A stretch of 64,000 bases of DNA, taken from contig OZ219753.1 in the NCBI GenBank assembly GCA_964291315.2, forward strand, positions 3,040,001 through 3,104,000, read 5' to 3'. Below the pieces are notes generated by a model. That model was not told where the DNA came from, did no database searches, and saw only the letters and a list, made by a program, of their open reading frames with translations. Both the position numbers and the translations under genes were made by a program. Shown piece after piece: positions 1 through 64,000 of this stretch. Origin of the DNA: Candidatus Poribacteria bacterium (GTDB taxonomy: Bacteria; Poribacteria; WGA-4E; WGA-3G). The stretch's first letter is position 1. The number at the start of each line of letters is the position of its first letter.

Positions 1-1
1 G

Positions 2-361
2 GCTCTCTCCATCAGCTGTTCATCTGGCGCAGTGTCACAGCGCGGACGCGCTTTCTCACACGGTTTTGAAATTTATCTCGAAAAAGCTACGCTACTTTAC
101 GACTTTTCAACATTAGCAGGTGAGGCCTCTACCGCAGTACCCTTAACACTTCTGAACGATGAAGGTGAGGTCGAACAAGTAGATCTAGGGGATATTGATC
201 CGGTTGATGCCTTTACCGATGAACTCCAATATGCGGTTGACGCAATTGATTCGGGAAACCAACCGACCGCCCTGTCGGGTTCGGGTGCCAGAGATGCACT
301 GCTGCTCTGCTACAAAGAGGCAGAATCGGTTAAGACCGGTAAGATTGTTCCGGTGCGGTAA
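2..361 (+). CDS. Gfo/Idh/MocA-family oxidoreductase, C-terminal part (5' truncated by window)
   Basis: Frame is open from the window edge; the C-terminus FTDELQYAVDAI...GARDALLLCYKEAESVKTGKIV is typical of this family. Confidence 0.7.
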   Translation, partial: ALSISCSSGAVSQRGRAFSHGFEIYLEKATLLYDFSTLAGEASTAVPLTLLNDEGEVEQVDLGDIDPVDAFTDELQYAVDAIDSGNQPTALSGSGARDALLLCYKEAESVKTGKIVPVR

Positions 362-504
362 GTGCTTTGTCTGCAACCATCACTTCTCCGAGAAATTGGA
401 AAAACGGCAGCTGCGGAGATAGCTGGGTAAATGTATTCACCCAATCACGCGACACCGAACAAACAGAGAATTGTTGTGTTGGCTAAACCAGAATACCGAA
501 ACTT

Positions 505-1641
505 ATGAGCCTGGGTCCTTATTATACCGTTAGCAACATCGGTGAACTCTATATCCCCGTTCAGTGTCGAGACGCTGTTTTCGCGCGGGCTCGCGTCAAG
601 TTGTTCGCTCATCGTGACTTAAGACATCTCAATCGGATCTTCACACATATTCGGCATGGCGGTGTCGCAATCGTGGAAGGACGGTGGGAACAAATTACGC
701 AGGTCATGGACTATGTCCAACGTCACAAACAAGAGTTAGTGCAACAATGGAAGCATGAAACCACATCGCGCCACCGGAAGGATTCGCGTAGGAGATCCAC
801 AAGTCGTGCCTTGAAAGAAACCTTAGCAAGATTGATGTGCTGGGCGGATGCAGATGGAAACTTACAAGTTGAACCTGCCCCCGCTCTGCCCTACCTGTTA
901 GAGCTTGCAGGTGAACCGCCGGGCGCGAATGAGGAGAGACCTTTTCTGCTACCTCTCACAACTATCCAACAGATTCAAACCGCGCTAGCGGATATCTATC
1001 CTATCCACGCGCTGAATGCATCGCTGCTGGCTTCCACAAATGTGCTTGCCCCGCTTTCACAAGAAACAGTTGAATGTTTTCAAGAAGCGCTACAACATAT
1101 TCGAGAACACAATCCAACCACAATCATCGCTGATGTTGGATGCGGAAGTGGATGTCTCACGTTATTGGCACAACAAGAATTAGGGGCGCAGACTCAGATA
1201 TATGCTTCTGATCTACTTCCAGAAGCAGTCGCTACAACGAAGTTGAACCTTCAGCGCCTTCTCACAGTTTCAAATGCAGTACAGGTCCTGCCGCCTGGTG
1301 ACTTGTTCGCTCCATTTCTCTCACATCAGTTTGACGCTATTCTCTTCAATGCGCCTTGGGTTGTCGCACCTGCCCGCAATCGTGCTGAGTTGACCATTCA
1401 CGATGAGAGACAGGAAACGGTGAAGCGGTTTTTCCAACAAGCCCCGAATTTCTTGAAGCCTGAGGGCAGAATTCTATTGGGCTATGCTGACGCTTCAGGC
1501 CCTAAGGCGATTAATAGCCTCGAAACGATAACTACAGCAGCCGGTTTCAAGGTGGACGCTCTCTTTAAAAGAAGAGTGGCGACGCACAGATCGAAACGGA
1601 AGTGGGAGCAAATTAGAGTATATCTGTTGCGTCGTGTCTAG
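505..1641 (+). CDS. Class I SAM-dependent methyltransferase (HemK/MTS-like)
   Basis: Motif I IADVGCGSG, GDLF, and NPPY-like FNAPW. Confidence 0.8.
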   Translation: MSLGPYYTVSNIGELYIPVQCRDAVFARARVKLFAHRDLRHLNRIFTHIRHGGVAIVEGRWEQITQVMDYVQRHKQELVQQWKHETTSRHRKDSRRRSTSRALKETLARLMCWADADGNLQVEPAPALPYLLELAGEPPGANEERPFLLPLTTIQQIQTALADIYPIHALNASLLASTNVLAPLSQETVECFQEALQHIREHNPTTIIADVGCGSGCLTLLAQQELGAQTQIYASDLLPEAVATTKLNLQRLLTVSNAVQVLPPGDLFAPFLSHQFDAILFNAPWVVAPARNRAELTIHDERQETVKRFFQQAPNFLKPEGRILLGYADASGPKAINSLETITTAAGFKVDALFKRRVATHRSKRKWEQIRVYLLRRV

Positions 1642-1934
1642 CAGCCCAGATTCAGAAATCCGACCGCCTCGAAAATCTGAATGCCGAACACACCGATAAT
1701 TAGAGTTGCTAAATTTTCATATATATGAGATACTCTTAACTGTGGGGGCGTGACACTGTTACGAGTACTTAATCTTTTCCAATATCCCCATCGCTTTCGG
1801 GTCTTCACACCCTTAAGGCCGAAAAATATCAGATATTCTCATTAAAATCAGTGTAAAACTGAATAGCTCTACACACGACTTGAGGTCTGGTTAACACAGT
1901 ACCGAAAGAACGATGTGCGCGGAGCAATATATAC

Positions 1935-3608
1935 ATGGAGGTTGTAGCCTTGAGTACCCCAAACTATCCGAACCGAAATGCTCTTCGTGAGGCGAACGAT
2001 ATATACTTAGATTACATGCGCCCTTTTATTATTGACCATCTAAAGAAGGTGCCGGGAGAAAAAGTCGAAGATTTGATTGCAGACGGATTGACAGATGAAC
2101 AAGAAAACGAATTTTGGCAAATATTAGGGCAAAACGATGATGATATTGAATCCGCAATTGACTTTAATTATTTTCCTTTAATTGTCCAACGTAATTGGTC
2201 TATTATTCGGTCTTACCGGGAATGTGGTTTTGCGCAGTGGTTCGCAGGAGATATGTCTGTCCAGAATAGACTATGGTTAATAAAGGAGGGGCGAAACGCG
2301 TGCGAACATCGAGGAACAAAAGATTTAGATTCTGAATTGGTGCGGACACTTTTGTTTCTCGTTGCTGAGGTACTTGGCAAAATCAATAGACCCGACGAGC
2401 AGGATAAAGTTGAGGCTATCCGGGACGAGCTCTTTGCAGATGATACGTCAGAACGCCTTGCTGAAGCTGAGCAACGATTAAAGGTTGTAGAAACGGAAAA
2501 TGCTGAATACAGAAAACATATCGAAAAAACCGAAGAATGTTTAGCAGCTGCAGAGGCAGAGAAAAGGGCATACCAAAAAGACAACGCAACGTTGTTAAAA
2601 CAGGCGCAGGCAAAAGAAAATTGCCTTACGGAATTGTCAGAACGGCTGAAACTAGCGAAAACGGAAACGGAAGCAGAGCGCCGCACGTTCGAAGAACGTC
2701 TTGACACTTTATCAAACCAACTCGCTGCTGCACAAGCAGAAAAGAGAGAGATTGTAGAACGTCTCACAGCTATGCAAGATCTATTCACAACAGCAACGCT
2801 TGAGAAACCAAAAACGCAAGCTATATTTCCTGAATTTGACACTTACGCTTCTGTCCGATTACTTGACCGCCGAGGCACAGAAGATAAGCGCAACTATCTT
2901 TTAGAATTGCTGAAACGGAAGCGCCCAGCTATAATTTATGTGCAAAACGAAGATGAGGTTAATCGGTTATTCGAACTTGTCGGCTCAAAGAAAGGATGCC
3001 TTATCGGAAAACATGATGAACAGACCCCTCATGCAGAAGAGACACAAATTTTGGAGAAGCTTGAAAGCGGTAAATTAATTGCTGTCGTTTCAAATGCCAT
3101 ATTTTCCAGACTCACATCTTTGCATTGCATTGAGCACTTTGTTTTCTGCCACCTTGTGCCGGATTTAAACGCTTTTTTCAAGCGATGCGGACAGGCTTTT
3201 ACATCGGCAAAAAACAGTTATCTGCATCTCATCTACAATAGGCAACAAGATGTCAAAAGGGTGAAACAGTGGTTAGCTCACAAGCATCCAGATAGAAAAA
3301 TGTTGGGGCACATCTACAGAAATTCGATCGAGAAAACAAACGGTAGTTTTATCAACCAAGAAGATATCTATAACAGATTGAATATGGCAAGTCCTGGGAT
3401 TGAAACAGCTCTCGCTATTTTTGAGGAACTCCAATTGATTGAAAAAAATGAACACGGGATAACATTCTTACCGGGTGTTGGGAAAAAATTAGAGGAATCG
3501 AAAATTTATAATAGCGGTGAGAAACTGAAACATGAAATAGAAAAGGTGTGCACATTTCAACTCGATCAGCCCATTGAAAAAATTTGGGATGCAATAAGTC
3601 CAAACTAA
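1935..3608 (+). CDS. Swt1-like HEPN domain + coiled coil + degenerate helicase-C/RecJ C-terminal-like region
   Basis: RNACEH (Rx4H) in a helical N-terminal domain; E/A/K-rich coiled coil in the middle; C-terminal PAIIYV...LIAVVS...ALAIFEELQLI resembles the RecJ C-terminal extension. Confidence 0.55.
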   Translation: MEVVALSTPNYPNRNALREANDIYLDYMRPFIIDHLKKVPGEKVEDLIADGLTDEQENEFWQILGQNDDDIESAIDFNYFPLIVQRNWSIIRSYRECGFAQWFAGDMSVQNRLWLIKEGRNACEHRGTKDLDSELVRTLLFLVAEVLGKINRPDEQDKVEAIRDELFADDTSERLAEAEQRLKVVETENAEYRKHIEKTEECLAAAEAEKRAYQKDNATLLKQAQAKENCLTELSERLKLAKTETEAERRTFEERLDTLSNQLAAAQAEKREIVERLTAMQDLFTTATLEKPKTQAIFPEFDTYASVRLLDRRGTEDKRNYLLELLKRKRPAIIYVQNEDEVNRLFELVGSKKGCLIGKHDEQTPHAEETQILEKLESGKLIAVVSNAIFSRLTSLHCIEHFVFCHLVPDLNAFFKRCGQAFTSAKNSYLHLIYNRQQDVKRVKQWLAHKHPDRKMLGHIYRNSIEKTNGSFINQEDIYNRLNMASPGIETALAIFEELQLIEKNEHGITFLPGVGKKLEESKIYNSGEKLKHEIEKVCTFQLDQPIEKIWDAISPN

Positions 3609-3636
3609 CCCTCCGTGGGCAAACGCTGTTGCTTTT

Positions 3637-5214
3637 TTATTCGCGGGCAATAGACACGGGCGTTCCTTCCTTTAACCGTTGCTGTTCGCTAATAATCACT
3701 TGTGTTGCCTTAGCGAGGCGCGAAGTCACCTCAATTTCGCCGCCGTGGATCGCCCCAACAGTAACGATTTCCTGGTGTGCTGCGTTCCCTTTGACAGTAA
3801 AAATGTTTCCCTTTCCGTTCTGAATATTTAAAACTGCCTGCAAAGGGAGCAATTGTACATTTTTCCGTTCACCCGTTTTGATGGACACCGTGATTCTACT
3901 CCCCGGTCTTAGATCCCTATTATCAGAGAGGGAATCAGCAGCATTTAACACGGTTGCATGAACAATCACTGTGTCGTTTTCACGGTTAACTGTTGGGCTA
4001 ATAAAGTCAATCGTGCCGACAATATTTCGAATGCCGGCATTTATAGAAATCAAGGCGAGATCGCCTTTGTTAATCCGGTGCGCCTCAGAAACAGGCATGC
4101 TCCAAACCGCTGTAAGAACATCAACGCTGATTATCGTAAATATGGGGTGCCCTGCAGGTGATGCAGCAGGTAACGCCTGATCTCCAACCTGTAAGGAGCG
4201 CGTTGCGATAATCCCATTGATTGGGGATTTAATGGTTGCATCACTCAATTGTTCCTGCGCGATCTTAAGTTGTTCCTCAGCTTGATTTACCGCTGATCTT
4301 GCGATTTCGATATCGTGTTCCCACGATTTTGCTTCCACAAGTTTTTGTGCTGTCCTAAAATTGGCTTGCGCTTGTGTAACCTTTGACTCTGCTAAAGCGA
4401 TCTCACGCTCCCAGCCGCGGATTTCCACGAGTTTCTCTGCGATGTCTAATTCCGCTTTGGCTTTTTCCACAGAAGGGTGTCTCGCCCCGTCCTTAAATTG
4501 TTGTGCAGTAACGATGGCTTCCTCATAACGAGTTTGCGCGATTTTCAAGCGGTTTTCTGCTGATTCAAAATCGCTGTCACTGACATGCTGCTTTTCATGA
4601 AGCGACTTTGTCCGTTCAAAGTCCAACTGCGTTTTATCAAGTTCCACTTTCGCCCGTTTCAAGGCCTGCTCTGCATTCGTTTCCGATTTTTCGATGGTTT
4701 CCTTAGCTGCTTGGTACGCAGCTTCTGCCTGTCCAAGTTGGTTACGAATACGTATTTCAGCGAGTGACTTGGTTTCTGTCAGCTTCGACTGCACCGTCAT
4801 TAGCGTTTCCTGTGCGACAGCCATCTGAGATTCAACGCGAGTTTGGGCATCCGCTTGAGTTGATGTGAATCGGGATTGTGCGCTGTTTAACACTGACTCC
4901 GCGCGTATCACAGCAAGTGTACTGACGCTCGAATAAGTCTCGGCAAGTGTGTCGCCTTCCGCTGCGCTTTGTCCAACCGTAGCATTCAAGGCAACAATTT
5001 TCCCTTGAACATTAGCAAATACCTTTACCTCTGCCCCTGGTTGTAAGTGCCCGGTATACTCCTTCGTGGAAATAATAGTACCGCGTCTCGCTGTCGTAAC
5101 GGATACGGCTACCGGTGATGTGGTTTCTTGGGCAATTACAATGCCAACCCTAAAACAACAGATAACGGTAAGAAGTTTTATCAGATATATTTTCGCGGTG
5201 TGGCTATTGGTCAT
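3637..5214 (-). CDS. Efflux RND periplasmic adaptor subunit (HlyD family)
   Basis: Signal peptide, lipoyl half-motifs (GKIVAL; IKSPINGII), long helical hairpin, GTIDFISP. Confidence 0.85.
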   Translation of the reverse strand: MTNSHTAKIYLIKLLTVICCFRVGIVIAQETTSPVAVSVTTARRGTIISTKEYTGHLQPGAEVKVFANVQGKIVALNATVGQSAAEGDTLAETYSSVSTLAVIRAESVLNSAQSRFTSTQADAQTRVESQMAVAQETLMTVQSKLTETKSLAEIRIRNQLGQAEAAYQAAKETIEKSETNAEQALKRAKVELDKTQLDFERTKSLHEKQHVSDSDFESAENRLKIAQTRYEEAIVTAQQFKDGARHPSVEKAKAELDIAEKLVEIRGWEREIALAESKVTQAQANFRTAQKLVEAKSWEHDIEIARSAVNQAEEQLKIAQEQLSDATIKSPINGIIATRSLQVGDQALPAASPAGHPIFTIISVDVLTAVWSMPVSEAHRINKGDLALISINAGIRNIVGTIDFISPTVNRENDTVIVHATVLNAADSLSDNRDLRPGSRITVSIKTGERKNVQLLPLQAVLNIQNGKGNIFTVKGNAAHQEIVTVGAIHGGEIEVTSRLAKATQVIISEQQRLKEGTPVSIARE

Positions 5215-5746
5215 TTTTAAGTTTATCCTTAAAACCCTTTGTGAATTTTCGAATCTTCGGATGAATCACGAGTTGACAGTACGGCTGACTCGGATTCAAT
5301 TCAAAATAATTTTGGTGATAATTTTCAGCAGGATAAAAGGTATCGATAGGTGTAATTTCCGTAACGATGGGGGCTTCCCACATATCGGAGGCATTCATTG
5401 CAGCTTTAGATTTTTCGGCGAGGCATTGTTGCTTTTCCGTGTGGTAAAAGATCACGGAACGGTACTGGGTGCCGACATCAGCCCCTTGGCGATTCAGTGT
5501 CGTAGCGTCGTGTGTATGCCACAAAACTTCCAACAGTTCTTCATAGGAAATAACGCGCGGATCAAACTGAATCTGAACCACCTCGGCGTGGCCGGTCATC
5601 CCCATGCATACTGCTTGATAAGTCGGGTTGACAGTTGTCCCACCTGTGTATCCTGAAACGACCTTATGAACCCCTTTTAATTTCAGAAAAACTGCTTCAA
5701 CACACCAAAAACAGCCTGCCCCAAATGTCGCTGTCTCTAATTGCAT
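5204..5746 (-). CDS. msrA: Peptide-methionine (S)-S-oxide reductase
   Basis: GCFWC motif, GYTGG, GHAEVVQ, QYRS, AENYHQNY. Confidence 0.97.
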   Translation of the reverse strand: MQLETATFGAGCFWCVEAVFLKLKGVHKVVSGYTGGTTVNPTYQAVCMGMTGHAEVVQIQFDPRVISYEELLEVLWHTHDATTLNRQGADVGTQYRSVIFYHTEKQQCLAEKSKAAMNASDMWEAPIVTEITPIDTFYPAENYHQNYFELNPSQPYCQLVIHPKIRKFTKGFKDKLKNDQ

Positions 5747-6048
5747 TTTTCATGGCAGCTTTCACCGCAGCGAAGCCGCGCTCTCCCTTTTAATATTTAA
5801 TAGTTGTCCGCTATCGATTGAAGAACTACAACGCCCTTCATGAATTGACAAGTCCATACGGATCTGAGTTTGTCCGCAGGAGGCTCATGTCTAGAAATGG
5901 CTTAAACCTGTGGCTTAGTCAACTTCCTTACCATTACTACATCGGTGACCTAAAGGAACGCTGTTTTGTAGCGGAAGCTTTGATAAGACTTCAAGACATA
6001 GCTGTTGAACTTGCAAAAATCGGAGGACTGTGCTATATTTGTAAATCT

Positions 6049-6723
6049 ATGAAATACGTTCTCTTACTTTCTATACTACTACTCTTCCCTACGGCATGTC
6101 AATCAAATAAGGAACATGCGAAAATACTTGTCAGCCAACTTGGTGACACGGAGGTGTCTCGGCGTACGAGAGCCGCCGATAGCTTAGTCAAAATGGGGGC
6201 TGAAGCAATAGAGGCGCTGATCGAAGGGTTATCGGATGAGAATCCCCGGATTCGCGAAATCTCTGTCTGGACACTCGGCGAGATTAAAACGCCAGTGACT
6301 CGGGTCGTGCCTGCAATTATCTCCTCCTTCACCGATCCCGATGAAACTATCCGGGTTGTTGGTTCAGTTGCCCTTCAGCATTTGGGTGAGGTTGCTGTGC
6401 CGTTTCTGATTGATGCCTTAAGCGCCCCGTCGGCGGACATTCGACTGAATGCAGCCTACGTGTTAGGCGAAATCGGCACCCCGCTGGATACAATCATTCC
6501 AGCACTCATCCCCTCCCTCACCGATCCGGAATGGAACGTCCGTCGACTTGCTGTGCGTGCCTTAGTGAGGATAGGAAACCCGGCAGTCGGCGCGCTGATT
6601 CAAGCCCTGAATTCACCGAACCACGATCTCGCCCGTATGGCAGAACGGGCTTTGAAGGATATAGGAACCGCGCAAGCGCAAAGAGCAATTGCAGATGTAA
6701 AGCAACGTTCAATCGACCGTTGA
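6049..6723 (+). CDS. HEAT-repeat lipoprotein
   Basis: Start at MKYVLLL with lipobox-like FPTAC; repeated LxDxxxxVRxxAxxALG HEAT units; TTGCAA-17-TATATT at 6011-6039 lies just upstream, so the transcript may be nearly leaderless. Confidence 0.8.
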   Translation: MKYVLLLSILLLFPTACQSNKEHAKILVSQLGDTEVSRRTRAADSLVKMGAEAIEALIEGLSDENPRIREISVWTLGEIKTPVTRVVPAIISSFTDPDETIRVVGSVALQHLGEVAVPFLIDALSAPSADIRLNAAYVLGEIGTPLDTIIPALIPSLTDPEWNVRRLAVRALVRIGNPAVGALIQALNSPNHDLARMAERALKDIGTAQAQRAIADVKQRSIDR

Positions 6724-6725
6724 AC

Positions 6726-7688
6726 CTATCCAGACGCGATTCTCTCTCCTTCCATACGGAGACAGTCATCCCAATAGGAGACAGCATACGTCTTCACTGC
6801 GTCGGGTTGAGATGTCTGTTCAAGATACTTCAAAATCCAATCCAAGAGTTGCTGCCGAAGTGACTCTCGGATTTCACGATCAACATAAGCGAGATCTCGG
6901 AAATCCTGCCGTGCATCCTCATCTAACTGAAAATCAATGCGGCGATACAACACAAGATTGACTATCAATCCAAGCGTGGCGTGTTCAATGGGATCCGGGA
7001 AGATGCTAAGCGGCGGATCCAGAGCAAATAGCTTATCTAATGGCAAGGCCTGGGCATAATTGCGCCGGTTCTCGATACACGCCAACTGCCGGTCGATCAT
7101 ATCAATCTCAGCCAATCGGACAAATGCTCTCGGAAAATCCGAATCTCTAATTGTCACTTGCAATGTCCGAATCGTGGTTCTGTATGTCAGCAAGGTCTTT
7201 AAGAATTCGAGCTCCGCGTGTGTATAAATTCGAATGCTTTCGATCTCCGTGTCGGTGTAGGTGGAACCGAGAAGACGATCTTCATCCGGGGTAAACGGTA
7301 GAATAGCCCCGTTTTCCAAAAGATGACGTGCCCTCTCTAACAGTTTTTCGGTGAGCGTATTGCCTACCTGAAAAAATTTGACGACTCGGTTTTTGAAGAG
7401 CAGGCGAACCGCTCTGTCAAGATCGCCTTTGCTGCCGTACTCGAGTCCGAGACTGGTAAGTGTGAAGGCGACTTGGATCTGTGTACGGAGCGCCGACTCA
7501 TCAGAGAGATCTCTCGTCTTCATGGTAATGAGCTTATGGGCAATAGCAGCAATACTCTGATAAACTGTATCTGTCTGTTCACGTGGAATGCCGCCGAGAG
7601 TGTCTGCATGCACCAATGCATGTGCAAGGAAGAGACGTTCGTCGAGGTTCGCATCGGCTACAAGAGAGAATCTATCTGTTTTCCTCAT
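6726..7688 (-). CDS. Hypothetical protein, resembles C-terminal half of DUF6178
   Basis: Long ORF overlapping the upstream gene; SLGLEY...A...L...FQVG motif recalled for DUF6178. Confidence 0.55.
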   Translation of the reverse strand: MRKTDRFSLVADANLDERLFLAHALVHADTLGGIPREQTDTVYQSIAAIAHKLITMKTRDLSDESALRTQIQVAFTLTSLGLEYGSKGDLDRAVRLLFKNRVVKFFQVGNTLTEKLLERARHLLENGAILPFTPDEDRLLGSTYTDTEIESIRIYTHAELEFLKTLLTYRTTIRTLQVTIRDSDFPRAFVRLAEIDMIDRQLACIENRRNYAQALPLDKLFALDPPLSIFPDPIEHATLGLIVNLVLYRRIDFQLDEDARQDFRDLAYVDREIRESLRQQLLDWILKYLEQTSQPDAVKTYAVSYWDDCLRMEGERIASG

Positions 7689-8487
7689 CGGACTTATCGT
7701 TTCCCTCATCCTCATCGAAGGTAAGCGACTTTAAATCGACCTGTTCTATGAGTTCGGTTTCAGTCACATCTATACCTGTTTCCTTATCCCGTGCTGCAAT
7801 CCGTTCGGCTCTCTCTGCTTTCGCTGTATCGAAAACAGCCGCGAGCTCGGCTTCAATATTGTCTGCTGAATCAATATCGAGGAGCTCGTTGATGAGTGCC
7901 CCGAAAATTTCATGGTCTGCTCCCCAGATAGCGTCGCAAATTGCCCGCGCGCGTTCATCGATATAGCTAATCGCAGGCGAACCTGGATCCATCAACTCAT
8001 TTTCGAGGAACATGCCAGCGTATTGACCTTTGATCTTGATACGCCCGTGGAGAAGGATTGCCAAAAGGCGAATATCCAATTCCTTGAGAAACCGCTGCAG
8101 GTCACCCGGATCACATTCGGAAAGTTCAAAAAACCAGAGGTCCAAGGACTCTTCATCAATTTGCCCTTCACGCCAAACAGCGATATCGAGCAATTCTTCA
8201 AATTGCTGATTTGAGAGACACGGCAATAAGACCGAGGCAAGCCCTGTGCCGAGCATGGTGTCTAAGATTTGTAGTACATCCTCAGTGGGGCTTTCTTGAA
8301 TAAGTGCTGTACAATCCGGTACAAGATAGTAAATCTGCTCTCGTGCTTTCGGGTTACGAGTTGCACCGAGAATCTCAAGCTGCAGCTCCTTTTCGTAGCT
8401 TTGAAAGAGTTGCTCTGCCTCGCGCGTCGGTAAAGACAGTAACTTCTTACCTTCGGAGCGTGGAACTATTGTTTTCGGACTATTCAT
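7672..8487 (-). CDS. Hypothetical protein, resembles N-terminal half of DUF6178
   Basis: AGGAG RBS; QFEELLDIAVW...W..EL...LD..LL motif. Confidence 0.6.
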   Translation of the reverse strand: MNSPKTIVPRSEGKKLLSLPTREAEQLFQSYEKELQLEILGATRNPKAREQIYYLVPDCTALIQESPTEDVLQILDTMLGTGLASVLLPCLSNQQFEELLDIAVWREGQIDEESLDLWFFELSECDPGDLQRFLKELDIRLLAILLHGRIKIKGQYAGMFLENELMDPGSPAISYIDERARAICDAIWGADHEIFGALINELLDIDSADNIEAELAAVFDTAKAERAERIAARDKETGIDVTETELIEQVDLKSLTFDEDEGNDKSDEENR

Positions 8488-8543
8488 GTCCAACTCTCCT
8501 TATGGAACGGATTCCGATAATAGGTGACACTGTCACTATTGCC

Positions 8544-9308
8544 TCAAAAGTTGCTCCTCACAAAATTGAGGTTTTTCGACGCGGATTCGACTGGATCCTC
8601 GTTGCTGGGTGTTTCCAAGACAAACCAATCGTCGTATCCGATAGCATGCACAGCGTCAAAAACGGCAGTAAAATCAACATCTCCTTCGCCTGCATGATTG
8701 CCACCTGTATCTTTGATATGAATCTGTGAGATGGCTCCGCCCAAACTCCGAATCTCCGAGGCTGAGTCGTAGCCGAAGCCAGTAGCATTACCCATATCGT
8801 AATAGACACCAACGGCTGACGAACCGACGTTATCAATAATCCTCTGATGCTGCGCTGCACTTAACGTTGACTCAACTGCAAGAGAAATACCATATTTTTC
8901 GGCGGTTTCGGCAGCAGCTTTTAACCCATCTATGAAACGCGGAGCGTCAATGTGATCCTCCTCAATCCTACCGTTGCCAAAAAACGGCACCAAAATCACC
9001 TTCGCGCCGAGTTTTGGAGCTGTCTCTGTAAGATATTGTAACTTCGCGATTCCTTCGCTTCGTACGCTATCGGTCGGGTGCATAAACGAATAAGCAGTGA
9101 AACCACCCGGGGACAGAGAGGGCACTTCAACACCCGCTGTTTCTGCTAAATCCTTCACCTTATCAATCCCGCCCTCCTGCCAGAGCAGATGCTCACGGTA
9201 GTTAACACCCATACACACCTCTATACCGTCAAACCCGATTTTTTTTGCTTTCTGAAATGATTCTTCAAAAGAAACGGGCAACATTCCATCCCGAATACCT
9301 ACTTTCAT
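8544..9308 (-). CDS. Sugar phosphate isomerase/epimerase (xylose isomerase-like TIM barrel)
   Basis: GFDGIE, LAVES, YYDMGN, IHIKD, VLET; AGGAGG RBS. Confidence 0.9.
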   Translation of the reverse strand: MKVGIRDGMLPVSFEESFQKAKKIGFDGIEVCMGVNYREHLLWQEGGIDKVKDLAETAGVEVPSLSPGGFTAYSFMHPTDSVRSEGIAKLQYLTETAPKLGAKVILVPFFGNGRIEEDHIDAPRFIDGLKAAAETAEKYGISLAVESTLSAAQHQRIIDNVGSSAVGVYYDMGNATGFGYDSASEIRSLGGAISQIHIKDTGGNHAGEGDVDFTAVFDAVHAIGYDDWFVLETPSNEDPVESASKNLNFVRSNF

Positions 9309-9883
9309 AGTCATCCTCCTACAAGCATATAACGTGCAATCCAGCTGCGTTTTAAATTAATTCTGAATTTTAACATGGTTTTCACGCGAATTGCAAGAAG
9401 ATCCACAATTTTTTCATCGGTTTAGAATTTAAGCGAAATTCTTGAGCTTACTCGTGGAATCGGAGAATCGCAAGACTAGAAGATTGGAAGGAAAGAAACA
9501 TAGAGAAATTCGTTCTACACGTGAATGGTGGCTTTGTGTATAATCCACCCTTTAGTTAATTGCGAAGCTGTAGCAGGATCATTTAGTTTTCAGAAAAAGG
9601 GAACTTATGGGCAGGCCCCCTGGTCCCCGAATGCCCAGGTTTAGTAAAGTAATAAACAAAGCCCATTCTGTATATTACATGCCTATTCGGGTATCCTTGC
9701 AGAAATTGCAGGAAAACTGACTCGTCCTAAGAGTATAAAAAACAAATTGATTTTTTCCGATGGACATGTTAACATATTCTAAATTAATTCTTCGTACGGA
9801 CGTATCAAAGGTCATCTGAAAGAAAAAACTTCTTTAGAAACCAATAGATATTGTTCGGCACGAAAAAATAGAAAGGATATGTA

Positions 9884-10660
9884 ATGAAACAGATTACTTG
9901 CATAGTCGGAATACTGCTTCTGGGCACCTGTCTTATTCCTAGTGTTTTTGCCCAGGACTTGATGAGTGATGAATTCGATGGGACAGGCCAAGGCCTTCAG
10001 TCTTTCTGGCAAGTCAAGGACGGTGATAAGAGCCCATGGGAGCTGAAAGAGGGAATGCTTGTTGCTGAAGCAGGCTTCGATCAGAATGTATGGACAGACG
10101 ACACCTCCACACGTTTTTATCAGGTCACCGATCAGGATCAGTTTGACATCGAAACATCGATGGTCGTTGATTACGCTGACGCGTGTACAGTTGCGGGTAT
10201 TATTGTGTACTCTGCAACTACAAAGGATCATCAGGACCGTGATGGGCAGTGGGTGACACTGAAGTTGTGGGGCCGCGGGGCAGACCAAGACAACAACGCT
10301 GTGCTCCAATACCAACGGCGTCAGAATGATGACGCTGCTTTGGGGTACGTCGGCACACAACCTGATTACCAGCCAGATCAAGGTGTTATTCCGGTTGAAC
10401 TCCGCGTCAAGCGCGATGGAGACGAATACCAATCCTGGTTTAAACCGAATGCAGAAGGCGATTGGGTCTCGGTCGGCACAGTGACCAACGAGCTCCAAGA
10501 ACCTCTTGAAGTTGGTATTTACGTTGGCATCTGCGAAGGCGAAGGCGAAGGTAAGATGACTGTCTCGTTTGATTATTTTCGAGAGGCATCAAGCCAAGTA
10601 ACCCCTGTTGATCCACGCAACAGACTCGCTGTTACGTGGGCGGGACTGAAAGGGCAGTAG
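9884..10660 (+). CDS. Secreted ConA-like beta-sandwich protein (DUF1349-like) with C-terminal VDPRNRLAVTWAGLK tail
   Basis: Signal peptide; DFDIET, AGIIVY, LRVKRDGD and LEVGIY-type strands; paralog of the next gene. Confidence 0.75.
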   Translation: MKQITCIVGILLLGTCLIPSVFAQDLMSDEFDGTGQGLQSFWQVKDGDKSPWELKEGMLVAEAGFDQNVWTDDTSTRFYQVTDQDQFDIETSMVVDYADACTVAGIIVYSATTKDHQDRDGQWVTLKLWGRGADQDNNAVLQYQRRQNDDAALGYVGTQPDYQPDQGVIPVELRVKRDGDEYQSWFKPNAEGDWVSVGTVTNELQEPLEVGIYVGICEGEGEGKMTVSFDYFREASSQVTPVDPRNRLAVTWAGLKGQ

Positions 10661-10691
10661 GCACAAAAGCTGCTCATAATTCGCTGAATTC

Positions 10692-10719
10692 CTGGCGGCT
10701 CTAATGCCGCCAGTTCTTT
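10692..10719 (+). terminator. Hairpin / intrinsic terminator-like element
   Basis: CTGGCGGC-6 nt-GCCGCCAG followed by TTCTTT. Confidence 0.5.
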
Positions 10720-10734
10720 ATACGGAGATAAAAT

Positions 10735-11535
10735 GTGAAACACGCAGCTATTTTATTCTTTATCGGCTCAGCAATGTTTTACGGAATATCCGCTGAAGCA
10801 GTAAATTCTCTCGGAGATCCGTTTGACGGAAACGCTCTGAAAAACCCGAATTGGAAATGGAAAAGCTCCGATGAGCAAAATGTTGAACCAAAAGAGTGGG
10901 ATATGGGTAAAACAAAAGCAGGATGGCTTCACGTCACCGGTGAACTGAACCGTAATCTCTGGCCCTCGGACACGACAAATCGACTCTATCAGGAACATAC
11001 AGGGGATTTTGACATAGAGACGCATCTTTACATGGACTACGCGGATGCTTGCGTCGTCGCCGGTGTTGTTGCTTATTCACCGACAACGCAGGACCATCAA
11101 GGACGGGACGGTGAATGGGTGACTATCAAACTCTGGGGTCGTGGTCCCGCAGACGGTAACAATGCCGTCATTCAGTATCAGAAACGTCAGTTTGATAATG
11201 CTGAAGGACTTGTCGGGACTGTTCCCGGTTTCCAGGCCCCAGCAGGGAAAATGGACGTTTATATGCGACTCCGCCGTGAAAATGATACTTTTACAGCATG
11301 GTGGAAACGGAAAACCAACGACAAATGGATTGATATCGGCGAAACCGAACAGCAGTTCGATGAACCGCTTGAAGTAGGCATTTACGCCGGTATCTGCGCG
11401 GGTCAAGGCAAACAAATTGCGCAATTTGAGTACTTTGAAGACCTCCTGATGCCTTTCGATGTTTCCCCTCGTGCCAAACTACCGGTTGCTTGGGCGGACC
11501 TGAAACGCCAACACAGCACGTCGGGCGATCATTAG
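10735..11535 (+). CDS. Secreted ConA-like beta-sandwich protein (DUF1349-like), tandem paralog
   Basis: Shares DYADAC.VAG..YS.TT.DHQ.RDG.WVT.KLWGRG with 9884-10660; tail VSPRAKLPVAWADLK. Confidence 0.75.
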   Translation: MKHAAILFFIGSAMFYGISAEAVNSLGDPFDGNALKNPNWKWKSSDEQNVEPKEWDMGKTKAGWLHVTGELNRNLWPSDTTNRLYQEHTGDFDIETHLYMDYADACVVAGVVAYSPTTQDHQGRDGEWVTIKLWGRGPADGNNAVIQYQKRQFDNAEGLVGTVPGFQAPAGKMDVYMRLRRENDTFTAWWKRKTNDKWIDIGETEQQFDEPLEVGIYAGICAGQGKQIAQFEYFEDLLMPFDVSPRAKLPVAWADLKRQHSTSGDH

Positions 11536-11578
11536 TTTTTGTCTAAACTGGGAGTCATGCCAAAGTTTCTTGCCGGAA

Positions 11579-12460
11579 ATGAAACGTGCCTGTTTTGCTA
11601 TCCTCATATTTATCTTTGTAACTCATGGTGAGTTTGCTTTTGCCGAAGTTAGTAGTGAGGCTCAAAAAGTTCTCAATACAATAGAATGGGTCTCTATTCC
11701 AGCTGGCACGTTCCTGATGGGATCGACACCCGAGGAAGTAGAGGCAGCTTACGAGGACGCGAAGTTACGGAGCTCCATGCTTGAGCGGCACACTTTTGAT
11801 GCAGAATTGCCACAACACCAGGTTTATCTGAGCGCTTATGAAATCTCACGGTGCGAAATCACAAACGCGCAATACCGCGCTTTTATTGAAACAACCAATC
11901 GTCCGATGCCGTGCGGGCACAATGGAGAAGAAACTTGGGCAGATGAAACGCTGAACGCCGATACGCAACCTATAGTCGGCGTAACGTGGTTTGACGCGCA
12001 AGCGTTCGCGGAATGGATTGGTGGAAGCCTGCCGACTGAAGCGCAATGGGAACGTGCGGCACGCGGCACAGTAGCCCGCACATATCCGTGGGGAAACACC
12101 CGTCCCAAGGTGCGTCAACATGCTAACTTTGCGCGTCGCTATAATCGTCCAATGCCGGTCGGACAATTCCCAGAAGGTGAATCACCAGACGGCATCGCAG
12201 ACCTCGCTGGAAATGTATGGGAATGGTGTCTCGATGAATACAATTCAACAACCTATCAGCGTGGCAGTGTAGACGATCCCCGAAATCCGCTCAACCTTCG
12301 CTTCCGAGACGTGCTTCGGCCTAGAGTAATTCGTGGTGGTGCGTGGGATGTAGGTAGGGCGTTTCTCCGCTCAGGTTTGCGGTTCAAATTCTATCCTTTG
12401 GATTCAACGCATACGATCGGGTTTCGGATAGTCCGCCCACGCCCAAAAATAAAAGAATAA
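11579..12460 (+). CDS. FGE-sulfatase (SUMF1/EgtB/PvdO) domain protein
   Basis: IPAGTFLMG, LPTEAQWERAARG, YPWG, DLAGNVWEW, GFR. Confidence 0.9.
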   Translation: MKRACFAILIFIFVTHGEFAFAEVSSEAQKVLNTIEWVSIPAGTFLMGSTPEEVEAAYEDAKLRSSMLERHTFDAELPQHQVYLSAYEISRCEITNAQYRAFIETTNRPMPCGHNGEETWADETLNADTQPIVGVTWFDAQAFAEWIGGSLPTEAQWERAARGTVARTYPWGNTRPKVRQHANFARRYNRPMPVGQFPEGESPDGIADLAGNVWEWCLDEYNSTTYQRGSVDDPRNPLNLRFRDVLRPRVIRGGAWDVGRAFLRSGLRFKFYPLDSTHTIGFRIVRPRPKIKE

Positions 12461-12473
12461 ACTGCGTATCACC

Positions 12474-14141
12474 ATGTTCCAACGTAGGTACTGCCTCACC
12501 TGTTTGTTAGTATCCATACTAACAGGGAATTCTCTTTTCATATTTCCTCACTTCAGCAGCGCTGATCCTTTTTTCCGCGACGTAACCGACGCGATGAATC
12601 TCAATTTTCGGCATATCAACGGATTTTCGGCAGAGCGCCGACTCGTCGAGACAATGGGAAGCGGCGGCGCCCTCTTCGATTTCGATAACGACGATGATCT
12701 GGACCTCTATTTGGTTCAAGGCAACTCACTCTCTCCATCAGTAGAACCCCCTAAAAATCGACTTTACCGAAACGATGCTAGTATTTTTGTTGACATCACC
12801 GAAACGTCAAACGTTGGTCACACCGGCTACGGATTTGGTGCTGTCGCAGCAGACTACAACTCTGATGGGTATCCCGATCTGTATGTGACAAACTTGGAGG
12901 AAAATGTACTATACCGCAACAATGGGGATGGCACGTTTACCGATGTAACTGAGCGGGCACAAGTGGGGTGTTCCCTGTTGAGTACGAGTGCGGCGTTTGC
13001 TGACATCGACCGGGATGGTGACCTTGATCTCTATGTGTGTAACTACGTCGAGTACACTTTGGAAACTGACATCCCTTGCTATTACAAAGATGCCGTGCGT
13101 ATCTACTGCGGGCCCAACGAATATCACGGCATCGCCGATGTGCTATACCGCAACAACGGCGATGGCACGTTTACTGATATTACAAAATCAGCGGGCGTTT
13201 ATGAACCGACGACACGGGGGCTTGGCGTTGTTTTCACGGACGTGGACAAGGACGGTTGGGTGGACATCTACGTGGCAAATGATATGTCACCGAACACACT
13301 TTTTATTAACCAAGGTAATGGGAGCTTCCAAGAAGAAGGCGTGCTTCGGGGCGTAGCCTATAACGGCGATGGTTTGGCAAACGGATCAATGGGGGTAGAT
13401 GCCGGCGACTATGATAATGACGGCGACATTGACCTTTGGGTATCGAATTTCGCACTAGAGGCCAACTGCCTGATGCAAAACAACGGCATAGGTTATTTTG
13501 AGGACGTGACCTTTGACACAAACCTCGCCACCCCATCCTTCTACGCGCTCGGCTTCGGTACTCGTTTTATTGACTTTGATAATGACGGTTGGTTAGATCT
13601 CCTCGTAGGAAATGGACACATCTGGGATAACGTGAAACAGATTGACGCGAAACAGCGTTATGCACAGCCCGTGCAGCTGTTTCGCAATCAAATTGGTACT
13701 TCACAAAACCGGACCGGCTTCATTGAAATCACCGCTGAGGCCGGATTAAATCAGACACATTACGTCGTCCGTGGAATGCTTTTCGGGGATATAGATACAG
13801 ACGGCGATGTAGATGTTGTGCTTTGTCAATCGAACCGTCCAGCCGTCGTTCTTAAAAATGAGGTCGGCAATGCAAACGCATGGCTAACGGTAAAATTGGT
13901 AGGTGCAGATGGCAATACAGACGCAATCGGGGCACAAGTTCATGTAGAAACAGACAAAACGTCGCTCCTGCGGGAGGTTATTTGCGGCGCGAGCTACCTC
14001 TCAGGCAACGATCTCCGCCTTATCTTTGGTCTAGGAAGTGCTACACAGGTAAACAACATCCAAATTCGCTGGCACAACGGGCGCGTTCAGCACTTAGGGG
14101 AGACAGCAATTCGGCAATCTATAACACTCTTTCAAGATTGA
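12474..14141 (+). CDS. CRTAC1/ASPIC-UnbV family FG-GAP repeat protein
   Basis: Multiple DxDxDGxxDL and LYRNNGDGTFTD repeats; C-terminal DAIGA...SYLS...FGLG. Confidence 0.92.
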   Translation: MFQRRYCLTCLLVSILTGNSLFIFPHFSSADPFFRDVTDAMNLNFRHINGFSAERRLVETMGSGGALFDFDNDDDLDLYLVQGNSLSPSVEPPKNRLYRNDASIFVDITETSNVGHTGYGFGAVAADYNSDGYPDLYVTNLEENVLYRNNGDGTFTDVTERAQVGCSLLSTSAAFADIDRDGDLDLYVCNYVEYTLETDIPCYYKDAVRIYCGPNEYHGIADVLYRNNGDGTFTDITKSAGVYEPTTRGLGVVFTDVDKDGWVDIYVANDMSPNTLFINQGNGSFQEEGVLRGVAYNGDGLANGSMGVDAGDYDNDGDIDLWVSNFALEANCLMQNNGIGYFEDVTFDTNLATPSFYALGFGTRFIDFDNDGWLDLLVGNGHIWDNVKQIDAKQRYAQPVQLFRNQIGTSQNRTGFIEITAEAGLNQTHYVVRGMLFGDIDTDGDVDVVLCQSNRPAVVLKNEVGNANAWLTVKLVGADGNTDAIGAQVHVETDKTSLLREVICGASYLSGNDLRLIFGLGSATQVNNIQIRWHNGRVQHLGETAIRQSITLFQD

Positions 14142-14238
14142 CACAATTGCGTGCTGGCGTTACAATTTGGATACGGTAGGTTCGGACTTTCCTAAAACTG
14201 AAAACCTAAAATTGAGGTTTTGTGAGAAGAGTTGAAGG

Positions 14239-14262
14239 GCACAGACTGACAGTGTATGCTAC
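14239..14262 (-). repeat. GTAG-type REP-like palindrome, copy 1
   Basis: Reverse complement GTAGCATACACTGTCAGTCTGTGC; near-identical copies at 27223 and 42664. Confidence 0.6.
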
Positions 14263-14406
14263 AAGTCCGTTGCAGAGGAAGGGAATAGGTTAATTGAGGT
14301 CTGTATAGATTCCTTTGGCTGGAGTGAAACCGCACCTCCATCTTCAATCTATCCCAACCTATTCAGTCAGGGACGGACACCAGATCCCAACACCGATGAC
14401 AGCGAA

Positions 14407-14442
14407 TAAAAAAACCCGTACCTTTGTTCAGATACGGGTTTT
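14407..14442 (-). terminator. Intrinsic terminator (possibly bidirectional)
   Basis: AAAACCCGTA-12 nt-TACGGGTTTT with A/T tails, 18 nt after the stop of 14461-15183. Confidence 0.7.
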
Positions 14443-14460
14443 CTGTTAACGGACAAAGAT

Positions 14461-15183
14461 TTACTGCCGCTTGAGGTCTGCCCATTGGGTTGCCAGTTTC
14501 CCTTGCGGTTCGACCGGTGTCAGGATATCTAAGAAGAGATTGTCCATCGTCGGAGCGATGAGAAGATCAGTGTCCGTGGTTTCAAAATGAAGGTTGACGT
14601 AATCGGAACCACCGGAGTCACCACATTTGAAGTGCAGAAAATTCTCGCCCTTCTTGAGTTGAATCTCGGTTGGCGTTGTGACTTCTTGAACGCCGCCGGT
14701 CCACGCTGAATTGTCGTAGACCTGCTCCCCGTTGATCCAGATTTGTGCATGGTCGTCATGTGCAGGGTGCATGACTGTTGTCCGTTCATCTGGTGAAATA
14801 ATGGCAATGATGCCGTGCCACGTGATGTTGTCTGCTGGTGGATAATCGTGGCTTGTAGACATATTTGATCCATCTTCGATGTTAATGTTAACGATCGACC
14901 AAGCAAGTGTACCGCCGTTATCTGGAAGGTTGACGATGGTGCTTGCGGTTTTCCCAGCCCCGTCCCGTGTGGAAACAGAAGCGTTTGAAATAAGGCCATC
15001 GCTACCTTCAGCGAGATAATCAATACCAGCAGAGGTGGCGAAACCTCCGGTATCTGTTACCAGATCAAGTCCCCACCATTTTGCAATCCAATTATCACCC
15101 GCCGGTTGCCAATTTTGTGCAACTGCCATGGGCGTAATCAGGACAACACAAGCAAGTGTGATAAAGATTGTGAATTTTTTCAT
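14461..15183 (-). CDS. Secreted beta-sandwich protein with C-terminal VEPQGKLATQWADLK tail
   Basis: Signal peptide MKKFTIF...AVA; HDDHAQIWING and LKKGEN motifs (PA14/galactose-binding-like). Confidence 0.75.
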   Translation of the reverse strand: MKKFTIFITLACVVLITPMAVAQNWQPAGDNWIAKWWGLDLVTDTGGFATSAGIDYLAEGSDGLISNASVSTRDGAGKTASTIVNLPDNGGTLAWSIVNINIEDGSNMSTSHDYPPADNITWHGIIAIISPDERTTVMHPAHDDHAQIWINGEQVYDNSAWTGGVQEVTTPTEIQLKKGENFLHFKCGDSGGSDYVNLHFETTDTDLLIAPTMDNLFLDILTPVEPQGKLATQWADLKRQ

Positions 15184-15421
15184 AGCTATGAAATCTCCTT
15201 CTTCAATAGAGATAAGGTTCAGAGCTTTTGAGCAAGAAGCGCGCTTCCCAAAACCCATCCCCTCGTCAAAATTTTACATTTAGTGATCGCAGTACTGCAT
15301 GCAAATCACGATTTTTTTGAGGTTGACGTTCCCCCGGTAAACCGATGTCGGTTAATTATTTTTTCATCTTTCGCAGAGTAGTATACGTCACCCCGGAAAA
15401 GCGATAGAATCACTATGGGAC

Positions 15422-15451
15422 ATTATAGCACTTTTTAAGGATGAATTGCAA
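15422..15451 (-). promoter_or_regulatory. Sigma70-like promoter
   Basis: TTGCAA-18-TATAAT with extended -10 TG, upstream of the gene at 15183. Confidence 0.5.
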
Positions 15452-15751
15452 GAAAAAAGTGCATCAGTTGAAAATTTCCTAAAAGTGTAGTATTAAGCAG
15501 AGAACTTGTCAACTTTAATTTGATCTACTCCGTCTCCCTATGGTATAATAAATACCTAAATTCTGAAAAGAACCGATGCCCCTTTCTTCACATTTTCTTA
15601 AAACTTCATAGCAACAGCGGTCTTCGGACACAGTTGAAGCATCATCTTTCATGGAATATTGGGAGGGAATTGGTTTGATCCGATCTATACGTTGCTGGTA
15701 TCCGCGCAACCAGGACTCTTAACAATAAGACAGAGGGATGGAGAAAGTATC

Positions 15752-17962
15752 ATGGATCGTTCCCATAACAGACACCGTTCAGTGCGTGCATTGCTCTTTG
15801 CCGGTATTATCCATCTGAGTCTTGCTATCGTCTTTATGTTCTCTTTTTACGCGGACAGACAAATACGGAATGAAGACGCGCTAGCAGTGGAATTGATTAA
15901 TTCGAAATCTTTTCGAGAACAGCGTCGCACGCTCAAATTGCCGCCCCCCAAAGAAATTTTCGCCCCTCAGCGGCCCGATGACTCCACTGATGCACATCAA
16001 CGTCATTTAGATTTACACGCTGCTGCCGATTTAATAGATGAGACGATCCATCAATCAGAGGCAGAGCTTCTCCAGAGTGCGACTGCATCTATATCAAACA
16101 CCGAGACCACACCTCCGTACGTGACGACCTATGCAGCGCGGTTCAATAGCCGCGAAACACCGATCGCTGAATCGGTGGACGTTCCGTTCCAAATCTCCGC
16201 TGGGGCCGGTATAGAGAGCTTACGGCAACGCGTTAAAGGTGCCAGCGACGGATTTCGCAAACTGGAATCTACCGGGGCTTCTGAAATCGGAAAGATCGGT
16301 GTCGGTAATGGCGGCGACAAAGGCGATGGGAGTGGCGACGGAAAAGGTCGCAATCCATTCGCCAAAGCACTCAAACGTATCGCTGACCATATCGTTGGCA
16401 CACGCCAATTGGAGAAAGTAAACGTTGTATTTGTGCTCGACACGAGTGCCAGCATGCGTGATAATATCCAAGAAGTCGCCTCGAATCTGTATGCGATGAC
16501 CGATGAATTCGATCTCATCAACTTAGAATATCACCTCGGGATGTGCGAATTCAGTGTCCGGCGTGAAGGCCAGAAGCTTGAAATCCGCTCTCTGTTACCC
16601 GACGTTGGCATGCTGCGGAGACGAATGCAAAAAGCAACGCTCAGCGGCAACGAACACGCCCTTGATGCCCTTACGGATACACCAAATTATATCGACTTTC
16701 ACGCCGATGCAGATAAATATGTCGTCCTCGTAACCGATGAACCCGCATCTACACATCTGAGAAAAGCTGGGGCTTACACAATAATGCGACAAAAGGTGAT
16801 CCAACAATATCAACTTGAGGAGATTAGCGTTAACGTGCTTGGACATCCAGAGCTGTTTCAGCAAGAGTTAGCAGAAAAAACAGGCGGGCTTTGGCAGCTA
16901 ATTCCCGGAGACATCAAGAACGCAACCACACTTCCGAGCAACCGTGTTGCCAACGAAGGGTTTATGAAGGTGTTTCGGGATATCGTCACTGATCTGCGAC
17001 GCAACAGTGGCAAACTGCTATTCAGTATGGAACCACAGTTTGAAGTTCTCCTCGAAGACGCAGATGTGCCGATAAAGAAGATACAACGTGAATTCCGACA
17101 AAACGGGATCCGCTTAGCAAACATGGATAATCTGTTTGGAAGCGCTACGGTCTGGGAAAAACAGAAGGGTGCCTTATGGGTCGTTACAGACTACGCTAAC
17201 GGACGTATCTACACGATCCGCAAAGAGGACAACAAGTTAAATGTCTATTCCGGTATTTACCCTGAAAGTTGGAACGCCTCTACAAATCTTACTGCTATGA
17301 CGCAAAAACAGGGGCGGAGATGGCTCATAAACGATTCGAATCGACAACGTATGTTCACCGTCCGCAGTGAAGACAATCGATTGAATATCTACGATGGCGC
17401 AGCACTCAGTACATCCTCTGATAGGGAAGTGCGCGGATACGAACCAGCTGTGGATATCGTCATCATGCTAGATTACAGCCGGAGTATGGGTGGGAAATCT
17501 CAAGCTATCACGCTCGGTTTAAGCACCTTGTTCGGCAGGTTAGACATTCTACCGATTAACTACCGCATCGGGCTCATCCGGTTCGCAGAAGCGAAAGATG
17601 CAATTAAAGTCATTAACGGTGTTTCGGTCACACAGATGCCACTCAACAAAGCGATCTTAGAAAGCTACATGGAGGCCCCGTTCGGTGGCGATGAACATCT
17701 TATTGACGCAATCGTAGAAGGGATTCCGAAAGTAAAGTTCAGTCCTTACGCCAGCCGATTTTTGCTCATTCTGACAGACGAACCGACAACCGGAAAATAC
17801 CCACCTGAACGAGCTCTGAATCTCTGTCAATCGTTAGGTATCCGTGCTTATATTATCGGGCATCCGGGACCCGCAGATTTTCAAAAAACACTCGCTGAAG
17901 AGACTGGCGGTCGTTTCTTTACAATGCCGAAGCATTTGAGGCAGTCGTATCCAAATCAATAG
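15752..17962 (+). CDS. Membrane-anchored protein with two VWA domains
   Basis: N-terminal TM helix, Gly-rich linker, two MIDAS motifs (VLDTSAS, MLDYSRS), each with a downstream TDEP. Confidence 0.85.
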   Translation: MDRSHNRHRSVRALLFAGIIHLSLAIVFMFSFYADRQIRNEDALAVELINSKSFREQRRTLKLPPPKEIFAPQRPDDSTDAHQRHLDLHAAADLIDETIHQSEAELLQSATASISNTETTPPYVTTYAARFNSRETPIAESVDVPFQISAGAGIESLRQRVKGASDGFRKLESTGASEIGKIGVGNGGDKGDGSGDGKGRNPFAKALKRIADHIVGTRQLEKVNVVFVLDTSASMRDNIQEVASNLYAMTDEFDLINLEYHLGMCEFSVRREGQKLEIRSLLPDVGMLRRRMQKATLSGNEHALDALTDTPNYIDFHADADKYVVLVTDEPASTHLRKAGAYTIMRQKVIQQYQLEEISVNVLGHPELFQQELAEKTGGLWQLIPGDIKNATTLPSNRVANEGFMKVFRDIVTDLRRNSGKLLFSMEPQFEVLLEDADVPIKKIQREFRQNGIRLANMDNLFGSATVWEKQKGALWVVTDYANGRIYTIRKEDNKLNVYSGIYPESWNASTNLTAMTQKQGRRWLINDSNRQRMFTVRSEDNRLNIYDGAALSTSSDREVRGYEPAVDIVIMLDYSRSMGGKSQAITLGLSTLFGRLDILPINYRIGLIRFAEAKDAIKVINGVSVTQMPLNKAILESYMEAPFGGDEHLIDAIVEGIPKVKFSPYASRFLLILTDEPTTGKYPPERALNLCQSLGIRAYIIGHPGPADFQKTLAEETGGRFFTMPKHLRQSYPNQ

Positions 17963-18089
17963 CTTATCAGCGATTAGCGTTTAAATGTGTATAGGTAAAT
18001 TGTGAGCGTTACGATACGGTTGTCCGGGGGCAGCACGATCTGATAGAACCAAAACGGATTCTAAAATTAATAACTGAAAGGAAACAAGT

Positions 18090-18611
18090 ATGGCGACAAC
18101 TTCTAGAAGTACACAACAACACAGAGAAATAGCAACTCAAGAGGGGCCTGTCGCGGTGGCGATTGTCACTGTGAGCGACACACGCACCCCGGAAACAGAT
18201 AAAAATGCGGCTTTTTTGCGCGAGCAACTCGCAGCAGAAGGGAATAGCGTCGCTGCTTATCAAATCATTAAAGACGAACCTGACCAAGTGGCATCAATAT
18301 TGGATAAAATGGCGGAGAGCGAGGCGCAGGTTATCCTATTCAACGGCGGTACCGGTATTGCACCCCGCGACACAACCTTTGACGTTCTCAAGCGTAAAAT
18401 GGAAAAGACTCTGCCGGGATTTGGAGAACTCTTTCGGATATTTAGTTATGATCAGGTCGGAGCCGCAGCGATCCTGTCGAGAGCAACGGCCGGCGTTTAT
18501 CGCGGAAAGGTCATTATCTCCACGCCGGGGTCAACCGCTGCAGTACAATTGGCGTGGGAGAAACTGATTGGACCCGAGTTGCAACATCTTGCGTGGGAAG
18601 TGGGACGCTAA
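18090..18611 (+). CDS. moaB: Molybdenum cofactor biosynthesis protein B (MogA/MoaB family)
   Basis: [34 protein letters not shown]. Confidence 0.9.
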
Positions 18612-18654
18612 TCCGTCTTAACGTATTCCTTATCAATCGCGGTCCGGATTAACC

Positions 18655-18688
18655 AAGATAGGCGAGGTTGGAAAACTTCGCCTATCTT
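18655..18688. terminator. Long hairpin between convergent genes
   Basis: AAGATAGGCGAGGTT-GGAA-AACTTCGCCTATCTT. Confidence 0.6.
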
Positions 18689-18747
18689 TCCGAATAAAAC
18701 CTCCAAACCCAACATCCTATCACTAACCGCTACCCGTCAACAGCCCT

Positions 18748-19668
18748 CTACAATACTTCACGGGCAAACGTATAAACATCCCGCAACCATGACCTATAAT
18801 AGATACCGTTTGCATAACAGAAATAGAGCAATTTCAACCCGAGAATACCGATCAAACAGGCAAACAGAATCGTCAACAGACTGTAATCCCAGGCTCGCAT
18901 CTTTAGCGTCCGTAGGGAAGTACGGTCTGCTGTTGTCTCTGCTGAAAACCCTCGGCTTTCAACGGATTGACTGAGATGTGTCGCATGCCGTATATTTCCT
19001 GCTAAGATCGGACGCAAGCTATTCAGCACCGCACGACAGGTAGTGAATAAATTGAGACGAAAATAGCGGAAACCCCTTAATTGCTGCGAACGAAGGACAG
19101 TTGCGGTTTCATTCGCAATGACCGGAATGAAATGTAGGGCCGTTGTGACCATAAAAGCGAGTGCGCCTGGCACGCGCAATTGGGTCAGCGCGAGAAGGAG
19201 ATCACGCGGCTGCGTTGTCCAGACGATGAAACACCCAATGACCAATGTGGTGCTGAAACGTAGAGATTGGACAATCCCGTGAAATAAGCCCTCTTGATAG
19301 ACACGGATGCCGCCGGTCACTTTCCCGATGAGCGGCAGATCAGCAGGCACAAGCGTAAATAGCGGGGTACGTGGAAACTCGTTATAGAAGATTGCTTGAC
19401 TGTAGATCAAGCCCCATACCGTGAAAAAGAGGAAGGTAGAGAGGAGTCCAATCTGCCGCCATGTCGGTATAGACACGGCAATCAGCGTGAGGCTGCCCAC
19501 GAAACAGACCAGCAGTGCCGTCGGACTATCCAGCAGGATGACAAAACATCCGGCGAGGATCATCACCAGGATCTTTGTGCGGGGTTCAAGTATGGCGTTG
19601 TGCATTGTGCAGTTTTTCCGGAGAAACCTCCGAGATAAGTATAGCAGATTTGGTACAAGGCTTTCCAA
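18748..19668 (-). CDS. ECF transporter transmembrane component T (EcfT/CbiQ)
   Basis: LEPRTK, TT.PRDL..AL..LRVP, SQQLRG and ESRGF motifs; start may be further downstream (MHNAIL). Confidence 0.85.
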   Translation of the reverse strand: MESLVPNLLYLSRRFLRKNCTMHNAILEPRTKILVMILAGCFVILLDSPTALLVCFVGSLTLIAVSIPTWRQIGLLSTFLFFTVWGLIYSQAIFYNEFPRTPLFTLVPADLPLIGKVTGGIRVYQEGLFHGIVQSLRFSTTLVIGCFIVWTTQPRDLLLALTQLRVPGALAFMVTTALHFIPVIANETATVLRSQQLRGFRYFRLNLFTTCRAVLNSLRPILAGNIRHATHLSQSVESRGFSAETTADRTSLRTLKMRAWDYSLLTILFACLIGILGLKLLYFCYANGIYYRSWLRDVYTFAREVL

Positions 19669-19902
19669 TTAATAATAGTCTTCCCGGATACACTTTAGGG
19701 GTAAACGCAGCCGTATTGTGTATGATAGGCTCCGCAAATCTCGCCTCTCCCTATAAAAGACAACGTGGTGATATAGAAAGACAACGTATAACAAGCGTGG
19801 GAAAAGACCGACAACTCATAACTAAAACTTGACTGCTGCGCGGATATATGCTAATCTACTTTTTGGAACAAACATTTTATATCTTCTTGAAAGGGGTAGT
19901 TA

Positions 19903-20940
19903 ATGGAACAGTGGATTACAGATATTATTAGTGGGTTACCAAGTATAGCTCTTTTTTTGATAATTGCTGTGACGCTTTACACAATAGGGAAAGGGGCAGA
20001 TTGGCTTGTTGACGAAGCCGTAACTCTCTCAACCCGATGGGGTTTGGGGAAAGCAGTCATCGGTGCGACGATCGTGAGCATCGGCACAACAATGCCAGAG
20101 GCGGCGGTCTCTGTGCTATCGGCGATACAAGGGAAACCAGGACTTGCACTCGGCAATGCAGTCGGCTCAATTATTTGTGACACAGGGCTTATTTTGGGAT
20201 TGGCATCTTTAATCGCTCCGTTACCACTTAACCGCGAGTTGACTTCACGACTCTCAAATGTACAGGTAGGTGCCGGTATCCTTCTGGTCGTCGGCTGTTT
20301 TCCATGGGCAGCCCCAGCGAGAGTTTTCACGCAAGGTGGGACTCTGCCGCAACTTGTAGGGATCGTCTTCGTTATCCTTCTAGCGTTATATATCTGGCAA
20401 TCTATCCGATGGGCAAGTGCAGCGGGTGCGAACCCTGAGAATGGAGAAGGCGCAGAAGTGGAGGGGGCGGGTGGGTTTGGTACGCTTATTAAACTGATTC
20501 TATCAATCGGTATCATTGTTATCTCTGCTCAAATCCTAATCCCAGGTGTGAGTATCATGGCAGAGAGGATCGGCGTGCCGAAGCATATCATTTCAGCGAC
20601 GCTTGTTGCCTTCGGGACATCACTGCCTGAACTTGTAACGGCCATAACAGCCGTCAGGCGGGGACACGGTGAATTGGCAGTCGGAAACATTATTGGTGCG
20701 GATATCCTGAATGTGCTTTTTGTGGCCGGAGTTTCAACAGCTGCCACACAAGGCGGTCTGCAAGCAGATGGACAATTCTTCCAATTCCTGTTCCCCGCAA
20801 TGCTGTTCATCCTTATCGTCTTCCGGTGCGGGATATTTGTATCAGGGGACCAGTTAAAACGCCCGTTTGGCGTGGTGTTGGTTGCAGCCTGGTTTTTGGT
20901 GACAATCCTAAGTTACCTCCTTTCAATTAAGATGCATTAG
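19903..20940 (+). CDS. Sodium:calcium antiporter (YrbG/CaCA family)
   Basis: Two alpha repeats, GTTMPE...GNAVGS and GTSLPE...GNIIGA; TTGACT-17-TAATCT at 19829-19857. Confidence 0.92.
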   Translation: MEQWITDIISGLPSIALFLIIAVTLYTIGKGADWLVDEAVTLSTRWGLGKAVIGATIVSIGTTMPEAAVSVLSAIQGKPGLALGNAVGSIICDTGLILGLASLIAPLPLNRELTSRLSNVQVGAGILLVVGCFPWAAPARVFTQGGTLPQLVGIVFVILLALYIWQSIRWASAAGANPENGEGAEVEGAGGFGTLIKLILSIGIIVISAQILIPGVSIMAERIGVPKHIISATLVAFGTSLPELVTAITAVRRGHGELAVGNIIGADILNVLFVAGVSTAATQGGLQADGQFFQFLFPAMLFILIVFRCGIFVSGDQLKRPFGVVLVAAWFLVTILSYLLSIKMH

Positions 20941-21057
20941 GCGTTATCGCGAGTTAATGCGTCTAATTTTTATATTGTAATTGTTGACAAATTTGTGAAG
21001 ATATGTGATAGTACAAATCCAAGTTTAGACCTAAATTACAGAAGGTTCAAAGGAGGC

Positions 21058-22236
21058 ATGACAATGAATAACAATCAAGCATCGACGGAGGTCTACCGTG
21101 CCTCGGCTTTTGCTGATTTTAAACCTGAACACTCGGCACCCGGACCGACACCTGAAAGGTTAGCACACTTGAGAGAGCACGGTTTCGTAATTATCAACGA
21201 TTTTGTCGACAACCCGTGGATTCCAACCCTACGAGAGGCGGGGCGTCGGGTTACGCAAGCGTGCGCCCCGGAGAACGTCTATGACGTAATTGACTGCTCA
21301 AAAGGATATGTACACCGCGCAGGTGAGAACGAACCTTGGGCGATCCGTGGGCTCATCCACCCCGCGTTCAAGGAACCATGTTTCGCTGAGTTTCACGGAT
21401 CCCCAGATTTCACAGGTTTCGTTGAATCGTGGACCGGTGCAAAGCCTGAAGACCTCGTGATGACGAACACGCTCCTCTGGTGCAACCCCCGAAAAAAAGA
21501 GAACAAACTCGGATGGCACAGAGACGTAACATGGTGGGGGACCGGGAAAAGCTACTTCTCACAAGAAGAAATTCGTGGAGATACCCCGCACGATTATTCG
21601 GAGGAGGTAGAACGGACGCGGTGGAAAGAGATCCAAGAAAACAGTGAGAAGTCCATCAGCCATCGAAACGGCGTGAGTATGTTCCTTGCACTGACAGACG
21701 ACGAATGTCATGAACTTATTCCCGGAAGCCATCGTCGATGGCGGACCCCGCTTGAACATGACGTACTGCTGCCAAAAGCTATGAAAGATCAAGGGGTCCC
21801 ATATACGCCCTGTTGGAACGGTACAGACCCACTGCCCGGACAGGTTGCAATTCGCCTTAAGCCGGGAGAAGCACTCATCCGTAACGGGGCAACAATACAT
21901 ACAGGACACTGTGTGCCTGAACGTGAACGCAATACCTTATCAATTGGATGGTCTAAGTGGGGTGGGCCCTCCGAGGAAGAACCTGCGGTCACTGATGCCC
22001 GTTTTGCGTGGATGCTTGATCCAGCTGTTCGGGACGCGCTGCCCCACGAATGGATGAAGATAGCATGGGACCGCTGGGCTGAAAAACATAAACTCGGTGA
22101 TACCCTTGAAGATCGCTATGCCGGTTTTGATATTCAGCAAATCAGATCAGGAAACGTTGCCGGATGGCGAACCGAATTGGAACGTCAAGCCGCTGCTGCG
22201 GGCAACAAGTGGGAACCGCACCAAAAGGTATCTTAA
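21058..22236 (+). CDS. Phytanoyl-CoA dioxygenase (PhyH) family Fe(II)/2OG oxygenase
   Basis: HGFVII, WHRD, IPGSH, LKPGE, IHTG...R; AGGAGG RBS. Confidence 0.85.
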   Translation: MTMNNNQASTEVYRASAFADFKPEHSAPGPTPERLAHLREHGFVIINDFVDNPWIPTLREAGRRVTQACAPENVYDVIDCSKGYVHRAGENEPWAIRGLIHPAFKEPCFAEFHGSPDFTGFVESWTGAKPEDLVMTNTLLWCNPRKKENKLGWHRDVTWWGTGKSYFSQEEIRGDTPHDYSEEVERTRWKEIQENSEKSISHRNGVSMFLALTDDECHELIPGSHRRWRTPLEHDVLLPKAMKDQGVPYTPCWNGTDPLPGQVAIRLKPGEALIRNGATIHTGHCVPERERNTLSIGWSKWGGPSEEEPAVTDARFAWMLDPAVRDALPHEWMKIAWDRWAEKHKLGDTLEDRYAGFDIQQIRSGNVAGWRTELERQAAAAGNKWEPHQKVS

Positions 22237-22263
22237 GACGAGCAGCTGTCAGCTATCCGTTGC

Positions 22264-22302
22264 TAGCGCGTAGGGAAGAAACACTGAACGCCCTACGCGC
22301 TA
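22264..22302. terminator. Inverted repeat between convergent genes
   Basis: TAGCGCGTAGGG-15 nt-CCCTACGCGCTA. Confidence 0.55.
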
Positions 22303-22323
22303 AACGTTGAATGTTGACAGCTA

Positions 22324-23310
22324 TCAGGCAGGGGGCGCGATCAGACGTACGAAGGAACGAGAAACCTTATCTAACTCTTCGCGAACGGCTGCATCCAATT
22401 CCCAACCGACACCCCCAATCGTATCGTCAAGTTGTTCAATTGTGTCGCTCCCACTAATGGCGATAGTGACCTCTGGATGTGAGAGCACCCACGCCACTGC
22501 AAGTTGTGCAGGCGTTTTACCTAACTCGGCTGCGAGTCGCTTGAGCGTTGAAATGACTTGTCCAGTGGCACCGCTCATCCGCTGCGAAAATTCATGACGT
22601 AATCGTGTTGCCCATAACGTACCAGCGGGTGGCGGTTCATCAGGAGCATAGACACCGCTCAACAAGCCGACAGCCAGTGGGCTGTAACACATGACTCCCA
22701 ACCCTTCCTCGCGGACTAGACCGAACATCTCAGTCTCTAAGTCGCGATTCAGGAGGTTATACATATTCTGAACACAGATATAAGACGTTGCGTTGATCCT
22801 ATCAGCGATCCAGAGCCCCTTACACACCTGCCATGCCTGATGATTACAGCAACCGATATATCGTACCTTGCCTGAACGCACCAGATCGTCCAAGGCGCGA
22901 ATCGTTTCTTCTTGTGGTGTGGTCTCATCATACGCATGCATGAGATAGACATCAATACGGTCGGTGTTGATTCTCTTCAAGGAGCGTTCCACCTCACGCA
23001 TGATATGGTAGCGTGACAACCCGGCATCGTTTGGACCTGGCCCCATCCGACTGGAAACCTTTGATGTAATTACGACATCATCGCGTTTGCTGCGAATCGC
23101 CCTCCCCAGAACTTCCTCAGACTGCCCAATATTGGCACGATCATCCATAAACCCATAGATATTGGCACAATCGATGAGATTAATACCCGCATCGATAGCG
23201 TATTCAATCAGTCTTTGAGCGGCATCGGCATCACCTTGTCCTCTGAGTCCCAAGCCTAAGGCAAGTGGACTCACTTTAACGCCTGTTTTTCCAAAATTGA
23301 CATACTCCAT
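22324..23310 (-). CDS. Aldo/keto reductase
   Basis: DCANIY, SEEVLG, SLKRINTDRID, GKVRYIG, YSPLAVGLL. Confidence 0.93.
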   Translation of the reverse strand: MEYVNFGKTGVKVSPLALGLGLRGQGDADAAQRLIEYAIDAGINLIDCANIYGFMDDRANIGQSEEVLGRAIRSKRDDVVITSKVSSRMGPGPNDAGLSRYHIMREVERSLKRINTDRIDVYLMHAYDETTPQEETIRALDDLVRSGKVRYIGCCNHQAWQVCKGLWIADRINATSYICVQNMYNLLNRDLETEMFGLVREEGLGVMCYSPLAVGLLSGVYAPDEPPPAGTLWATRLRHEFSQRMSGATGQVISTLKRLAAELGKTPAQLAVAWVLSHPEVTIAISGSDTIEQLDDTIGGVGWELDAAVREELDKVSRSFVRLIAPPA

Positions 23311-23338
23311 AGATAGATTCCTCAGCGGTTGTCGGTTT

Positions 23339-24316
23339 TTAGTCAGTGTTTCGAAACCTTCGTAATGTGTCTACGACCCGTTGCATATCTTTGGGCATCG
23401 GGGCTGAAAAAGTTAAGTTCTTGCCTGTAACCGGATGCACAAATCCGAGAAGCCGGGCATGCAACGCCTGCCGGTTAAGACTGACGAAGGCCTGCCTCAG
23501 TTCAACCGTGTGTGCATCGTTTAAGGCGCGTTGCTCGCCGCCATAAATCGCATCACCAGCGACTGGATGCCCGATGTGTTGTAGATGCACGCGAATTTGA
23601 TGTGACCGTCCGGTCTCCAAGGTGAGTTGAACGAGGGCGAATTTAGAATAGGTTTCCAAGACTTCATAGTGCGTGACGGCATGTCTGCCGCGGGCTTCAA
23701 CCGTTGTCATCCGTCGTCGGTCCCGCCGACTTCGGGCAATGCGGGCAGCTATCGTGCCAACGCTCCGAGCTGGTGTCCCGCATACGACAGCGACATACTG
23801 TCGGGTAATACTATGACGTTCAAATTGAACAGATAGCCCGCGATGTACGCTATCTGTCTTCGCAACAACCAGAGTCCCTGAAGTATCCTTGTCCAATCTA
23901 TGGACAATCCCTGGCCTCTCCAATCCACCGATACCGGACAAGTCTGGGCAGTGAGCGAGTAAGGCATTGACAAGCGTTCCGAGATTCACGCCGTTTGCAG
24001 GATGAACAAGCATCCCTGCTGGCTTATTCAGGACAATCAAGTGGCTATCCTCGTAAAGGACATCGAGAGATATATTTTCAGGTGGTACAGTATCCAAAGG
24101 ACGCGGTGCGGGAACCGTCATACAGACGCTGTCACCGCGTTTAAGTTGATAACTCGGTTGCTTAGCGACTTCGTTGTTGACGGTGACCTCACCATCGCGA
24201 ATGAGCTTCTGGAGATAGTTCCGAGATATACCTTCGGTTGCACTGATTAGGAACTTATCCAAACGGGTGCCGTGCTGCTCTTCTTGGATGTGATAACTGT
24301 GTGTTTGACCCATCAA
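23339..24316 (-). CDS. rluD: RluA-family 23S rRNA pseudouridine synthase (RluD-like)
   Basis: S4 domain RLDKFL, NKPAGMLVHP, GIVHRLDKDTSG, TGRSHQIRVH, RQALHA. Confidence 0.88.
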   Translation of the reverse strand: MMGQTHSYHIQEEQHGTRLDKFLISATEGISRNYLQKLIRDGEVTVNNEVAKQPSYQLKRGDSVCMTVPAPRPLDTVPPENISLDVLYEDSHLIVLNKPAGMLVHPANGVNLGTLVNALLAHCPDLSGIGGLERPGIVHRLDKDTSGTLVVAKTDSVHRGLSVQFERHSITRQYVAVVCGTPARSVGTIAARIARSRRDRRRMTTVEARGRHAVTHYEVLETYSKFALVQLTLETGRSHQIRVHLQHIGHPVAGDAIYGGEQRALNDAHTVELRQAFVSLNRQALHARLLGFVHPVTGKNLTFSAPMPKDMQRVVDTLRRFRNTD

Positions 24317-24355
24317 TTTCGTCTACGCCTCACGCCACCGCCGCCGGAACCTCCG

Positions 24356-25150
24356 TTACATCAAATACTCACGCTCCCGGAAAATTCTGATAGCGAGGTA
24401 CAGCAGCACACTTGTTAGCAAACCGATGACCAGAAGTGAGGCCCAGGCGGGTGGTGGTGAAAGCCCCAAGAGTACATTAAGTTCACTCCGGGGTAGCTTG
24501 TAACTTGGAAATAAGGTGAAAAGGTAATGTGACACAGATAATCGCTTAATTGTTGTTGTCATTAGTGAGCTTGTGGTAACGTTTTCCCAACCCATCACAA
24601 ATAGTAGCCCCCATAAGACAGGGTTCTTAAACCTCGCTGCCAAAAGTACCGCGAGCGCGCCGTAAGCTAACAGTGCCAACGCCATTGATGCTGTGTAATG
24701 CAAACTCATTCCAAATTGAAAGAATACGCCTTTCCCCAATTTGGGGTGTGTCACCATGATGCCGGTTAGAATTAGGTGTGAGGCAGCAATGAAAGCAACT
24801 GTTCCGGAAAGATAGGCTGCGAACTTGGTCAGAAGAATTAACGATTTACGGAGCGGCCGCATCTGGAGATACATCAACCCTTTGCTCTCAATCTCATCGG
24901 AAATGACTGCAGCCCCATAAAAAATTGCACATAACTTTACCCAGAGCCCGTATAGAATCAGTGTCATCAGCGGAATGAACCGGTTTACCATTCCGCTGCT
25001 CCGTGCAACAAAACGAAACACAAGGGCAATCACAATCGGTAGGAGGCACCCAAGCAGTATTAACAAGGTTCGGCGGCTCCAGAACATCTGCCGGAATGTT
25101 ACCTTAAAGAGAGCGAAATAGGCGGGAAACGACTTAGCGTTGATAGCCAT
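24356..25150 (-). CDS. ABC-2-type transporter permease
   Basis: Six TM helices; ISDEIESK...L..RP..K...L.KF motif. Confidence 0.8.
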   Translation of the reverse strand: MAINAKSFPAYFALFKVTFRQMFWSRRTLLILLGCLLPIVIALVFRFVARSSGMVNRFIPLMTLILYGLWVKLCAIFYGAAVISDEIESKGLMYLQMRPLRKSLILLTKFAAYLSGTVAFIAASHLILTGIMVTHPKLGKGVFFQFGMSLHYTASMALALLAYGALAVLLAARFKNPVLWGLLFVMGWENVTTSSLMTTTIKRLSVSHYLFTLFPSYKLPRSELNVLLGLSPPPAWASLLVIGLLTSVLLYLAIRIFREREYLM

Positions 25151-25417
25151 TTAAAACCTTTCAGCAGAGAAAATATAGGAGCATAGTAGCATTAATTTTC
25201 AGACTCCGCAAGCTTTTTCCGGCCCATTGGTCGTCAACAGACACCAACCGGCAGGAATCGGGACTCAGCGTTTCCGTTCTACAAGAAGAACGGATTGTAA
25301 AATTAAGCGCAGATATGGTATGATACCCTATCAATATCCAGATTTTCTGCGATTCAGGAAACAAGAGGCGATAGGTTCTTTTTCTGTTTCTTGCTGCATT
25401 ACTTGGAGGATGTAGAA

Positions 25418-26269
25418 ATGAATCAGCACGATTTCACTGTTACGGATTCAGAAATTGATTTTTTTCAGATGTTCGGTTACCTCAGTTTTCCACAACTGAT
25501 GGCAGATCGGATCACGGCGATCCAGAACGCTTTTGAAACGGTCTGGTGTGAGAGGGGCGGTGGTCATAACGGTAAGCCACACGAAGGCACCGCCCGTTCA
25601 TGTATCGTTCCATTTATTGATCAGCATGAAGAGCTCTGCTCACTCCTTGAGGATCCGAGGATCCTTGCAATTGCGAAGGCGTTGCTCGGTGACGATTTCA
25701 ACTATATGGGCAGCGACGGTAACTTCTACGTCGGCAATACCGGCTGGCACTCGGACGGGGGACATAAGCTGGAAGACCCGATGCACATAAAGGTTGCATT
25801 CTATCTAGATCCGCTGACGCGCGACACCGGGGCACTTCGCGTCATTCCAGGGAGTCATCTGTTCGGCGACAACTACGCAGATGGACTCACGAAACGGGTC
25901 GGGAAGAGCCAAGAAATATGGAAAATACATGGACAAGACGTTCCAGCAGTGGTTTTTGAGACAACCCCGGGCGATCTAGTGTTGTTTAATCACAACACCA
26001 AACACGCCGCTTTCGGTGGTGGAACACGCCGACGTATGTTCACTATCAACTTGTGTCAACGATACCCTGAGGACAAGTTGGACGCGTTGCAAGCTTATAT
26101 CAGCGGCTCTGCCCGGTTCTGGCTCGATCGAAAGTATGGCGAAAAAATGGTGCAGACGGCAACCCCAGAACGGCGGATACACCTCGAACAAGTCAGGGCA
26201 AACGATGGACACTTGGCTGAACTCTCCCGGCAGGCACGGAAACGGATGCATGAACCGTCACGCGGATGA
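25418..26269 (+). CDS. Phytanoyl-CoA dioxygenase (PhyH) family protein
   Basis: FGYL, WHSD, GALRVIPGSH, PGD..LF...TKH...RR; GGAGG RBS. Confidence 0.9.
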   Translation: MNQHDFTVTDSEIDFFQMFGYLSFPQLMADRITAIQNAFETVWCERGGGHNGKPHEGTARSCIVPFIDQHEELCSLLEDPRILAIAKALLGDDFNYMGSDGNFYVGNTGWHSDGGHKLEDPMHIKVAFYLDPLTRDTGALRVIPGSHLFGDNYADGLTKRVGKSQEIWKIHGQDVPAVVFETTPGDLVLFNHNTKHAAFGGGTRRRMFTINLCQRYPEDKLDALQAYISGSARFWLDRKYGEKMVQTATPERRIHLEQVRANDGHLAELSRQARKRMHEPSRG

Positions 26270-27088
26270 CACCTGTTGCCAAGTTTCTCGAACATAACCG
26301 ATTGCGTGTTCAAAACCGACTTCCCCTGAACGACTGGCCTCTTCGATGCTAAGCCAGCCATCATAACCGGCCTGTTGCATACGAGAAAAGACCGCTGGAA
26401 TCGGTGAGGCGCCGGTGCCAATACGAACCGCTTCGAACGCTCCTACTTCGCGTATATCGAAGATATGAAGCACAACGATGCGTTCAATAACTTTTTCCAA
26501 AAGAGCCAGCACATCTTCGCCGAGGACGAGTGGATTTGCTGTATCGAAACAGACACCGAGAGGCGTATCCGAAAGGACAGATAGAATTTCCAAGAAAATT
26601 TCTGCAGGTTGTGAGAAGTCCCAATAATCCCACGGGGCACCTTTAGTGTGGTTCTCGTAAGCGAGGGTTATACCGCAGCTTTCAGCCTCGTCAAGTGCGC
26701 GGCGAAATCCTTCTGTTACCCAGCTGATTCCTGCCGCGCGCTCGACCCCCGGACGGTTTTGCCCTGCGGTGATACGGACGAATGTTGCACCTAACGTTTT
26801 TGCTAAGGCGATGTCTGCCTTTAGATCGATTAACGCTTGTTGCCGCCGGGCCGCCTCGGGATGCGTGAAGTCGGAGTAACAGGCGAGCATGCACAGCTGG
26901 ACATCGAATTTTTCAAGGACAGCAACCGTGTGATCCAACGTTGTTATATCGCGTTCCGGGAAAAATTTGATGCTAAAATCGACGGCATCTAACCTTAATT
27001 CTGCCCCGAATTGAATCCAATCCGCAACACTGCTTTTTCCGGAAAAGATGTCGTCGTAAAGAGAAACGGGGAGACAACTGAGCTTCAT
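26258..27088 (-). CDS. Sugar phosphate isomerase/epimerase (TIM barrel)
   Basis: LAYENH, FDTAN, LHIFD, GYDGWLSIE. Confidence 0.88.
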   Translation of the reverse strand: MKLSCLPVSLYDDIFSGKSSVADWIQFGAELRLDAVDFSIKFFPERDITTLDHTVAVLEKFDVQLCMLACYSDFTHPEAARRQQALIDLKADIALAKTLGATFVRITAGQNRPGVERAAGISWVTEGFRRALDEAESCGITLAYENHTKGAPWDYWDFSQPAEIFLEILSVLSDTPLGVCFDTANPLVLGEDVLALLEKVIERIVVLHIFDIREVGAFEAVRIGTGASPIPAVFSRMQQAGYDGWLSIEEASRSGEVGFEHAIGYVRETWQQVSSA

Positions 27089-27222
27089 GATCTGTTTTCC
27101 TTCTTTTTTTTATGCGGTGTAGTTATCTTAGTCGTAACGCGAGCTTGCTAATTATTTGGCTCCTCTTTGGATACAGAGAGCCCTGGTAGAACCGAAGAGG
27201 TTTTGTGAGAAGAGCTGAAGCA

Positions 27223-27246
27223 GCACAGACTCACAGTCTATGCTAC
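27223..27246 (-). repeat. GTAG-type REP-like palindrome, copy 2
   Basis: Similarity to 14214-14265 extends over GAGGTTTTGTGAGAAGAG.TGAAG. Confidence 0.6.
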
Positions 27247-27263
27247 AAGTTAAGCGAATATCT

Positions 27264-29186
27264 TTAGAACATAAACCGGTACATCGGACGTTCCAAACCG
27301 ATGCCGATTAATGTCCAAATCGCCCCGACGGTGAATTCTCCTATAACCAATCCGATAAAGAACGGCATTGCCCGGCGATAGGTACGCAGACCGCCTGCCT
27401 GAAAGAGGATCGCTTTTATCCCCCACGATAAAAAGATTGAAAACCAATACCAACTTGTGTTCCAAAAACTGAGCGACAGTGCGTAGCCTGCGGGGTGGAA
27501 GGGCCACCAAATAAAACGCCGGCGCAGCATCATCAGGAGCGTCGTCAAGGTGATAGCCCCGCTCGAAGCGGAGACAGCGCCGATATCTACGGATTGCGGG
27601 TTAATGAGCCACTGCTTCAGCTGCTCATAAGTCCAGCGGCATTGCGCCTGCTCCCCATAGACCGCACCACCATAACGGTAACCTTGCGCGTAATACGCCC
27701 ACGCTGACGAAATAGTAGCGACAACGGTTACTAAGATAATAGCAACAATAAATCGATTATCTGCAAACCCACGGACCTGCGCTACTTTGAAACCCTCCAG
27801 CATAATCGGCATCGGATGCGAACGGTAGGATCGGTTAAAGCCGTGAAACATACTGAACGTCGTCAACCCCTCTGCCCCGATACGGCGCGTTCCGAAAAAG
27901 GAGACCAGCACTTTGTCGGGGCGCCAAGGCACGTCGTGTGCGGGCGGGCCAACTTCCGCGCGAACCCGGGTAATCGCAACTGCCAATGCGAAAAAGAGGA
28001 GAAAATAACCGAAGATGCTGAAGATAGGTGTCCCGGTGCTTTTGAAAAAGTAGAGCACAAAGAGACTACCGGCTATCAAGCCGAGTATTGCGTATCGCGT
28101 GTGTGTTGCGTGTGTACGGATAGTGTCGTCCTGTGCCTTGCCGCTCCGGAAGGCATTTTTCACCTGTTCTGTGATGAACTTTCGAGTGAGCCATATAGCG
28201 GAGATGCCTAAGCAGAACCACGCCCCAAACGACTGGGCATCCAGAAACGGAAATCCCGGCAGATGCCCGATGCCAGCCATCGTCCCCCATACGCGTGTTA
28301 GCTTGTGGAAGAGGTAAAAAAACCAGATAGAGAATGAAAGATCTAAGGGTATGAAGAAGCTCATCCCGATCGCAAAGGGATAGACAGCGATGGGCAGCGT
28401 TCCGATGGCGCTCAGCGGTTTTGTCTGGAAGTACTGACCCAAGTTGTAAAGCTTCCCACCTAATCCTGGCACAACTGGAAACAGAAAGTGGAGTCCGTTA
28501 AAGAGATTCATACCACCGGCAAGCACAGCAGCGAATAGGAATAAACGGTTTCTCAGGAGTGTACGTCCACCTTTTTCTGTTAGATGTAACGGAATCTGAA
28601 TAGTTGGATAACTCAACTTCTCATGGCTCACCCATTGGTGTCGGACTAGGACAGTGATGCAGAGCATCATACAGACTAGCACGATGATGAGAGCTGACCA
28701 CCAGAGAATTGGGCTCATCCAGAGCTGTAAGTGTTGCGCGGTGTGAAGAGATGAATCTCCGTGATAAAAAGTCGCCAACATACCCCGCTCTTTGATAGTG
28801 AGCCAATCTGGCATGTGCTGGCGGAACAGCTCGCCCCACTCATTCTCTGGACTTGCAAACCAGATCGGATAGGCAATTAGGGGCCACAAGATTTGAAGTG
28901 TATCATGTCCCGCGATAGAGGAGGCAATGGATACAAGTAGATAGATCACCATCAATTCAGCATCAGTGAAGCTGGCGTTCTTGCGGATTGCCCGGAGTAA
29001 CGGGTTTATCGCCATCAGGATCAGTATCACAAAGATGACATTGAAATAGAGGGTTGTGACGGTGGGGAAACTCTGACCGGTGCTATATCCACTGGGTCCC
29101 CAGTTAATCATGAGCCAGTAAGAGTTTGGAATAGTAATAAGGAGCGCGAGCAGCACAGCACGGAAACTAACATCTCTGTTCAGCAT
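27264..29186 (-). CDS. DUF6785/DUF6784 multi-pass membrane protein (putative OPT-like transporter)
   Basis: About 16 TM helices; QW...EKLSYP, RVRAEVG, WWPFHPAGY, PFFIGL.IGE motifs. Confidence 0.75.
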   Translation of the reverse strand: MLNRDVSFRAVLLALLITIPNSYWLMINWGPSGYSTGQSFPTVTTLYFNVIFVILILMAINPLLRAIRKNASFTDAELMVIYLLVSIASSIAGHDTLQILWPLIAYPIWFASPENEWGELFRQHMPDWLTIKERGMLATFYHGDSSLHTAQHLQLWMSPILWWSALIIVLVCMMLCITVLVRHQWVSHEKLSYPTIQIPLHLTEKGGRTLLRNRLFLFAAVLAGGMNLFNGLHFLFPVVPGLGGKLYNLGQYFQTKPLSAIGTLPIAVYPFAIGMSFFIPLDLSFSIWFFYLFHKLTRVWGTMAGIGHLPGFPFLDAQSFGAWFCLGISAIWLTRKFITEQVKNAFRSGKAQDDTIRTHATHTRYAILGLIAGSLFVLYFFKSTGTPIFSIFGYFLLFFALAVAITRVRAEVGPPAHDVPWRPDKVLVSFFGTRRIGAEGLTTFSMFHGFNRSYRSHPMPIMLEGFKVAQVRGFADNRFIVAIILVTVVATISSAWAYYAQGYRYGGAVYGEQAQCRWTYEQLKQWLINPQSVDIGAVSASSGAITLTTLLMMLRRRFIWWPFHPAGYALSLSFWNTSWYWFSIFLSWGIKAILFQAGGLRTYRRAMPFFIGLVIGEFTVGAIWTLIGIGLERPMYRFMF

Positions 29187-29193
29187 CGTTTAT

Positions 29194-30099
29194 CTACCAA
29201 TTTGGATCGTAGTCCCATTGCACGCGCTGTCGCCCATAGGTTTTTCCGTCAATCTCGGTTTGGTGGCAGACGAGGCATCTATGGGAGTCGGTAACGCCGT
29301 GCAATTCGTGTGCTAAACGAATCTCCTCGGTATCGTGTTCGTGGCAGGTGGCACAGGTATAACTTTGATAGAAATTACCGGCGTAGATGGCGATTTTATC
29401 TTCAATTTTTCGTGCATGATAGGTGTGGTTGCTTTCAGTGTTTTTAATTGTCCACACGCTTCCCGCTTCTTTGATAGCAACGGGAGAAGTTTCGGGCACA
29501 CGACGATCATTCTGCAAGAGCCACCAGTGGAGGTCGTCCGGAACAGTGTCCGACGTATCCAATTCTTGCTGGAGCGCCACATCGACATGGAAGAGCAGCG
29601 GTTCAGAAGTATGGCATCTGGCACAAGGCACCTCATGAACACCGGTCAGCGGGAAGAAGTCATCGTGCTCAAGCTTTTTCTGACCGTGGAACACGATCCC
29701 AACAAGCAAGACAGGTGCAAGGATAAGATGGCACCGGAGGAGAATTCGGCGCGTACGACGCGCGGTTAAACTCACGGCGATACCGGTGCCTAAATTCAAT
29801 AACGCGAGCAGGAAGGTAACCCAAGAGTGCCATGCGATGGGCTGAAACGCCGAGTGCAGCAGCACAAGGCACAAGCCTAAGGAGGCAAGACGTTGATGAT
29901 ATTTTAGCCACGTCTGTCGGGACCCCCAACGCACCCAACGACTTCGAAGAATGTAGAGACCGGCGATGAAGATAGCGAGGGCGCCGATGATGCTGAGCAG
30001 GTGCCTCGCTTCGCCGAAGCTACCCGCCCGCCAAATACACAGAAATGAGATAACAGCGGCACCGATAAACCCATGTCCGATCTGAATAAATACTTGCAT
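29194..30099 (-). CDS. Membrane-bound multiheme c-type cytochrome
   Basis: N-terminal His-containing TM helices, then CARCH, CATCH and CLVCH. Confidence 0.75.
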   Translation of the reverse strand: MQVFIQIGHGFIGAAVISFLCIWRAGSFGEARHLLSIIGALAIFIAGLYILRSRWVRWGSRQTWLKYHQRLASLGLCLVLLHSAFQPIAWHSWVTFLLALLNLGTGIAVSLTARRTRRILLRCHLILAPVLLVGIVFHGQKKLEHDDFFPLTGVHEVPCARCHTSEPLLFHVDVALQQELDTSDTVPDDLHWWLLQNDRRVPETSPVAIKEAGSVWTIKNTESNHTYHARKIEDKIAIYAGNFYQSYTCATCHEHDTEEIRLAHELHGVTDSHRCLVCHQTEIDGKTYGRQRVQWDYDPNW

Positions 30100-30190
30100 G
30101 CCATCAGTTTAGCATACATGTAAAAACAGGACAAGGATTTAAATAACGTTCTGACACCTTTCACTGTTTTGACGACAGAAACGGAGGACG

Positions 30191-32161
30191 CTAAAAGGAG
30201 CGGACAACCTTTGCCACCAGCCGTTGTTTGAACTCTATCGCGTTCGGATCGCCCAGTATGATGAAAAAGTCCGTGCCAGCGTAACCCGAGCGTCGTAGCG
30301 CCAAGTAGATGTTAACGCCTTCTACTTGCCAGATTAACCGACTACCAAGGCTCAGGGCGTTACTGAAGTCGTAGGTGAGGGTTAGAATCTGTTGATAGCG
30401 CCTCTCAAAGTGCCATTGGACTTGCGATGTGATCCCTGCAGTGAAGCCGTATGCACGTAGATTCAATCCCCCGCCGAGGCTATGAATCTCCTCCCCCGCC
30501 CGTTCGCCCCCCTGGTAGATGACATTGACAGTGTTGAAGCGGTCTGAGGCACGGGCACCCAAAATTATGCTAAACAAATGATCTCTGAATTCTTTAAATC
30601 GTCCCCCTTTCCATGCGATCAGGAACGAGTAGTCGCTGTGTGTCAAAAGTTGCGAGGAGAGATTGAAGAGACGCTGGAAAAGCTCCCCATCGTAAGTGTT
30701 CGCGTTCTCCAGCTGGGCAAAGAGTTGCAGCCTGCGCACAAACCCCTCTTGCCATTCGTTCTGTAGCGTCACACCTAAGTTTGCCCCGCGGTACCCTGTG
30801 AACGGATAGTAACCCAGCGGATTGACGAAATCCGGGTCCACCGCGAATGCAATCAAGTACGAGCGGACGAGAGAGCTGTTGTACCCAAACCTTACCAACC
30901 CGAACCTCTTATCTGATTCTCCCGCCCAACTTTGAGTCAGCTCACCGCCCACAAAAAAATTACCGCGGCGCGCAAAACCTGACAGGTACCCAGCATTTTG
31001 GGCACCTGTGTCGGATTTATGGGACGACAGGAATGCAGCGTCTAAACTGGTGGTCGCAGTGATCGACTGTGAAGCCCGGATCAGAAAGTTCTGGTTGTTT
31101 TTGTGATATGTGCCTAAAGAACCGACAGTTGTGTTTTTGCCAATCTTCCCAAACAGGTTCAGACCGCCATCCATATCTACTATCCGCCGTGAATGAAAAA
31201 AACCACCTAGATTGTAGATATTGCCACCCTCCGAAAAGAAGGGGCGCCGATCCGGCACGTAGCGTTCGCCGTAGGAGAAATCGATGCCCTCCACAGCTTG
31301 TTCAACATTATCAAAATCGGGATTCGCTGTCCCGATCAGGCGCAATTGTGGTGTAACTTCATAGCGGATATCCGCACCTCCGCGCGCAGTGTATTCCCTC
31401 TCGTCGGTATCCGTTTCGCTAATACCACCAATCAGATACGGCAATAACTTGATTTCCCGCCTACGAGGCGGCGGCAGCACATCCATCCAATGACCATCGT
31501 TCTCTTGAGAGTCATTCACGCCTAAGTTACACCACCACGAACGTTCCCCGGTGCGTTGTTGGAATCTGTCAATGTTGATCCCCATTTGAACAGATTGAGT
31601 CGTGTCAGGATAATCCAGCATCTGCCACGGGATTTCCATCTCTACAATCCATCCGTCTTCTACAATGCGCGCTGCAGCTTTCCACAGCCCGATCCATTCG
31701 CTTTTCTCCGCACGGCCCGTCGCGAGGTGTGCGTATTTTGTGCCAAGCGGATTTACAACAAAATAATTTCTGTCAAGTCCCTGGTGTGTATGGAATGGAT
31801 CAAGACTGAAAGAAACCGAATCTTCGTCTCTGATTCGCGCCTGGTCTTTGGTTTGGCGTGCTACAATTTTATCAGGCATATCATCGTAGAGATGAAGCCC
31901 TACGTAGATGGCTGTGTCCGTATAAACGAGGCGACCGATGGATTGATTTTTCGCTGGCTTTTCAGTGCGCTGATCGGTGAAACCTGTCGCTTGCGGCGCG
32001 TTTTGCCAGCAGGCATCGTCGAGAACACCGTCAATAGTTGGCGGATGTTCGATTTTAACTGCCGGCAACGCCTTTTTCACAGTGCTGTCCGTTGCAGCCC
32101 ACAGCTTTCCACACACAGTGAGGAAAAGAATGAAAGTGACGAATAGTTTTTTAGCTAGCAT
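30191..32161 (-). CDS. CBM9-like + DUF5916 domain protein
   Basis: Signal peptide, PTIDGVLDD..W, GW.VEM.IP, NPDF..VE, RPFF.EG, FHSRRI, beta-strand-rich C-terminus ending in F. Confidence 0.85.
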   Translation of the reverse strand: MLAKKLFVTFILFLTVCGKLWAATDSTVKKALPAVKIEHPPTIDGVLDDACWQNAPQATGFTDQRTEKPAKNQSIGRLVYTDTAIYVGLHLYDDMPDKIVARQTKDQARIRDEDSVSFSLDPFHTHQGLDRNYFVVNPLGTKYAHLATGRAEKSEWIGLWKAAARIVEDGWIVEMEIPWQMLDYPDTTQSVQMGINIDRFQQRTGERSWWCNLGVNDSQENDGHWMDVLPPPRRREIKLLPYLIGGISETDTDEREYTARGGADIRYEVTPQLRLIGTANPDFDNVEQAVEGIDFSYGERYVPDRRPFFSEGGNIYNLGGFFHSRRIVDMDGGLNLFGKIGKNTTVGSLGTYHKNNQNFLIRASQSITATTSLDAAFLSSHKSDTGAQNAGYLSGFARRGNFFVGGELTQSWAGESDKRFGLVRFGYNSSLVRSYLIAFAVDPDFVNPLGYYPFTGYRGANLGVTLQNEWQEGFVRRLQLFAQLENANTYDGELFQRLFNLSSQLLTHSDYSFLIAWKGGRFKEFRDHLFSIILGARASDRFNTVNVIYQGGERAGEEIHSLGGGLNLRAYGFTAGITSQVQWHFERRYQQILTLTYDFSNALSLGSRLIWQVEGVNIYLALRRSGYAGTDFFIILGDPNAIEFKQRLVAKVVRSF

Positions 32162-32624
32162 TTATTCTAAAGACCTCCAGATGAAACAATTGAACGTTTT
32201 AAGTGAACTCACGCAATACAGATAACGCGAGTTGTGAGTTTGATAGATACTGTAACGTGAGTTTGAAAAAAGATTTAGAGGATATCTTTCGTATTAACGC
32301 GAGCTTGATACATATTAGGTTCATCTTAAGAAAAAGAAAAAAAAAGGTTTATGGTTATGGCAGAAGGGTTGCTAAATACAAAACAAAGAGTATCAGGCCG
32401 CTTCAGATGTGTGAGCGCCTCGGCATTCATTAGCAAGGGCGCGCACTTTTCTCTGTCAGGCAACGAAATCATCGACTGCATGCTGCGATGAGGTATCAAA
32501 AATATTATCCCGCGACGGAGCAGCGATCATACCATTACTGGCAAATCTCTGACTAGACGCAGGTTCTAGGTCCACCTGCAAGGATTACGTCTTCGCCCGT
32601 AGCTTTTCCATCCGTCCCCTATCG

Positions 32625-34169
32625 CTAACCTTTGGACGAAACCGAGGTAACCCCAACAATGCCTTTCTGCATCAATTCGATCAGTAACGTATCGGAGTGT
32701 TTAAGGGTGTTCCTTGGAACAGGGTGCCACAGACTTAATTGATTTATGACCTCTGCTTCTTCTGAGCAGATAGGGATACGTATTGTATACAGCAGGTCAT
32801 CCGAAACAAAAAATGCCCCGGTTTGTCTGCCGCTTAGCGCGAGAAACAGAAGGCTTTCCGGTTCGAGCCTCAACTCGATTTGAGAAGTATACGGCGCGAT
32901 CAACTGACGGTAGTCAGCATCTGCGAGTCCTTTGTAGACAGGACTGGCGGTGGTTCCTGTCTTTGCATACTGTAACCGGGGTCTCTTCTTTGTGAATCTT
33001 TGATGAAACCGGGTCCCAAAGGGAGATAACGTCGGCCTCGTTTCGTTTGTCGGGCTGTTAAGCACGCGTTCTACAAATTGTATGACCTGTTCCGTATAGC
33101 GCGCGTAACTAAATTTCGCCTTGACCCTCTCCCGCCCGCGTTGTCCTTGTTCTTCGCGGAGATGCCTGTTTTCAATCAAGGCTCTTATTGCACGTATGAC
33201 GGCTGGTGTGTCAATTCGAATGCCGTTTGTTGTCACCCATGTGTTTATGGAAAATCCGCCCTCAAGGTCTCGGATAGTGTCTTTTAATCCGCCCCATGCC
33301 GTGCCGATAACAGGCACTCCCGCACTCATCGCTTCGATCTGGGACAACCCGAAGTTTTCGTCGTGGTGGAGCGTGAGGTTTATGAAGGCATCAGACGCAT
33401 TGAAAACCTCGTTGAGTTCCTCGGAGCTTTGCCACCCGAGTATGATAACATCCTCTGAAATCTGTAATGACGCTATAAGGGCTTGGACTTTATCCTCTAA
33501 ATCCATCGGATGCATACGGAATTCAGAAAAAGGGACATCCTCAAAACGTCCCACGACGACCAACTTCACAGGGGTCCCCGAGTGTATGAGTTCAGCGACG
33601 GCCCTGAGTGTTGTGTGCAGATTCTTTTCAATGGTCACCCGCCCCGTGTAGACAAGGACAAAATCATCTGGCTTGACTCCCCAATCCTTTCGGAGTTTTT
33701 CGCGCGCTTCTCCGCTTTTTAAAGGGAAGTAAGTTTCAAGATTCACACCGAACGGAAGGTAGACCGCTTCCGGAGTGGGCTTATCTAGGTCAATAAACTC
33801 ATAATAGATGTCCCTATCGGCTGTGCTAGTAAACCATATCGCATCGCTCTGATATAGATAGGGCATAATATCTCGAAATTTGTTCGCGCCCCGGGGGAAT
33901 CCTCCGAGGGCTTGGAATATTGTTTTCCCTCTCCATCCATTTTCTTTTAGGAATTCAATATGCTTGCTATAGCTTGTGATGGCCAAATCCACATCTACCG
34001 CATTTTCGAGCGTCCATGATTCCATCTCTCTTACGCTGAAGGGCTCCCCTTCTGCTTTCAAGAGACGATACTCTTTTTCAAGAATCTGCTCTATCTGACT
34101 AAAAACAGTGTATAGACTGGAATCAGGCTCTTCCGTTGCGGCGTGTCGGGTCAATAGAATAGTTTTCAT
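32625..34169 (-). CDS. GT-B/GT4 glycosyltransferase with C-terminal extension, in lanthipeptide cluster
   Basis: PFGVN, YTGRVTIEKN, ENFGLSQIEAMSAGVPVI; co-oriented 108 nt downstream of the ABC exporters. Confidence 0.88.
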   Translation of the reverse strand: MKTILLTRHAATEEPDSSLYTVFSQIEQILEKEYRLLKAEGEPFSVREMESWTLENAVDVDLAITSYSKHIEFLKENGWRGKTIFQALGGFPRGANKFRDIMPYLYQSDAIWFTSTADRDIYYEFIDLDKPTPEAVYLPFGVNLETYFPLKSGEAREKLRKDWGVKPDDFVLVYTGRVTIEKNLHTTLRAVAELIHSGTPVKLVVVGRFEDVPFSEFRMHPMDLEDKVQALIASLQISEDVIILGWQSSEELNEVFNASDAFINLTLHHDENFGLSQIEAMSAGVPVIGTAWGGLKDTIRDLEGGFSINTWVTTNGIRIDTPAVIRAIRALIENRHLREEQGQRGRERVKAKFSYARYTEQVIQFVERVLNSPTNETRPTLSPFGTRFHQRFTKKRPRLQYAKTGTTASPVYKGLADADYRQLIAPYTSQIELRLEPESLLFLALSGRQTGAFFVSDDLLYTIRIPICSEEAEVINQLSLWHPVPRNTLKHSDTLLIELMQKGIVGVTSVSSKG

Positions 34170-34276
34170 GTTCTGTTTCCTCTACGTTATATCTATCTCA
34201 CTTTATGGGTCCTGAAATACATCCGTTAGTTAAAAGAGAGTCCCTCTTAAAACCTACTTAGCGACATCTATTATTC

Positions 34277-36067
34277 TTAGGCGTACCACGCAGATTGAGC
34301 CCGCCACATCTCAGCATATATACCCTCGTTCGCGAGCAACTCCGCGTGGGTCCCGCTTTCAACAAGGGCTCCCTCGTCTAAAACCAGAATTCTGTCACAC
34401 AACCGGGCAACTCCGAGTCTATGTGAGATGACGAGGAGGGTCCGGGATTCTGCTTTCGTTAACAACTCTCGAATTATGTCAGCCTCGGCAACGGGGTCTA
34501 TGGACGCAGTGGGTTCATCAAAAACCATGAGTGGACTGTCTCGAAATAGCCCGCGTGCGACCGCTATGCGAAGCCACTCGCCGCCTGATATGTCACGACC
34601 TCCGAACTCGTTTCCAAGGTAGAGATCTAAATCCTGCGAAAAAGTCGACCCCGCTTTCAACAAGGCGCTTCGTATACCCGCGTCGTCTTGAATGCGCTTA
34701 ACATCAGAAAACGCCACATTGTCGCGGACCGGCAGCAGATATCTAACAAAATCTTGGAAAACCGCACTCGCCTCCACCGTTTTCTGAGCTGTGCCTGCAT
34801 CTATCTTCACGCTGCCACGGCTCGGCGGATACAATCCGAGCAGGATATTTGCCAAAGTCGTCTTCCCAGATCCATTTTTACCCACAAGCGCAATGCGCTC
34901 TCCAGGGCTGATTTCTGCGGTAATGTGCTTTAGTACATCCGTCCCAGTTTGAGGATACCGGAAGGAGATACCCTCCATTTGAAGACGTAGCGGCTCCGCG
35001 CTGCCGTGTGCCGAAATATTGCTATCAGGGTTCGAGTTAGAAATCGCCGGCTGCTCAACGTTATCGGGCTGTATGGAAAAGAGTATGGCGAGTTCACGTA
35101 AAATACCCACCTGTTCCGCGAGGCTTCCAAGGGAACGCACCATCGTGGAAAGAAAGCCTTGCAAACTCACCGCTGCATGAATCAATCCGGTAAAAATGCC
35201 GGCTGTCTCTTTTGGGTCTGCGCTCTGTGCAGCGTGTGCTGCAATGAAAAGGACCGCCGCATATCCAAATACTGTGGAGAATCCGGCAAGCACCTCCCAG
35301 CGCATTATCTTTTTTAGCGTGGCAAGCTCTAGATTGGCAACGGTTTGATAAGATTTTTCCCACTTTGCCAACAACCAACGTTGGAGCGTGAACAACCGAA
35401 TTTCCCCCGCGCTGGTGCGAGAGGCGAGAAGCTCTGCCCAAGTCTCTTGTATCCGCTGCGAACGAACAACCGACCGTTCATGATCGCGTCTCAGCGAGAT
35501 GACACGCGGTTGTGTCAGGGAAATAACGACAGTGGATAACAACAGGGCCGCAGCACACCAGATGCCACCGCCAATGATGAATACCGCCGCGAACAACCCA
35601 ACAAGCGTAGCAACGCAGTGAATGTTATCTAGCACACTACGCAACAAACGCACAATACGATCCCCGAAATCCCGATGAGCCCGAGACGAAACGTCATGAA
35701 ACTCAGCGTCAAAAAAATGGAGCATCGGGATTCGCGCCGCCTGTTTTAAAAGCCGCTGCTGAAAATAGAGTATGGCTCGATTTGAGAACCATAACTGGGT
35801 CGGATAATTCAAAACATCGGTTAAAATTTGACACCCCGACATCACAAGATACATACAGCACCAGAAGAAGACTCGCTCGCCATTTATCAGGGCATTCGTA
35901 AACCCTGCGACAATAATAGCAGCAAACGCAAAAAACGCGGCATTCACAAGCCGCAAGAACACAGTGACAAAAAGCTGAAAAGGGGCAACAACGACAAAAC
36001 GGAGCACAATTCCTAAAACAGCCCGCCGCGAAACGTGTTGTACCTCTAAGCTGCTCACTGATACCAC
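34277..36067 (-). CDS. ABC exporter permease/ATPase (LanT-like)
   Basis: TM domain, GKNGSGKTT, ISGGEW, VFDEPT, SHRL; overlaps the upstream ABC gene. Confidence 0.92.
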   Translation of the reverse strand: MVSVSSLEVQHVSRRAVLGIVLRFVVVAPFQLFVTVFLRLVNAAFFAFAAIIVAGFTNALINGERVFFWCCMYLVMSGCQILTDVLNYPTQLWFSNRAILYFQQRLLKQAARIPMLHFFDAEFHDVSSRAHRDFGDRIVRLLRSVLDNIHCVATLVGLFAAVFIIGGGIWCAAALLLSTVVISLTQPRVISLRRDHERSVVRSQRIQETWAELLASRTSAGEIRLFTLQRWLLAKWEKSYQTVANLELATLKKIMRWEVLAGFSTVFGYAAVLFIAAHAAQSADPKETAGIFTGLIHAAVSLQGFLSTMVRSLGSLAEQVGILRELAILFSIQPDNVEQPAISNSNPDSNISAHGSAEPLRLQMEGISFRYPQTGTDVLKHITAEISPGERIALVGKNGSGKTTLANILLGLYPPSRGSVKIDAGTAQKTVEASAVFQDFVRYLLPVRDNVAFSDVKRIQDDAGIRSALLKAGSTFSQDLDLYLGNEFGGRDISGGEWLRIAVARGLFRDSPLMVFDEPTASIDPVAEADIIRELLTKAESRTLLVISHRLGVARLCDRILVLDEGALVESGTHAELLANEGIYAEMWRAQSAWYA

Positions 36068-37818
36068 TCCCTTTGTTCATTGAACATCTGAGCGTACTTC
36101 CCGTTTTTATCCAGCAGTTCCCTGGGTGTCCCAATTTCCACCAGGGTCCCCTTCTCTAAAACCGCAATCCGATCTGCAAGACGGGTAGGGCCAAGGCGAT
36201 GCGTTATAAGCAATGCTGTTTTCCCCTCTACCAACGCCACAAAATGCTCAAATAGTGCAAGCTCTGCCAACGGATCGAGATTCGCAGTGGGCTCGTCAAA
36301 AATAAAAAGGGAGACCTCTTTTTTCAAGAGACTCCTCGCCAATGCCACACGTTGCCATTCACCGCCGGATATATCCACGCCCCCTAACTCAGGCCCCAGA
36401 AGTGTTTCTAAACACAAGTTTTCTGTAGAAAATCCAACTTGCGCTAACGCAGCCTGAATGTCAGGATCTTGATTAGCGTCCAGACTGAAGGTAACGTTCT
36501 CTCGCAGCGTGCTCGGATACCTCACCGGGTGTTGAAAAACAAAGGTACACGCATTTCGAATGTCATCGGCGGCCATGCCGACAGCGTCTACACCGTCTAT
36601 CACCACGCGCCCATCTGTCGGAGAACGGAGCCCCGCCAACATGTGTGCCAACGTTGTCTTTCCAGACCCGTTTTCGCCTACGATTGCAAGAATTTCACCG
36701 GGGTGGAGATGCATATGAATGCCGCAAACCGCATCTGTGTCAGCACCGGGATAACGGTAGGTAACGCCGTCTAAAACGATACCTTGCCGCAGCGGACAAG
36801 GATAGGAGACAGAATCAGTTGATGAGGCTTCGGACGAGGGGAGAGCCATCAGACGACGAAAGTCCTCGCCATACCCGATATGTTGTACAAAACTCCTCAC
36901 CGTAAACTGCGCGGAATTCATACCGGCGGTGATAGTCCGAAACGCTTGTAGCACTAAGGCCGCAAGTCCCGGTTCAATTCGTCCACTGGAGAGAGAGACT
37001 ATGAACAGAGAAGCCCCAAGTATGAGTGTGAAAAGAAGGACTGCAAGGCCCCCTTGATACGTATTTTGAAGTGAAACCCGTAACTCCCCGCTCATATAAT
37101 CGCTCAGTGTCTTCTGCCAGCGTCCGAGGAGGGTCTCACCGATACCCCATAGGCGAATTTCGGAGGCACTTTGCCGACGCGTTAATAGTTGAACATAGTA
37201 ATCAGAAAGCCGTTTTTGATCCGTGTTTTCCACTTCAAAGCGGCGTTCACGCTGCCCCCAATAACTATTGAGGTACCTCAGGAGCACAACCCCACAAGCG
37301 AGTACTACCGGTAGCCATAAAGATATCAACCCTAAAATAACTGCGCTTGTTACCAAGATCGGCACATATTCGAGAATCTCCAACGCATCTTCCATTAAAC
37401 GGGGGCCGCGCACGTCTGCACCAGCAACCACGCGATAGATGAGATCATGCGTCTGTTTATCATCAAAAGCCTCCAGAGACAGGTTGCCTATCTTTGTCAA
37501 GGCACGACGTTGCAAAGAAAAACCGGCCTTCACTCGTATCCGTTCACGCAAGAGGGGAAGCACAATGAAGATGAGCTGTTGCCCAACAAACACAACGCAG
37601 AGCAGAATCAACCACACAAACGCAGCATCTAATCCACCGTCTACCAGCTGGTTGACTGTGGCGCGCAACAGAAGTAGAGCCCCGGCCGCCAAACCCGCTT
37701 GGATAAGCACAAGCAATACCCAAACAACAACAATATCCGGTGCTGATCTGACAATTCTTGAAAAGAGCCACAATAAGTTTCGGTATGAGGAACGTTCAGT
37801 TTCTACTGCGGAGTGCAT
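36055..37818 (-). CDS. ABC exporter permease/ATPase (LanT-like)
   Basis: TM domain, GENGSGKTT, ISGGEWQR, IFDEPT, THRL; overlaps the lanKC stop. Confidence 0.92.
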   Translation of the reverse strand: MHSAVETERSSYRNLLWLFSRIVRSAPDIVVVWVLLVLIQAGLAAGALLLLRATVNQLVDGGLDAAFVWLILLCVVFVGQQLIFIVLPLLRERIRVKAGFSLQRRALTKIGNLSLEAFDDKQTHDLIYRVVAGADVRGPRLMEDALEILEYVPILVTSAVILGLISLWLPVVLACGVVLLRYLNSYWGQRERRFEVENTDQKRLSDYYVQLLTRRQSASEIRLWGIGETLLGRWQKTLSDYMSGELRVSLQNTYQGGLAVLLFTLILGASLFIVSLSSGRIEPGLAALVLQAFRTITAGMNSAQFTVRSFVQHIGYGEDFRRLMALPSSEASSTDSVSYPCPLRQGIVLDGVTYRYPGADTDAVCGIHMHLHPGEILAIVGENGSGKTTLAHMLAGLRSPTDGRVVIDGVDAVGMAADDIRNACTFVFQHPVRYPSTLRENVTFSLDANQDPDIQAALAQVGFSTENLCLETLLGPELGGVDISGGEWQRVALARSLLKKEVSLFIFDEPTANLDPLAELALFEHFVALVEGKTALLITHRLGPTRLADRIAVLEKGTLVEIGTPRELLDKNGKYAQMFNEQREWYQ

Positions 37819-40511
37819 AGCAGGTCATCGAGCAAAAAATTGAAATTTTTGAATCTCTTTTCTCGGTTTGCTAGCCGAGCCAGAAACATCGCAATCCCCG
37901 CGGAGCCGCTCCCAAAATCGTTGGAAATCCGCAAAAGCTGTTCCCCCGGGAAAGCAATACCGTCCGGATTCTCTATTTGAAACTCAAGGATCCCTTTCGT
38001 AATTTTGAGTGCAGTTTCTATGCATTTGGTATCACCGGTAAAATCCCAAAGATCCAACTGTAGATTTCCAAGCCCGGCAAGTCCCGTAAATAAGGTGGGA
38101 AACGCAGTGAGATCACGAGCAGTGTCCGGCATCAAAGCATCCAACATCTCCTTATACTCGTCATTCTTGAAAACAGACCAGTAACGAACGAGCGCCGTAC
38201 AAACGCCTGCCGATCCGTCTGACCAGTAATGCGAAGCGACATTCTTGTGCATAGAAGGTGGTGACTCGGCGGCAACGCGTCGGATTTGAAATCCCTGTCT
38301 TGTTTCTTCCACTTGTGCTAAATCGTAAGATAACGCTCTTCGCCCGGCTTCTTCAAATCGGAGCTCTCCACTCGCCAATCTTAAGTAAAGGAAATAGAGT
38401 GCTATTCCTGATTGTCCCCTTGCATAGCCACACCAAATGTTTCCCTCCGTGTCTGGCCAGTAGTAACCCTCTTCTGATTCTGACTTTGTGTGGATTAACC
38501 GATCTCCCACTTGAACCGCCTGCTCCAACCAATATTCATCCTGTGTCTCTTTATGGAAATAGAGGCAAGCCAAACCGAAACCGGCAGCACCGTGGTAAAT
38601 GTCGGGAAGTTCCCAGAGCAACGGGTGCTCCGCTGCAGCTTTCATCAATTGCAACGCTATCTTTTGCTGTCCTAGCTTCCAAAACACCCATGCTATTCCG
38701 GACAGCCCCAGGTAGAGCCCCGGCGGATATTTGTCATTTGAAATCTCTTGTGATAGCATCCACGTTATTACTTTCTCTGAAACTTTACCCTCCAGAGACA
38801 ACAGGGCATAAGCAACACCTGCTGCGCCATGGGCGACGCTTAATGGATTCGTCCTGAAAACAGACGGATCCGCAGGAAAGAGGCAATCCGTTCTGTTAAA
38901 ACTCATATGAGACGTGATATAGTTCACTGTCTTATCGACAGTATCCATCAAACACATATCGCTTACCCTCGCCTTATCTGTATCCAATTGGGTGTGTGTA
39001 TCAAGCGACATGTTATTTAGTCGGTTTAAGATTTCATCTACTGACGGGCGCACATTTTCTTCCGCATCCATGCACTCAAGTATAAGTTCCTTCATACGAC
39101 GCGGAAGGGATCCAGCGTTTTCCGCACTCGCTAGGAAGCCATGTGTTGCTGTAGGCTTTATATTTAGTAAAGAGGTCACGGGGCAAATTAAACTGAACAT
39201 GATCCGGCCCAACCCGTATATGTCGTCCGAGGGGGACTGCACCCCTTCTGAGGGTCTAAACCCCGGTGTTCCAAACGTCGTGTATGGTGCATCAACGCCG
39301 ACCTCCCAAGCCCCCTCCAAGTCAATAAGTTGCAACGTTTCATCGTTTTGATGGAGGATGATATTTCCAGGCGAAGTATCATTAATAACGATGTTATGCT
39401 CATGTACAATTTTTAAGGCATGGGTAAGATTTGCGAAGATCTTATAGAGTCCCTCTACATAAATGTTCCCGTCTTTTTCGTCACTTCCAAGTGTCTCATT
39501 TCTACCTTGAGAAACGAGATCAAAGAGGTTGCTACCTTCAAGAAACTCCTCAACGAGGAATAGATGCTCCCAATCCTGAAAAAGATCCAAGGGCTCTGGT
39601 GTAACACCCGTTCCACTTAACTTGCTTAACAGACGATGCTCTTTTCTTAACCTCTCCACCGCGTCCAACCCGTCGGGGCCAATGTTCGTGTGGGGGCGTG
39701 CCTCTTTGATAACCACATGCTGCCCCGTATCCATGTCCACAGCTTTATAAACACCGCCCGTGAGAGAATAGTGCAGCGATCCTTCAATAAGGTATTTACC
39801 ATCCTTCAAAGAAAGCGCGTCCAGATCAGAAGAGTCATCTACTTCATTATTTTCATCTGAATCAAAAGGATCGGACATCCAAGGTGGGAGATCGAAAAAT
39901 GGAGACCTGCCATCCGTCACGAGCGCTCCATTAGGATCTTGAAGAAAATTTTCAACCTGCCCAAATATTGATATTTTGGGGACACCAATAAAGGCACCGT
40001 AACGATAATGCACTACTTCAGAGGTTTTATACCGCTTGTCTGATAAAATGTAAGGTCCCTTCATATCAGCGAGCTGCTCACATAAATCATCTGCAACCCT
40101 GTGGAAATGTTGAACATCTGACGGATAAATCGTTAAAAACTTTCCGCCAGATTCTCTGGCCCCTCCTTTATCCATTATTATGCTGAACACGAAAGGGTCT
40201 GCCAGAAATTTGAAAGCGACTTCCTGCCGAACGCAAATGTCGGTACATCTCTCAAGTATCTGCTTACAATTATCGGGGATCGCGGAAATGTGAATCTTCC
40301 AACCTTGTCTCAACGATTCATGGCTTCGAGGGAAAGTGTGCGTCCAAATGCCGTCTTGGCGGAGGTTCCATGAGATCGGCAACCTCTCGCGGACGATCTG
40401 CAGAAAATCCGGAGAAGGAACATATCGAGAAAAGGGCTCATACCAGTCTGAAGGTATAAGGCTATGAAAAGGGTATAGATTACGTCCGAAGTTTGGATCT
40501 GTTATGAGCAT
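37803..40511 (-). CDS. lanKC: Class III lanthipeptide synthetase (lyase-kinase-cyclase)
   Basis: Lyase QGWKIHIS, GKFLTIYP, GPYILSD, YRYGAF; kinase GGVYKA, IKEARP, DTSPGN, IDLE; LanC-like cyclase lacking Zn ligands (WSDGSAG and LFTGLAG in place of CHG). Confidence 0.93.
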   Translation of the reverse strand: MLITDPNFGRNLYPFHSLIPSDWYEPFSRYVPSPDFLQIVRERLPISWNLRQDGIWTHTFPRSHESLRQGWKIHISAIPDNCKQILERCTDICVRQEVAFKFLADPFVFSIIMDKGGARESGGKFLTIYPSDVQHFHRVADDLCEQLADMKGPYILSDKRYKTSEVVHYRYGAFIGVPKISIFGQVENFLQDPNGALVTDGRSPFFDLPPWMSDPFDSDENNEVDDSSDLDALSLKDGKYLIEGSLHYSLTGGVYKAVDMDTGQHVVIKEARPHTNIGPDGLDAVERLRKEHRLLSKLSGTGVTPEPLDLFQDWEHLFLVEEFLEGSNLFDLVSQGRNETLGSDEKDGNIYVEGLYKIFANLTHALKIVHEHNIVINDTSPGNIILHQNDETLQLIDLEGAWEVGVDAPYTTFGTPGFRPSEGVQSPSDDIYGLGRIMFSLICPVTSLLNIKPTATHGFLASAENAGSLPRRMKELILECMDAEENVRPSVDEILNRLNNMSLDTHTQLDTDKARVSDMCLMDTVDKTVNYITSHMSFNRTDCLFPADPSVFRTNPLSVAHGAAGVAYALLSLEGKVSEKVITWMLSQEISNDKYPPGLYLGLSGIAWVFWKLGQQKIALQLMKAAAEHPLLWELPDIYHGAAGFGLACLYFHKETQDEYWLEQAVQVGDRLIHTKSESEEGYYWPDTEGNIWCGYARGQSGIALYFLYLRLASGELRFEEAGRRALSYDLAQVEETRQGFQIRRVAAESPPSMHKNVASHYWSDGSAGVCTALVRYWSVFKNDEYKEMLDALMPDTARDLTAFPTLFTGLAGLGNLQLDLWDFTGDTKCIETALKITKGILEFQIENPDGIAFPGEQLLRISNDFGSGSAGIAMFLARLANREKRFKNFNFLLDDLLCTPQ

Positions 40512-40576
40512 AAAATTATCCCAAATGAGTGAGGCCAGCCCTGCAGTCTGTGCCTGTCATTACTTAAAACTGTCAT

Positions 40577-40615
40577 CTGTGAACCAGACGCTGTCATCAC
40601 AGATCCAGCCCACAG
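40577..40615 (-). promoter_or_regulatory. RNA hairpin 3' of precursor A1
   Basis: CTGTGGGCTGGA-T-CTGT-GATG-ACAG-CG-TCTGGTTCACAG pairs fully with G-U wobbles. Confidence 0.65.
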
Positions 40616-40630
40616 ACAAAAGAAAATAGG

Positions 40631-40744
40631 CTAAGTGCAATTGTTTGTGCAACTAGAAGCCACGCAAGAACTTGCAGACACAGTCATTGAAGACGTACTC
40701 AAGTTCAAGACGGGCATCTGTTGTAATGCTAAAACGCGCTTCAT
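40631..40744 (-). CDS. lanA: Lanthipeptide precursor A1, MKRVLALQQMPVLNLSTSSMTVSASSCVASSCTNNCT (37 aa)
   Basis: AAGGAG RBS; VLALQ class III leader motif; Ser/Thr/Cys-rich C-terminus; directly upstream of lanKC. Confidence 0.9.
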   Translation of the reverse strand: MKRVLALQQMPVLNLSTSSMTVSASSCVASSCTNNCT

Positions 40745-40770
40745 AAGAAAACTCCTTGTTTCTATGTTAG

Positions 40771-40809
40771 CTGTGAACCAGACGCTGTCATCACAGATCC
40801 GGCTCACAG
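40771..40809 (-). promoter_or_regulatory. RNA hairpin 3' of precursor A2
   Basis: Copy of 40577-40615 with two substitutions that keep base pairing. Confidence 0.65.
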
Positions 40810-40824
40810 ACAAAAGAAAACGGG

Positions 40825-40938
40825 TTAATTGCAATTGTTTGTGCAACTGTAAGAATGGCAAGAAGAATAAGACTGAATCGTTGGAGACGCACCCAAGCGC
40901 AGGGCGGGCATCCGTTGTAGCGCTAAAACGCGCTTCAT
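40825..40938 (-). CDS. lanA: Lanthipeptide precursor A2, MKRVLALQRMPALRLGASPTIQSYSSCHSYSCTNNCN (37 aa; not in ORF track)
   Basis: Hand translation; same length, leader and Cys spacing as A1; 194-bp tandem unit; no obvious RBS. Confidence 0.85.
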   Translation of the reverse strand: MKRVLALQRMPALRLGASPTIQSYSSCHSYSCTNNCN

Positions 40939-41437
40939 AAGAAAAATATAGTGAGCAATTTACCTAAGAAGGCAAAAAGAGAAAGTACCTTGCCTCCTGT
41001 GGCAATCCTCTGGTTATTAGATGGTTAACACTGCTATGCTACCGTCATGGCAACACAGCGTGCATAGGTGCAGAAATCACCTTTGGCGCACATCACAGAA
41101 AAGCTCGATCTCGGTACACATCCGAAACATCCAAGGGAAAACCGTCCCCTTTTTTCGGTGATGTATCGTTTCCAAGACCGCATCAAGCACCTGACTGTCG
41201 CTTTTCTCATGGAGTTCTTTCCATTCGGGACGTTCCGCCCGGTCGGAAAAGGTCGGGCAGGTGACACTGAAACGTTCACCAATCTCATCATACCGAACCT
41301 ATTGAAACATAAACTGACATTGTAAAAAACGACCATATTAACACTGTGCATTGAAATATTTTCCGTGTAAAGCCAAATTATACCGGAAAGGCATCTTTTC
41401 GTAAAGAAAAAAGGTGATTTCCATTCAATACATTATA

Positions 41438-41466
41438 ATTATACACTCTTTCGAGCCTTATGTCAA
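41438..41466 (-). promoter_or_regulatory. Consensus sigma70 promoter facing the lanthipeptide operon
   Basis: TTGACA-17-TATAAT, about 500 nt upstream of A2. Confidence 0.65.
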
Positions 41467-41532
41467 GAAAAAATTAGATCGTTCGGTAGAGCTACTCGAT
41501 TGTCGCGTATAGTCTTTTGACAAAAATAAAGA

Positions 41533-41643
41533 CCCTGCCCCCAACTCCGCCTGGGTAAACACAAGCAATACCCAAACAACAATATCCGGGGCCGATCTGA
41601 AAACTCTTGAAAAGAGCCATCAGATTTTACTGCGGCGTGCATA
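41533..41643 (-). pseudogene. Degenerate copy of the lanKC-stop/ABC-start junction (37681-37819)
   Basis: Shared CACAAGCAATACCCAAACAACAA, GATCTGA...CTTGAAAAGAGCCA and TACTGCGG.GTGCATA, with internal deletions. Confidence 0.7.
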
Positions 41644-41797
41644 AAACGTTTCTGTATGTTTGAGAGAAGCGTGTTTGTGGCAACGGTGTGCACGTTTTAA
41701 AGGCGATAGTGCTGTAAAACCGTCGTCTATGCGCCACAGTGCCTTTGCCCGATTTTATCTCTCAAACGGATGTGCAGCAGTGTGTCCGTGAGGCGAC

Positions 41798-42220
41798 TTA
41801 TGGTGCAGACGGCTCCAACCGTTTTGCGATGCTAAGGAATAAGGTAGGGGCTAGCTGTCCGACTACCTCGATTCCTTTTTCATTTCGGGCATGTGCGATG
41901 TCCAAGGACACAGTGCTTTCCTGCAAGCTCAGCGAAACGCGATGTGTGCCGATGTGTCGCGTGGTTCCTGCAGCCTGTTCGGTTAGCCACGGTGTCGCGG
42001 CCGCTATTGCTTCAACGAAGGGACCGATTTTGATTTGAAGTAAGGTAGTCGGCTGTGCATCTATCAAGCCGAGTTGTGCCTGCCAATCCTCTGTATCTGT
42101 GTGCGTTTCGTTTAACACCTGGTCCACCATTTTTTGGAATTGCTGCTGAGAAAACGTTAGCAGAAAGAAATCGTTGATGTTTCCATAATAGAGGTGGCCG
42201 GGAATCGAGTCTGTATTCAT
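41798..42220 (-). CDS. Hypothetical protein
   Basis: 140-aa ORF from MNTDSIP with globular composition; start uncertain. Confidence 0.45.
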   Translation of the reverse strand: MNTDSIPGHLYYGNINDFFLLTFSQQQFQKMVDQVLNETHTDTEDWQAQLGLIDAQPTTLLQIKIGPFVEAIAAATPWLTEQAAGTTRHIGTHRVSLSLQESTVSLDIAHARNEKGIEVVGQLAPTLFLSIAKRLEPSAP

Positions 42221-42557
42221 AGTTATGCCTTTATAATCTGCTTGTTGTCTGTGTTCGGGCATAGCGGTTTTTTTTTCAAGAGCAAGTGAGCTATCTCGTG
42301 CAGAATCGCAGGTTGTTCGGGCAGCCCACAAACAGCGCGAAGCGGGGCATGCTTTGAGATAAAAGTGTATAAACATTTAAATAATTTTCCACATTACTAT
42401 AGTATATTTCTAAAACATAAACTTTTTCGCATACCTTATAGATACTTAAAACCGGCTAAAGGGTAGTGAAAAATCTAAGGTTTCACAATCGCCTCAGTGT
42501 TTCTATGGAAATCAATATTTCAAGCCGCCTGCTCATCTCGCTCCTCATTTCTTTTTA

Positions 42558-42642
42558 TAAAAGGGAAACCCTCTTAAAACCTACTTAGAGACACCTATTT
42601 TTAGGCGTACGACACGAATTAAGCACACCACATCTCAGCATA
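42558..42642 (-). pseudogene. Degenerate copy of ABC exporter 3' end and downstream spacer (34231-34318)
   Basis: Shared CCCTCTTAAAACCTACTTAG, TTAGGCGTAC and CCACATCTCAGCATA. Confidence 0.7.
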
Positions 42643-42663
42643 CGTGCCCAGAGCCTGTCAGTT

Positions 42664-42687
42664 GTAGCATAGACTGTCAGTCTGTGC
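42664..42687 (+). repeat. GTAG-type REP-like palindrome, copy 3
   Basis: GTAGCATAGACTGTCAGTCTGTGC followed by a partial second copy, GTTGTAGCATA. Confidence 0.6.
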
Positions 42688-43272
42688 AGTGTTGTAGCAT
42701 ATGCTGTTGGTTTCCTGTGCCACTTCGGTACTTCTCACCCAACCTGTTAGGCTACCTAAGAACCCTCTTTATCCAAAGATGAGCCAAATAATTATCAAAC
42801 TCGCGTTAAGACCCCTCATGAAACAGCGTCAATACCGCTCTCTTCCGAAAAATAGTGGACTTGATGACTGCACGTCCCACAAGCAGTGAACGAGTATAGA
42901 GCGAACACATTTCCTTGTGATCGCTCAAGCAGGATATCCCGTTCGCCAACCATAGAAACAGGCTTGTGCCACAGTTTTCTCCAAGCCTGTGTTGTTGCCT
43001 TAAAGGGGATCTGTTTTGGAATAAATTGCTTACTGTATATTAAGTGTAAGGGGGGGGTTAGGAAGCGATAAAAAGCAAGACGAACGAACAGCAGCGCAGA
43101 TAGGATCCACACCGCACAAGGCAAATATTGCCACAGAACCTGACGTTCCGAGTAAGGGCTTAACCGCTAAAGCTTTCAGGCATTTCATGAGTAGATACAT
43201 CAATACCGATAGGCTTAACAGAACCTATCAATGTTACCTTAGGAATTACTTTCTTTCATACTTTCTATTTTA

Positions 43273-43302
43273 ATTATACATTACACTATCAAGTTATGTC
43301 AA
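43273..43302 (-). promoter_or_regulatory. Sigma70-like promoter with no long ORF downstream
   Basis: TTGACA-18-TATAAT. Confidence 0.5.
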
Positions 43303-43603
43303 GAACTTTTTTCACCTATCCAGAGCCATTCAATCCTCGTTCATATTTTTTTCATGATATTGAGAGCTCTGCATGGGTTCGCTGCGAAGCTAGGTGCGTA
43401 GGGTAGAGTGTGGGGTGCGTCTCCTCCGCAGGGATCTCTTTTAACACCGTTCCTTGAAACCGACGGCGATCCCACTCCGCATAAAGCCAAAACGCGGCAA
43501 ACATCAGGAGGGTCAAAAGGATCGGGACAACTATCCCTTTTAGGTTCGTTATTTTTACTTTACGTTTCTCCTTTTTACGTTAATCAGAATGAATTGAAGA
43601 CAC

Positions 43604-44500
43604 TCATTTATCTCCCGGTTTCATGTTAAAGACAACTTTTTCGGTCTCAAGTATCCCTTGCTGCTCGAAAATTTTTGCAGTGAATTTCATTTGTTTCAGG
43701 ACACTTTCAAAATTGGCAATTTCTTTGGCATGCTTTTCAGGGTTAATGTCTTTCAACATCTGCGTTTGTAATTCACAATATTGAATCATCTCTAGAATCG
43801 TGACCTCCTTCTGAAGTGAAAAGCGGAAGAAGAGGGCTTTCCATTCTTCCGTGCGCGGGTGTCCGTGAAATGCAAGTGTAGCAAACGCATCAAGTTCCGT
43901 GCGTGCGGCATCTACATCATGCGGGAGGCGTTCATGAAAGTTCACGTAATGTTGGTGGGCGGTTGTTTCCGATGCCGCTGGGGAGGTCCCCCTTTCTGAT
44001 GTGCCTGCTTTTCCGTCAGAATCTGTGGATTTCGGTGCTCGAAGTGGATCGTCCCCCGCTGATGTGAGGGTTTCAGCGTGTTTGAGGGCTTCTCGGTGGT
44101 ATTGTATCGGCACTGCATGTTTATCGGCATCAATCGCTGTCAGCATCCGGATTTCGAGTTCATGGATCCGTTGGATGTCCGAGGGATGCTCTGTCCCGTC
44201 TCGCAGGACTCGGAAGTAGAGCGGGATCCATTCCTCAACGAGGGTATGTCCGTCAAACAGAGTGGGGGCAACCCTCTGGAGCTCTGTGCGTGCGGCATCC
44301 GCATCCGTTTTGAGGAGTTGATGAAATGTTCTCAGTTCTGCTGTCCAAGGGGAGGGATTGACTTCCAGGGTAGCCCCTTTCTGTGCATATACAGACAGGA
44401 GCCCGATACAGCAAAACAGGAGTGTGTATAAGAGTGACGTTTTCAGCCGTCTTCCGTTTTCAAAGACGGCTAACGTCTGCGCGTGAATAAAGGTCAACAT
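43604..44500 (-). CDS. Secreted hypothetical protein with two internal helical repeats (family C)
   Basis: Signal-like segment; repeat FH..L..D.DAARTEL...A...F.GH...EEW..L.FR...ML..I...KHA occurs twice; paralog of 60817-61674. Confidence 0.8.
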   Translation of the reverse strand: MLTFIHAQTLAVFENGRRLKTSLLYTLLFCCIGLLSVYAQKGATLEVNPSPWTAELRTFHQLLKTDADAARTELQRVAPTLFDGHTLVEEWIPLYFRVLRDGTEHPSDIQRIHELEIRMLTAIDADKHAVPIQYHREALKHAETLTSAGDDPLRAPKSTDSDGKAGTSERGTSPAASETTAHQHYVNFHERLPHDVDAARTELDAFATLAFHGHPRTEEWKALFFRFSLQKEVTILEMIQYCELQTQMLKDINPEKHAKEIANFESVLKQMKFTAKIFEQQGILETEKVVFNMKPGDK

Positions 44501-44827
44501 CTATAACCTCCAAAAATTTTTAACAGTCTAAGTTTTATTCTATATTTATCGCCGGAGAGCTTTCGGACGGCAAAAAGGCTCGGCGTTTTGTCGTCTCTGC
44601 AATCCTCTATCTATTTATCGTACATCCATTTGACGCGGCAATAAGACCGCGGCCAGTGTCCGTTTCCAGCAATTAAAATTAAAAAATATCCCCGTCCTAG
44701 CGATGCAGGACCTCCCGGAGCGGAAACGCTTACATCTGAACATATTCTTTTCTATTCCGTTTGTTGCATGTGATGTGTCTCTGTTTTTCTCTGTATTCAT
44801 GGCATTTTGGTGCCTGGGATTTCTCCG

Positions 44828-45952
44828 TTATTGACTCGGCTGTTTCAACTCACGATAGGGGCGTAACTTGCCAGCGTCGTAGTCAAAAACGAGGGTGTCT
44901 TCGGGAACGTCTAATTGGAATTGGTTAGAGATATCAACATTGACTTCAAAAGAGACGGCTTGAAGGGTCGTCTTCCCAATGAGCTCGCCTTTCTGATGAG
45001 TGGTTTGCTCAATGTTTTCCGGGAACCAGACACCCGGTAGATATTCTCTATAGTGTATATGGCGCTCCGTAATATAGTGATCCCCCTTTTTGAAAGGGAG
45101 CGACTCGATCGCCTCCTGAGACTCGAGGATTTCTTGTAGTTTCACCAAGCGGAAACCTCTCTCTGCGGAGATCCAGAGTTTTAGACTTTTTACATGTGGA
45201 TGCTTTATACGAACGAGGTATGTCTCTTCACCGTTGAGCATTTCTGTTTGCAGGGGTCCGGTTTCATTATCTTCAAGGACTTTCCAGAGAGGCGTCAGGA
45301 GGTAGCTGCTTGGGGTTGCCGATCCGTAGGTCATCCAGTATCTCGGATCTAAATGTGCGTGTATCACACATTCCGGGCCGACCGTATACGCAAGGTGCGT
45401 CTCATAAAAAGCGAAGTATTCCTCTGTATAGTAGATGTAATGGCTGGCACCCGTTAGATTATCAATCATTTTGGAATAGCTCCCTTCGTCTACTTCAATG
45501 CGAAAACCGGCAGAGAAGTGGATACCTCTTTCTTTAAGCGCTTGTCTGACCGGAGGAGGCAGTTCCGGAGCCGCTGTGTTGAGACGTTCGAAGTCGGTGG
45601 GTGAGATATCTACACTAAAGAGTTCAACCTTGCGTTCAGAGACCTCCCATTGTCTTTCTCCATCATAAATCTCCGATAAAATCCTGCTGTTGGAAGAGTC
45701 GACTCTGACTTGTGCGTCTTCAAAGGTTGCACCATCAAAAGCGAAATCGTATTCTCGTTTCTCTTCTATCGCTCCGAGAGCGTGGTTATAGAGAAACGTG
45801 CCGCGTCCAGAAGTTGCTGCGGCATCAAAATGCTTGATGCCTGCGATGAGCGTTTGTAAGTCAAGATTCGGTGCTGCCGCTGCAATAGATATATGGAACG
45901 TTCCTATCAAGCAGAGCCGCAAAAGAAATGAGAGGAAGACTCTTTTTTTCAT
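44828..45952 (-). CDS. Secreted hypothetical protein (LolA-like fold suspected)
   Basis: AAGGAG RBS, signal peptide, E.LNGEETYLV...KLWIS.ERGF, GVWFP, VN.DI...F.LD.P motifs. Confidence 0.7.
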   Translation of the reverse strand: MKKRVFLSFLLRLCLIGTFHISIAAAAPNLDLQTLIAGIKHFDAAATSGRGTFLYNHALGAIEEKREYDFAFDGATFEDAQVRVDSSNSRILSEIYDGERQWEVSERKVELFSVDISPTDFERLNTAAPELPPPVRQALKERGIHFSAGFRIEVDEGSYSKMIDNLTGASHYIYYTEEYFAFYETHLAYTVGPECVIHAHLDPRYWMTYGSATPSSYLLTPLWKVLEDNETGPLQTEMLNGEETYLVRIKHPHVKSLKLWISAERGFRLVKLQEILESQEAIESLPFKKGDHYITERHIHYREYLPGVWFPENIEQTTHQKGELIGKTTLQAVSFEVNVDISNQFQLDVPEDTLVFDYDAGKLRPYRELKQPSQ

Positions 45953-45995
45953 TTCAAACTCCTTGTTGAAATGCGGGGGCACCTTGGAGACCACG

Positions 45996-46658
45996 TTATC
46001 TCACGCCTTCTATGATGCCCATGTGGTTTAGTTCTAAGAGGTCATAAAATTCTCCGCCGGGCTGAAAGGGAGAAAAATCACCGTGTGAATAGGTAATATA
46101 GTCAGTTCCCAAATCAAAGATAGTCCTTCGAAGTTTAAGGGTTTCCTCGAAGATGTCGTCTCTGAGGCGCCACAGTTCTGGCGGCCCCCCATTAGATGGA
46201 GCGAGTTCATCAACAAGTTCCAGCAGGTCCAGACGTTCTAGCAGCAGTTGTGGGATTTCGACCCGGATCTCTGCCAGTCTTTCAGGCCAGTCGGCTTCTT
46301 CCTCGGGTACTGCAGTGGGGTCACTGGCGAGATGAGGGCCCGTTGGAGTGTCTACATTTGTGGGGGGCAGTTCGTGCTGCGTGTATCTGTCTGTGGTCTC
46401 CGTTTCGGTGTCCTGTGAAAAATCGCTATGTCCCCCATCGACAGGCGTGTCGGCTTCCGCGGACGCGCTGTCGGCCCTTAAGGGGGGCGCTGGTGCCTTC
46501 GGTGTGCGGCGTGGCTGGAACTCTACGGCTTTATACACCATTATCACGGCTTGTGGTTGATTCGCGCGGTGAACCACAACACCGAGAAATATCACTGCAC
46601 AAAAGATTAATATTGAGCATATCCAGAAACGCTTTGATTTTAGTAGTACCATCATCAA
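45996..46658 (-). CDS. Single-TM hypothetical protein with acidic/Pro-rich linker
   Basis: N-terminal TM helix, low-complexity linker, helical C-terminal domain. Confidence 0.7.
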   Translation of the reverse strand: MMMVLLKSKRFWICSILIFCAVIFLGVVVHRANQPQAVIMVYKAVEFQPRRTPKAPAPPLRADSASAEADTPVDGGHSDFSQDTETETTDRYTQHELPPTNVDTPTGPHLASDPTAVPEEEADWPERLAEIRVEIPQLLLERLDLLELVDELAPSNGGPPELWRLRDDIFEETLKLRRTIFDLGTDYITYSHGDFSPFQPGGEFYDLLELNHMGIIEGVR

Positions 46659-46713
46659 CCCCTTTTAATTTTGTGTACCTGTTCTATCTGTGGGTGCCGC
46701 GCGGCAAAATGTT

Positions 46714-48081
46714 TCATTTCTGCGGAGCTCCCGACACCGCTAACACGCACGCGTAGTGTTGCCCCATCGCTATGCTTATCGGGCGACTCGGCTGAAGCGG
46801 GGTGACAGATAAAAGTTTACTTCTCTCTCCATTCTGCCTACGGATATCCTCTATGCCCAAAACGTGATGAATAGCGAGGAACCCTTTTTCGCTGACGACG
46901 CAAAGCTGATCGTCTGAAATTTGAAAGTCCGCGACAGGGCCCATGAACCCTTTTGCGTCGATATCTATTGTCTCACTTGAGGGCTCTTCGGGGATTTGCT
47001 GCATCTCTCCGAGTTCGCCAATGCGGTATGCAACTGTCGGCTTTCGGCGCGTGAGAGGCTTTTCACCTGTTGTCGCCAGATGCTCTCGCGAGTCCCTATC
47101 CACGTTGTAATTGAGTGTTCCCCCTACTCTTATTTTTACATCACTAATTCTACCGGCATCGTAAATCAGTATATCCCAGGTCGGGTCCCTGAGAGCCTCT
47201 ATTACTAGAAATTCTGACGAGGCGCGGACCCTTTCCGATCTGCTGCTCAGGAGTTGTAAAAACCCTCGTTGAAACAAGAGCGGGTCCCAAATACCTTCGG
47301 GGCTAAGATCTGATGAGGTAGAGAGGGGGATTTGTTCTATCTCCAGACCGCCTGTTTTGGGGCTTAGCAACCACCACCTTTTTTCTAATGCAACGGCTTT
47401 GACGAGTCGCGCATGTCCGAAATTTATGGAAAAAACGTAGAGGTGGTCATTCGCACTCATTACGTAGAGGTGAGATTCCCTAACATCAACGTCCGTGAGG
47501 GTGTTCTGATCTGGTAAATGGACGGTAGATTCAACCCTGGGGCGTGATGGCTGCGAAACATCGACAAGCTGAAGCGTATTTCTCGTTGTGACAACGAGAT
47601 GGTCTCCAGCAGAAAGTACCTTGCCTAGGTCATCCGCAAAAGCAAGCGATGCCAAATAAACCGGACGCTGCGGGATAGAAAGATCTATAACGTGCAAATG
47701 TCTTTCGGTCGTGAGATACGCGTGTTTTTCCGCCAGGACGACGGTGTTACCTGAATTGACACGAAAGGGCAGTCGGATAGAAGCAGCGAGGGTCGGATAT
47801 TCTGGATCCTCTGTCTCTACCACTGTGAAGAGGGTCTCTTTGGGGCTTGCGGAGGCAACCGGCATTGGGGGTTGAACATCCGCTTTCATGCTGCACCCAA
47901 GGTTCACAAGTGCCAAGAGCATTACACTCAGAAAAGCAAAAACGGTGGGGGGGGAAAACGTTTTCATCACGTCTTTTGCGGCATGCCCGTTTTTTGACAT
48001 CGTAGAATCACTACGGTTCAGGTAAAGGCCGAGGCCGACTATACAGACCAATGAAATGAAAATAGCAAAAATGGATATCAT
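46714..48081 (-). CDS. LVIVD-repeat-like (beta-propeller) lipoprotein
   Basis: LHVIDLSIPQRP and LQLVDVSQPSRP repeats; internal lipobox VNLGC suggests a later start (MKTFSPP). Confidence 0.65.
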   Translation of the reverse strand: MISIFAIFISLVCIVGLGLYLNRSDSTMSKNGHAAKDVMKTFSPPTVFAFLSVMLLALVNLGCSMKADVQPPMPVASASPKETLFTVVETEDPEYPTLAASIRLPFRVNSGNTVVLAEKHAYLTTERHLHVIDLSIPQRPVYLASLAFADDLGKVLSAGDHLVVTTRNTLQLVDVSQPSRPRVESTVHLPDQNTLTDVDVRESHLYVMSANDHLYVFSINFGHARLVKAVALEKRWWLLSPKTGGLEIEQIPLSTSSDLSPEGIWDPLLFQRGFLQLLSSRSERVRASSEFLVIEALRDPTWDILIYDAGRISDVKIRVGGTLNYNVDRDSREHLATTGEKPLTRRKPTVAYRIGELGEMQQIPEEPSSETIDIDAKGFMGPVADFQISDDQLCVVSEKGFLAIHHVLGIEDIRRQNGERSKLLSVTPLQPSRPISIAMGQHYACVLAVSGAPQK

Positions 48082-48836
48082 CAGTAACCACCTCCAATTT
48101 TGACGTTACTTCTGTAGAAAAATTCTTCCCCGGATTCTAGGGAATGTTGTTTGGCTTCTCGGAGCATCTCAAGATTCGCTTGGATTCCCACTACGGCACC
48201 GTCTCCGAATTGAGAGAATTGAGAGAAGAGTCTTATCTCTGCTTCCATGTATCTAATTGCCGTATCCACGGGTACGGGTCCCTTATTGTAGCTTCGGATG
48301 CTTTCAACGAGAATGTCAACATCGGGGGAATCACCGAATTGTTCGCGGAACGCATCGTCAAGCCGCTGGTAAGCATATTCGGGATTAGTGGAGAGATAAG
48401 AGTTGTAATCCTCGAATCCTGCCTTGACTCGCTCTATGTCATAAGGAACTTTAGGAAAATCTGCAGCGTTTTCATCAGGCCCCTCCGTTTTGTGGCTATC
48501 CGGTGCGTCTCCATATGTAATTGTTTTTTCGGTGAACGGCTGCGCTTCATCAAGGAACAAGTCTGCCTCCGCATCGGCTGTGGTGCTCTCTTTTTCCGGT
48601 GTAGGTGCCGCGGGGACTATAGCGGTTGCCTTCTGTGTGCTGCTGCCCTCGACAACTTCTCCGGAGCGGGGGTTTTTCTCAAGTTCTTCCGCCTGCAGTT
48701 CGTCGGGTCCGTGAGGACGAGTTGGCAGCGATCCCGTAAACTGTTTCATATCCCACTCGACGTAGAACCAAAGTCCTATACAAATCATAACAATCACACC
48801 ACCGACAAGGACGAACGGTTTCCTGAGTTTCATCAC
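48081..48836 (-). CDS. Single-TM hypothetical protein (family D)
   Basis: Paralog of 61711-62463: PYD.E.VKAGF.DYN.YL...PEYAYQRLDDAFREQ.GD.PDVDILVE. Confidence 0.8.
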   Translation of the reverse strand: MMKLRKPFVLVGGVIVMICIGLWFYVEWDMKQFTGSLPTRPHGPDELQAEELEKNPRSGEVVEGSSTQKATAIVPAAPTPEKESTTADAEADLFLDEAQPFTEKTITYGDAPDSHKTEGPDENAADFPKVPYDIERVKAGFEDYNSYLSTNPEYAYQRLDDAFREQFGDSPDVDILVESIRSYNKGPVPVDTAIRYMEAEIRLFSQFSQFGDGAVVGIQANLEMLREAKQHSLESGEEFFYRSNVKIGGGY

Positions 48837-48914
48837 TTACTCCTTCGATTGGGGCTCAACCTCATTTTTCCCTATGCGGATTTCGAGTTCGGAGACTCGT
48901 TTTACATATCCTAT

Positions 48915-48955
48915 TATTTAATACATACATGTCAGCTCAAAAAACTTAGATTTTT
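48915..48955 (-). promoter_or_regulatory. Repeated promoter-like motif (variant)
   Basis: AAAAATCTAAGTTTTTTGAGCTGACATGTATGTATTAAATA aligns without gaps to 62544-62584. Confidence 0.55.
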
Positions 48956-49213
48956 CCGTTCGCGAGCCCGTGCTATCTAGTTATAACGTGAGTTTGATAA
49001 ATAACTCCCTATTTTCGTTGTATAAAGAGAACACCGTTTGGTCTAATTCCGGGGTATTGTATCACCCTTCGGCAAAATAGACAACTCTTTTCTTTTTATA
49101 CACTCATAATATATTGGAGTTATCAGCGTTTCGTCAGGAGCTCCTATTGACGTTTGGCATGAGTTTGAAAAGAGAGATCAAAACCATGAGATCAGAGGCT
49201 TTCGTGTGCGTAT

Positions 49214-49720
49214 TTAGGGCAGGCTGCCGGTCTCATTGCCGTGTCTATCGAGGGTTCTCAAGATGCCGTTGCTCTCCGCAGAAGCTCGCCATTGCCCGAC
49301 TTCTTGACCCGTTTTGTTTACGATAGACACACTGCCGCCATGTTCGTCGGTAGAGAGCCGCGCCTCGCTTTTGCCGTCTCCTTTTACGGAAAACCGTGCA
49401 CCTGTTTCATCCACAGTTAACGCTGCGTCGCCATCTCCGCCTGAAACCCAAAACGTCCCGCCATGTTTATCAGAAGACACGGATGCCATGCCGCCTTTTC
49501 CAAAAATGTTGAGAATTCCGCCACCGCCCGTTTGGGGAGCTAAGGTGATGACGGGGTGCCCCGTCTCATCGATGATCTGAAGATGCCCACACCGTATCCA
49601 ATCCTGAATAGGGGGCTGGGCATCCACCCGCGGGGCTTGAAAAGGCGTAAAGAGGCTGCCGAGCAAAAATACGATCCCCCCTAAAACGAAAAACGCGACA
49701 TCTCTGTTTTGGAGTTTCAT
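49214..49720 (-). CDS. Secreted Gly-rich beta-strand repeat protein
   Basis: GGAGG RBS, signal peptide, repeated L.xDxxGG...units. Confidence 0.7.
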   Translation of the reverse strand: MKLQNRDVAFFVLGGIVFLLGSLFTPFQAPRVDAQPPIQDWIRCGHLQIIDETGHPVITLAPQTGGGGILNIFGKGGMASVSSDKHGGTFWVSGGDGDAALTVDETGARFSVKGDGKSEARLSTDEHGGSVSIVNKTGQEVGQWRASAESNGILRTLDRHGNETGSLP

Positions 49721-49742
49721 GAGAACCCCTCCTTGTTGTAAG

Positions 49743-50552
49743 TTATTCATATTTGAATTCGAGGAATGTGTAGGGATCAATCCCCGCTTCTTCGTACGGG
49801 ATGACAGTGATGCCGGGGGGATCCTCGCCTCTGTCTAAATACATTTTAGCTGTGGCACCAGCGGCACCTGAAACCCCGGACACATACGGGGTAAACGTGC
49901 CGTCTAGTTCTTGCATATAAGCCCACTGGACGTAAGCAACGCCTGGAATGCTCGGATAGATGAGTTTCGTCCGATCATCATAGGATGCCCCCACCGTTTC
50001 TGTTCCCTGCTCCCAGAGTTTCATGCGGACCCTTATTAAAAGTTCTAGCTTTTTCCCGCCTTCTGGATCATGGGCGGCACGCTCGAGTCTCTCCCACACG
50101 TTTTGATCAGGATAATCTGCGGGGATTTCGGGGAATATTCCGAGCCCGAAAGGCGACAGACGCTGCCGCGGGGGCGGCGCATCAAGAGACGCGACCGTGT
50201 CAACCGCAAACAATTCTGCTGCCTCTTGAGTATCGCTGGGTATCCCCTCATCCGCTGTTTGTGTATCGAAAACAGTGGTTGAAGACATACCGAGCTGTGG
50301 TTCTGATAACGCTTCTGTTTCGGCATCGTTATCGTTTTGCGGAGCGCCCCGATCTGTTTGCACGCCTTGTAAAGAGAGAAGGGCTTGTTCTGTTTTTGCT
50401 AAGTCTTCCTCGCTTTGACGTGTGAGGTAGGCGGAGTAAAGAAGGGAGCCTACGACGCAGACCCCGACAAACAGAACCCCGAAGGTAAGTAATCGGCTTG
50501 ATAAAAAAACACGTGGCACGACGACAAGTGCTGCAAAAATTCTGCGTAACAT
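49743..50552 (-). CDS. Single-TM hypothetical protein
   Basis: TM helix, acidic linker, globular C-domain (SPFGLG.FPEIPADYP...ELLIRVRMKLWEQG). Confidence 0.75.
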   Translation of the reverse strand: MLRRIFAALVVVPRVFLSSRLLTFGVLFVGVCVVGSLLYSAYLTRQSEEDLAKTEQALLSLQGVQTDRGAPQNDNDAETEALSEPQLGMSSTTVFDTQTADEGIPSDTQEAAELFAVDTVASLDAPPPRQRLSPFGLGIFPEIPADYPDQNVWERLERAAHDPEGGKKLELLIRVRMKLWEQGTETVGASYDDRTKLIYPSIPGVAYVQWAYMQELDGTFTPYVSGVSGAAGATAKMYLDRGEDPPGITVIPYEEAGIDPYTFLEFKYE

Positions 50553-50659
50553 AAGTCAATCCTTTCTCGTATTTAGGTGCGGGTATTATCTTTGGCGCTC
50601 CTGAAAACCTATGAGCGGCTGTCCCGTTTCAAAAACGCCACTCTTTGCGTTATTGTCTC

Positions 50660-50688
50660 ATTATACACAAAAACACGTTTTGTGTCAA
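50660..50688 (-). promoter_or_regulatory. Consensus sigma70 promoter
   Basis: TTGACA-17-TATAAT, 108 nt upstream of 50552; homologous to 60510-60538. Confidence 0.7.
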
Positions 50689-50739
50689 TCAAATCTACGG
50701 ATTTCCGTAGCGTTAAGGTGTTGAGTATCCTGAAAAACC

Positions 50740-51234
50740 TTAATCCACGGCTCCAGTATCTGCGGAAGCATCGTCACTGGAATCGGTTTTGTCGTTGTAA
50801 TGCTGCAATACAGGGCCATCCATCGGAACGCCGAGTCTTTCATATCGCTCTTTATCCTTCTTCCACTCTTTCAAGTTCGCTTTTGCGGCATCCGACGGAT
50901 AGAGGTGGGCCTCTGCAGTATAGAGCTCTATTGCCTCATCAATGTTCAGTCCAATGCCGCGCTCAAGTTTTTGCTTAAGCCGGATATAGGTACGGACTTC
51001 CGGGATATCCCCAAATTTCTTTACTAACGGATTGTGCGGACTCGGGTTATCTGGGTCGTCTTTGAATGGATGGAACCCCGGGATAAATTCTTCTTCTTTG
51101 GGCGGTTCCTCTTTATCAGCTACCGGTGTCGTGTTTTGAAGCGACTCATTGGCAGACCTTACACCGCAACCGGAGAACAAAACAATCAAAATAAAAAATC
51201 CGAGTAAAGCGTTCATCGTTTTCATTGCATTCAC
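50740..51234 (-). CDS. Hypothetical lipoprotein (family E)
   Basis: Lipobox LFSGC; FGDIPEV.T...L..KL...L..DE.I..TA..HL.P shared with the upstream gene. Confidence 0.75.
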   Translation of the reverse strand: MNAMKTMNALLGFFILIVLFSGCGVRSANESLQNTTPVADKEEPPKEEEFIPGFHPFKDDPDNPSPHNPLVKKFGDIPEVRTYIRLKQKLERGIGLNIDEAIELYTAEAHLYPSDAAKANLKEWKKDKERYERLGVPMDGPVLQHYNDKTDSSDDASADTGAVD

Positions 51235-51878
51235 CTCACAATTTTCGTGCTGTTTGAAGATTCAGTGGCCCTTTTCTCCAAGAAAATATCAAGCGTTTTT
51301 TTCGTTCTCGGGTCTGGCCACAGATGATATTGGGCAGCCGTATAATCGATGTGTTCATCCAAGGTGAGCGGTTGATTCTTGAGTTTTTTTCGTGTTAACG
51401 CAGTTAATGTGTGAACCTCCGGAATGTCACCAAACCGTTGAATCAAACCGATAATCATCATATCTGCAACTTCATCCGGATCCATATCCTCAACCCGTGT
51501 ACTTTTCTTTGCAAACGGACTAGGAGCGGATTGATCTTCGTGTGCGTCATCGGTCTGCGATGCCGTGCCCGTTTGTGAAATCCCCTCAGTCTCTTCAGCA
51601 GCATCAACTGGCGCGGAATCTTCTTCAGACACTTGTTCTGTGGACGTGGAAACTGCGTTTCCCTCGGCACCGGAGGCAGACTTAATCCGTGCAGTACTTG
51701 ACTTAGACGGTAAGGGTTCTTTATCCGGATGAGAAGGGCTCCGTATATCAACCGTCTCCTCTACAACTGGCGGTTGGGGCAAGGAGTCCACAAATCTTTT
51801 GCTATCTGACTTCATGTAGAAAAACAAGCCGCAAGCAAAGGCCACTGAGAGAATGCTACCGATCAACAGCTTTTTCAT
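51231..51878 (-). CDS. Single-TM hypothetical protein (family E)
   Basis: GAGGAGG RBS, TM helix, DSKRFVDSLPQPP module, FGDIPEV domain. Confidence 0.8.
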   Translation of the reverse strand: MKKLLIGSILSVAFACGLFFYMKSDSKRFVDSLPQPPVVEETVDIRSPSHPDKEPLPSKSSTARIKSASGAEGNAVSTSTEQVSEEDSAPVDAAEETEGISQTGTASQTDDAHEDQSAPSPFAKKSTRVEDMDPDEVADMMIIGLIQRFGDIPEVHTLTALTRKKLKNQPLTLDEHIDYTAAQYHLWPDPRTKKTLDIFLEKRATESSNSTKIVR

Positions 51879-51924
51879 TTTATTCCTCCTCTAGATACGA
51901 GACGAATCTCGCGTTCGTCCCTGC

Positions 51925-51966
51925 TATTTATATATATACACTTCATCCCTAAAAGTTTAGCTTTTT
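51925..51966 (-). promoter_or_regulatory. Repeated promoter-like motif
   Basis: AAAAAGCTAAACTTTTAGGGATGAAGTGTATATATATAAATA, 47 nt upstream of 51878. Confidence 0.6.
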
Positions 51967-52117
51967 TTTCATATCTGTATAACTACAGGGTCGAGGTACA
52001 TGAAGACACTAACAATATTTATCTAATACGCGTCATAGCTGGTGTAAAGCGACATTATAAACTCCGCCCCAAGAAATGTACTATATTTTACGTGGTAATC
52101 CGCTGAGCCCGCTCTCG

Positions 52118-52945
52118 TTATTCGCCGGGCGTGTGCTTTTCCGCATCAGGAGAACCATCAAGCCATTTGAGGAAAATGTGGGGATCGTGAAAAACATAGA
52201 GTATCCTGTCAAAGAGAAAGGGGTCTTCGACGGCGATCCATAAAAGTCCGTCTTCTTCACCATGTTCTTCAAAGCGTATTTTTATCCACCTTATATCTTC
52301 CTCTTGATTCTCTCTAACGACAGAAATGAGGTGCATGAAGATACTGACGATATTTGTCCAATCGAAGGGAGAGAGTTTCTCTTTTTCTTCAACAATCCCT
52401 TTTTGGGCTAACCATTTTATGCCGTCTAGCTTGCTCAGTATAGTGGAGATACCGGGACGCTTATTAACGAAGGAACTCCCGCTGCGTTTTTCAGCTTCCA
52501 TACCCCAGTTCCCAGTTGCGATGAGGTGGATGAAAGCAAGTCCCTCATCTTGTATCTCTTCAGGAGTGGTGTAGAAAAATTGTTCCTGAAAGAATTTGAA
52601 GTAGCGAGCTCTTGGCGGCAAAGCGGTTTTCACGAATTGCTTGTGCGTTTTGAAGGGCGGGAGATCCTTTTCTGATTCCTTGAGATAACCGAAGTATTTG
52701 GGTGGATATGCCTGGGATAAAAACTGGAGATACGTTGGACTTTCAGAGAGTTCGCGCAAGGTTTTGAAGTTTTTATCGAGCAGTTTGCCCGGAAATCGCT
52801 GTTTCAGTGTGTCAAAAGCCGCTTTCTCTTGCGGTGTCGGTGGTTCTTCGGGATGTTTGTACGCTGACGCTGAGGTCAGTAGACAGAATGTCCCAAAAAA
52901 GAGGCAGAAAAGAAATAGGTAGAACGTTTTGTAAAGGCGTGTCAT
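52118..52945 (-). CDS. Secreted hypothetical protein (family A)
   Basis: Signal peptide; paralog of 55545-56417 (LD..FKTL..L...YL.FL.QA.P; WI...FE.HG.EDGLLWIA). Confidence 0.8.
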   Translation of the reverse strand: MTRLYKTFYLFLFCLFFGTFCLLTSASAYKHPEEPPTPQEKAAFDTLKQRFPGKLLDKNFKTLRELSESPTYLQFLSQAYPPKYFGYLKESEKDLPPFKTHKQFVKTALPPRARYFKFFQEQFFYTTPEEIQDEGLAFIHLIATGNWGMEAEKRSGSSFVNKRPGISTILSKLDGIKWLAQKGIVEEKEKLSPFDWTNIVSIFMHLISVVRENQEEDIRWIKIRFEEHGEEDGLLWIAVEDPFLFDRILYVFHDPHIFLKWLDGSPDAEKHTPGE

Positions 52946-53094
52946 GGTGAATCTCCTTGCTGAGCTTCAGATAAGGTGGTTATCATGCGTTGTTTCTGTT
53001 GTGGGCGCGTCTCCGTGGCGTATCCGATAAAAAGAGCAACACTGGCGATGAGGGCAAGACCACAGGCGATCGTTAAGAGATGCGTCGTTTTCAT
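52942..53094 (-). CDS. 50-aa single-TM protein MKTTHLLTIACGLALIASVALFIGYATETRPQQKQRMITTLSEAQQGDSP (not in ORF track)
   Basis: AAGGAG RBS; starts 1 nt after the upstream stop; ATGA overlap with the downstream start. Confidence 0.7.
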   Translation of the reverse strand: MKTTHLLTIACGLALIASVALFIGYATETRPQQKQRMITTLSEAQQGDSP

Positions 53095-53095
53095 G

Positions 53096-54190
53096 TTAAT
53101 CGGTCTCCTTTTTAGAGCTCATGAGTCGTTGAAGGTGTGTCGCTATCTCGGGATCCGATACCTTTAGCCTGCGGAGGCCTTCTTCCCGACCGTAGCGTTT
53201 TAGCGTTTGCATCATCGTGTTGAACCGCTCGGGTGAAAAACGTTCTCGTAGCGTTTGTTGAAACGCCGTATCGGACGGAGCCTCCGGTATATCAGCAAAG
53301 AGGTTCTTCAGGAACTCTGCCTCAAGGGCTTCGGCAGTTTCGGGGCGCGGCTCAATGTCCGCGCGGCTCGGTAGCGTTTCACGGAGATGTTCGTTTTCCG
53401 GTGGAATGTCTACCTTTTCTTTCGTCTGTATTGTCTCTGAAACCGCAGCAGACGGTTCAACATCCGTAAAGCGAGCGGGGTCACGGGTGTCGCGGGACTC
53501 TGTTGTTTCGGCAAGAATGCTCGCAGCGTTCTTCTGGATGTCAGCTGCCCAGTCGTGCTCGCCCACACCGAGAAAATGTGCCAATACCCAACTACTGTGT
53601 CCTGGGGCTTTGCCAAACTCGGACATCACCGCGCTAATTTGTTCCAAAACCGCTTCGGAATCTGTCGGGTCTATCGCAGGGGCTTTCTGAAAGAGTTCTG
53701 CCAAGCGTTTTCGCATCATCGGTTCATAGGAGGCAAGGGAGCCGGTCGGGTAGTGCCGGCGGAAGCTATTTTCGTACATGTCCCGGTGCGATTCAACGCC
53801 TTGTGATTCAAGGTAGTCAAAGTAGAGTTTAAAGCTAAAACCGGGCGTCGCGAGCTGCTTTTTCATATATTCTTCATAAGCGGGGGCTTCCATCGCGCGC
53901 ATCAATTCTTGGACGTAAGGGTCTTCGTCTTGTTCCGTTTCCTCAAAAAATGTATTGAGTGTCTGACGCGTCCGTTCAGCAACTCGTGCTTCAGGGGTCG
54001 GCACAGCGGGGGCCGCTGTTTTTGGACCCTGGGTCATCTCAGGTGTCTCATCCAGAGTTCCTTTCGCCTCTTTGGAAATGGGGTCCGACGTGAGTTGCCT
54101 GTTTTCTGGCTTGAGAAGAAACCACCCGATTGTAGCGATGGCGAAGGCGATTGTCACAGCCACCAGCTGGAATATCAGTTTTTTCTTCAT
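53096..54190 (-). CDS. Single-TM hypothetical protein (family B)
   Basis: Paralog of 54500-55534: LR..F.P.R.NT..Q.L.RYG.EEGLRRL..SDP.IA.HL.RL. Confidence 0.8.
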   Translation of the reverse strand: MKKKLIFQLVAVTIAFAIATIGWFLLKPENRQLTSDPISKEAKGTLDETPEMTQGPKTAAPAVPTPEARVAERTRQTLNTFFEETEQDEDPYVQELMRAMEAPAYEEYMKKQLATPGFSFKLYFDYLESQGVESHRDMYENSFRRHYPTGSLASYEPMMRKRLAELFQKAPAIDPTDSEAVLEQISAVMSEFGKAPGHSSWVLAHFLGVGEHDWAADIQKNAASILAETTESRDTRDPARFTDVEPSAAVSETIQTKEKVDIPPENEHLRETLPSRADIEPRPETAEALEAEFLKNLFADIPEAPSDTAFQQTLRERFSPERFNTMMQTLKRYGREEGLRRLKVSDPEIATHLQRLMSSKKETD

Positions 54191-54212
54191 GGGATGTCTC
54201 CTTGTCTATGAC

Positions 54213-54251
54213 GGCGGGCAAGGGGGATTCACTTGGCTCCCCTTGCCCGCC
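54213..54251. promoter_or_regulatory. 13-bp perfect hairpin in the 5' UTR of 53096-54190
   Basis: GGCGGGCAAGGGG-13 nt-CCCCTTGCCCGCC, about 10 nt upstream of the RBS. Confidence 0.55.
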
Positions 54252-54499
54252 AACAACACGGATAATGTGACCAATTATGATACTATTTGCTGAGTCAAGA
54301 TGTTTTTTTTCAAAACATCCACTATCTATTTACATCTTACAATATCCTTCGATCTGAGTCAAGAAAAAAGAACATAGCCAGGAAAAGGGACAAAAATGTC
54401 AAAAGTTTACGTTAGCACAAAGCACAGTGGGTCAAGGATATCTCCGACTCGATAGCACCAAGGAGAACGGCACAGCCAACGATGAGGGGGATCGTTCTC

Positions 54500-55534
54500 C
54501 TATTTCTTCGGAACCAGACGTTCGAGGTGTTTTGCGATGTCTGGGTCTGATTTCTGAAGTCTACGGAGGCCTTCTTCCGGACCGTAGCGGCCTAAAATCT
54601 GCAGTGCGGTATTGACCCGCTGCGGTGCGAATGCAGTGCGAAGAGATTTTTCAAAGCTGTCTTCTGCCGGTATTGGATCCGGGTGCCCTGTGACAACCGA
54701 GTCGAGCAGCTTTCGGATTTCTGTCTCAACATCAAAGTCTTCGGTAATCAGATCACTGTTTTCGGGCAGCGGTGGTATCGTGTTTGGGACAGCAGGATCC
54801 GATGTTTCTGTAGAGCGTTCCTCGTCGAAACGGACATCCGTCCGTTCGGTTTCTGTGGTGAAAATCGGGGGCGGTGGCTCTCCAACATCCGCTGTTTTTG
54901 CGTCGGGTGCATAATTTATGAGGGTGTCTACCGTCCAGTTTGCGAAAGCGTCCAGGTCGGTTTGGAAATATACGTACCCCCAGGCGTTGTATACCGGATC
55001 CGAGACAAAATCAATCACGACTTCGAAGACATCCATATCCCCTTCTTCCATGTAGTCATGTAATGTTTGGCGCATCTGTGGCAGAACGGATGCCGGGGTC
55101 TCTGTAGGGAAGGCTTCTTGAAAAACGTCTTCATGCACCTTCATGATTGATTTTGAGACATCGGGGGCCCCTTGTGATGCCAGGAACTCGTAGAACTCCA
55201 AGCTTGTATAATGCTCTCTTTCCATAAATGCAGCGAACTCGGGAGAGTCCATAATCTCTAACATTTTTTGTGCTGCGGGAGTTGCGAGTTGTTCTGTTGA
55301 GAAAACGGCATGGACCCCCTGTTTTACCGTTTCTGCTTTACTCAGTTTTTCCGTGCGTTCTTGTGTGCTTTCTGTCCCGCCCGTGGTTGTACCTTCCTGT
55401 TGTGTGGGGACCTGCTTACGGGTTGCCGTGCGGTGCGTGTCTTGTAAGAGCTTGTCTTCGGTGTGTTCCTTCCAGAAAAGGAAACCGGCGAAGGCTGCGA
55501 GAATGATTCCGAGGATCAGCAGATGTTTCCACAT
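54500..55534 (-). CDS. Single-TM hypothetical protein (family B)
   Basis: AGGAG RBS, TM helix, shares central and C-terminal domains with 53096-54190. Confidence 0.8.
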   Translation of the reverse strand: MWKHLLILGIILAAFAGFLFWKEHTEDKLLQDTHRTATRKQVPTQQEGTTTGGTESTQERTEKLSKAETVKQGVHAVFSTEQLATPAAQKMLEIMDSPEFAAFMEREHYTSLEFYEFLASQGAPDVSKSIMKVHEDVFQEAFPTETPASVLPQMRQTLHDYMEEGDMDVFEVVIDFVSDPVYNAWGYVYFQTDLDAFANWTVDTLINYAPDAKTADVGEPPPPIFTTETERTDVRFDEERSTETSDPAVPNTIPPLPENSDLITEDFDVETEIRKLLDSVVTGHPDPIPAEDSFEKSLRTAFAPQRVNTALQILGRYGPEEGLRRLQKSDPDIAKHLERLVPKK

Positions 55535-55544
55535 GAGAGTTCTC

Positions 55545-56417
55545 CTATAACTGGTCTAATGCGGTGAGTTTTTTTACAATGTCCGTTTGCTCAACCCATT
55601 GTAAAAATAGATCCGTCTTCGGGAAGCTTGAGAGAATTTCACCGGTGAGTATCGGTTTTTGAAGGGCTATCCACAACAACCCATCCTCTTGTCCGTGTGC
55701 TTCAAATTGTGCCTGTATCCAAGCAGTGTCTGATTTTCGCGTCTCTGTTGCGAATCTTTCAACTTGCAAGTAGAAGGCGACCCACTTTTCTTCATTTACC
55801 CCTGACAGTCTGTGGTTGATCCAATTGCTGATCGGACCCTTCTTGATGAAAATACTTGTTTTTGCCTTGATGACATCTCGCAGCGCTTTCCGGTCGCGCG
55901 TCTGCTCTGCATGCATCATGAGCATATCAATTTTTAGGTAGAGCCGTGTTAACAGATGGATGCCTTGAACATCTGCATCGTTGACGTTCTCAAAGTGTTG
56001 GTTCAAGAAGTCTCGGTATCTGTCTTCTGGGGGCGAGGCGACCTTCAGAAAATCCGCAAGTGTCTCAAACGGTTTTTCTGTCGGGTGTGCTTGCCTGAGA
56101 AAATCCAGATAGACGCTAGTGTTTGTCAGCGCTTTTAGGGTTTTGAAGTCGTCATCTAAAATCGGATTTTTGAACTTGCCGCGCAGTTGCGTGAAAGTTT
56201 TTTGAAACAGCTTCGCCTCTGCGGTGTCGTTCTGCACGGCGCCCGTTTCGTTTGTGTTTCTGTCAGGCACGATGTTAGAGGCTTGTGCATAAGCCGCATT
56301 TATGTCCATGCCATTCTGGTATCTTGCGAATAGACCTGTGAACGTGAAAAGTAGAAGCAGTCCCGCTGCTGTAGCTGTAAGTGTGCGGAACAAACGGAGG
56401 TTTTTCATAATATTCAT
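55545..56417 (-). CDS. Secreted hypothetical protein (family A)
   Basis: Signal-like N-terminus; paralog of 52118-52945. Confidence 0.8.
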   Translation of the reverse strand: MNIMKNLRLFRTLTATAAGLLLLFTFTGLFARYQNGMDINAAYAQASNIVPDRNTNETGAVQNDTAEAKLFQKTFTQLRGKFKNPILDDDFKTLKALTNTSVYLDFLRQAHPTEKPFETLADFLKVASPPEDRYRDFLNQHFENVNDADVQGIHLLTRLYLKIDMLMMHAEQTRDRKALRDVIKAKTSIFIKKGPISNWINHRLSGVNEEKWVAFYLQVERFATETRKSDTAWIQAQFEAHGQEDGLLWIALQKPILTGEILSSFPKTDLFLQWVEQTDIVKKLTALDQL

Positions 56418-56715
56418 TTTTGAATGTCTCCACTGTTTTGAAGGATTTGCGCCTGTGGCAATCCTGCCGTTGTTATAGCGGGCTGTCTGCTTTTATATCT
56501 GTCTTTATGATACAACAGAAAACCAGCGCTGTTTATCGGTGCTCAACTCATCATCGGCAGTGCTTCGCGAAGGCGGTGTGAGTCACCCATCACTCAAGGT
56601 TGCATACCGATCCATCAAAAAACACTGCGGCATTCCCACCCAGCTCTTTGCACTGCGCTTTCCCCACGGAACCAGGCGGGTGCGAACAGAACCGGATCGG
56701 AAGCGGTGCAACTCT

Positions 56716-57017
56716 GACGAATCTCGCGTTCGTCCCTGCTATTTATATATATACACTTCATCCCTAAAAGTTTAGTTTTTTTTTATTTCTGTATAACTAC
56801 AAGGTCGAGGTCGAGGTACATGAAGACGCTGACGATATCTGTCTAAGCTGAACCGGAGCGTCTCTCTTTTTCTTCCACAATCCCCCTTTGGGCTAACCAT
56901 TTTATGCCGTCTAGCTTGCTCAGTGTAGTGGAGATACTAGGACGCTTATTAACGAAGGAACTCCCGCTGCGTTTCTTACCTAAAAACACCAACATTGGCA
57001 ATGAGGGCAAGGCTACA
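56716..57017. repeat. Deletion-collapsed duplicate of 51901-53064, including the promoter-like motif
   Basis: Three collinear blocks: 56716-56846 matches 51901-52026, 56863-56974 matches 52378-52489, 56990-57017 matches 53037-53064. Confidence 0.85.
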
Positions 57018-57545
57018 AACAACAGTTAATTAACAAAATTGTTGTTAAATCGGAAACACTGTAGGGTATCGCTAGGGCAATTTCCGGCGATCTTCACTAT
57101 ATATATCACCTATAAAGAGAAAAAGTTAATAGTATATCTAGATTTTTTGCTTTTTTTTAATTCAGCCAATTCCGCAATTTAGCTCGAAGTTACGGAGAAA
57201 CGTTAGCATCACAAATGTGAGTTGGTCAATCCTTAGGTATTTCTTTGGTTAATAGATAGAATACCTTTGATATCACAAAGTTATTATATCTTTCCCCACA
57301 GCCGTTCTCTCAGGTGTATTATATCATGCTTCCGTAAAATAGGAGCGGCTTTTTCCGCTATCCGAAAAAATAACAACGCCTGTTGGAAACACTGCCTTTA
57401 TCGTTCCTCTTCCTACATCCTACCGTTCTGAGGTGCTCGGTTATGTAATTTTTCTAAGAGAGATGCCATCGTTTTCAGTGCCGGATACAGTTCAAAATAC
57501 TAAGTCCTCCCGAAAAGGCACCTGAGAGCGACGGCTTTTCCCATT

Positions 57546-59282
57546 TCAACGTCTCGTCTGCATTTCTGTGAACTGTTTCTGAAATAATCCGTGGTAGACC
57601 CCTCGGCGTTGGATCAAATCCGCATGGGTGCCGGTTTCAACAAGTCTGCCCGCACTCAGCATAAGGATCTTATCCGCAGCCAGAATCGTCGAGAGCCGGT
57701 GGGCTATCACAAAGCTGGTTCGTCCTCTCATCAGACGCATCAACGCCTCCTGCACTAACGCCTCCGACTCCGCGTCTAAAGCAGATGTCGCTTCGTCTAA
57801 GATGAGGATCTTTGGATCTCTGATGAGAACACGCGCAATAGCAAGCCTTTGCTGCTCACCGCCAGACAGCTGAACGCCACGCTCACCTACTCGAGTCTCG
57901 TATTGTTCTCGAGACTTCATGATGAAGTCGTGGGCGTTTGCTGACTTCGCCGCAGCGACAACCGCCTCGTGTGACACCGCCTCCGGATCCGCCGCCCCTA
58001 AGCGGATATTGTAGGCGATGCTCTCATTGAACAGATAAGGGGTCTGGAAAACAATACCTATCTGCGAACGAAGCGATTGAACCTGTATCTCATTGATAGG
58101 AACATTGTCTATCAAAATAGTGCCACGCTGGGGCTCATAAAAGCGCGGAATGAGACGGATGAGGGTACTTTTTCCCGCACCGCTGGGACCAACTATCGCG
58201 ACAGTTTCCCCAGGGTCTGCTTGGAAGCGAATCTCTTTCAAAACAGGAGCTGCCGTGTCATACCCAAAAGAGACGTTAGAGAACTCGACGTGTCCTTGGA
58301 TCTGTTTTATAGGGGTTCCTGTTTGAGGTTCTTCTCGGTTTTCATCAAAGAACGCGAAGACCCGCCGGGCTGCAACCAAGACCCCCGGGATACGAAGGTG
58401 AAGACTTATAAGAGAACGCACGGGCTGATATACGCAATCAAACCACATAACGATGGCAAAGAGTTCTCCAACAGTAACCGCCTCGCGCAGCACATAACTG
58501 CCACCGACCAGAAATACCAAAGCACGCCCTATCCAAGACAAGAGTTGCGATACATTCCCGACCTGTTGGAGGGTGACCTGTTTGATACGGGTGGCCACCA
58601 GCTGCTTGAGGAAGTGATGGCGTTTTTTTAAATCGTAGAGCTCTTTTCCCAATCCTTTGAGTTCACTGGAACCAGCAATGCTTTCTTGTAAGCCCCCTGA
58701 TAGCAAAGCGTTTTGCTCTTGAACTGTCTCCCCGATTCGACGGAGCGGTTTTTCTAAAAAAATTGGGAGTAAGACATTTATGAAGGAAATAAACAGCGTG
58801 AACAGACCTAACTGCCAATTCACGGATGTCATCGTGATGAGGGTTATAATCAGTAAGATGATATTGATCGGGTAGTCACCCGCAAACACGCCAAACCCTT
58901 GCAGGGCTTTTGGAATATCCGATGTAAATATCGCCATCACTTTCCCTATAGGATGGGCATCGTAGAATCGGAATCCTAATTTTCGCAGGTGCTGATAGGC
59001 TGCCAATTGGAGGTCCTTCTTGCCATTTTCTGAGACTTTTGTAGGAAAATAGACAAATCCAAGTGTAAGGATATACATACCAAGTGCTATTAATCCCCAG
59101 AGTCCACAAAACGGCAGCAACCTGCTTGGGTTTTGGGCAATAAAAACATCATCGATGAGCATTTTTTCGATCCAGGGATGAACGAGATATCCACTCCAAT
59201 AACCGAGCGCGCAGAGAATATAAAACACCTGGAAATACCAATACGGTTTCAGATAGGCCAACAGCCGCAAAACATATTTCAC
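57546..59282 (-). CDS. ABC exporter permease/ATPase (MsbA/Sav1866-like)
   Basis: TM domain, GPSGAGKST, LSGGEQQR, ILDEATSALD, IAHRLST. Confidence 0.93.
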   Translation of the reverse strand: MKYVLRLLAYLKPYWYFQVFYILCALGYWSGYLVHPWIEKMLIDDVFIAQNPSRLLPFCGLWGLIALGMYILTLGFVYFPTKVSENGKKDLQLAAYQHLRKLGFRFYDAHPIGKVMAIFTSDIPKALQGFGVFAGDYPINIILLIITLITMTSVNWQLGLFTLFISFINVLLPIFLEKPLRRIGETVQEQNALLSGGLQESIAGSSELKGLGKELYDLKKRHHFLKQLVATRIKQVTLQQVGNVSQLLSWIGRALVFLVGGSYVLREAVTVGELFAIVMWFDCVYQPVRSLISLHLRIPGVLVAARRVFAFFDENREEPQTGTPIKQIQGHVEFSNVSFGYDTAAPVLKEIRFQADPGETVAIVGPSGAGKSTLIRLIPRFYEPQRGTILIDNVPINEIQVQSLRSQIGIVFQTPYLFNESIAYNIRLGAADPEAVSHEAVVAAAKSANAHDFIMKSREQYETRVGERGVQLSGGEQQRLAIARVLIRDPKILILDEATSALDAESEALVQEALMRLMRGRTSFVIAHRLSTILAADKILMLSAGRLVETGTHADLIQRRGVYHGLFQKQFTEMQTRR

Positions 59283-59824
59283 ATCATGCCCCTTTCAGAC
59301 TAGAAAATAGGCATTAGAGAACTGAGGCAAAAACGTCCTTAACCAGACTTCAACGGATAAAGCTCAACTTCATATTAACAGAAGCCGAAAAATAGCGTGC
59401 CGGAGCAAAACACCTAATTTGTAACTGCGCAGTTCTTCTTCCGATCAGTTTGGGTTAACAAAGCCTAACTTAGTGAGGATCGGATGCCTTGCCAAATCAT
59501 TATCTTCATTTTCATTGACTAATCCCTGGCGATGAAAATACAAGAAGTTGGCTCCATTTGACTTCAACTGCACGAAATCAGGCACGCTGCGCATCATGGG
59601 TTTCATAAAGCTGTACTTTATCTGCTGAGGCTACCTCTTGAAGTACAACGGATTCATTCTAATTGAGGTAAAGTCATTTGACAACAATTTTTTAGAAGAG
59701 GCAGCAAATATCCGTGTCGACATCAAATTTTGTGGTGGACATTTTATATGTTAAAGCTCCTATTTTGAGCAGTCCGTTCTGCTATCGCCCGCCTGCTCTT
59801 TTTTGAAAAATACGGATCTGACGA

Positions 59825-59864
59825 AAAAAGCTAAACTTTTCGGACTGAAAGGGATATATTAAAT
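59825..59864 (+). promoter_or_regulatory. Repeated promoter-like motif
   Basis: AAAAAGCTAAACTTTTCGGACTGAAAGGGATATATTAAAT, near-identical to 62544-62584. Confidence 0.6.
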
Positions 59865-60509
59865 GACAGGACGAGAATTGTTTGTAGTCTCTGTCGGACC
59901 GTTTCCCACTCATCCTGTTCCGTTCCCACCCACCCTGTTTCTTGGCGGAAGCGCGGTGCATTGAGGGGCGTGCCGGCCCCTCTCCTTTGTTTTAGGGAGC
60001 GATGAATATCTATAGAAAGTATCTAGGAAATACGCCCCCAGAGGATACCGACCACAACGGTCTCAGTTCACCTTTTTTTGACAACCAACGTGCAGCTGAT
60101 ATATAGTTTACGGAAACAGAACTGTCGGAGACACCAGGGATTCGTTTCTGTCGGCTTCCTCATCGTTTAGCTATTGATATAGAGCCACCTGTGCGCGACG
60201 CAAAACGGTACGGTTTCTTTATCGACAAAAACGCATCGCATTTTTCCGCGGAAACAAAGTATCCTCAAAGCGTTCGGATGAAAGAAACGTTATCAGCTGC
60301 AAACGTTGTTGCTGCTAGTTGGAACTACAGCACCTAACTCAACGTCTTGATCGTTGTTAAAACCATTACAGAACCCAACTAACTATAGCTAGCACTGGGT
60401 ACACTTACTGATGGGTCTTCCGCAGATGTTCGCGTTTCATTGGCGTATGTCCGTAGATGTGCGAATGATTATCTAAATCGGCGAGGACTATTGTTCTAGA
60501 CCAATTTTC

Positions 60510-60538
60510 TTGACAAAAAACGTGTATTTGTGTAGAAT
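60510..60538 (+). promoter_or_regulatory. Sigma70-like promoter
   Basis: TTGACA-17-TAGAAT; spacer and downstream leader are homologous to 50660-50688. Confidence 0.65.
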
Positions 60539-60816
60539 GAGAGAATAACGTAAAGTGCCGCGTTTTTGGAAGTGGCAGCCGCTCAGAGATTTTCAGCGGT
60601 GCGTAGAAAGTGTTCTCATTGCAAGTCGACGTGGATATGCCTGCCACAGCCCAACGCGGATAGTGCATACCGAAAGCAACTCATAAACGTTGCACAAGTT
60701 GTGCGTTTTTCGGTGACCACCTCACATTGATAACCAGCGGAGTACCAAGGAGGTAAAATACTTTTCAGATTTTGCCTTCCATACAGCAATCCACGAAAAT
60801 AAGGAGAACACAACAA

Positions 60817-61674
60817 ATGCTTTTTATTTCACGCCCTATCATCACACTGTTGATTCTAGCCGTCGTCAGTTCATCCATTTTTTTCATAGCCCCCGTCGAA
60901 AATACTGAGGCACATCCGTATGAAGGCCATTCTCACATCTATGAGGTAGCTGCTTCTCCGTGGGCAGAGCATCTCGAAACGTTTCAACAACTCCTTCGGG
61001 CAGATCCGAAAGCCGCGCGCATCGAACTTCAGAACGTCGCGGAAGACCTTTTCGGAGAACACACGCTCCGCGAGGAATGGGTCGTGCTTTTCTTCCGAAT
61101 CAGCAAAGACGGAACTAAAGACATCTCGGATGTTCAGCGCTTACATGAACTCGAAATCCGGATGCTGACAGCGATTGATGCCAAAAAGTACGCACAGCAA
61201 ATACAGCAGCATCAAGAAGCACTTGCCGACTTGACAGAACCCGACGCTGTTTTGGGCGATGAGGATCTAAAAGCCCCCATCGATGCAGAACCGCCTCCCT
61301 TGTCGCAAACAACGTCAAAAACAATATCGGATATCGCATACAAAACGTTTTTTCAACTTGTAGCCGACAACAAAGAAGCAGCAAATGCCATGCTTGACAT
61401 TTATGCCTTAATTTCCTTTGAGAACCATCCGCTCTCCAAAGAGTGGAAAACACTCTTTTATCAACTCTGCCGGAACCAGGAAGCCACTCACTCTGAAGCG
61501 AGTCGTCTCTTTGAGTTAAGAAAGCAGATGCTGACAGACAATGACCCGAAGAAGTATGCAAAGGAAATCAAACGTTTATCTGGTATGCTCAACAAAATGA
61601 AACTCACGCAGAAATTACTCGAACGCCACGGTGAGGCAGATGAGAAATTCCCATTTACCGTCGCGCCGGAATAA
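60817..61674 (+). CDS. Secreted hypothetical protein with two internal repeats (family C)
   Basis: AAGGAG RBS, signal peptide; HELEIRMLTAIDA and other segments shared with 43604-44500. Confidence 0.8.
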   Translation: MLFISRPIITLLILAVVSSSIFFIAPVENTEAHPYEGHSHIYEVAASPWAEHLETFQQLLRADPKAARIELQNVAEDLFGEHTLREEWVVLFFRISKDGTKDISDVQRLHELEIRMLTAIDAKKYAQQIQQHQEALADLTEPDAVLGDEDLKAPIDAEPPPLSQTTSKTISDIAYKTFFQLVADNKEAANAMLDIYALISFENHPLSKEWKTLFYQLCRNQEATHSEASRLFELRKQMLTDNDPKKYAKEIKRLSGMLNKMKLTQKLLERHGEADEKFPFTVAPE

Positions 61675-61710
61675 GACCGCACAGGCAAATCAAAAAAAGG
61701 GGGGACATCC

Positions 61711-62463
61711 ATGAAATCCATCAAACGCTCTTCACTTATCGGTCCCACGATCCTGATCGTCCTTATTTGTGTCGGGGTTTGGCTGTACACCAAGTGGGAC
61801 CTAAAGCAGTCTATAGAATCGTTGCCGAAACCTCCTTCTCCGCAGACAACAACACGAGACGCTTCTGCCACAGAACAAGCGACACATCTACAGGTGGCAA
61901 CAGAAAACGATCCAACGATGCCTTCACAGCCAGGCAAAGCCGTTAAAAACACAGAAACGCTCAACGCCGAACAACCCTCCGATACGGTCGCGGTGCAGGA
62001 AGTACCTGCGGACACTGCTGATCCCAACGAGGGGTTAGACATGTTTCTTGGAGACTTCACAGCGGGCGCGGTCTCATTTGGAGATTGGACGGATAATGCC
62101 GAAGAGGCCCCCTACGACATGGAAGTCGTCAAAGCAGGCTTCGACGATTACAATACTTATCTTCAGAGCGATCCCGAATATGCCTACCAAAGACTCGATG
62201 ACGCGTTTCGAGAGCAATATGGAGATGACCCAGATGTCGACATCCTCGTTGAAATGATCAGACACGGCAATGAAGGGAGCATGCCCATCGACAAGGCGAT
62301 TGAAGGCGCTGAGGCAATGATAAGGCTGGTCTCCAAGATTAGTCCCCCTGAAGCAATTGAGGATATCCAACTCTTTCGTGACATGCTCTTAGAAAGCAAA
62401 CAAATGGGACTTGAAGAAGGGGTGGAAGTTGAATATAAAGGGAAATACCACATTGGGGAGTAA
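61711..62463 (+). CDS. Single-TM hypothetical protein (family D)
   Basis: Paralog of 48081-48836. Confidence 0.8.
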   Translation: MKSIKRSSLIGPTILIVLICVGVWLYTKWDLKQSIESLPKPPSPQTTTRDASATEQATHLQVATENDPTMPSQPGKAVKNTETLNAEQPSDTVAVQEVPADTADPNEGLDMFLGDFTAGAVSFGDWTDNAEEAPYDMEVVKAGFDDYNTYLQSDPEYAYQRLDDAFREQYGDDPDVDILVEMIRHGNEGSMPIDKAIEGAEAMIRLVSKISPPEAIEDIQLFRDMLLESKQMGLEEGVEVEYKGKYHIGE

Positions 62464-62543
62464 CACCCGATGGAAACTCTCTTTTCCATCTCATCTCTTC
62501 TAGGATTGTTTCTATACTTTACTCTTCTGCAAGAAAACCTGAA

Positions 62544-62584
62544 AAAAAGCTAAACTTTTTGGACTGAAAGGTATATATTAAATA
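62544..62584 (+). promoter_or_regulatory. Repeated promoter-like motif
   Basis: AAAAAGCTAAACTTTTTGGACTGAAAGGTATATATTAAATA immediately before the AAGGAG RBS. Confidence 0.6.
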
Positions 62585-62599
62585 CAAAGGAGATTGAAT

Positions 62600-63379
62600 A
62601 TGAAACCGATGATCGTTTTTCTGATCCTACTCTTGGCTCCGGGGCTTGCCAGCAGTGAACGCCCGAAGGGGATGGTGCTCGTGCCAGCGGGGGATTTTAC
62701 GATGGGAACGGATGACCCGCAAGCCCCGGCTGACCAACGTCCCGCACGCAACGTTCACGTGGGTGCGTTCTATCTCGATACACATGAAGTCACCAACGCC
62801 AAATATGAAGAATTCATCTTGGCAGATGGCTACAACAAACGCAAGTATTGGACGGAAAAAGGCTGGGACTTCATTGAAAAAAAACGGTTCTACTATATCT
62901 CCCCCGGCAAGCAAATCTATCGGGTCGAGAAGCCACTGGGGTTTCGTCACAACAGTGTATCTACGGCACCCGACCATCCCGTCATCGGGGTCAGTTGGTA
63001 TGAAGCATCCGCTTATGCGAAATGGGCGGGGAAGCGGCTGCCGACTGAAGCCGAATGGGAAAAAGGAGCCAGAGGCACGGAGGGGCGTATGTACCCCTGG
63101 GGGAACACCTTTGACTTCTCTAAACTTAACTACTTTCCACACCATCAGAAACTTTTACACGTCGGCAGCTTTCCAATAGGAGCCAGTCCTTACGGTGTTT
63201 TGGATATGGCGGGGAGTGTTGCCGAATGGTGTGCCGATGGCGACAGCGAAAACAAACCGTATCGCGGCGGTGGGTGGAACGCGATACGGATGCAGCTGAA
63301 AACCACTTATAGAGAGACTGCACCGCCCACATATAGACACTGGACCCTCGGCTTCCGATGTGCAAAGGATGTCGACTGA
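62600..63379 (+). CDS. FGE-sulfatase (SUMF1/EgtB/PvdO) domain protein
   Basis: MVLVPAGDFTMG, EVTN, RLPTEAEWEKGARG, YPWG, DMAGSVAEW, GFRC. Confidence 0.92.
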   Translation: MKPMIVFLILLLAPGLASSERPKGMVLVPAGDFTMGTDDPQAPADQRPARNVHVGAFYLDTHEVTNAKYEEFILADGYNKRKYWTEKGWDFIEKKRFYYISPGKQIYRVEKPLGFRHNSVSTAPDHPVIGVSWYEASAYAKWAGKRLPTEAEWEKGARGTEGRMYPWGNTFDFSKLNYFPHHQKLLHVGSFPIGASPYGVLDMAGSVAEWCADGDSENKPYRGGGWNAIRMQLKTTYRETAPPTYRHWTLGFRCAKDVD

Positions 63380-63392
63380 AAGGAGATACCCC

Positions 63393-64000
63393 ATGCGAAA
63401 ATGGATGATTGGAGGCATCGTGCTTGTCATTGTGATGGGTGCCTGGGTACTCTATTTAGCGTATGACACAAAACGGTTCATTCAGAGTCTCCCTGAACCA
63501 CCCACAAACGAAAAGCAACCCTCTGTGAGAATAACGCCACTCAAAACAGCGGTTGATGATACGGCGGTGGAACGAACGGAGGAGAGGATATCCGAGACGC
63601 CCACAACGGAGACAATGGAAAAACCCCTTACAACAACATCAGGCACTTTTCTCGATGAGGTGTCTATTGAAGAATTACAAGGAGCGGATGACACCGGACT
63701 CTCACCGGAATTGGAGCTACTCTTTACAGCATACCATTCCTTAACCCAAGAATACCGTGCGGTTAATAAAGTGCTCAACCCACTCCTTGACAGACACCAT
63801 TTAGCGTCGAATCGAAGAGCTGATATTTTACTCGACGAACTGCCTGCTTCCGTCGACGGCCCGGAACGGCGGGCTTTGGAAAACGAATTCTATGAGATAG
63901 GGGCATGGAAGAAAAGTGTAAAAGAGCAAACCATTGAACTTCAGGAGGAACGCCGGCAAATCGCAGAGGAACGCTCAATCCTCCTCGCAGAATATGGCAT
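63393..64000 (+). CDS. Single-TM hypothetical protein, 3' truncated by window
   Basis: AAGGAG RBS; MRKWMIGGIVLVIVMGAWVLYLAYDTKRFIQSLPEPP...; frame is open to the window end. Confidence 0.8.
   Translation, partial: MRKWMIGGIVLVIVMGAWVLYLAYDTKRFIQSLPEPPTNEKQPSVRITPLKTAVDDTAVERTEERISETPTTETMEKPLTTTSGTFLDEVSIEELQGADDTGLSPELELLFTAYHSLTQEYRAVNKVLNPLLDRHHLASNRRADILLDELPASVDGPERRALENEFYEIGAWKKSVKEQTIELQEERRQIAEERSILLAEYG

What the first reader, a model, noticed from the sequence alone, without database searches (positions are those of the whole stretch)
32625..40938. Class III lanthipeptide cluster with two precursors and a dedicated glycosyltransferase: candidate new glyco-lanthipeptide
Seen: a co-oriented run lanA2-lanA1-lanKC-ABC-ABC-GT4, with overlapping stops and starts from lanKC through both ABC genes. 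The cyclase domain lacks the Zn-binding CHG motifs, and both precursors carry a VLALQ leader. Known: LanKC enzymes recognise LxLQ-type leaders and install lanthionine or labionin, clusters often lack a protease, and glycosylated lanthipeptides are rare (NAI-112 on Trp, cacaoidin on Tyr). Inference: neither core contains Trp and only A2 has Tyr, so a shared acceptor would have to be Ser, Thr, Asn or Cys. That would differ from those precedents, and the host is probably an uncultured Poribacteria-like lineage.
Basis: partly seen in the sequence, partly recalled or inferred. Interest (0 to 1): 0.88.

Follow-up and report, generated by a model that had tools for sequence, protein, structure and literature searches.

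The report
Lanthipeptide cluster with dedicated glycosyltransferase
An uncultured Poribacteria genome carries an intact class III lanthipeptide gene cluster whose neighbouring sugar-transferase gene travels with the lanthipeptide enzyme in related genomes and has an extra peptide-docking-like domain, so the product is probably a new kind of sugar-decorated ribosomal peptide.

Summary
On the minus strand lie two 37-aa precursors, a class III LanKC, two overlapping ABC half-transporters and, after a 107-bp gap, a 514-aa GT4 glycosyltransferase.

In 176 Poribacteria genomes, the 4 closest GT matches (E<=1e-138) all lie within 3 kb of a LanKC gene, on the same strand and with different genes in between. 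These GTs form one clade with 100/100 support.

Two points are new:
- The last ~85 residues of the GT fold into a three-strand, helical winged-helix domain. Its best structural matches are the RiPP recognition elements of TbtB, MibB, PqqD, NisB, MccB, TbiB1 and LynD, at Z 5-8. Sequence methods do not detect this similarity.
- The other 6 Poribacteria genomes with this GT family carry it in lasso (3) or radical-SAM/SPASM (3) peptide clusters.

Glycosylation, the acceptor residue and precursor binding are inferred, not shown. I rate this a new variant of a known kind: NAI-112 is the only glycosylated class III precedent.

The parts
41438..41466 (-). Sigma-70-type promoter-like site (TTGACA, 17 nt spacer, TATAAT), about 500 nt upstream of lanA2
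   Evidence: 12 of 12 consensus matches. This is a consensus match only; no transcript data were available.
40825..40938 (-). lanA2 precursor, 37 aa, with an MKRVLALQ leader motif and a Ser/Cys-rich core ending CTNNCN
   Evidence: Translation; alignment A4 (invariant M1, R3, L5, A6, L7, Q8).
40765..40812 (-). RNA hairpin with a ~20-bp stem after lanA2 and no U-tract; a candidate stabiliser or attenuator
   Evidence: MFE -31.9 kcal/mol for the 81-nt stretch, z -5.6, 0 of 200 shuffles as stable. Coordinates were read from the dot-bracket string.
40631..40744 (-). lanA1 precursor, 37 aa, with the same leader and a core ending CTNNCT
   Evidence: Translation (the ATG start lies inside the listed TTG ORF; sequence); alignment.
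40573..40619 (-). Second copy of the hairpin, after lanA1. The two base differences from the first copy keep pairing.
   Evidence: MFE -30.1 kcal/mol, z -2.8, 1 of 200 shuffles as stable.
37803..40511 (-). Class III lanthipeptide synthetase LanKC (lyase, kinase and Zn-less cyclase domains), 902 aa
   Evidence: It is the only LanKC match over the cut-off in the genome.
36055..37818 (-). ABC exporter half-transporter 1 (TMD-NBD), overlapping the LanKC stop by 16 nt
   Evidence: Pfam ABC_tran and ABC_membrane; MsbA-like and bacteriocin-exporter-like NCBIfam hits, all below their cut-offs.
34277..36067 (-). ABC exporter half-transporter 2, overlapping ABC1 by 13 nt
33057..34169 (-). GT catalytic part (residues 1-371): a GT-B fold of the retaining GT4 type, with E271-x7-E279 and a G176-R177...K182 motif
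   Evidence: Pfam Glycos_transf_1. These residues are invariant or at least 90% conserved in 62 relatives. AF2 model pLDDT 92.4; Foldseek best matches are sucrose-phosphate synthase, PimB', MshA and BshA at E 1e-18 to 1e-16.
32883..33056 (-). GT linker region (residues 372-429) with conserved F-G-x-R-F-H-Q-R-F and P-Y-T-S motifs; residues 397-405 are of low confidence
32640..32882 (-). GT C-terminal RRE-like winged-helix domain (residues ~430-510): three strands, then helices
   Evidence: AF2 models. VIA-align: 11 of the top 28 chains are RRE regions of RiPP enzymes, Z 4.9-8.0. A weak wHTH profile hit, E 8e-4.

Best explanation
This is an intact class III lanthipeptide gene cluster in a Candidatus Poribacteria genome, and its glycosyltransferase is a dedicated tailoring enzyme.

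Proposed course of events:
1. The two precursor genes are transcribed. Each is followed by a strong hairpin that probably sets the ratio of precursor to enzyme (inferred).
2. LanKC recognises the N-terminal (V/I)LALQ leader motif. It phosphorylates and eliminates Ser/Thr, and its Zn-less cyclase domain directs Cys addition onto the conserved S-x-x-S-(x)n-C motif. This gives lanthionine or labionin rings (inferred from family membership).
3. The GT4 enzyme transfers a sugar from a nucleotide sugar onto the peptide. Its C-terminal RRE-like winged-helix domain probably holds the precursor while this happens (inferred from the fold, from gene linkage and from the family's occurrence in other RiPP clusters).
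4. The ABC heterodimer exports the product. The leader is removed by non-cluster peptidases, since no protease gene lies between lanA2 and the GT (inferred).

The acceptor is unknown. The two window cores share Ser, Thr, Cys and Asn.
For: Identity of the genes (shown):
- LanKC has the three-domain architecture and scores 748 bits on NF038151, above the 575 cut-off.
- It has no CHG or C-x-G motif.
- Across 21 precursors, the leader residues M1, R3, L5, A6, L7 and Q8 are invariant, and an S-x-x-S motif followed by Cys is conserved.

Linkage of the GT to LanKC:
- In 41 related genomes, full-length GT orthologues (E<=1e-190) occur only in G000, G006 and G012. The next best hit has E 1.9e-11.
- In 176 genomes of the phylum, 10 have the GT family at E<=1e-40.
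- The 4 with E<=1e-138 (G000, G006, G012, G157) are exactly those that also hold LanKC on the same strand within 3 kb.
- The gene orders differ: LanKC-ABC-ABC-GT (window), LanKC-GT (G006), LanKC-methyltransferase-MFS-GT (G157) and LanKC remnant-GT (G012).
- The pairing persists at 43% LanKC identity and 35% GT identity.
- Metagenome contigs L053-L055 repeat the LanKC-GT order.
- In a tree of 30 GTs, the 5 LanKC-linked ones form one clade (100/100) and the 3 radical-SAM-linked ones form another (99/97).

The family is associated with peptide natural products:
- The other 6 Poribacteria genomes with the GT have it in lasso clusters (G150, G163, G140) or radical-SAM/SPASM clusters (G046, G063, G045).
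- Other metagenome relatives lie beside a radical SAM enzyme or a LanC-like protein, or beside NRPS genes.

Catalytic competence:
- The E-x7-E and G-R...K motifs are conserved.
- The full-length model has pLDDT 92.4 and pTM 0.91, and resembles retaining GT4 enzymes.

RRE-like domain:
- The top VIA-align hits are TbtB (Z 8.0, 86 residues aligned) and MibB (Z 7.2).
- Further RRE hits are TigE, PqqD, MadB, MccB, NisB, McbB, TbiB1, LynD and TglI.
Against: - No chemistry was tested. Neither dehydration nor glycosylation is shown.
- The GT is separated from the ABC genes by 107 bp and could have its own promoter-like site.
- The C-terminal domain has no Pfam match.
- hhalign finds no similarity to a genuine PqqD-type B1 from a Poribacteria lasso cluster (probability 0.6%).
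- Foldseek gave no match at E<=0.001.
- Z scores of 5-8 are in the range the tool calls common, and generic winged-helix proteins are mixed among the RRE hits.
- The same family occurs beside NRPS genes, where there is no leader peptide. The domain therefore need not bind a leader.
- Class III synthetases are not known to need an RRE (recalled).
- In G012 the LanKC is only a C-terminal remnant next to a transposase-like fragment at the contig end, so the module can decay.
- The linked genomes all belong to one genus and are not independent.
Confidence: 0.7

Rival explanations
1. The GT belongs to the cluster but does not modify the peptide. It acts instead on a lipid, a cell-envelope polymer or another small acceptor, for example as self-protection for the producer or in making a co-metabolite.
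For: - The closest solved structures are GT4 enzymes that act on small soluble or lipid acceptors: MshA, BshA, PimB', sucrose-phosphate synthase and WaaG.
- JGI names for relatives read 'glycosyltransferase involved in cell wall biosynthesis'.
- The next gene downstream in the window and in G012 is a CBM9/DUF5916 carbohydrate-binding-type protein.
- The G157 locus has a UDP-glucose/GDP-mannose dehydrogenase two genes further on.
Against: - An envelope role does not explain why GT clades follow the RiPP class of the neighbouring enzyme.
- It does not explain why the family carries a domain whose best structural matches are peptide-binding RREs.
- It does not explain why all 10 Poribacteria genomes with the family have it inside a peptide cluster.
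Confidence: 0.16
2. The GT is an unrelated neighbour: an ordinary envelope polysaccharide gene that happens to lie next to the lanthipeptide operon.
For: - A 107-bp gap separates it from the ABC genes, which overlap one another.
- GT4 genes are abundant. Every related genome has several weak GT4 matches.
Against: - Orthologues were found only in genomes that also carry LanKC, always adjacent and in three different gene orders.
- None was found in the LanKC-less genomes searched in the genus.
- The C-terminal domain profile finds only 220 protein clusters in 1.84 billion proteins, so this is not a generic GT4.
Confidence: 0.04
3. The cluster is cryptic or decaying and makes no product in this organism.
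For: - In G012 only a C-terminal remnant of LanKC, with an internal stop, remains beside a transposase-like fragment.
- The cluster is patchily distributed: 4 of 176 genomes.
Against: - All six window ORFs are intact, with conserved catalytic motifs.
- A 12/12 promoter-like site lies upstream.
- In the sister clusters the C-terminal Asn-Asn of 18 precursor copies is kept through synonymous AAC/AAT changes, while the neighbouring codons vary. This indicates ongoing selection on the peptides.
Confidence: 0.08

Closest known systems
NAI-112 pathway (AplA / AplKC / AplG) of Actinoplanes
   Same: It is a class III lanthipeptide with a cluster-encoded glycosyltransferase. In the passages read from PMC8341899 and PMC11912497, glycosylation follows ring formation and the cluster relies on a general Zn peptidase.
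   Different: - NAI-112 carries a deoxyhexose N-linked to Trp; the window cores have no Trp.
- The host phylum differs: Poribacteria versus Actinobacteria.
- The GT here has an extra RRE-like C-terminal domain.
- I had no AplG sequence, so homology to AplG was not tested.
Cacaoidin (class V lanthipeptide) cluster, with GT2 enzymes Cao8 and Cao16 and GT4 enzyme Cao24
   Same: It is a lanthipeptide cluster that contains a GT4-family enzyme proposed to add a sugar (passages of PMC8068269).
   Different: - It is class V, not class III.
- The sugar is a disaccharide O-linked to Tyr, and three GTs are present.
- No RRE-like extension is described in the passages I read.
- Only one of the two window cores has Tyr.
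Glycocin S-/O-glycosyltransferases (SunS type, GT2)
   Same: They are peptide-directed glycosyltransferases of RiPP pathways that modify Cys, Ser or Thr. These residues are shared by all LanKC-linked precursors seen here.
   Different: - They are GT2 (GT-A fold, inverting) rather than GT4 (GT-B fold) (PMC11912497 introduction).
- Glycocins are not lanthipeptides.
RRE-enzyme fusions catalogued by RRE-Finder and its 2025 structure-based update
   Same: Both papers report RREs fused to glycosyltransferases and carbamoyltransferases as bioinformatic predictions (passages of PMC7470986 and PMC12710340). The idea of a GT with a built-in RRE is therefore in print.
   Different: - The Pfam family named there is PF00535 (GT2); the enzyme here is PF00534 (GT4).
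- No link to class III lanthipeptides appears in the passages found ('class III' occurs 0 times in PMC12710340).
- The supplementary figures that list the fusions could not be opened.
IgtG, the lasso-peptide glycosyltransferase of davasins
   Same: It is a cluster-encoded GT that decorates a RiPP. It is relevant because relatives of the window's GT sit in Poribacteria lasso clusters.
   Different: - IgtG is a membrane-bound deacetylase/GT2 protein that acts on the mature lasso peptide (PMC11912497).
- That paper states IgtG was the sole GT found co-occurring with lasso genes in its own network.

Membership tests
Class III lanthipeptide synthetase (LanKC) | Three domains in the order lyase (RamC_N), Ser/Thr kinase, LanC-like cyclase | tested here: met
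   Pfam RamC_N at residues 39-223 (E 1.1e-58), Pkinase at 252-496 and LANC_like at 556-887.
Class III lanthipeptide synthetase (LanKC) | Scores over the curated cut-off of the class III equivalog model and not of the class IV model | tested here: met
   NF038151 scores 748.4 bits against a cut-off of 575. NF038150 (LanL) scores 568.1 bits against a cut-off of 650.
Class III lanthipeptide synthetase (LanKC) | Cyclase domain lacks the Zn-ligand Cys/His motifs of LanC, LanM and LanL | tested here: met
   No CHG or C-x-G anywhere in the 902 residues. This was a motif check; a residue-by-residue alignment to a Zn-binding LanC was not made.
Class III lanthipeptide synthetase (LanKC) | Dehydrates and cyclises its precursor | not testable with these tools
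   Needs expression and mass spectrometry.
Class III lanthipeptide precursor | Leader with a hydrophobic-L-x-L-Q motif, and a core with S-x-x-S-(x)n-C | tested here: met
   VLALQ lies at residues 4-8 in both precursors. In the alignment of 21 precursors, S23 is at least 90% conserved, S26 is conserved in most rows, and a Cys follows. That this is the family's defining motif is recalled knowledge.
GT4 retaining glycosyltransferase (GT-B) | Glycos_transf_1 domain over the Pfam cut-off, and a GT-B fold | tested here: met
   PF00534 scores 100 bits against a cut-off of 26.4. Foldseek E 1.3e-18 to 1e-16 to sucrose-phosphate synthase, PimB', MshA and BshA.
GT4 retaining glycosyltransferase (GT-B) | E-x7-E motif and a phosphate-binding G-R/K motif | tested here: met
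   E271 and E279, and G176, R177 and K182, are invariant or at least 90% conserved in 62 relatives. That these motifs mark GT4 is recalled.
RiPP recognition element (PqqD-like RRE) | Fold of three N-terminal strands followed by a helical winged-helix bundle | tested here: met
   The model has strands 440-443, 447-450 and 453-456, then helices 469-476 and 493-502. 11 of the top 28 VIA-align chains are RRE regions, Z 4.9-8.0, with 64-86 residues aligned. Z under 8 is called common by the tool.
RiPP recognition element (PqqD-like RRE) | Sequence membership (Pfam PqqD PF05402 or profile similarity to a known RRE) | tested here: not met
   There was no Pfam hit for any of 29 C-terminal domains at E<=1 apart from scattered HTH families. 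hhalign against the PqqD-type B1 of G150 gave probability 0.6%. I therefore call it RRE-like and do not file it in the PqqD family.
RiPP recognition element (PqqD-like RRE) | Binds the precursor's leader as an added strand | not testable with these tools
   Needs binding assays or a co-structure.
NAI-112-type glycosylated class III lanthipeptide | Trp acceptor for N-glycosylation | tested here: not met
   Neither window precursor contains Trp.
NAI-112-type glycosylated class III lanthipeptide | GT homologous to AplG | not tested

The most novel reading that the evidence does not exclude
This GT4 family, with its built-in RRE-like domain, could be a portable peptide-glycosylation module that is independent of RiPP class. 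Poribacteria would then have plugged it into lanthipeptide, lasso and radical-SAM pathways. Its acceptor or recognition mark could be an Asn near the C-terminus.

Asn lies within the last five residues in 20 of 21 LanKC-linked precursors and 5 of 5 lasso precursors seen here. In the 18 copies of the two nine-gene arrays, Asn-Asn is kept through synonymous codon changes.

If so, the products would be the first Asn-linked glycosylated RiPPs, made by a GT-B enzyme.
Probability: 0.15. Interest if true: 0.85.

Novelty: new variant of a known kind. Interest (0 to 1): 0.68.

Why it matters
Glycosylated RiPPs are rare. The 2025 introduction of PMC11912497 counts two glycosylated lanthipeptides and two lasso families, and few of the enzymes have been characterised.

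This finding offers three things:
- a compact six-gene cluster from an uncultured phylum that could be expressed heterologously;
- a small, distinct GT4 family that follows three RiPP classes within one phylum (about 220 clusters at 50% identity in 1.84 billion proteins);
- a possible docking domain that could make the enzyme a tool for leader-guided peptide glycosylation.

It also gives a concrete handle on what Poribacteria make. Their products are otherwise known only from genome predictions.

Tried and rejected
1. Complex prediction of the C-terminal domain (A3 residues 58-143) with the precursor alignment A4 returned no verdict: score 0.00, controls not run. I take nothing from it.

2. 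Expression. The look-up of sequencing runs listed no RNA holder.

3. Sequence-level tests for an RRE all came back empty or weak.
- Pfam on 29 C-terminal domains found nothing relevant.
- The PDB profile search gave only weak MarR/ArsR hits, best E 7.7e-4.
- hhalign against a true B1 gave probability 0.6%.
- Foldseek against PDB gave no hit at E<=0.001.

4. I considered that the G163 lasso cluster might lack a B1 and use the GT's own domain instead. This is rejected: a PqqD-family ORF lies directly upstream of the GT there, and also in G140 and G150.

5. An empty-site test of whether the whole module is one insertion was inconclusive.
- The left-flank DUF5916 gene is multi-copy in the genus.
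- The right-flank gene has a close orthologue only in G004, far from any DUF5916 copy.

6. The upstream region 40940-44600 and the GT-DUF5916 spacer show no tblastx or blastn similarity to the sister loci. The window ORF 41798-42376 is not the sigma factor found upstream of the G006 precursors.

7. The genome contigs pattern scan found only the two Poribacteria orthologues, plus two unrelated GT4 genes.

9. Literature. Searches listed no paper describing this GT family or a Poribacteria class III cluster with a GT. For the 9 papers holding both 'Poribacteria' and 'lanthipeptide' I saw only the listing. Prior mention cannot be excluded.

Full report
**What is there**

The region 32625-40938 holds six co-oriented minus-strand genes. 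Two 37-codon genes encode MKRVLALQRMPALRLGASPTIQSYSSCHSYSCTNNCN (lanA2) and MKRVLALQQMPVLNLSTSSMTVSASSCVASSCTNNCT (lanA1).

Each precursor gene is followed by a near-identical stretch that folds into a hairpin with a stem of about 20 bp. The energies are -31.9 and -30.1 kcal/mol, with z scores of -5.6 and -2.8. The two base differences between the copies preserve pairing.

Next comes a 902-aa protein with RamC_N, protein kinase and LanC-like domains.
- It passes the curated cut-off of the class III LanKC model (748 bits against 575).
- It fails the class IV cut-off (568 bits against 650).
- It has no CHG or C-x-G motif.
- It is the only such gene in the 4.4-Mb genome.

Two ABC half-transporters follow, with 16-nt and 13-nt overlaps. 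After a 107-nt gap comes a 514-aa GT4 glycosyltransferase. A 12/12 sigma-70-type promoter match lies at 41466-41438.

Same-genus orthologous loci are titled 'MAG: Candidatus Poribacteria bacterium'.

**Is the glycosyltransferase part of the cluster?**

In 41 related genomes, full-length orthologues (56-61% identity, E<=1e-190) exist only in G000, G006 and G012. The next best hit has E 1.9e-11.

Across all 176 Poribacteria genomes held, 10 have a family member at E<=1e-40, and 7 have a LanKC-like match at E<=1e-25. The four genomes with the closest GTs (E<=1e-138) are exactly those in which a LanKC gene lies within 3 kb on the same strand.

The gene orders differ among them:
- Window: LanKC-ABC-ABC-GT.
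- G006: nine precursors, then LanKC, then GT after a gap of about 45 bp between the ORFs, with no ABC genes.
- G157: one precursor (MRRILALQRIDEDFSTEVKMFSCTSCLACSC), then LanKC, methyltransferase, MFS transporter and GT.
- G012: a C-terminal LanKC remnant at a contig end beside a transposase-like fragment, then GT.

G157's LanKC is 43% identical to the window's and its GT is 35% identical. The pairing has therefore survived long divergence and rearrangement.

Three metagenome contigs (L053-L055) carry the same set of nine precursors and are probably one organism. They repeat the G006 order. L056 has ABC fragments followed by a GT.

The three other LanKC-like matches (G011, G099, G153) are ORFs of 430-446 aa that cover only the lyase and part of the kinase. 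Those genomes have no GT of this family.

**The GT family elsewhere**

The six remaining Poribacteria genomes with the family have no LanKC. In every one the GT sits in another ribosomal-peptide cluster.

| Genome | Locus | Cluster type | Genes seen with the GT |
|---|---|---|---|
| G150 | L047 | lasso | four YxxPxL-type precursors, PqqD-type B1, transglutaminase-like B2, Asn-synthase-like cyclase, two ABC genes |
| G163 | L048 | lasso | lasso genes, with a PqqD-type B1 directly upstream of the GT |
| G140 | L052 | lasso | lasso cyclase and a PqqD-type B1 |
| G046 | L049 | radical-SAM/SPASM | radical-SAM/SPASM enzyme, a Cys/Asn-rich candidate precursor |
| G063 | L050 | radical-SAM/SPASM | radical-SAM/SPASM enzyme, a Cys-rich candidate precursor |
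| G045 | L051 | radical-SAM/SPASM | radical-SAM/SPASM enzyme, Trp/Asn-rich candidate precursors |

These assignments rest.

I built a maximum-likelihood tree from 30 of the 89 GT genes in hand. I chose complete ORFs on longer contigs and left out the other 59. The five LanKC-linked GTs form one clade (100/100). The three radical-SAM-linked ones form another (99/97). The two lasso-linked ones group with one metagenome row (89/90). In that call I labelled all other metagenome rows 'soil'. That is my shorthand; I did not establish their habitat.

Of the 80 metagenome loci kept (119 relatives among 365 pattern matches), 76 are relatives of 27-40% identity.
- Clustering their neighbours gave recurrent families.
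- Pfam on one representative of each named an NRPS condensation domain, an adenylation-PCP protein, TauD, penicillin amidase, MacB/FtsX permease, ankyrin, carbamoyltransferase and M28 peptidase.
- Two further loci show GT next to radical SAM plus ABC (L057), and GT next to a stand-alone LanC-like protein (L096).

The family is thus tied to peptide natural products generally, and within Poribacteria to RiPPs.

**The enzyme itself**

Residues 1-371 are a GT-B catalytic unit.
- Glycos_transf_1 matches with E 1.4e-28.
- E271-x7-E279 and G176-R177...K182 are conserved in 62 relatives.
- The full-length AlphaFold2 model is confident (pLDDT 92.4, pTM 0.91).
- It resembles retaining GT4 enzymes such as sucrose-phosphate synthase, PimB', MshA and BshA (E 1e-18 to 1e-16, 15-20% identity).

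Residues 372-514 have no Pfam match but are conserved throughout the family. Modelled alone (pLDDT 80.9, and at least 89 for residues 61-140) or within the whole protein, the last ~85 residues form three short strands followed by helices.

An all-against-representatives structural search put RRE regions of RiPP enzymes at 11 of the top 28 places. In each case the alignment falls on the region known (recalled) as the leader-binding RRE.

| Chain | Z |
|---|---|
| TbtB | 8.0 |
| MibB | 7.2 |
| TigE | 6.1 |
| PqqD | 5.8 |
| MadB | 5.7 |
| MccB N-terminus | 5.6 |
| NisB 130-246 | 5.6 |
| McbB | 5.4 |
| TbiB1 | 5.2 |
| LynD 6-89 | 5.0 |
| TglI | 4.9 |

Several results count against calling it an RRE:
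- Z values under 8 are common for this tool.
- Generic winged-helix proteins and the C-terminus of the carbamoyltransferase NovN are interleaved among the hits.
- Foldseek had no hit at E<=0.001.
- The PDB profile search gave only weak MarR/ArsR matches.
- hhalign finds no similarity to a real PqqD-type B1.

I therefore call it an RRE-like fold, not a member of the PqqD family.

A profile of this domain finds only 220 clusters at E<=0.001 among 1.84 billion representatives. In the 150 best listed, the full-length hits carry it at residues ~370-550 of proteins of 510-600 aa, and the shorter hits look like fragments. The domain is therefore specific to this GT architecture.

**The precursors**

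In the alignment of 21 LanKC-linked precursors, M1, R3, L5, A6, L7 and Q8 are invariant. An S-x-x-S motif followed by Cys is conserved. That pattern is the class III ring-forming motif (recalled).

G006 and L053 each carry arrays of nine precursors with variable cores. All 18 end in Asn-Asn. The window's two end in CTNNCT and CTNNCN. G157's precursor has no Asn in its core.

In the two arrays, the Asn-Asn codons have a mean pairwise nucleotide identity of 0.84-0.91 and vary synonymously between AAC and AAT. The preceding codons (0.34-0.48) and the first 20 nt after the stop (0.44-0.49) are much less conserved. The conservation therefore acts on the amino acids, not on a nucleotide element.

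The five lasso precursors beside related GTs also have Asn within their last four residues.

These copies are paralogues from a few clusters and are not independent. The pattern is a lead for the acceptor or a recognition mark, not a result.

**Most likely mechanism**

*Shown:* the identity and integrity of the genes, the linkage of the GT to LanKC, and the fold of the GT.

*Inferred from family knowledge:*
- LanKC binds the LALQ leader, phosphorylates and eliminates Ser/Thr, and forms thioether or labionin rings.
- The ABC pair exports the product.
- Leader removal is by non-cluster peptidases. Passages of PMC8341899 describe this as common for class III.

*Inferred from linkage and fold:*
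- The GT adds a sugar to the peptide, with its C-terminal domain helping to hold the substrate.
- Whether it acts before or after cyclisation is open. In NAI-112 glycosylation follows ring formation (PMC8341899).

**Comparison with what is known**

I read the outline (with abstract) and sections 4 and 9 of PMC11912497, and also looked up passages in it. For PMC8341899, PMC12328550, PMC8068269, PMC7470986 and PMC12710340 I read passages only.

According to these, the known glycosylated lanthipeptides are NAI-112 (class III, Trp-N, AplG) and cacaoidin (class V, Tyr-O, two GT2 enzymes and one GT4). RRE-glycosyltransferase fusions have been listed bioinformatically, with PF00535 (GT2) named.

The present case differs in several ways: the GT family (GT4 with its own RRE-like domain), the possible acceptors (no Trp), the phylum, and the spread of the GT family across three RiPP classes. 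I found no paper describing it. Most hits were seen only as listings, and supplements were closed.

**Verdict**

This is a new variant of a known kind. It is of real interest to RiPP chemists, but it does not overturn anything. My confidence that the GT tailors the peptide is about 0.7.

Noticed in passing
L047 (G150) 6923-12745; L048 (G163) 2562-11541; L052 (G140) 1-3760: Three Poribacteria lasso-peptide clusters carry a relative of the same GT, each time next to the discrete PqqD-type B1 gene. G150 has four precursors with YxxPxL-type leaders. A 2025 paper (PMC11912497) states that IgtG was the only GT it found with lasso genes in its own network.
   Followed up: partly
L049 (G046) 2033-9538; L050 (G063) 8996-13213; L051 (G045) 9081-15862: Radical-SAM/SPASM peptide clusters contain the GT family. 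Candidate precursors are Cys/Asn-rich (L049 3530-3796; L050 11578-11760, minus strand) or Trp/Asn-rich with repeated SNW units (L051 9081-9284 and 9630-9815).
   Followed up: partly
L027/L030 (G006) precursor array; L053-L055 2090-4248 and equivalents: Arrays of nine class III precursor genes share an invariant MTRILALQ leader, have variable cores and all end in Asn-Asn. The Asn codons vary synonymously. One enzyme with many substrates resembles the prochlorosin arrangement (recalled).
   Followed up: partly
L017/L029 (G011), L044 (G099), L045 (G153): ORFs of 430-446 aa match only positions 24/36-385/390 of the LanKC model (the lyase plus part of the kinase, with no cyclase). They occur in three genomes that lack the GT. 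Their similar sizes suggest a separate family rather than random truncation.
   Followed up: no
L091 1593-18807 and similar loci (L064, L089, L105, L107, L114, L116, L118): Relatives of the GT at about 30% identity have a longer C-terminal extension (~185 aa) and sit in NRPS-type clusters. Neighbours include condensation and adenylation-PCP proteins, TauD, penicillin amidase, MacB-type permease, ankyrin protein and carbamoyltransferase.
   Followed up: partly
L028 (G012) 9313-10175: The LanKC gene is reduced to its last ~250 codons with an internal stop. It abuts a transposase-like fragment at the contig end, while the adjacent GT is intact. BlaI/BlaR1-like genes lie between the GT and the DUF5916 gene.
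   Followed up: no
window 44828-50552: A run of minus-strand ORFs of 220-455 aa has no Pfam match. The 388-aa ORF at 44828-45994 resembles repeated segments of proteins of about 1100-1290 aa in sister genomes.
   Followed up: no
window 30191-32161: The CBM9/DUF5916 gene downstream of the GT belongs to a multi-copy family, with up to four copies per genome in the genus, often clustered. A copy also lies downstream of the GT in G012 and G063.
   Followed up: partly
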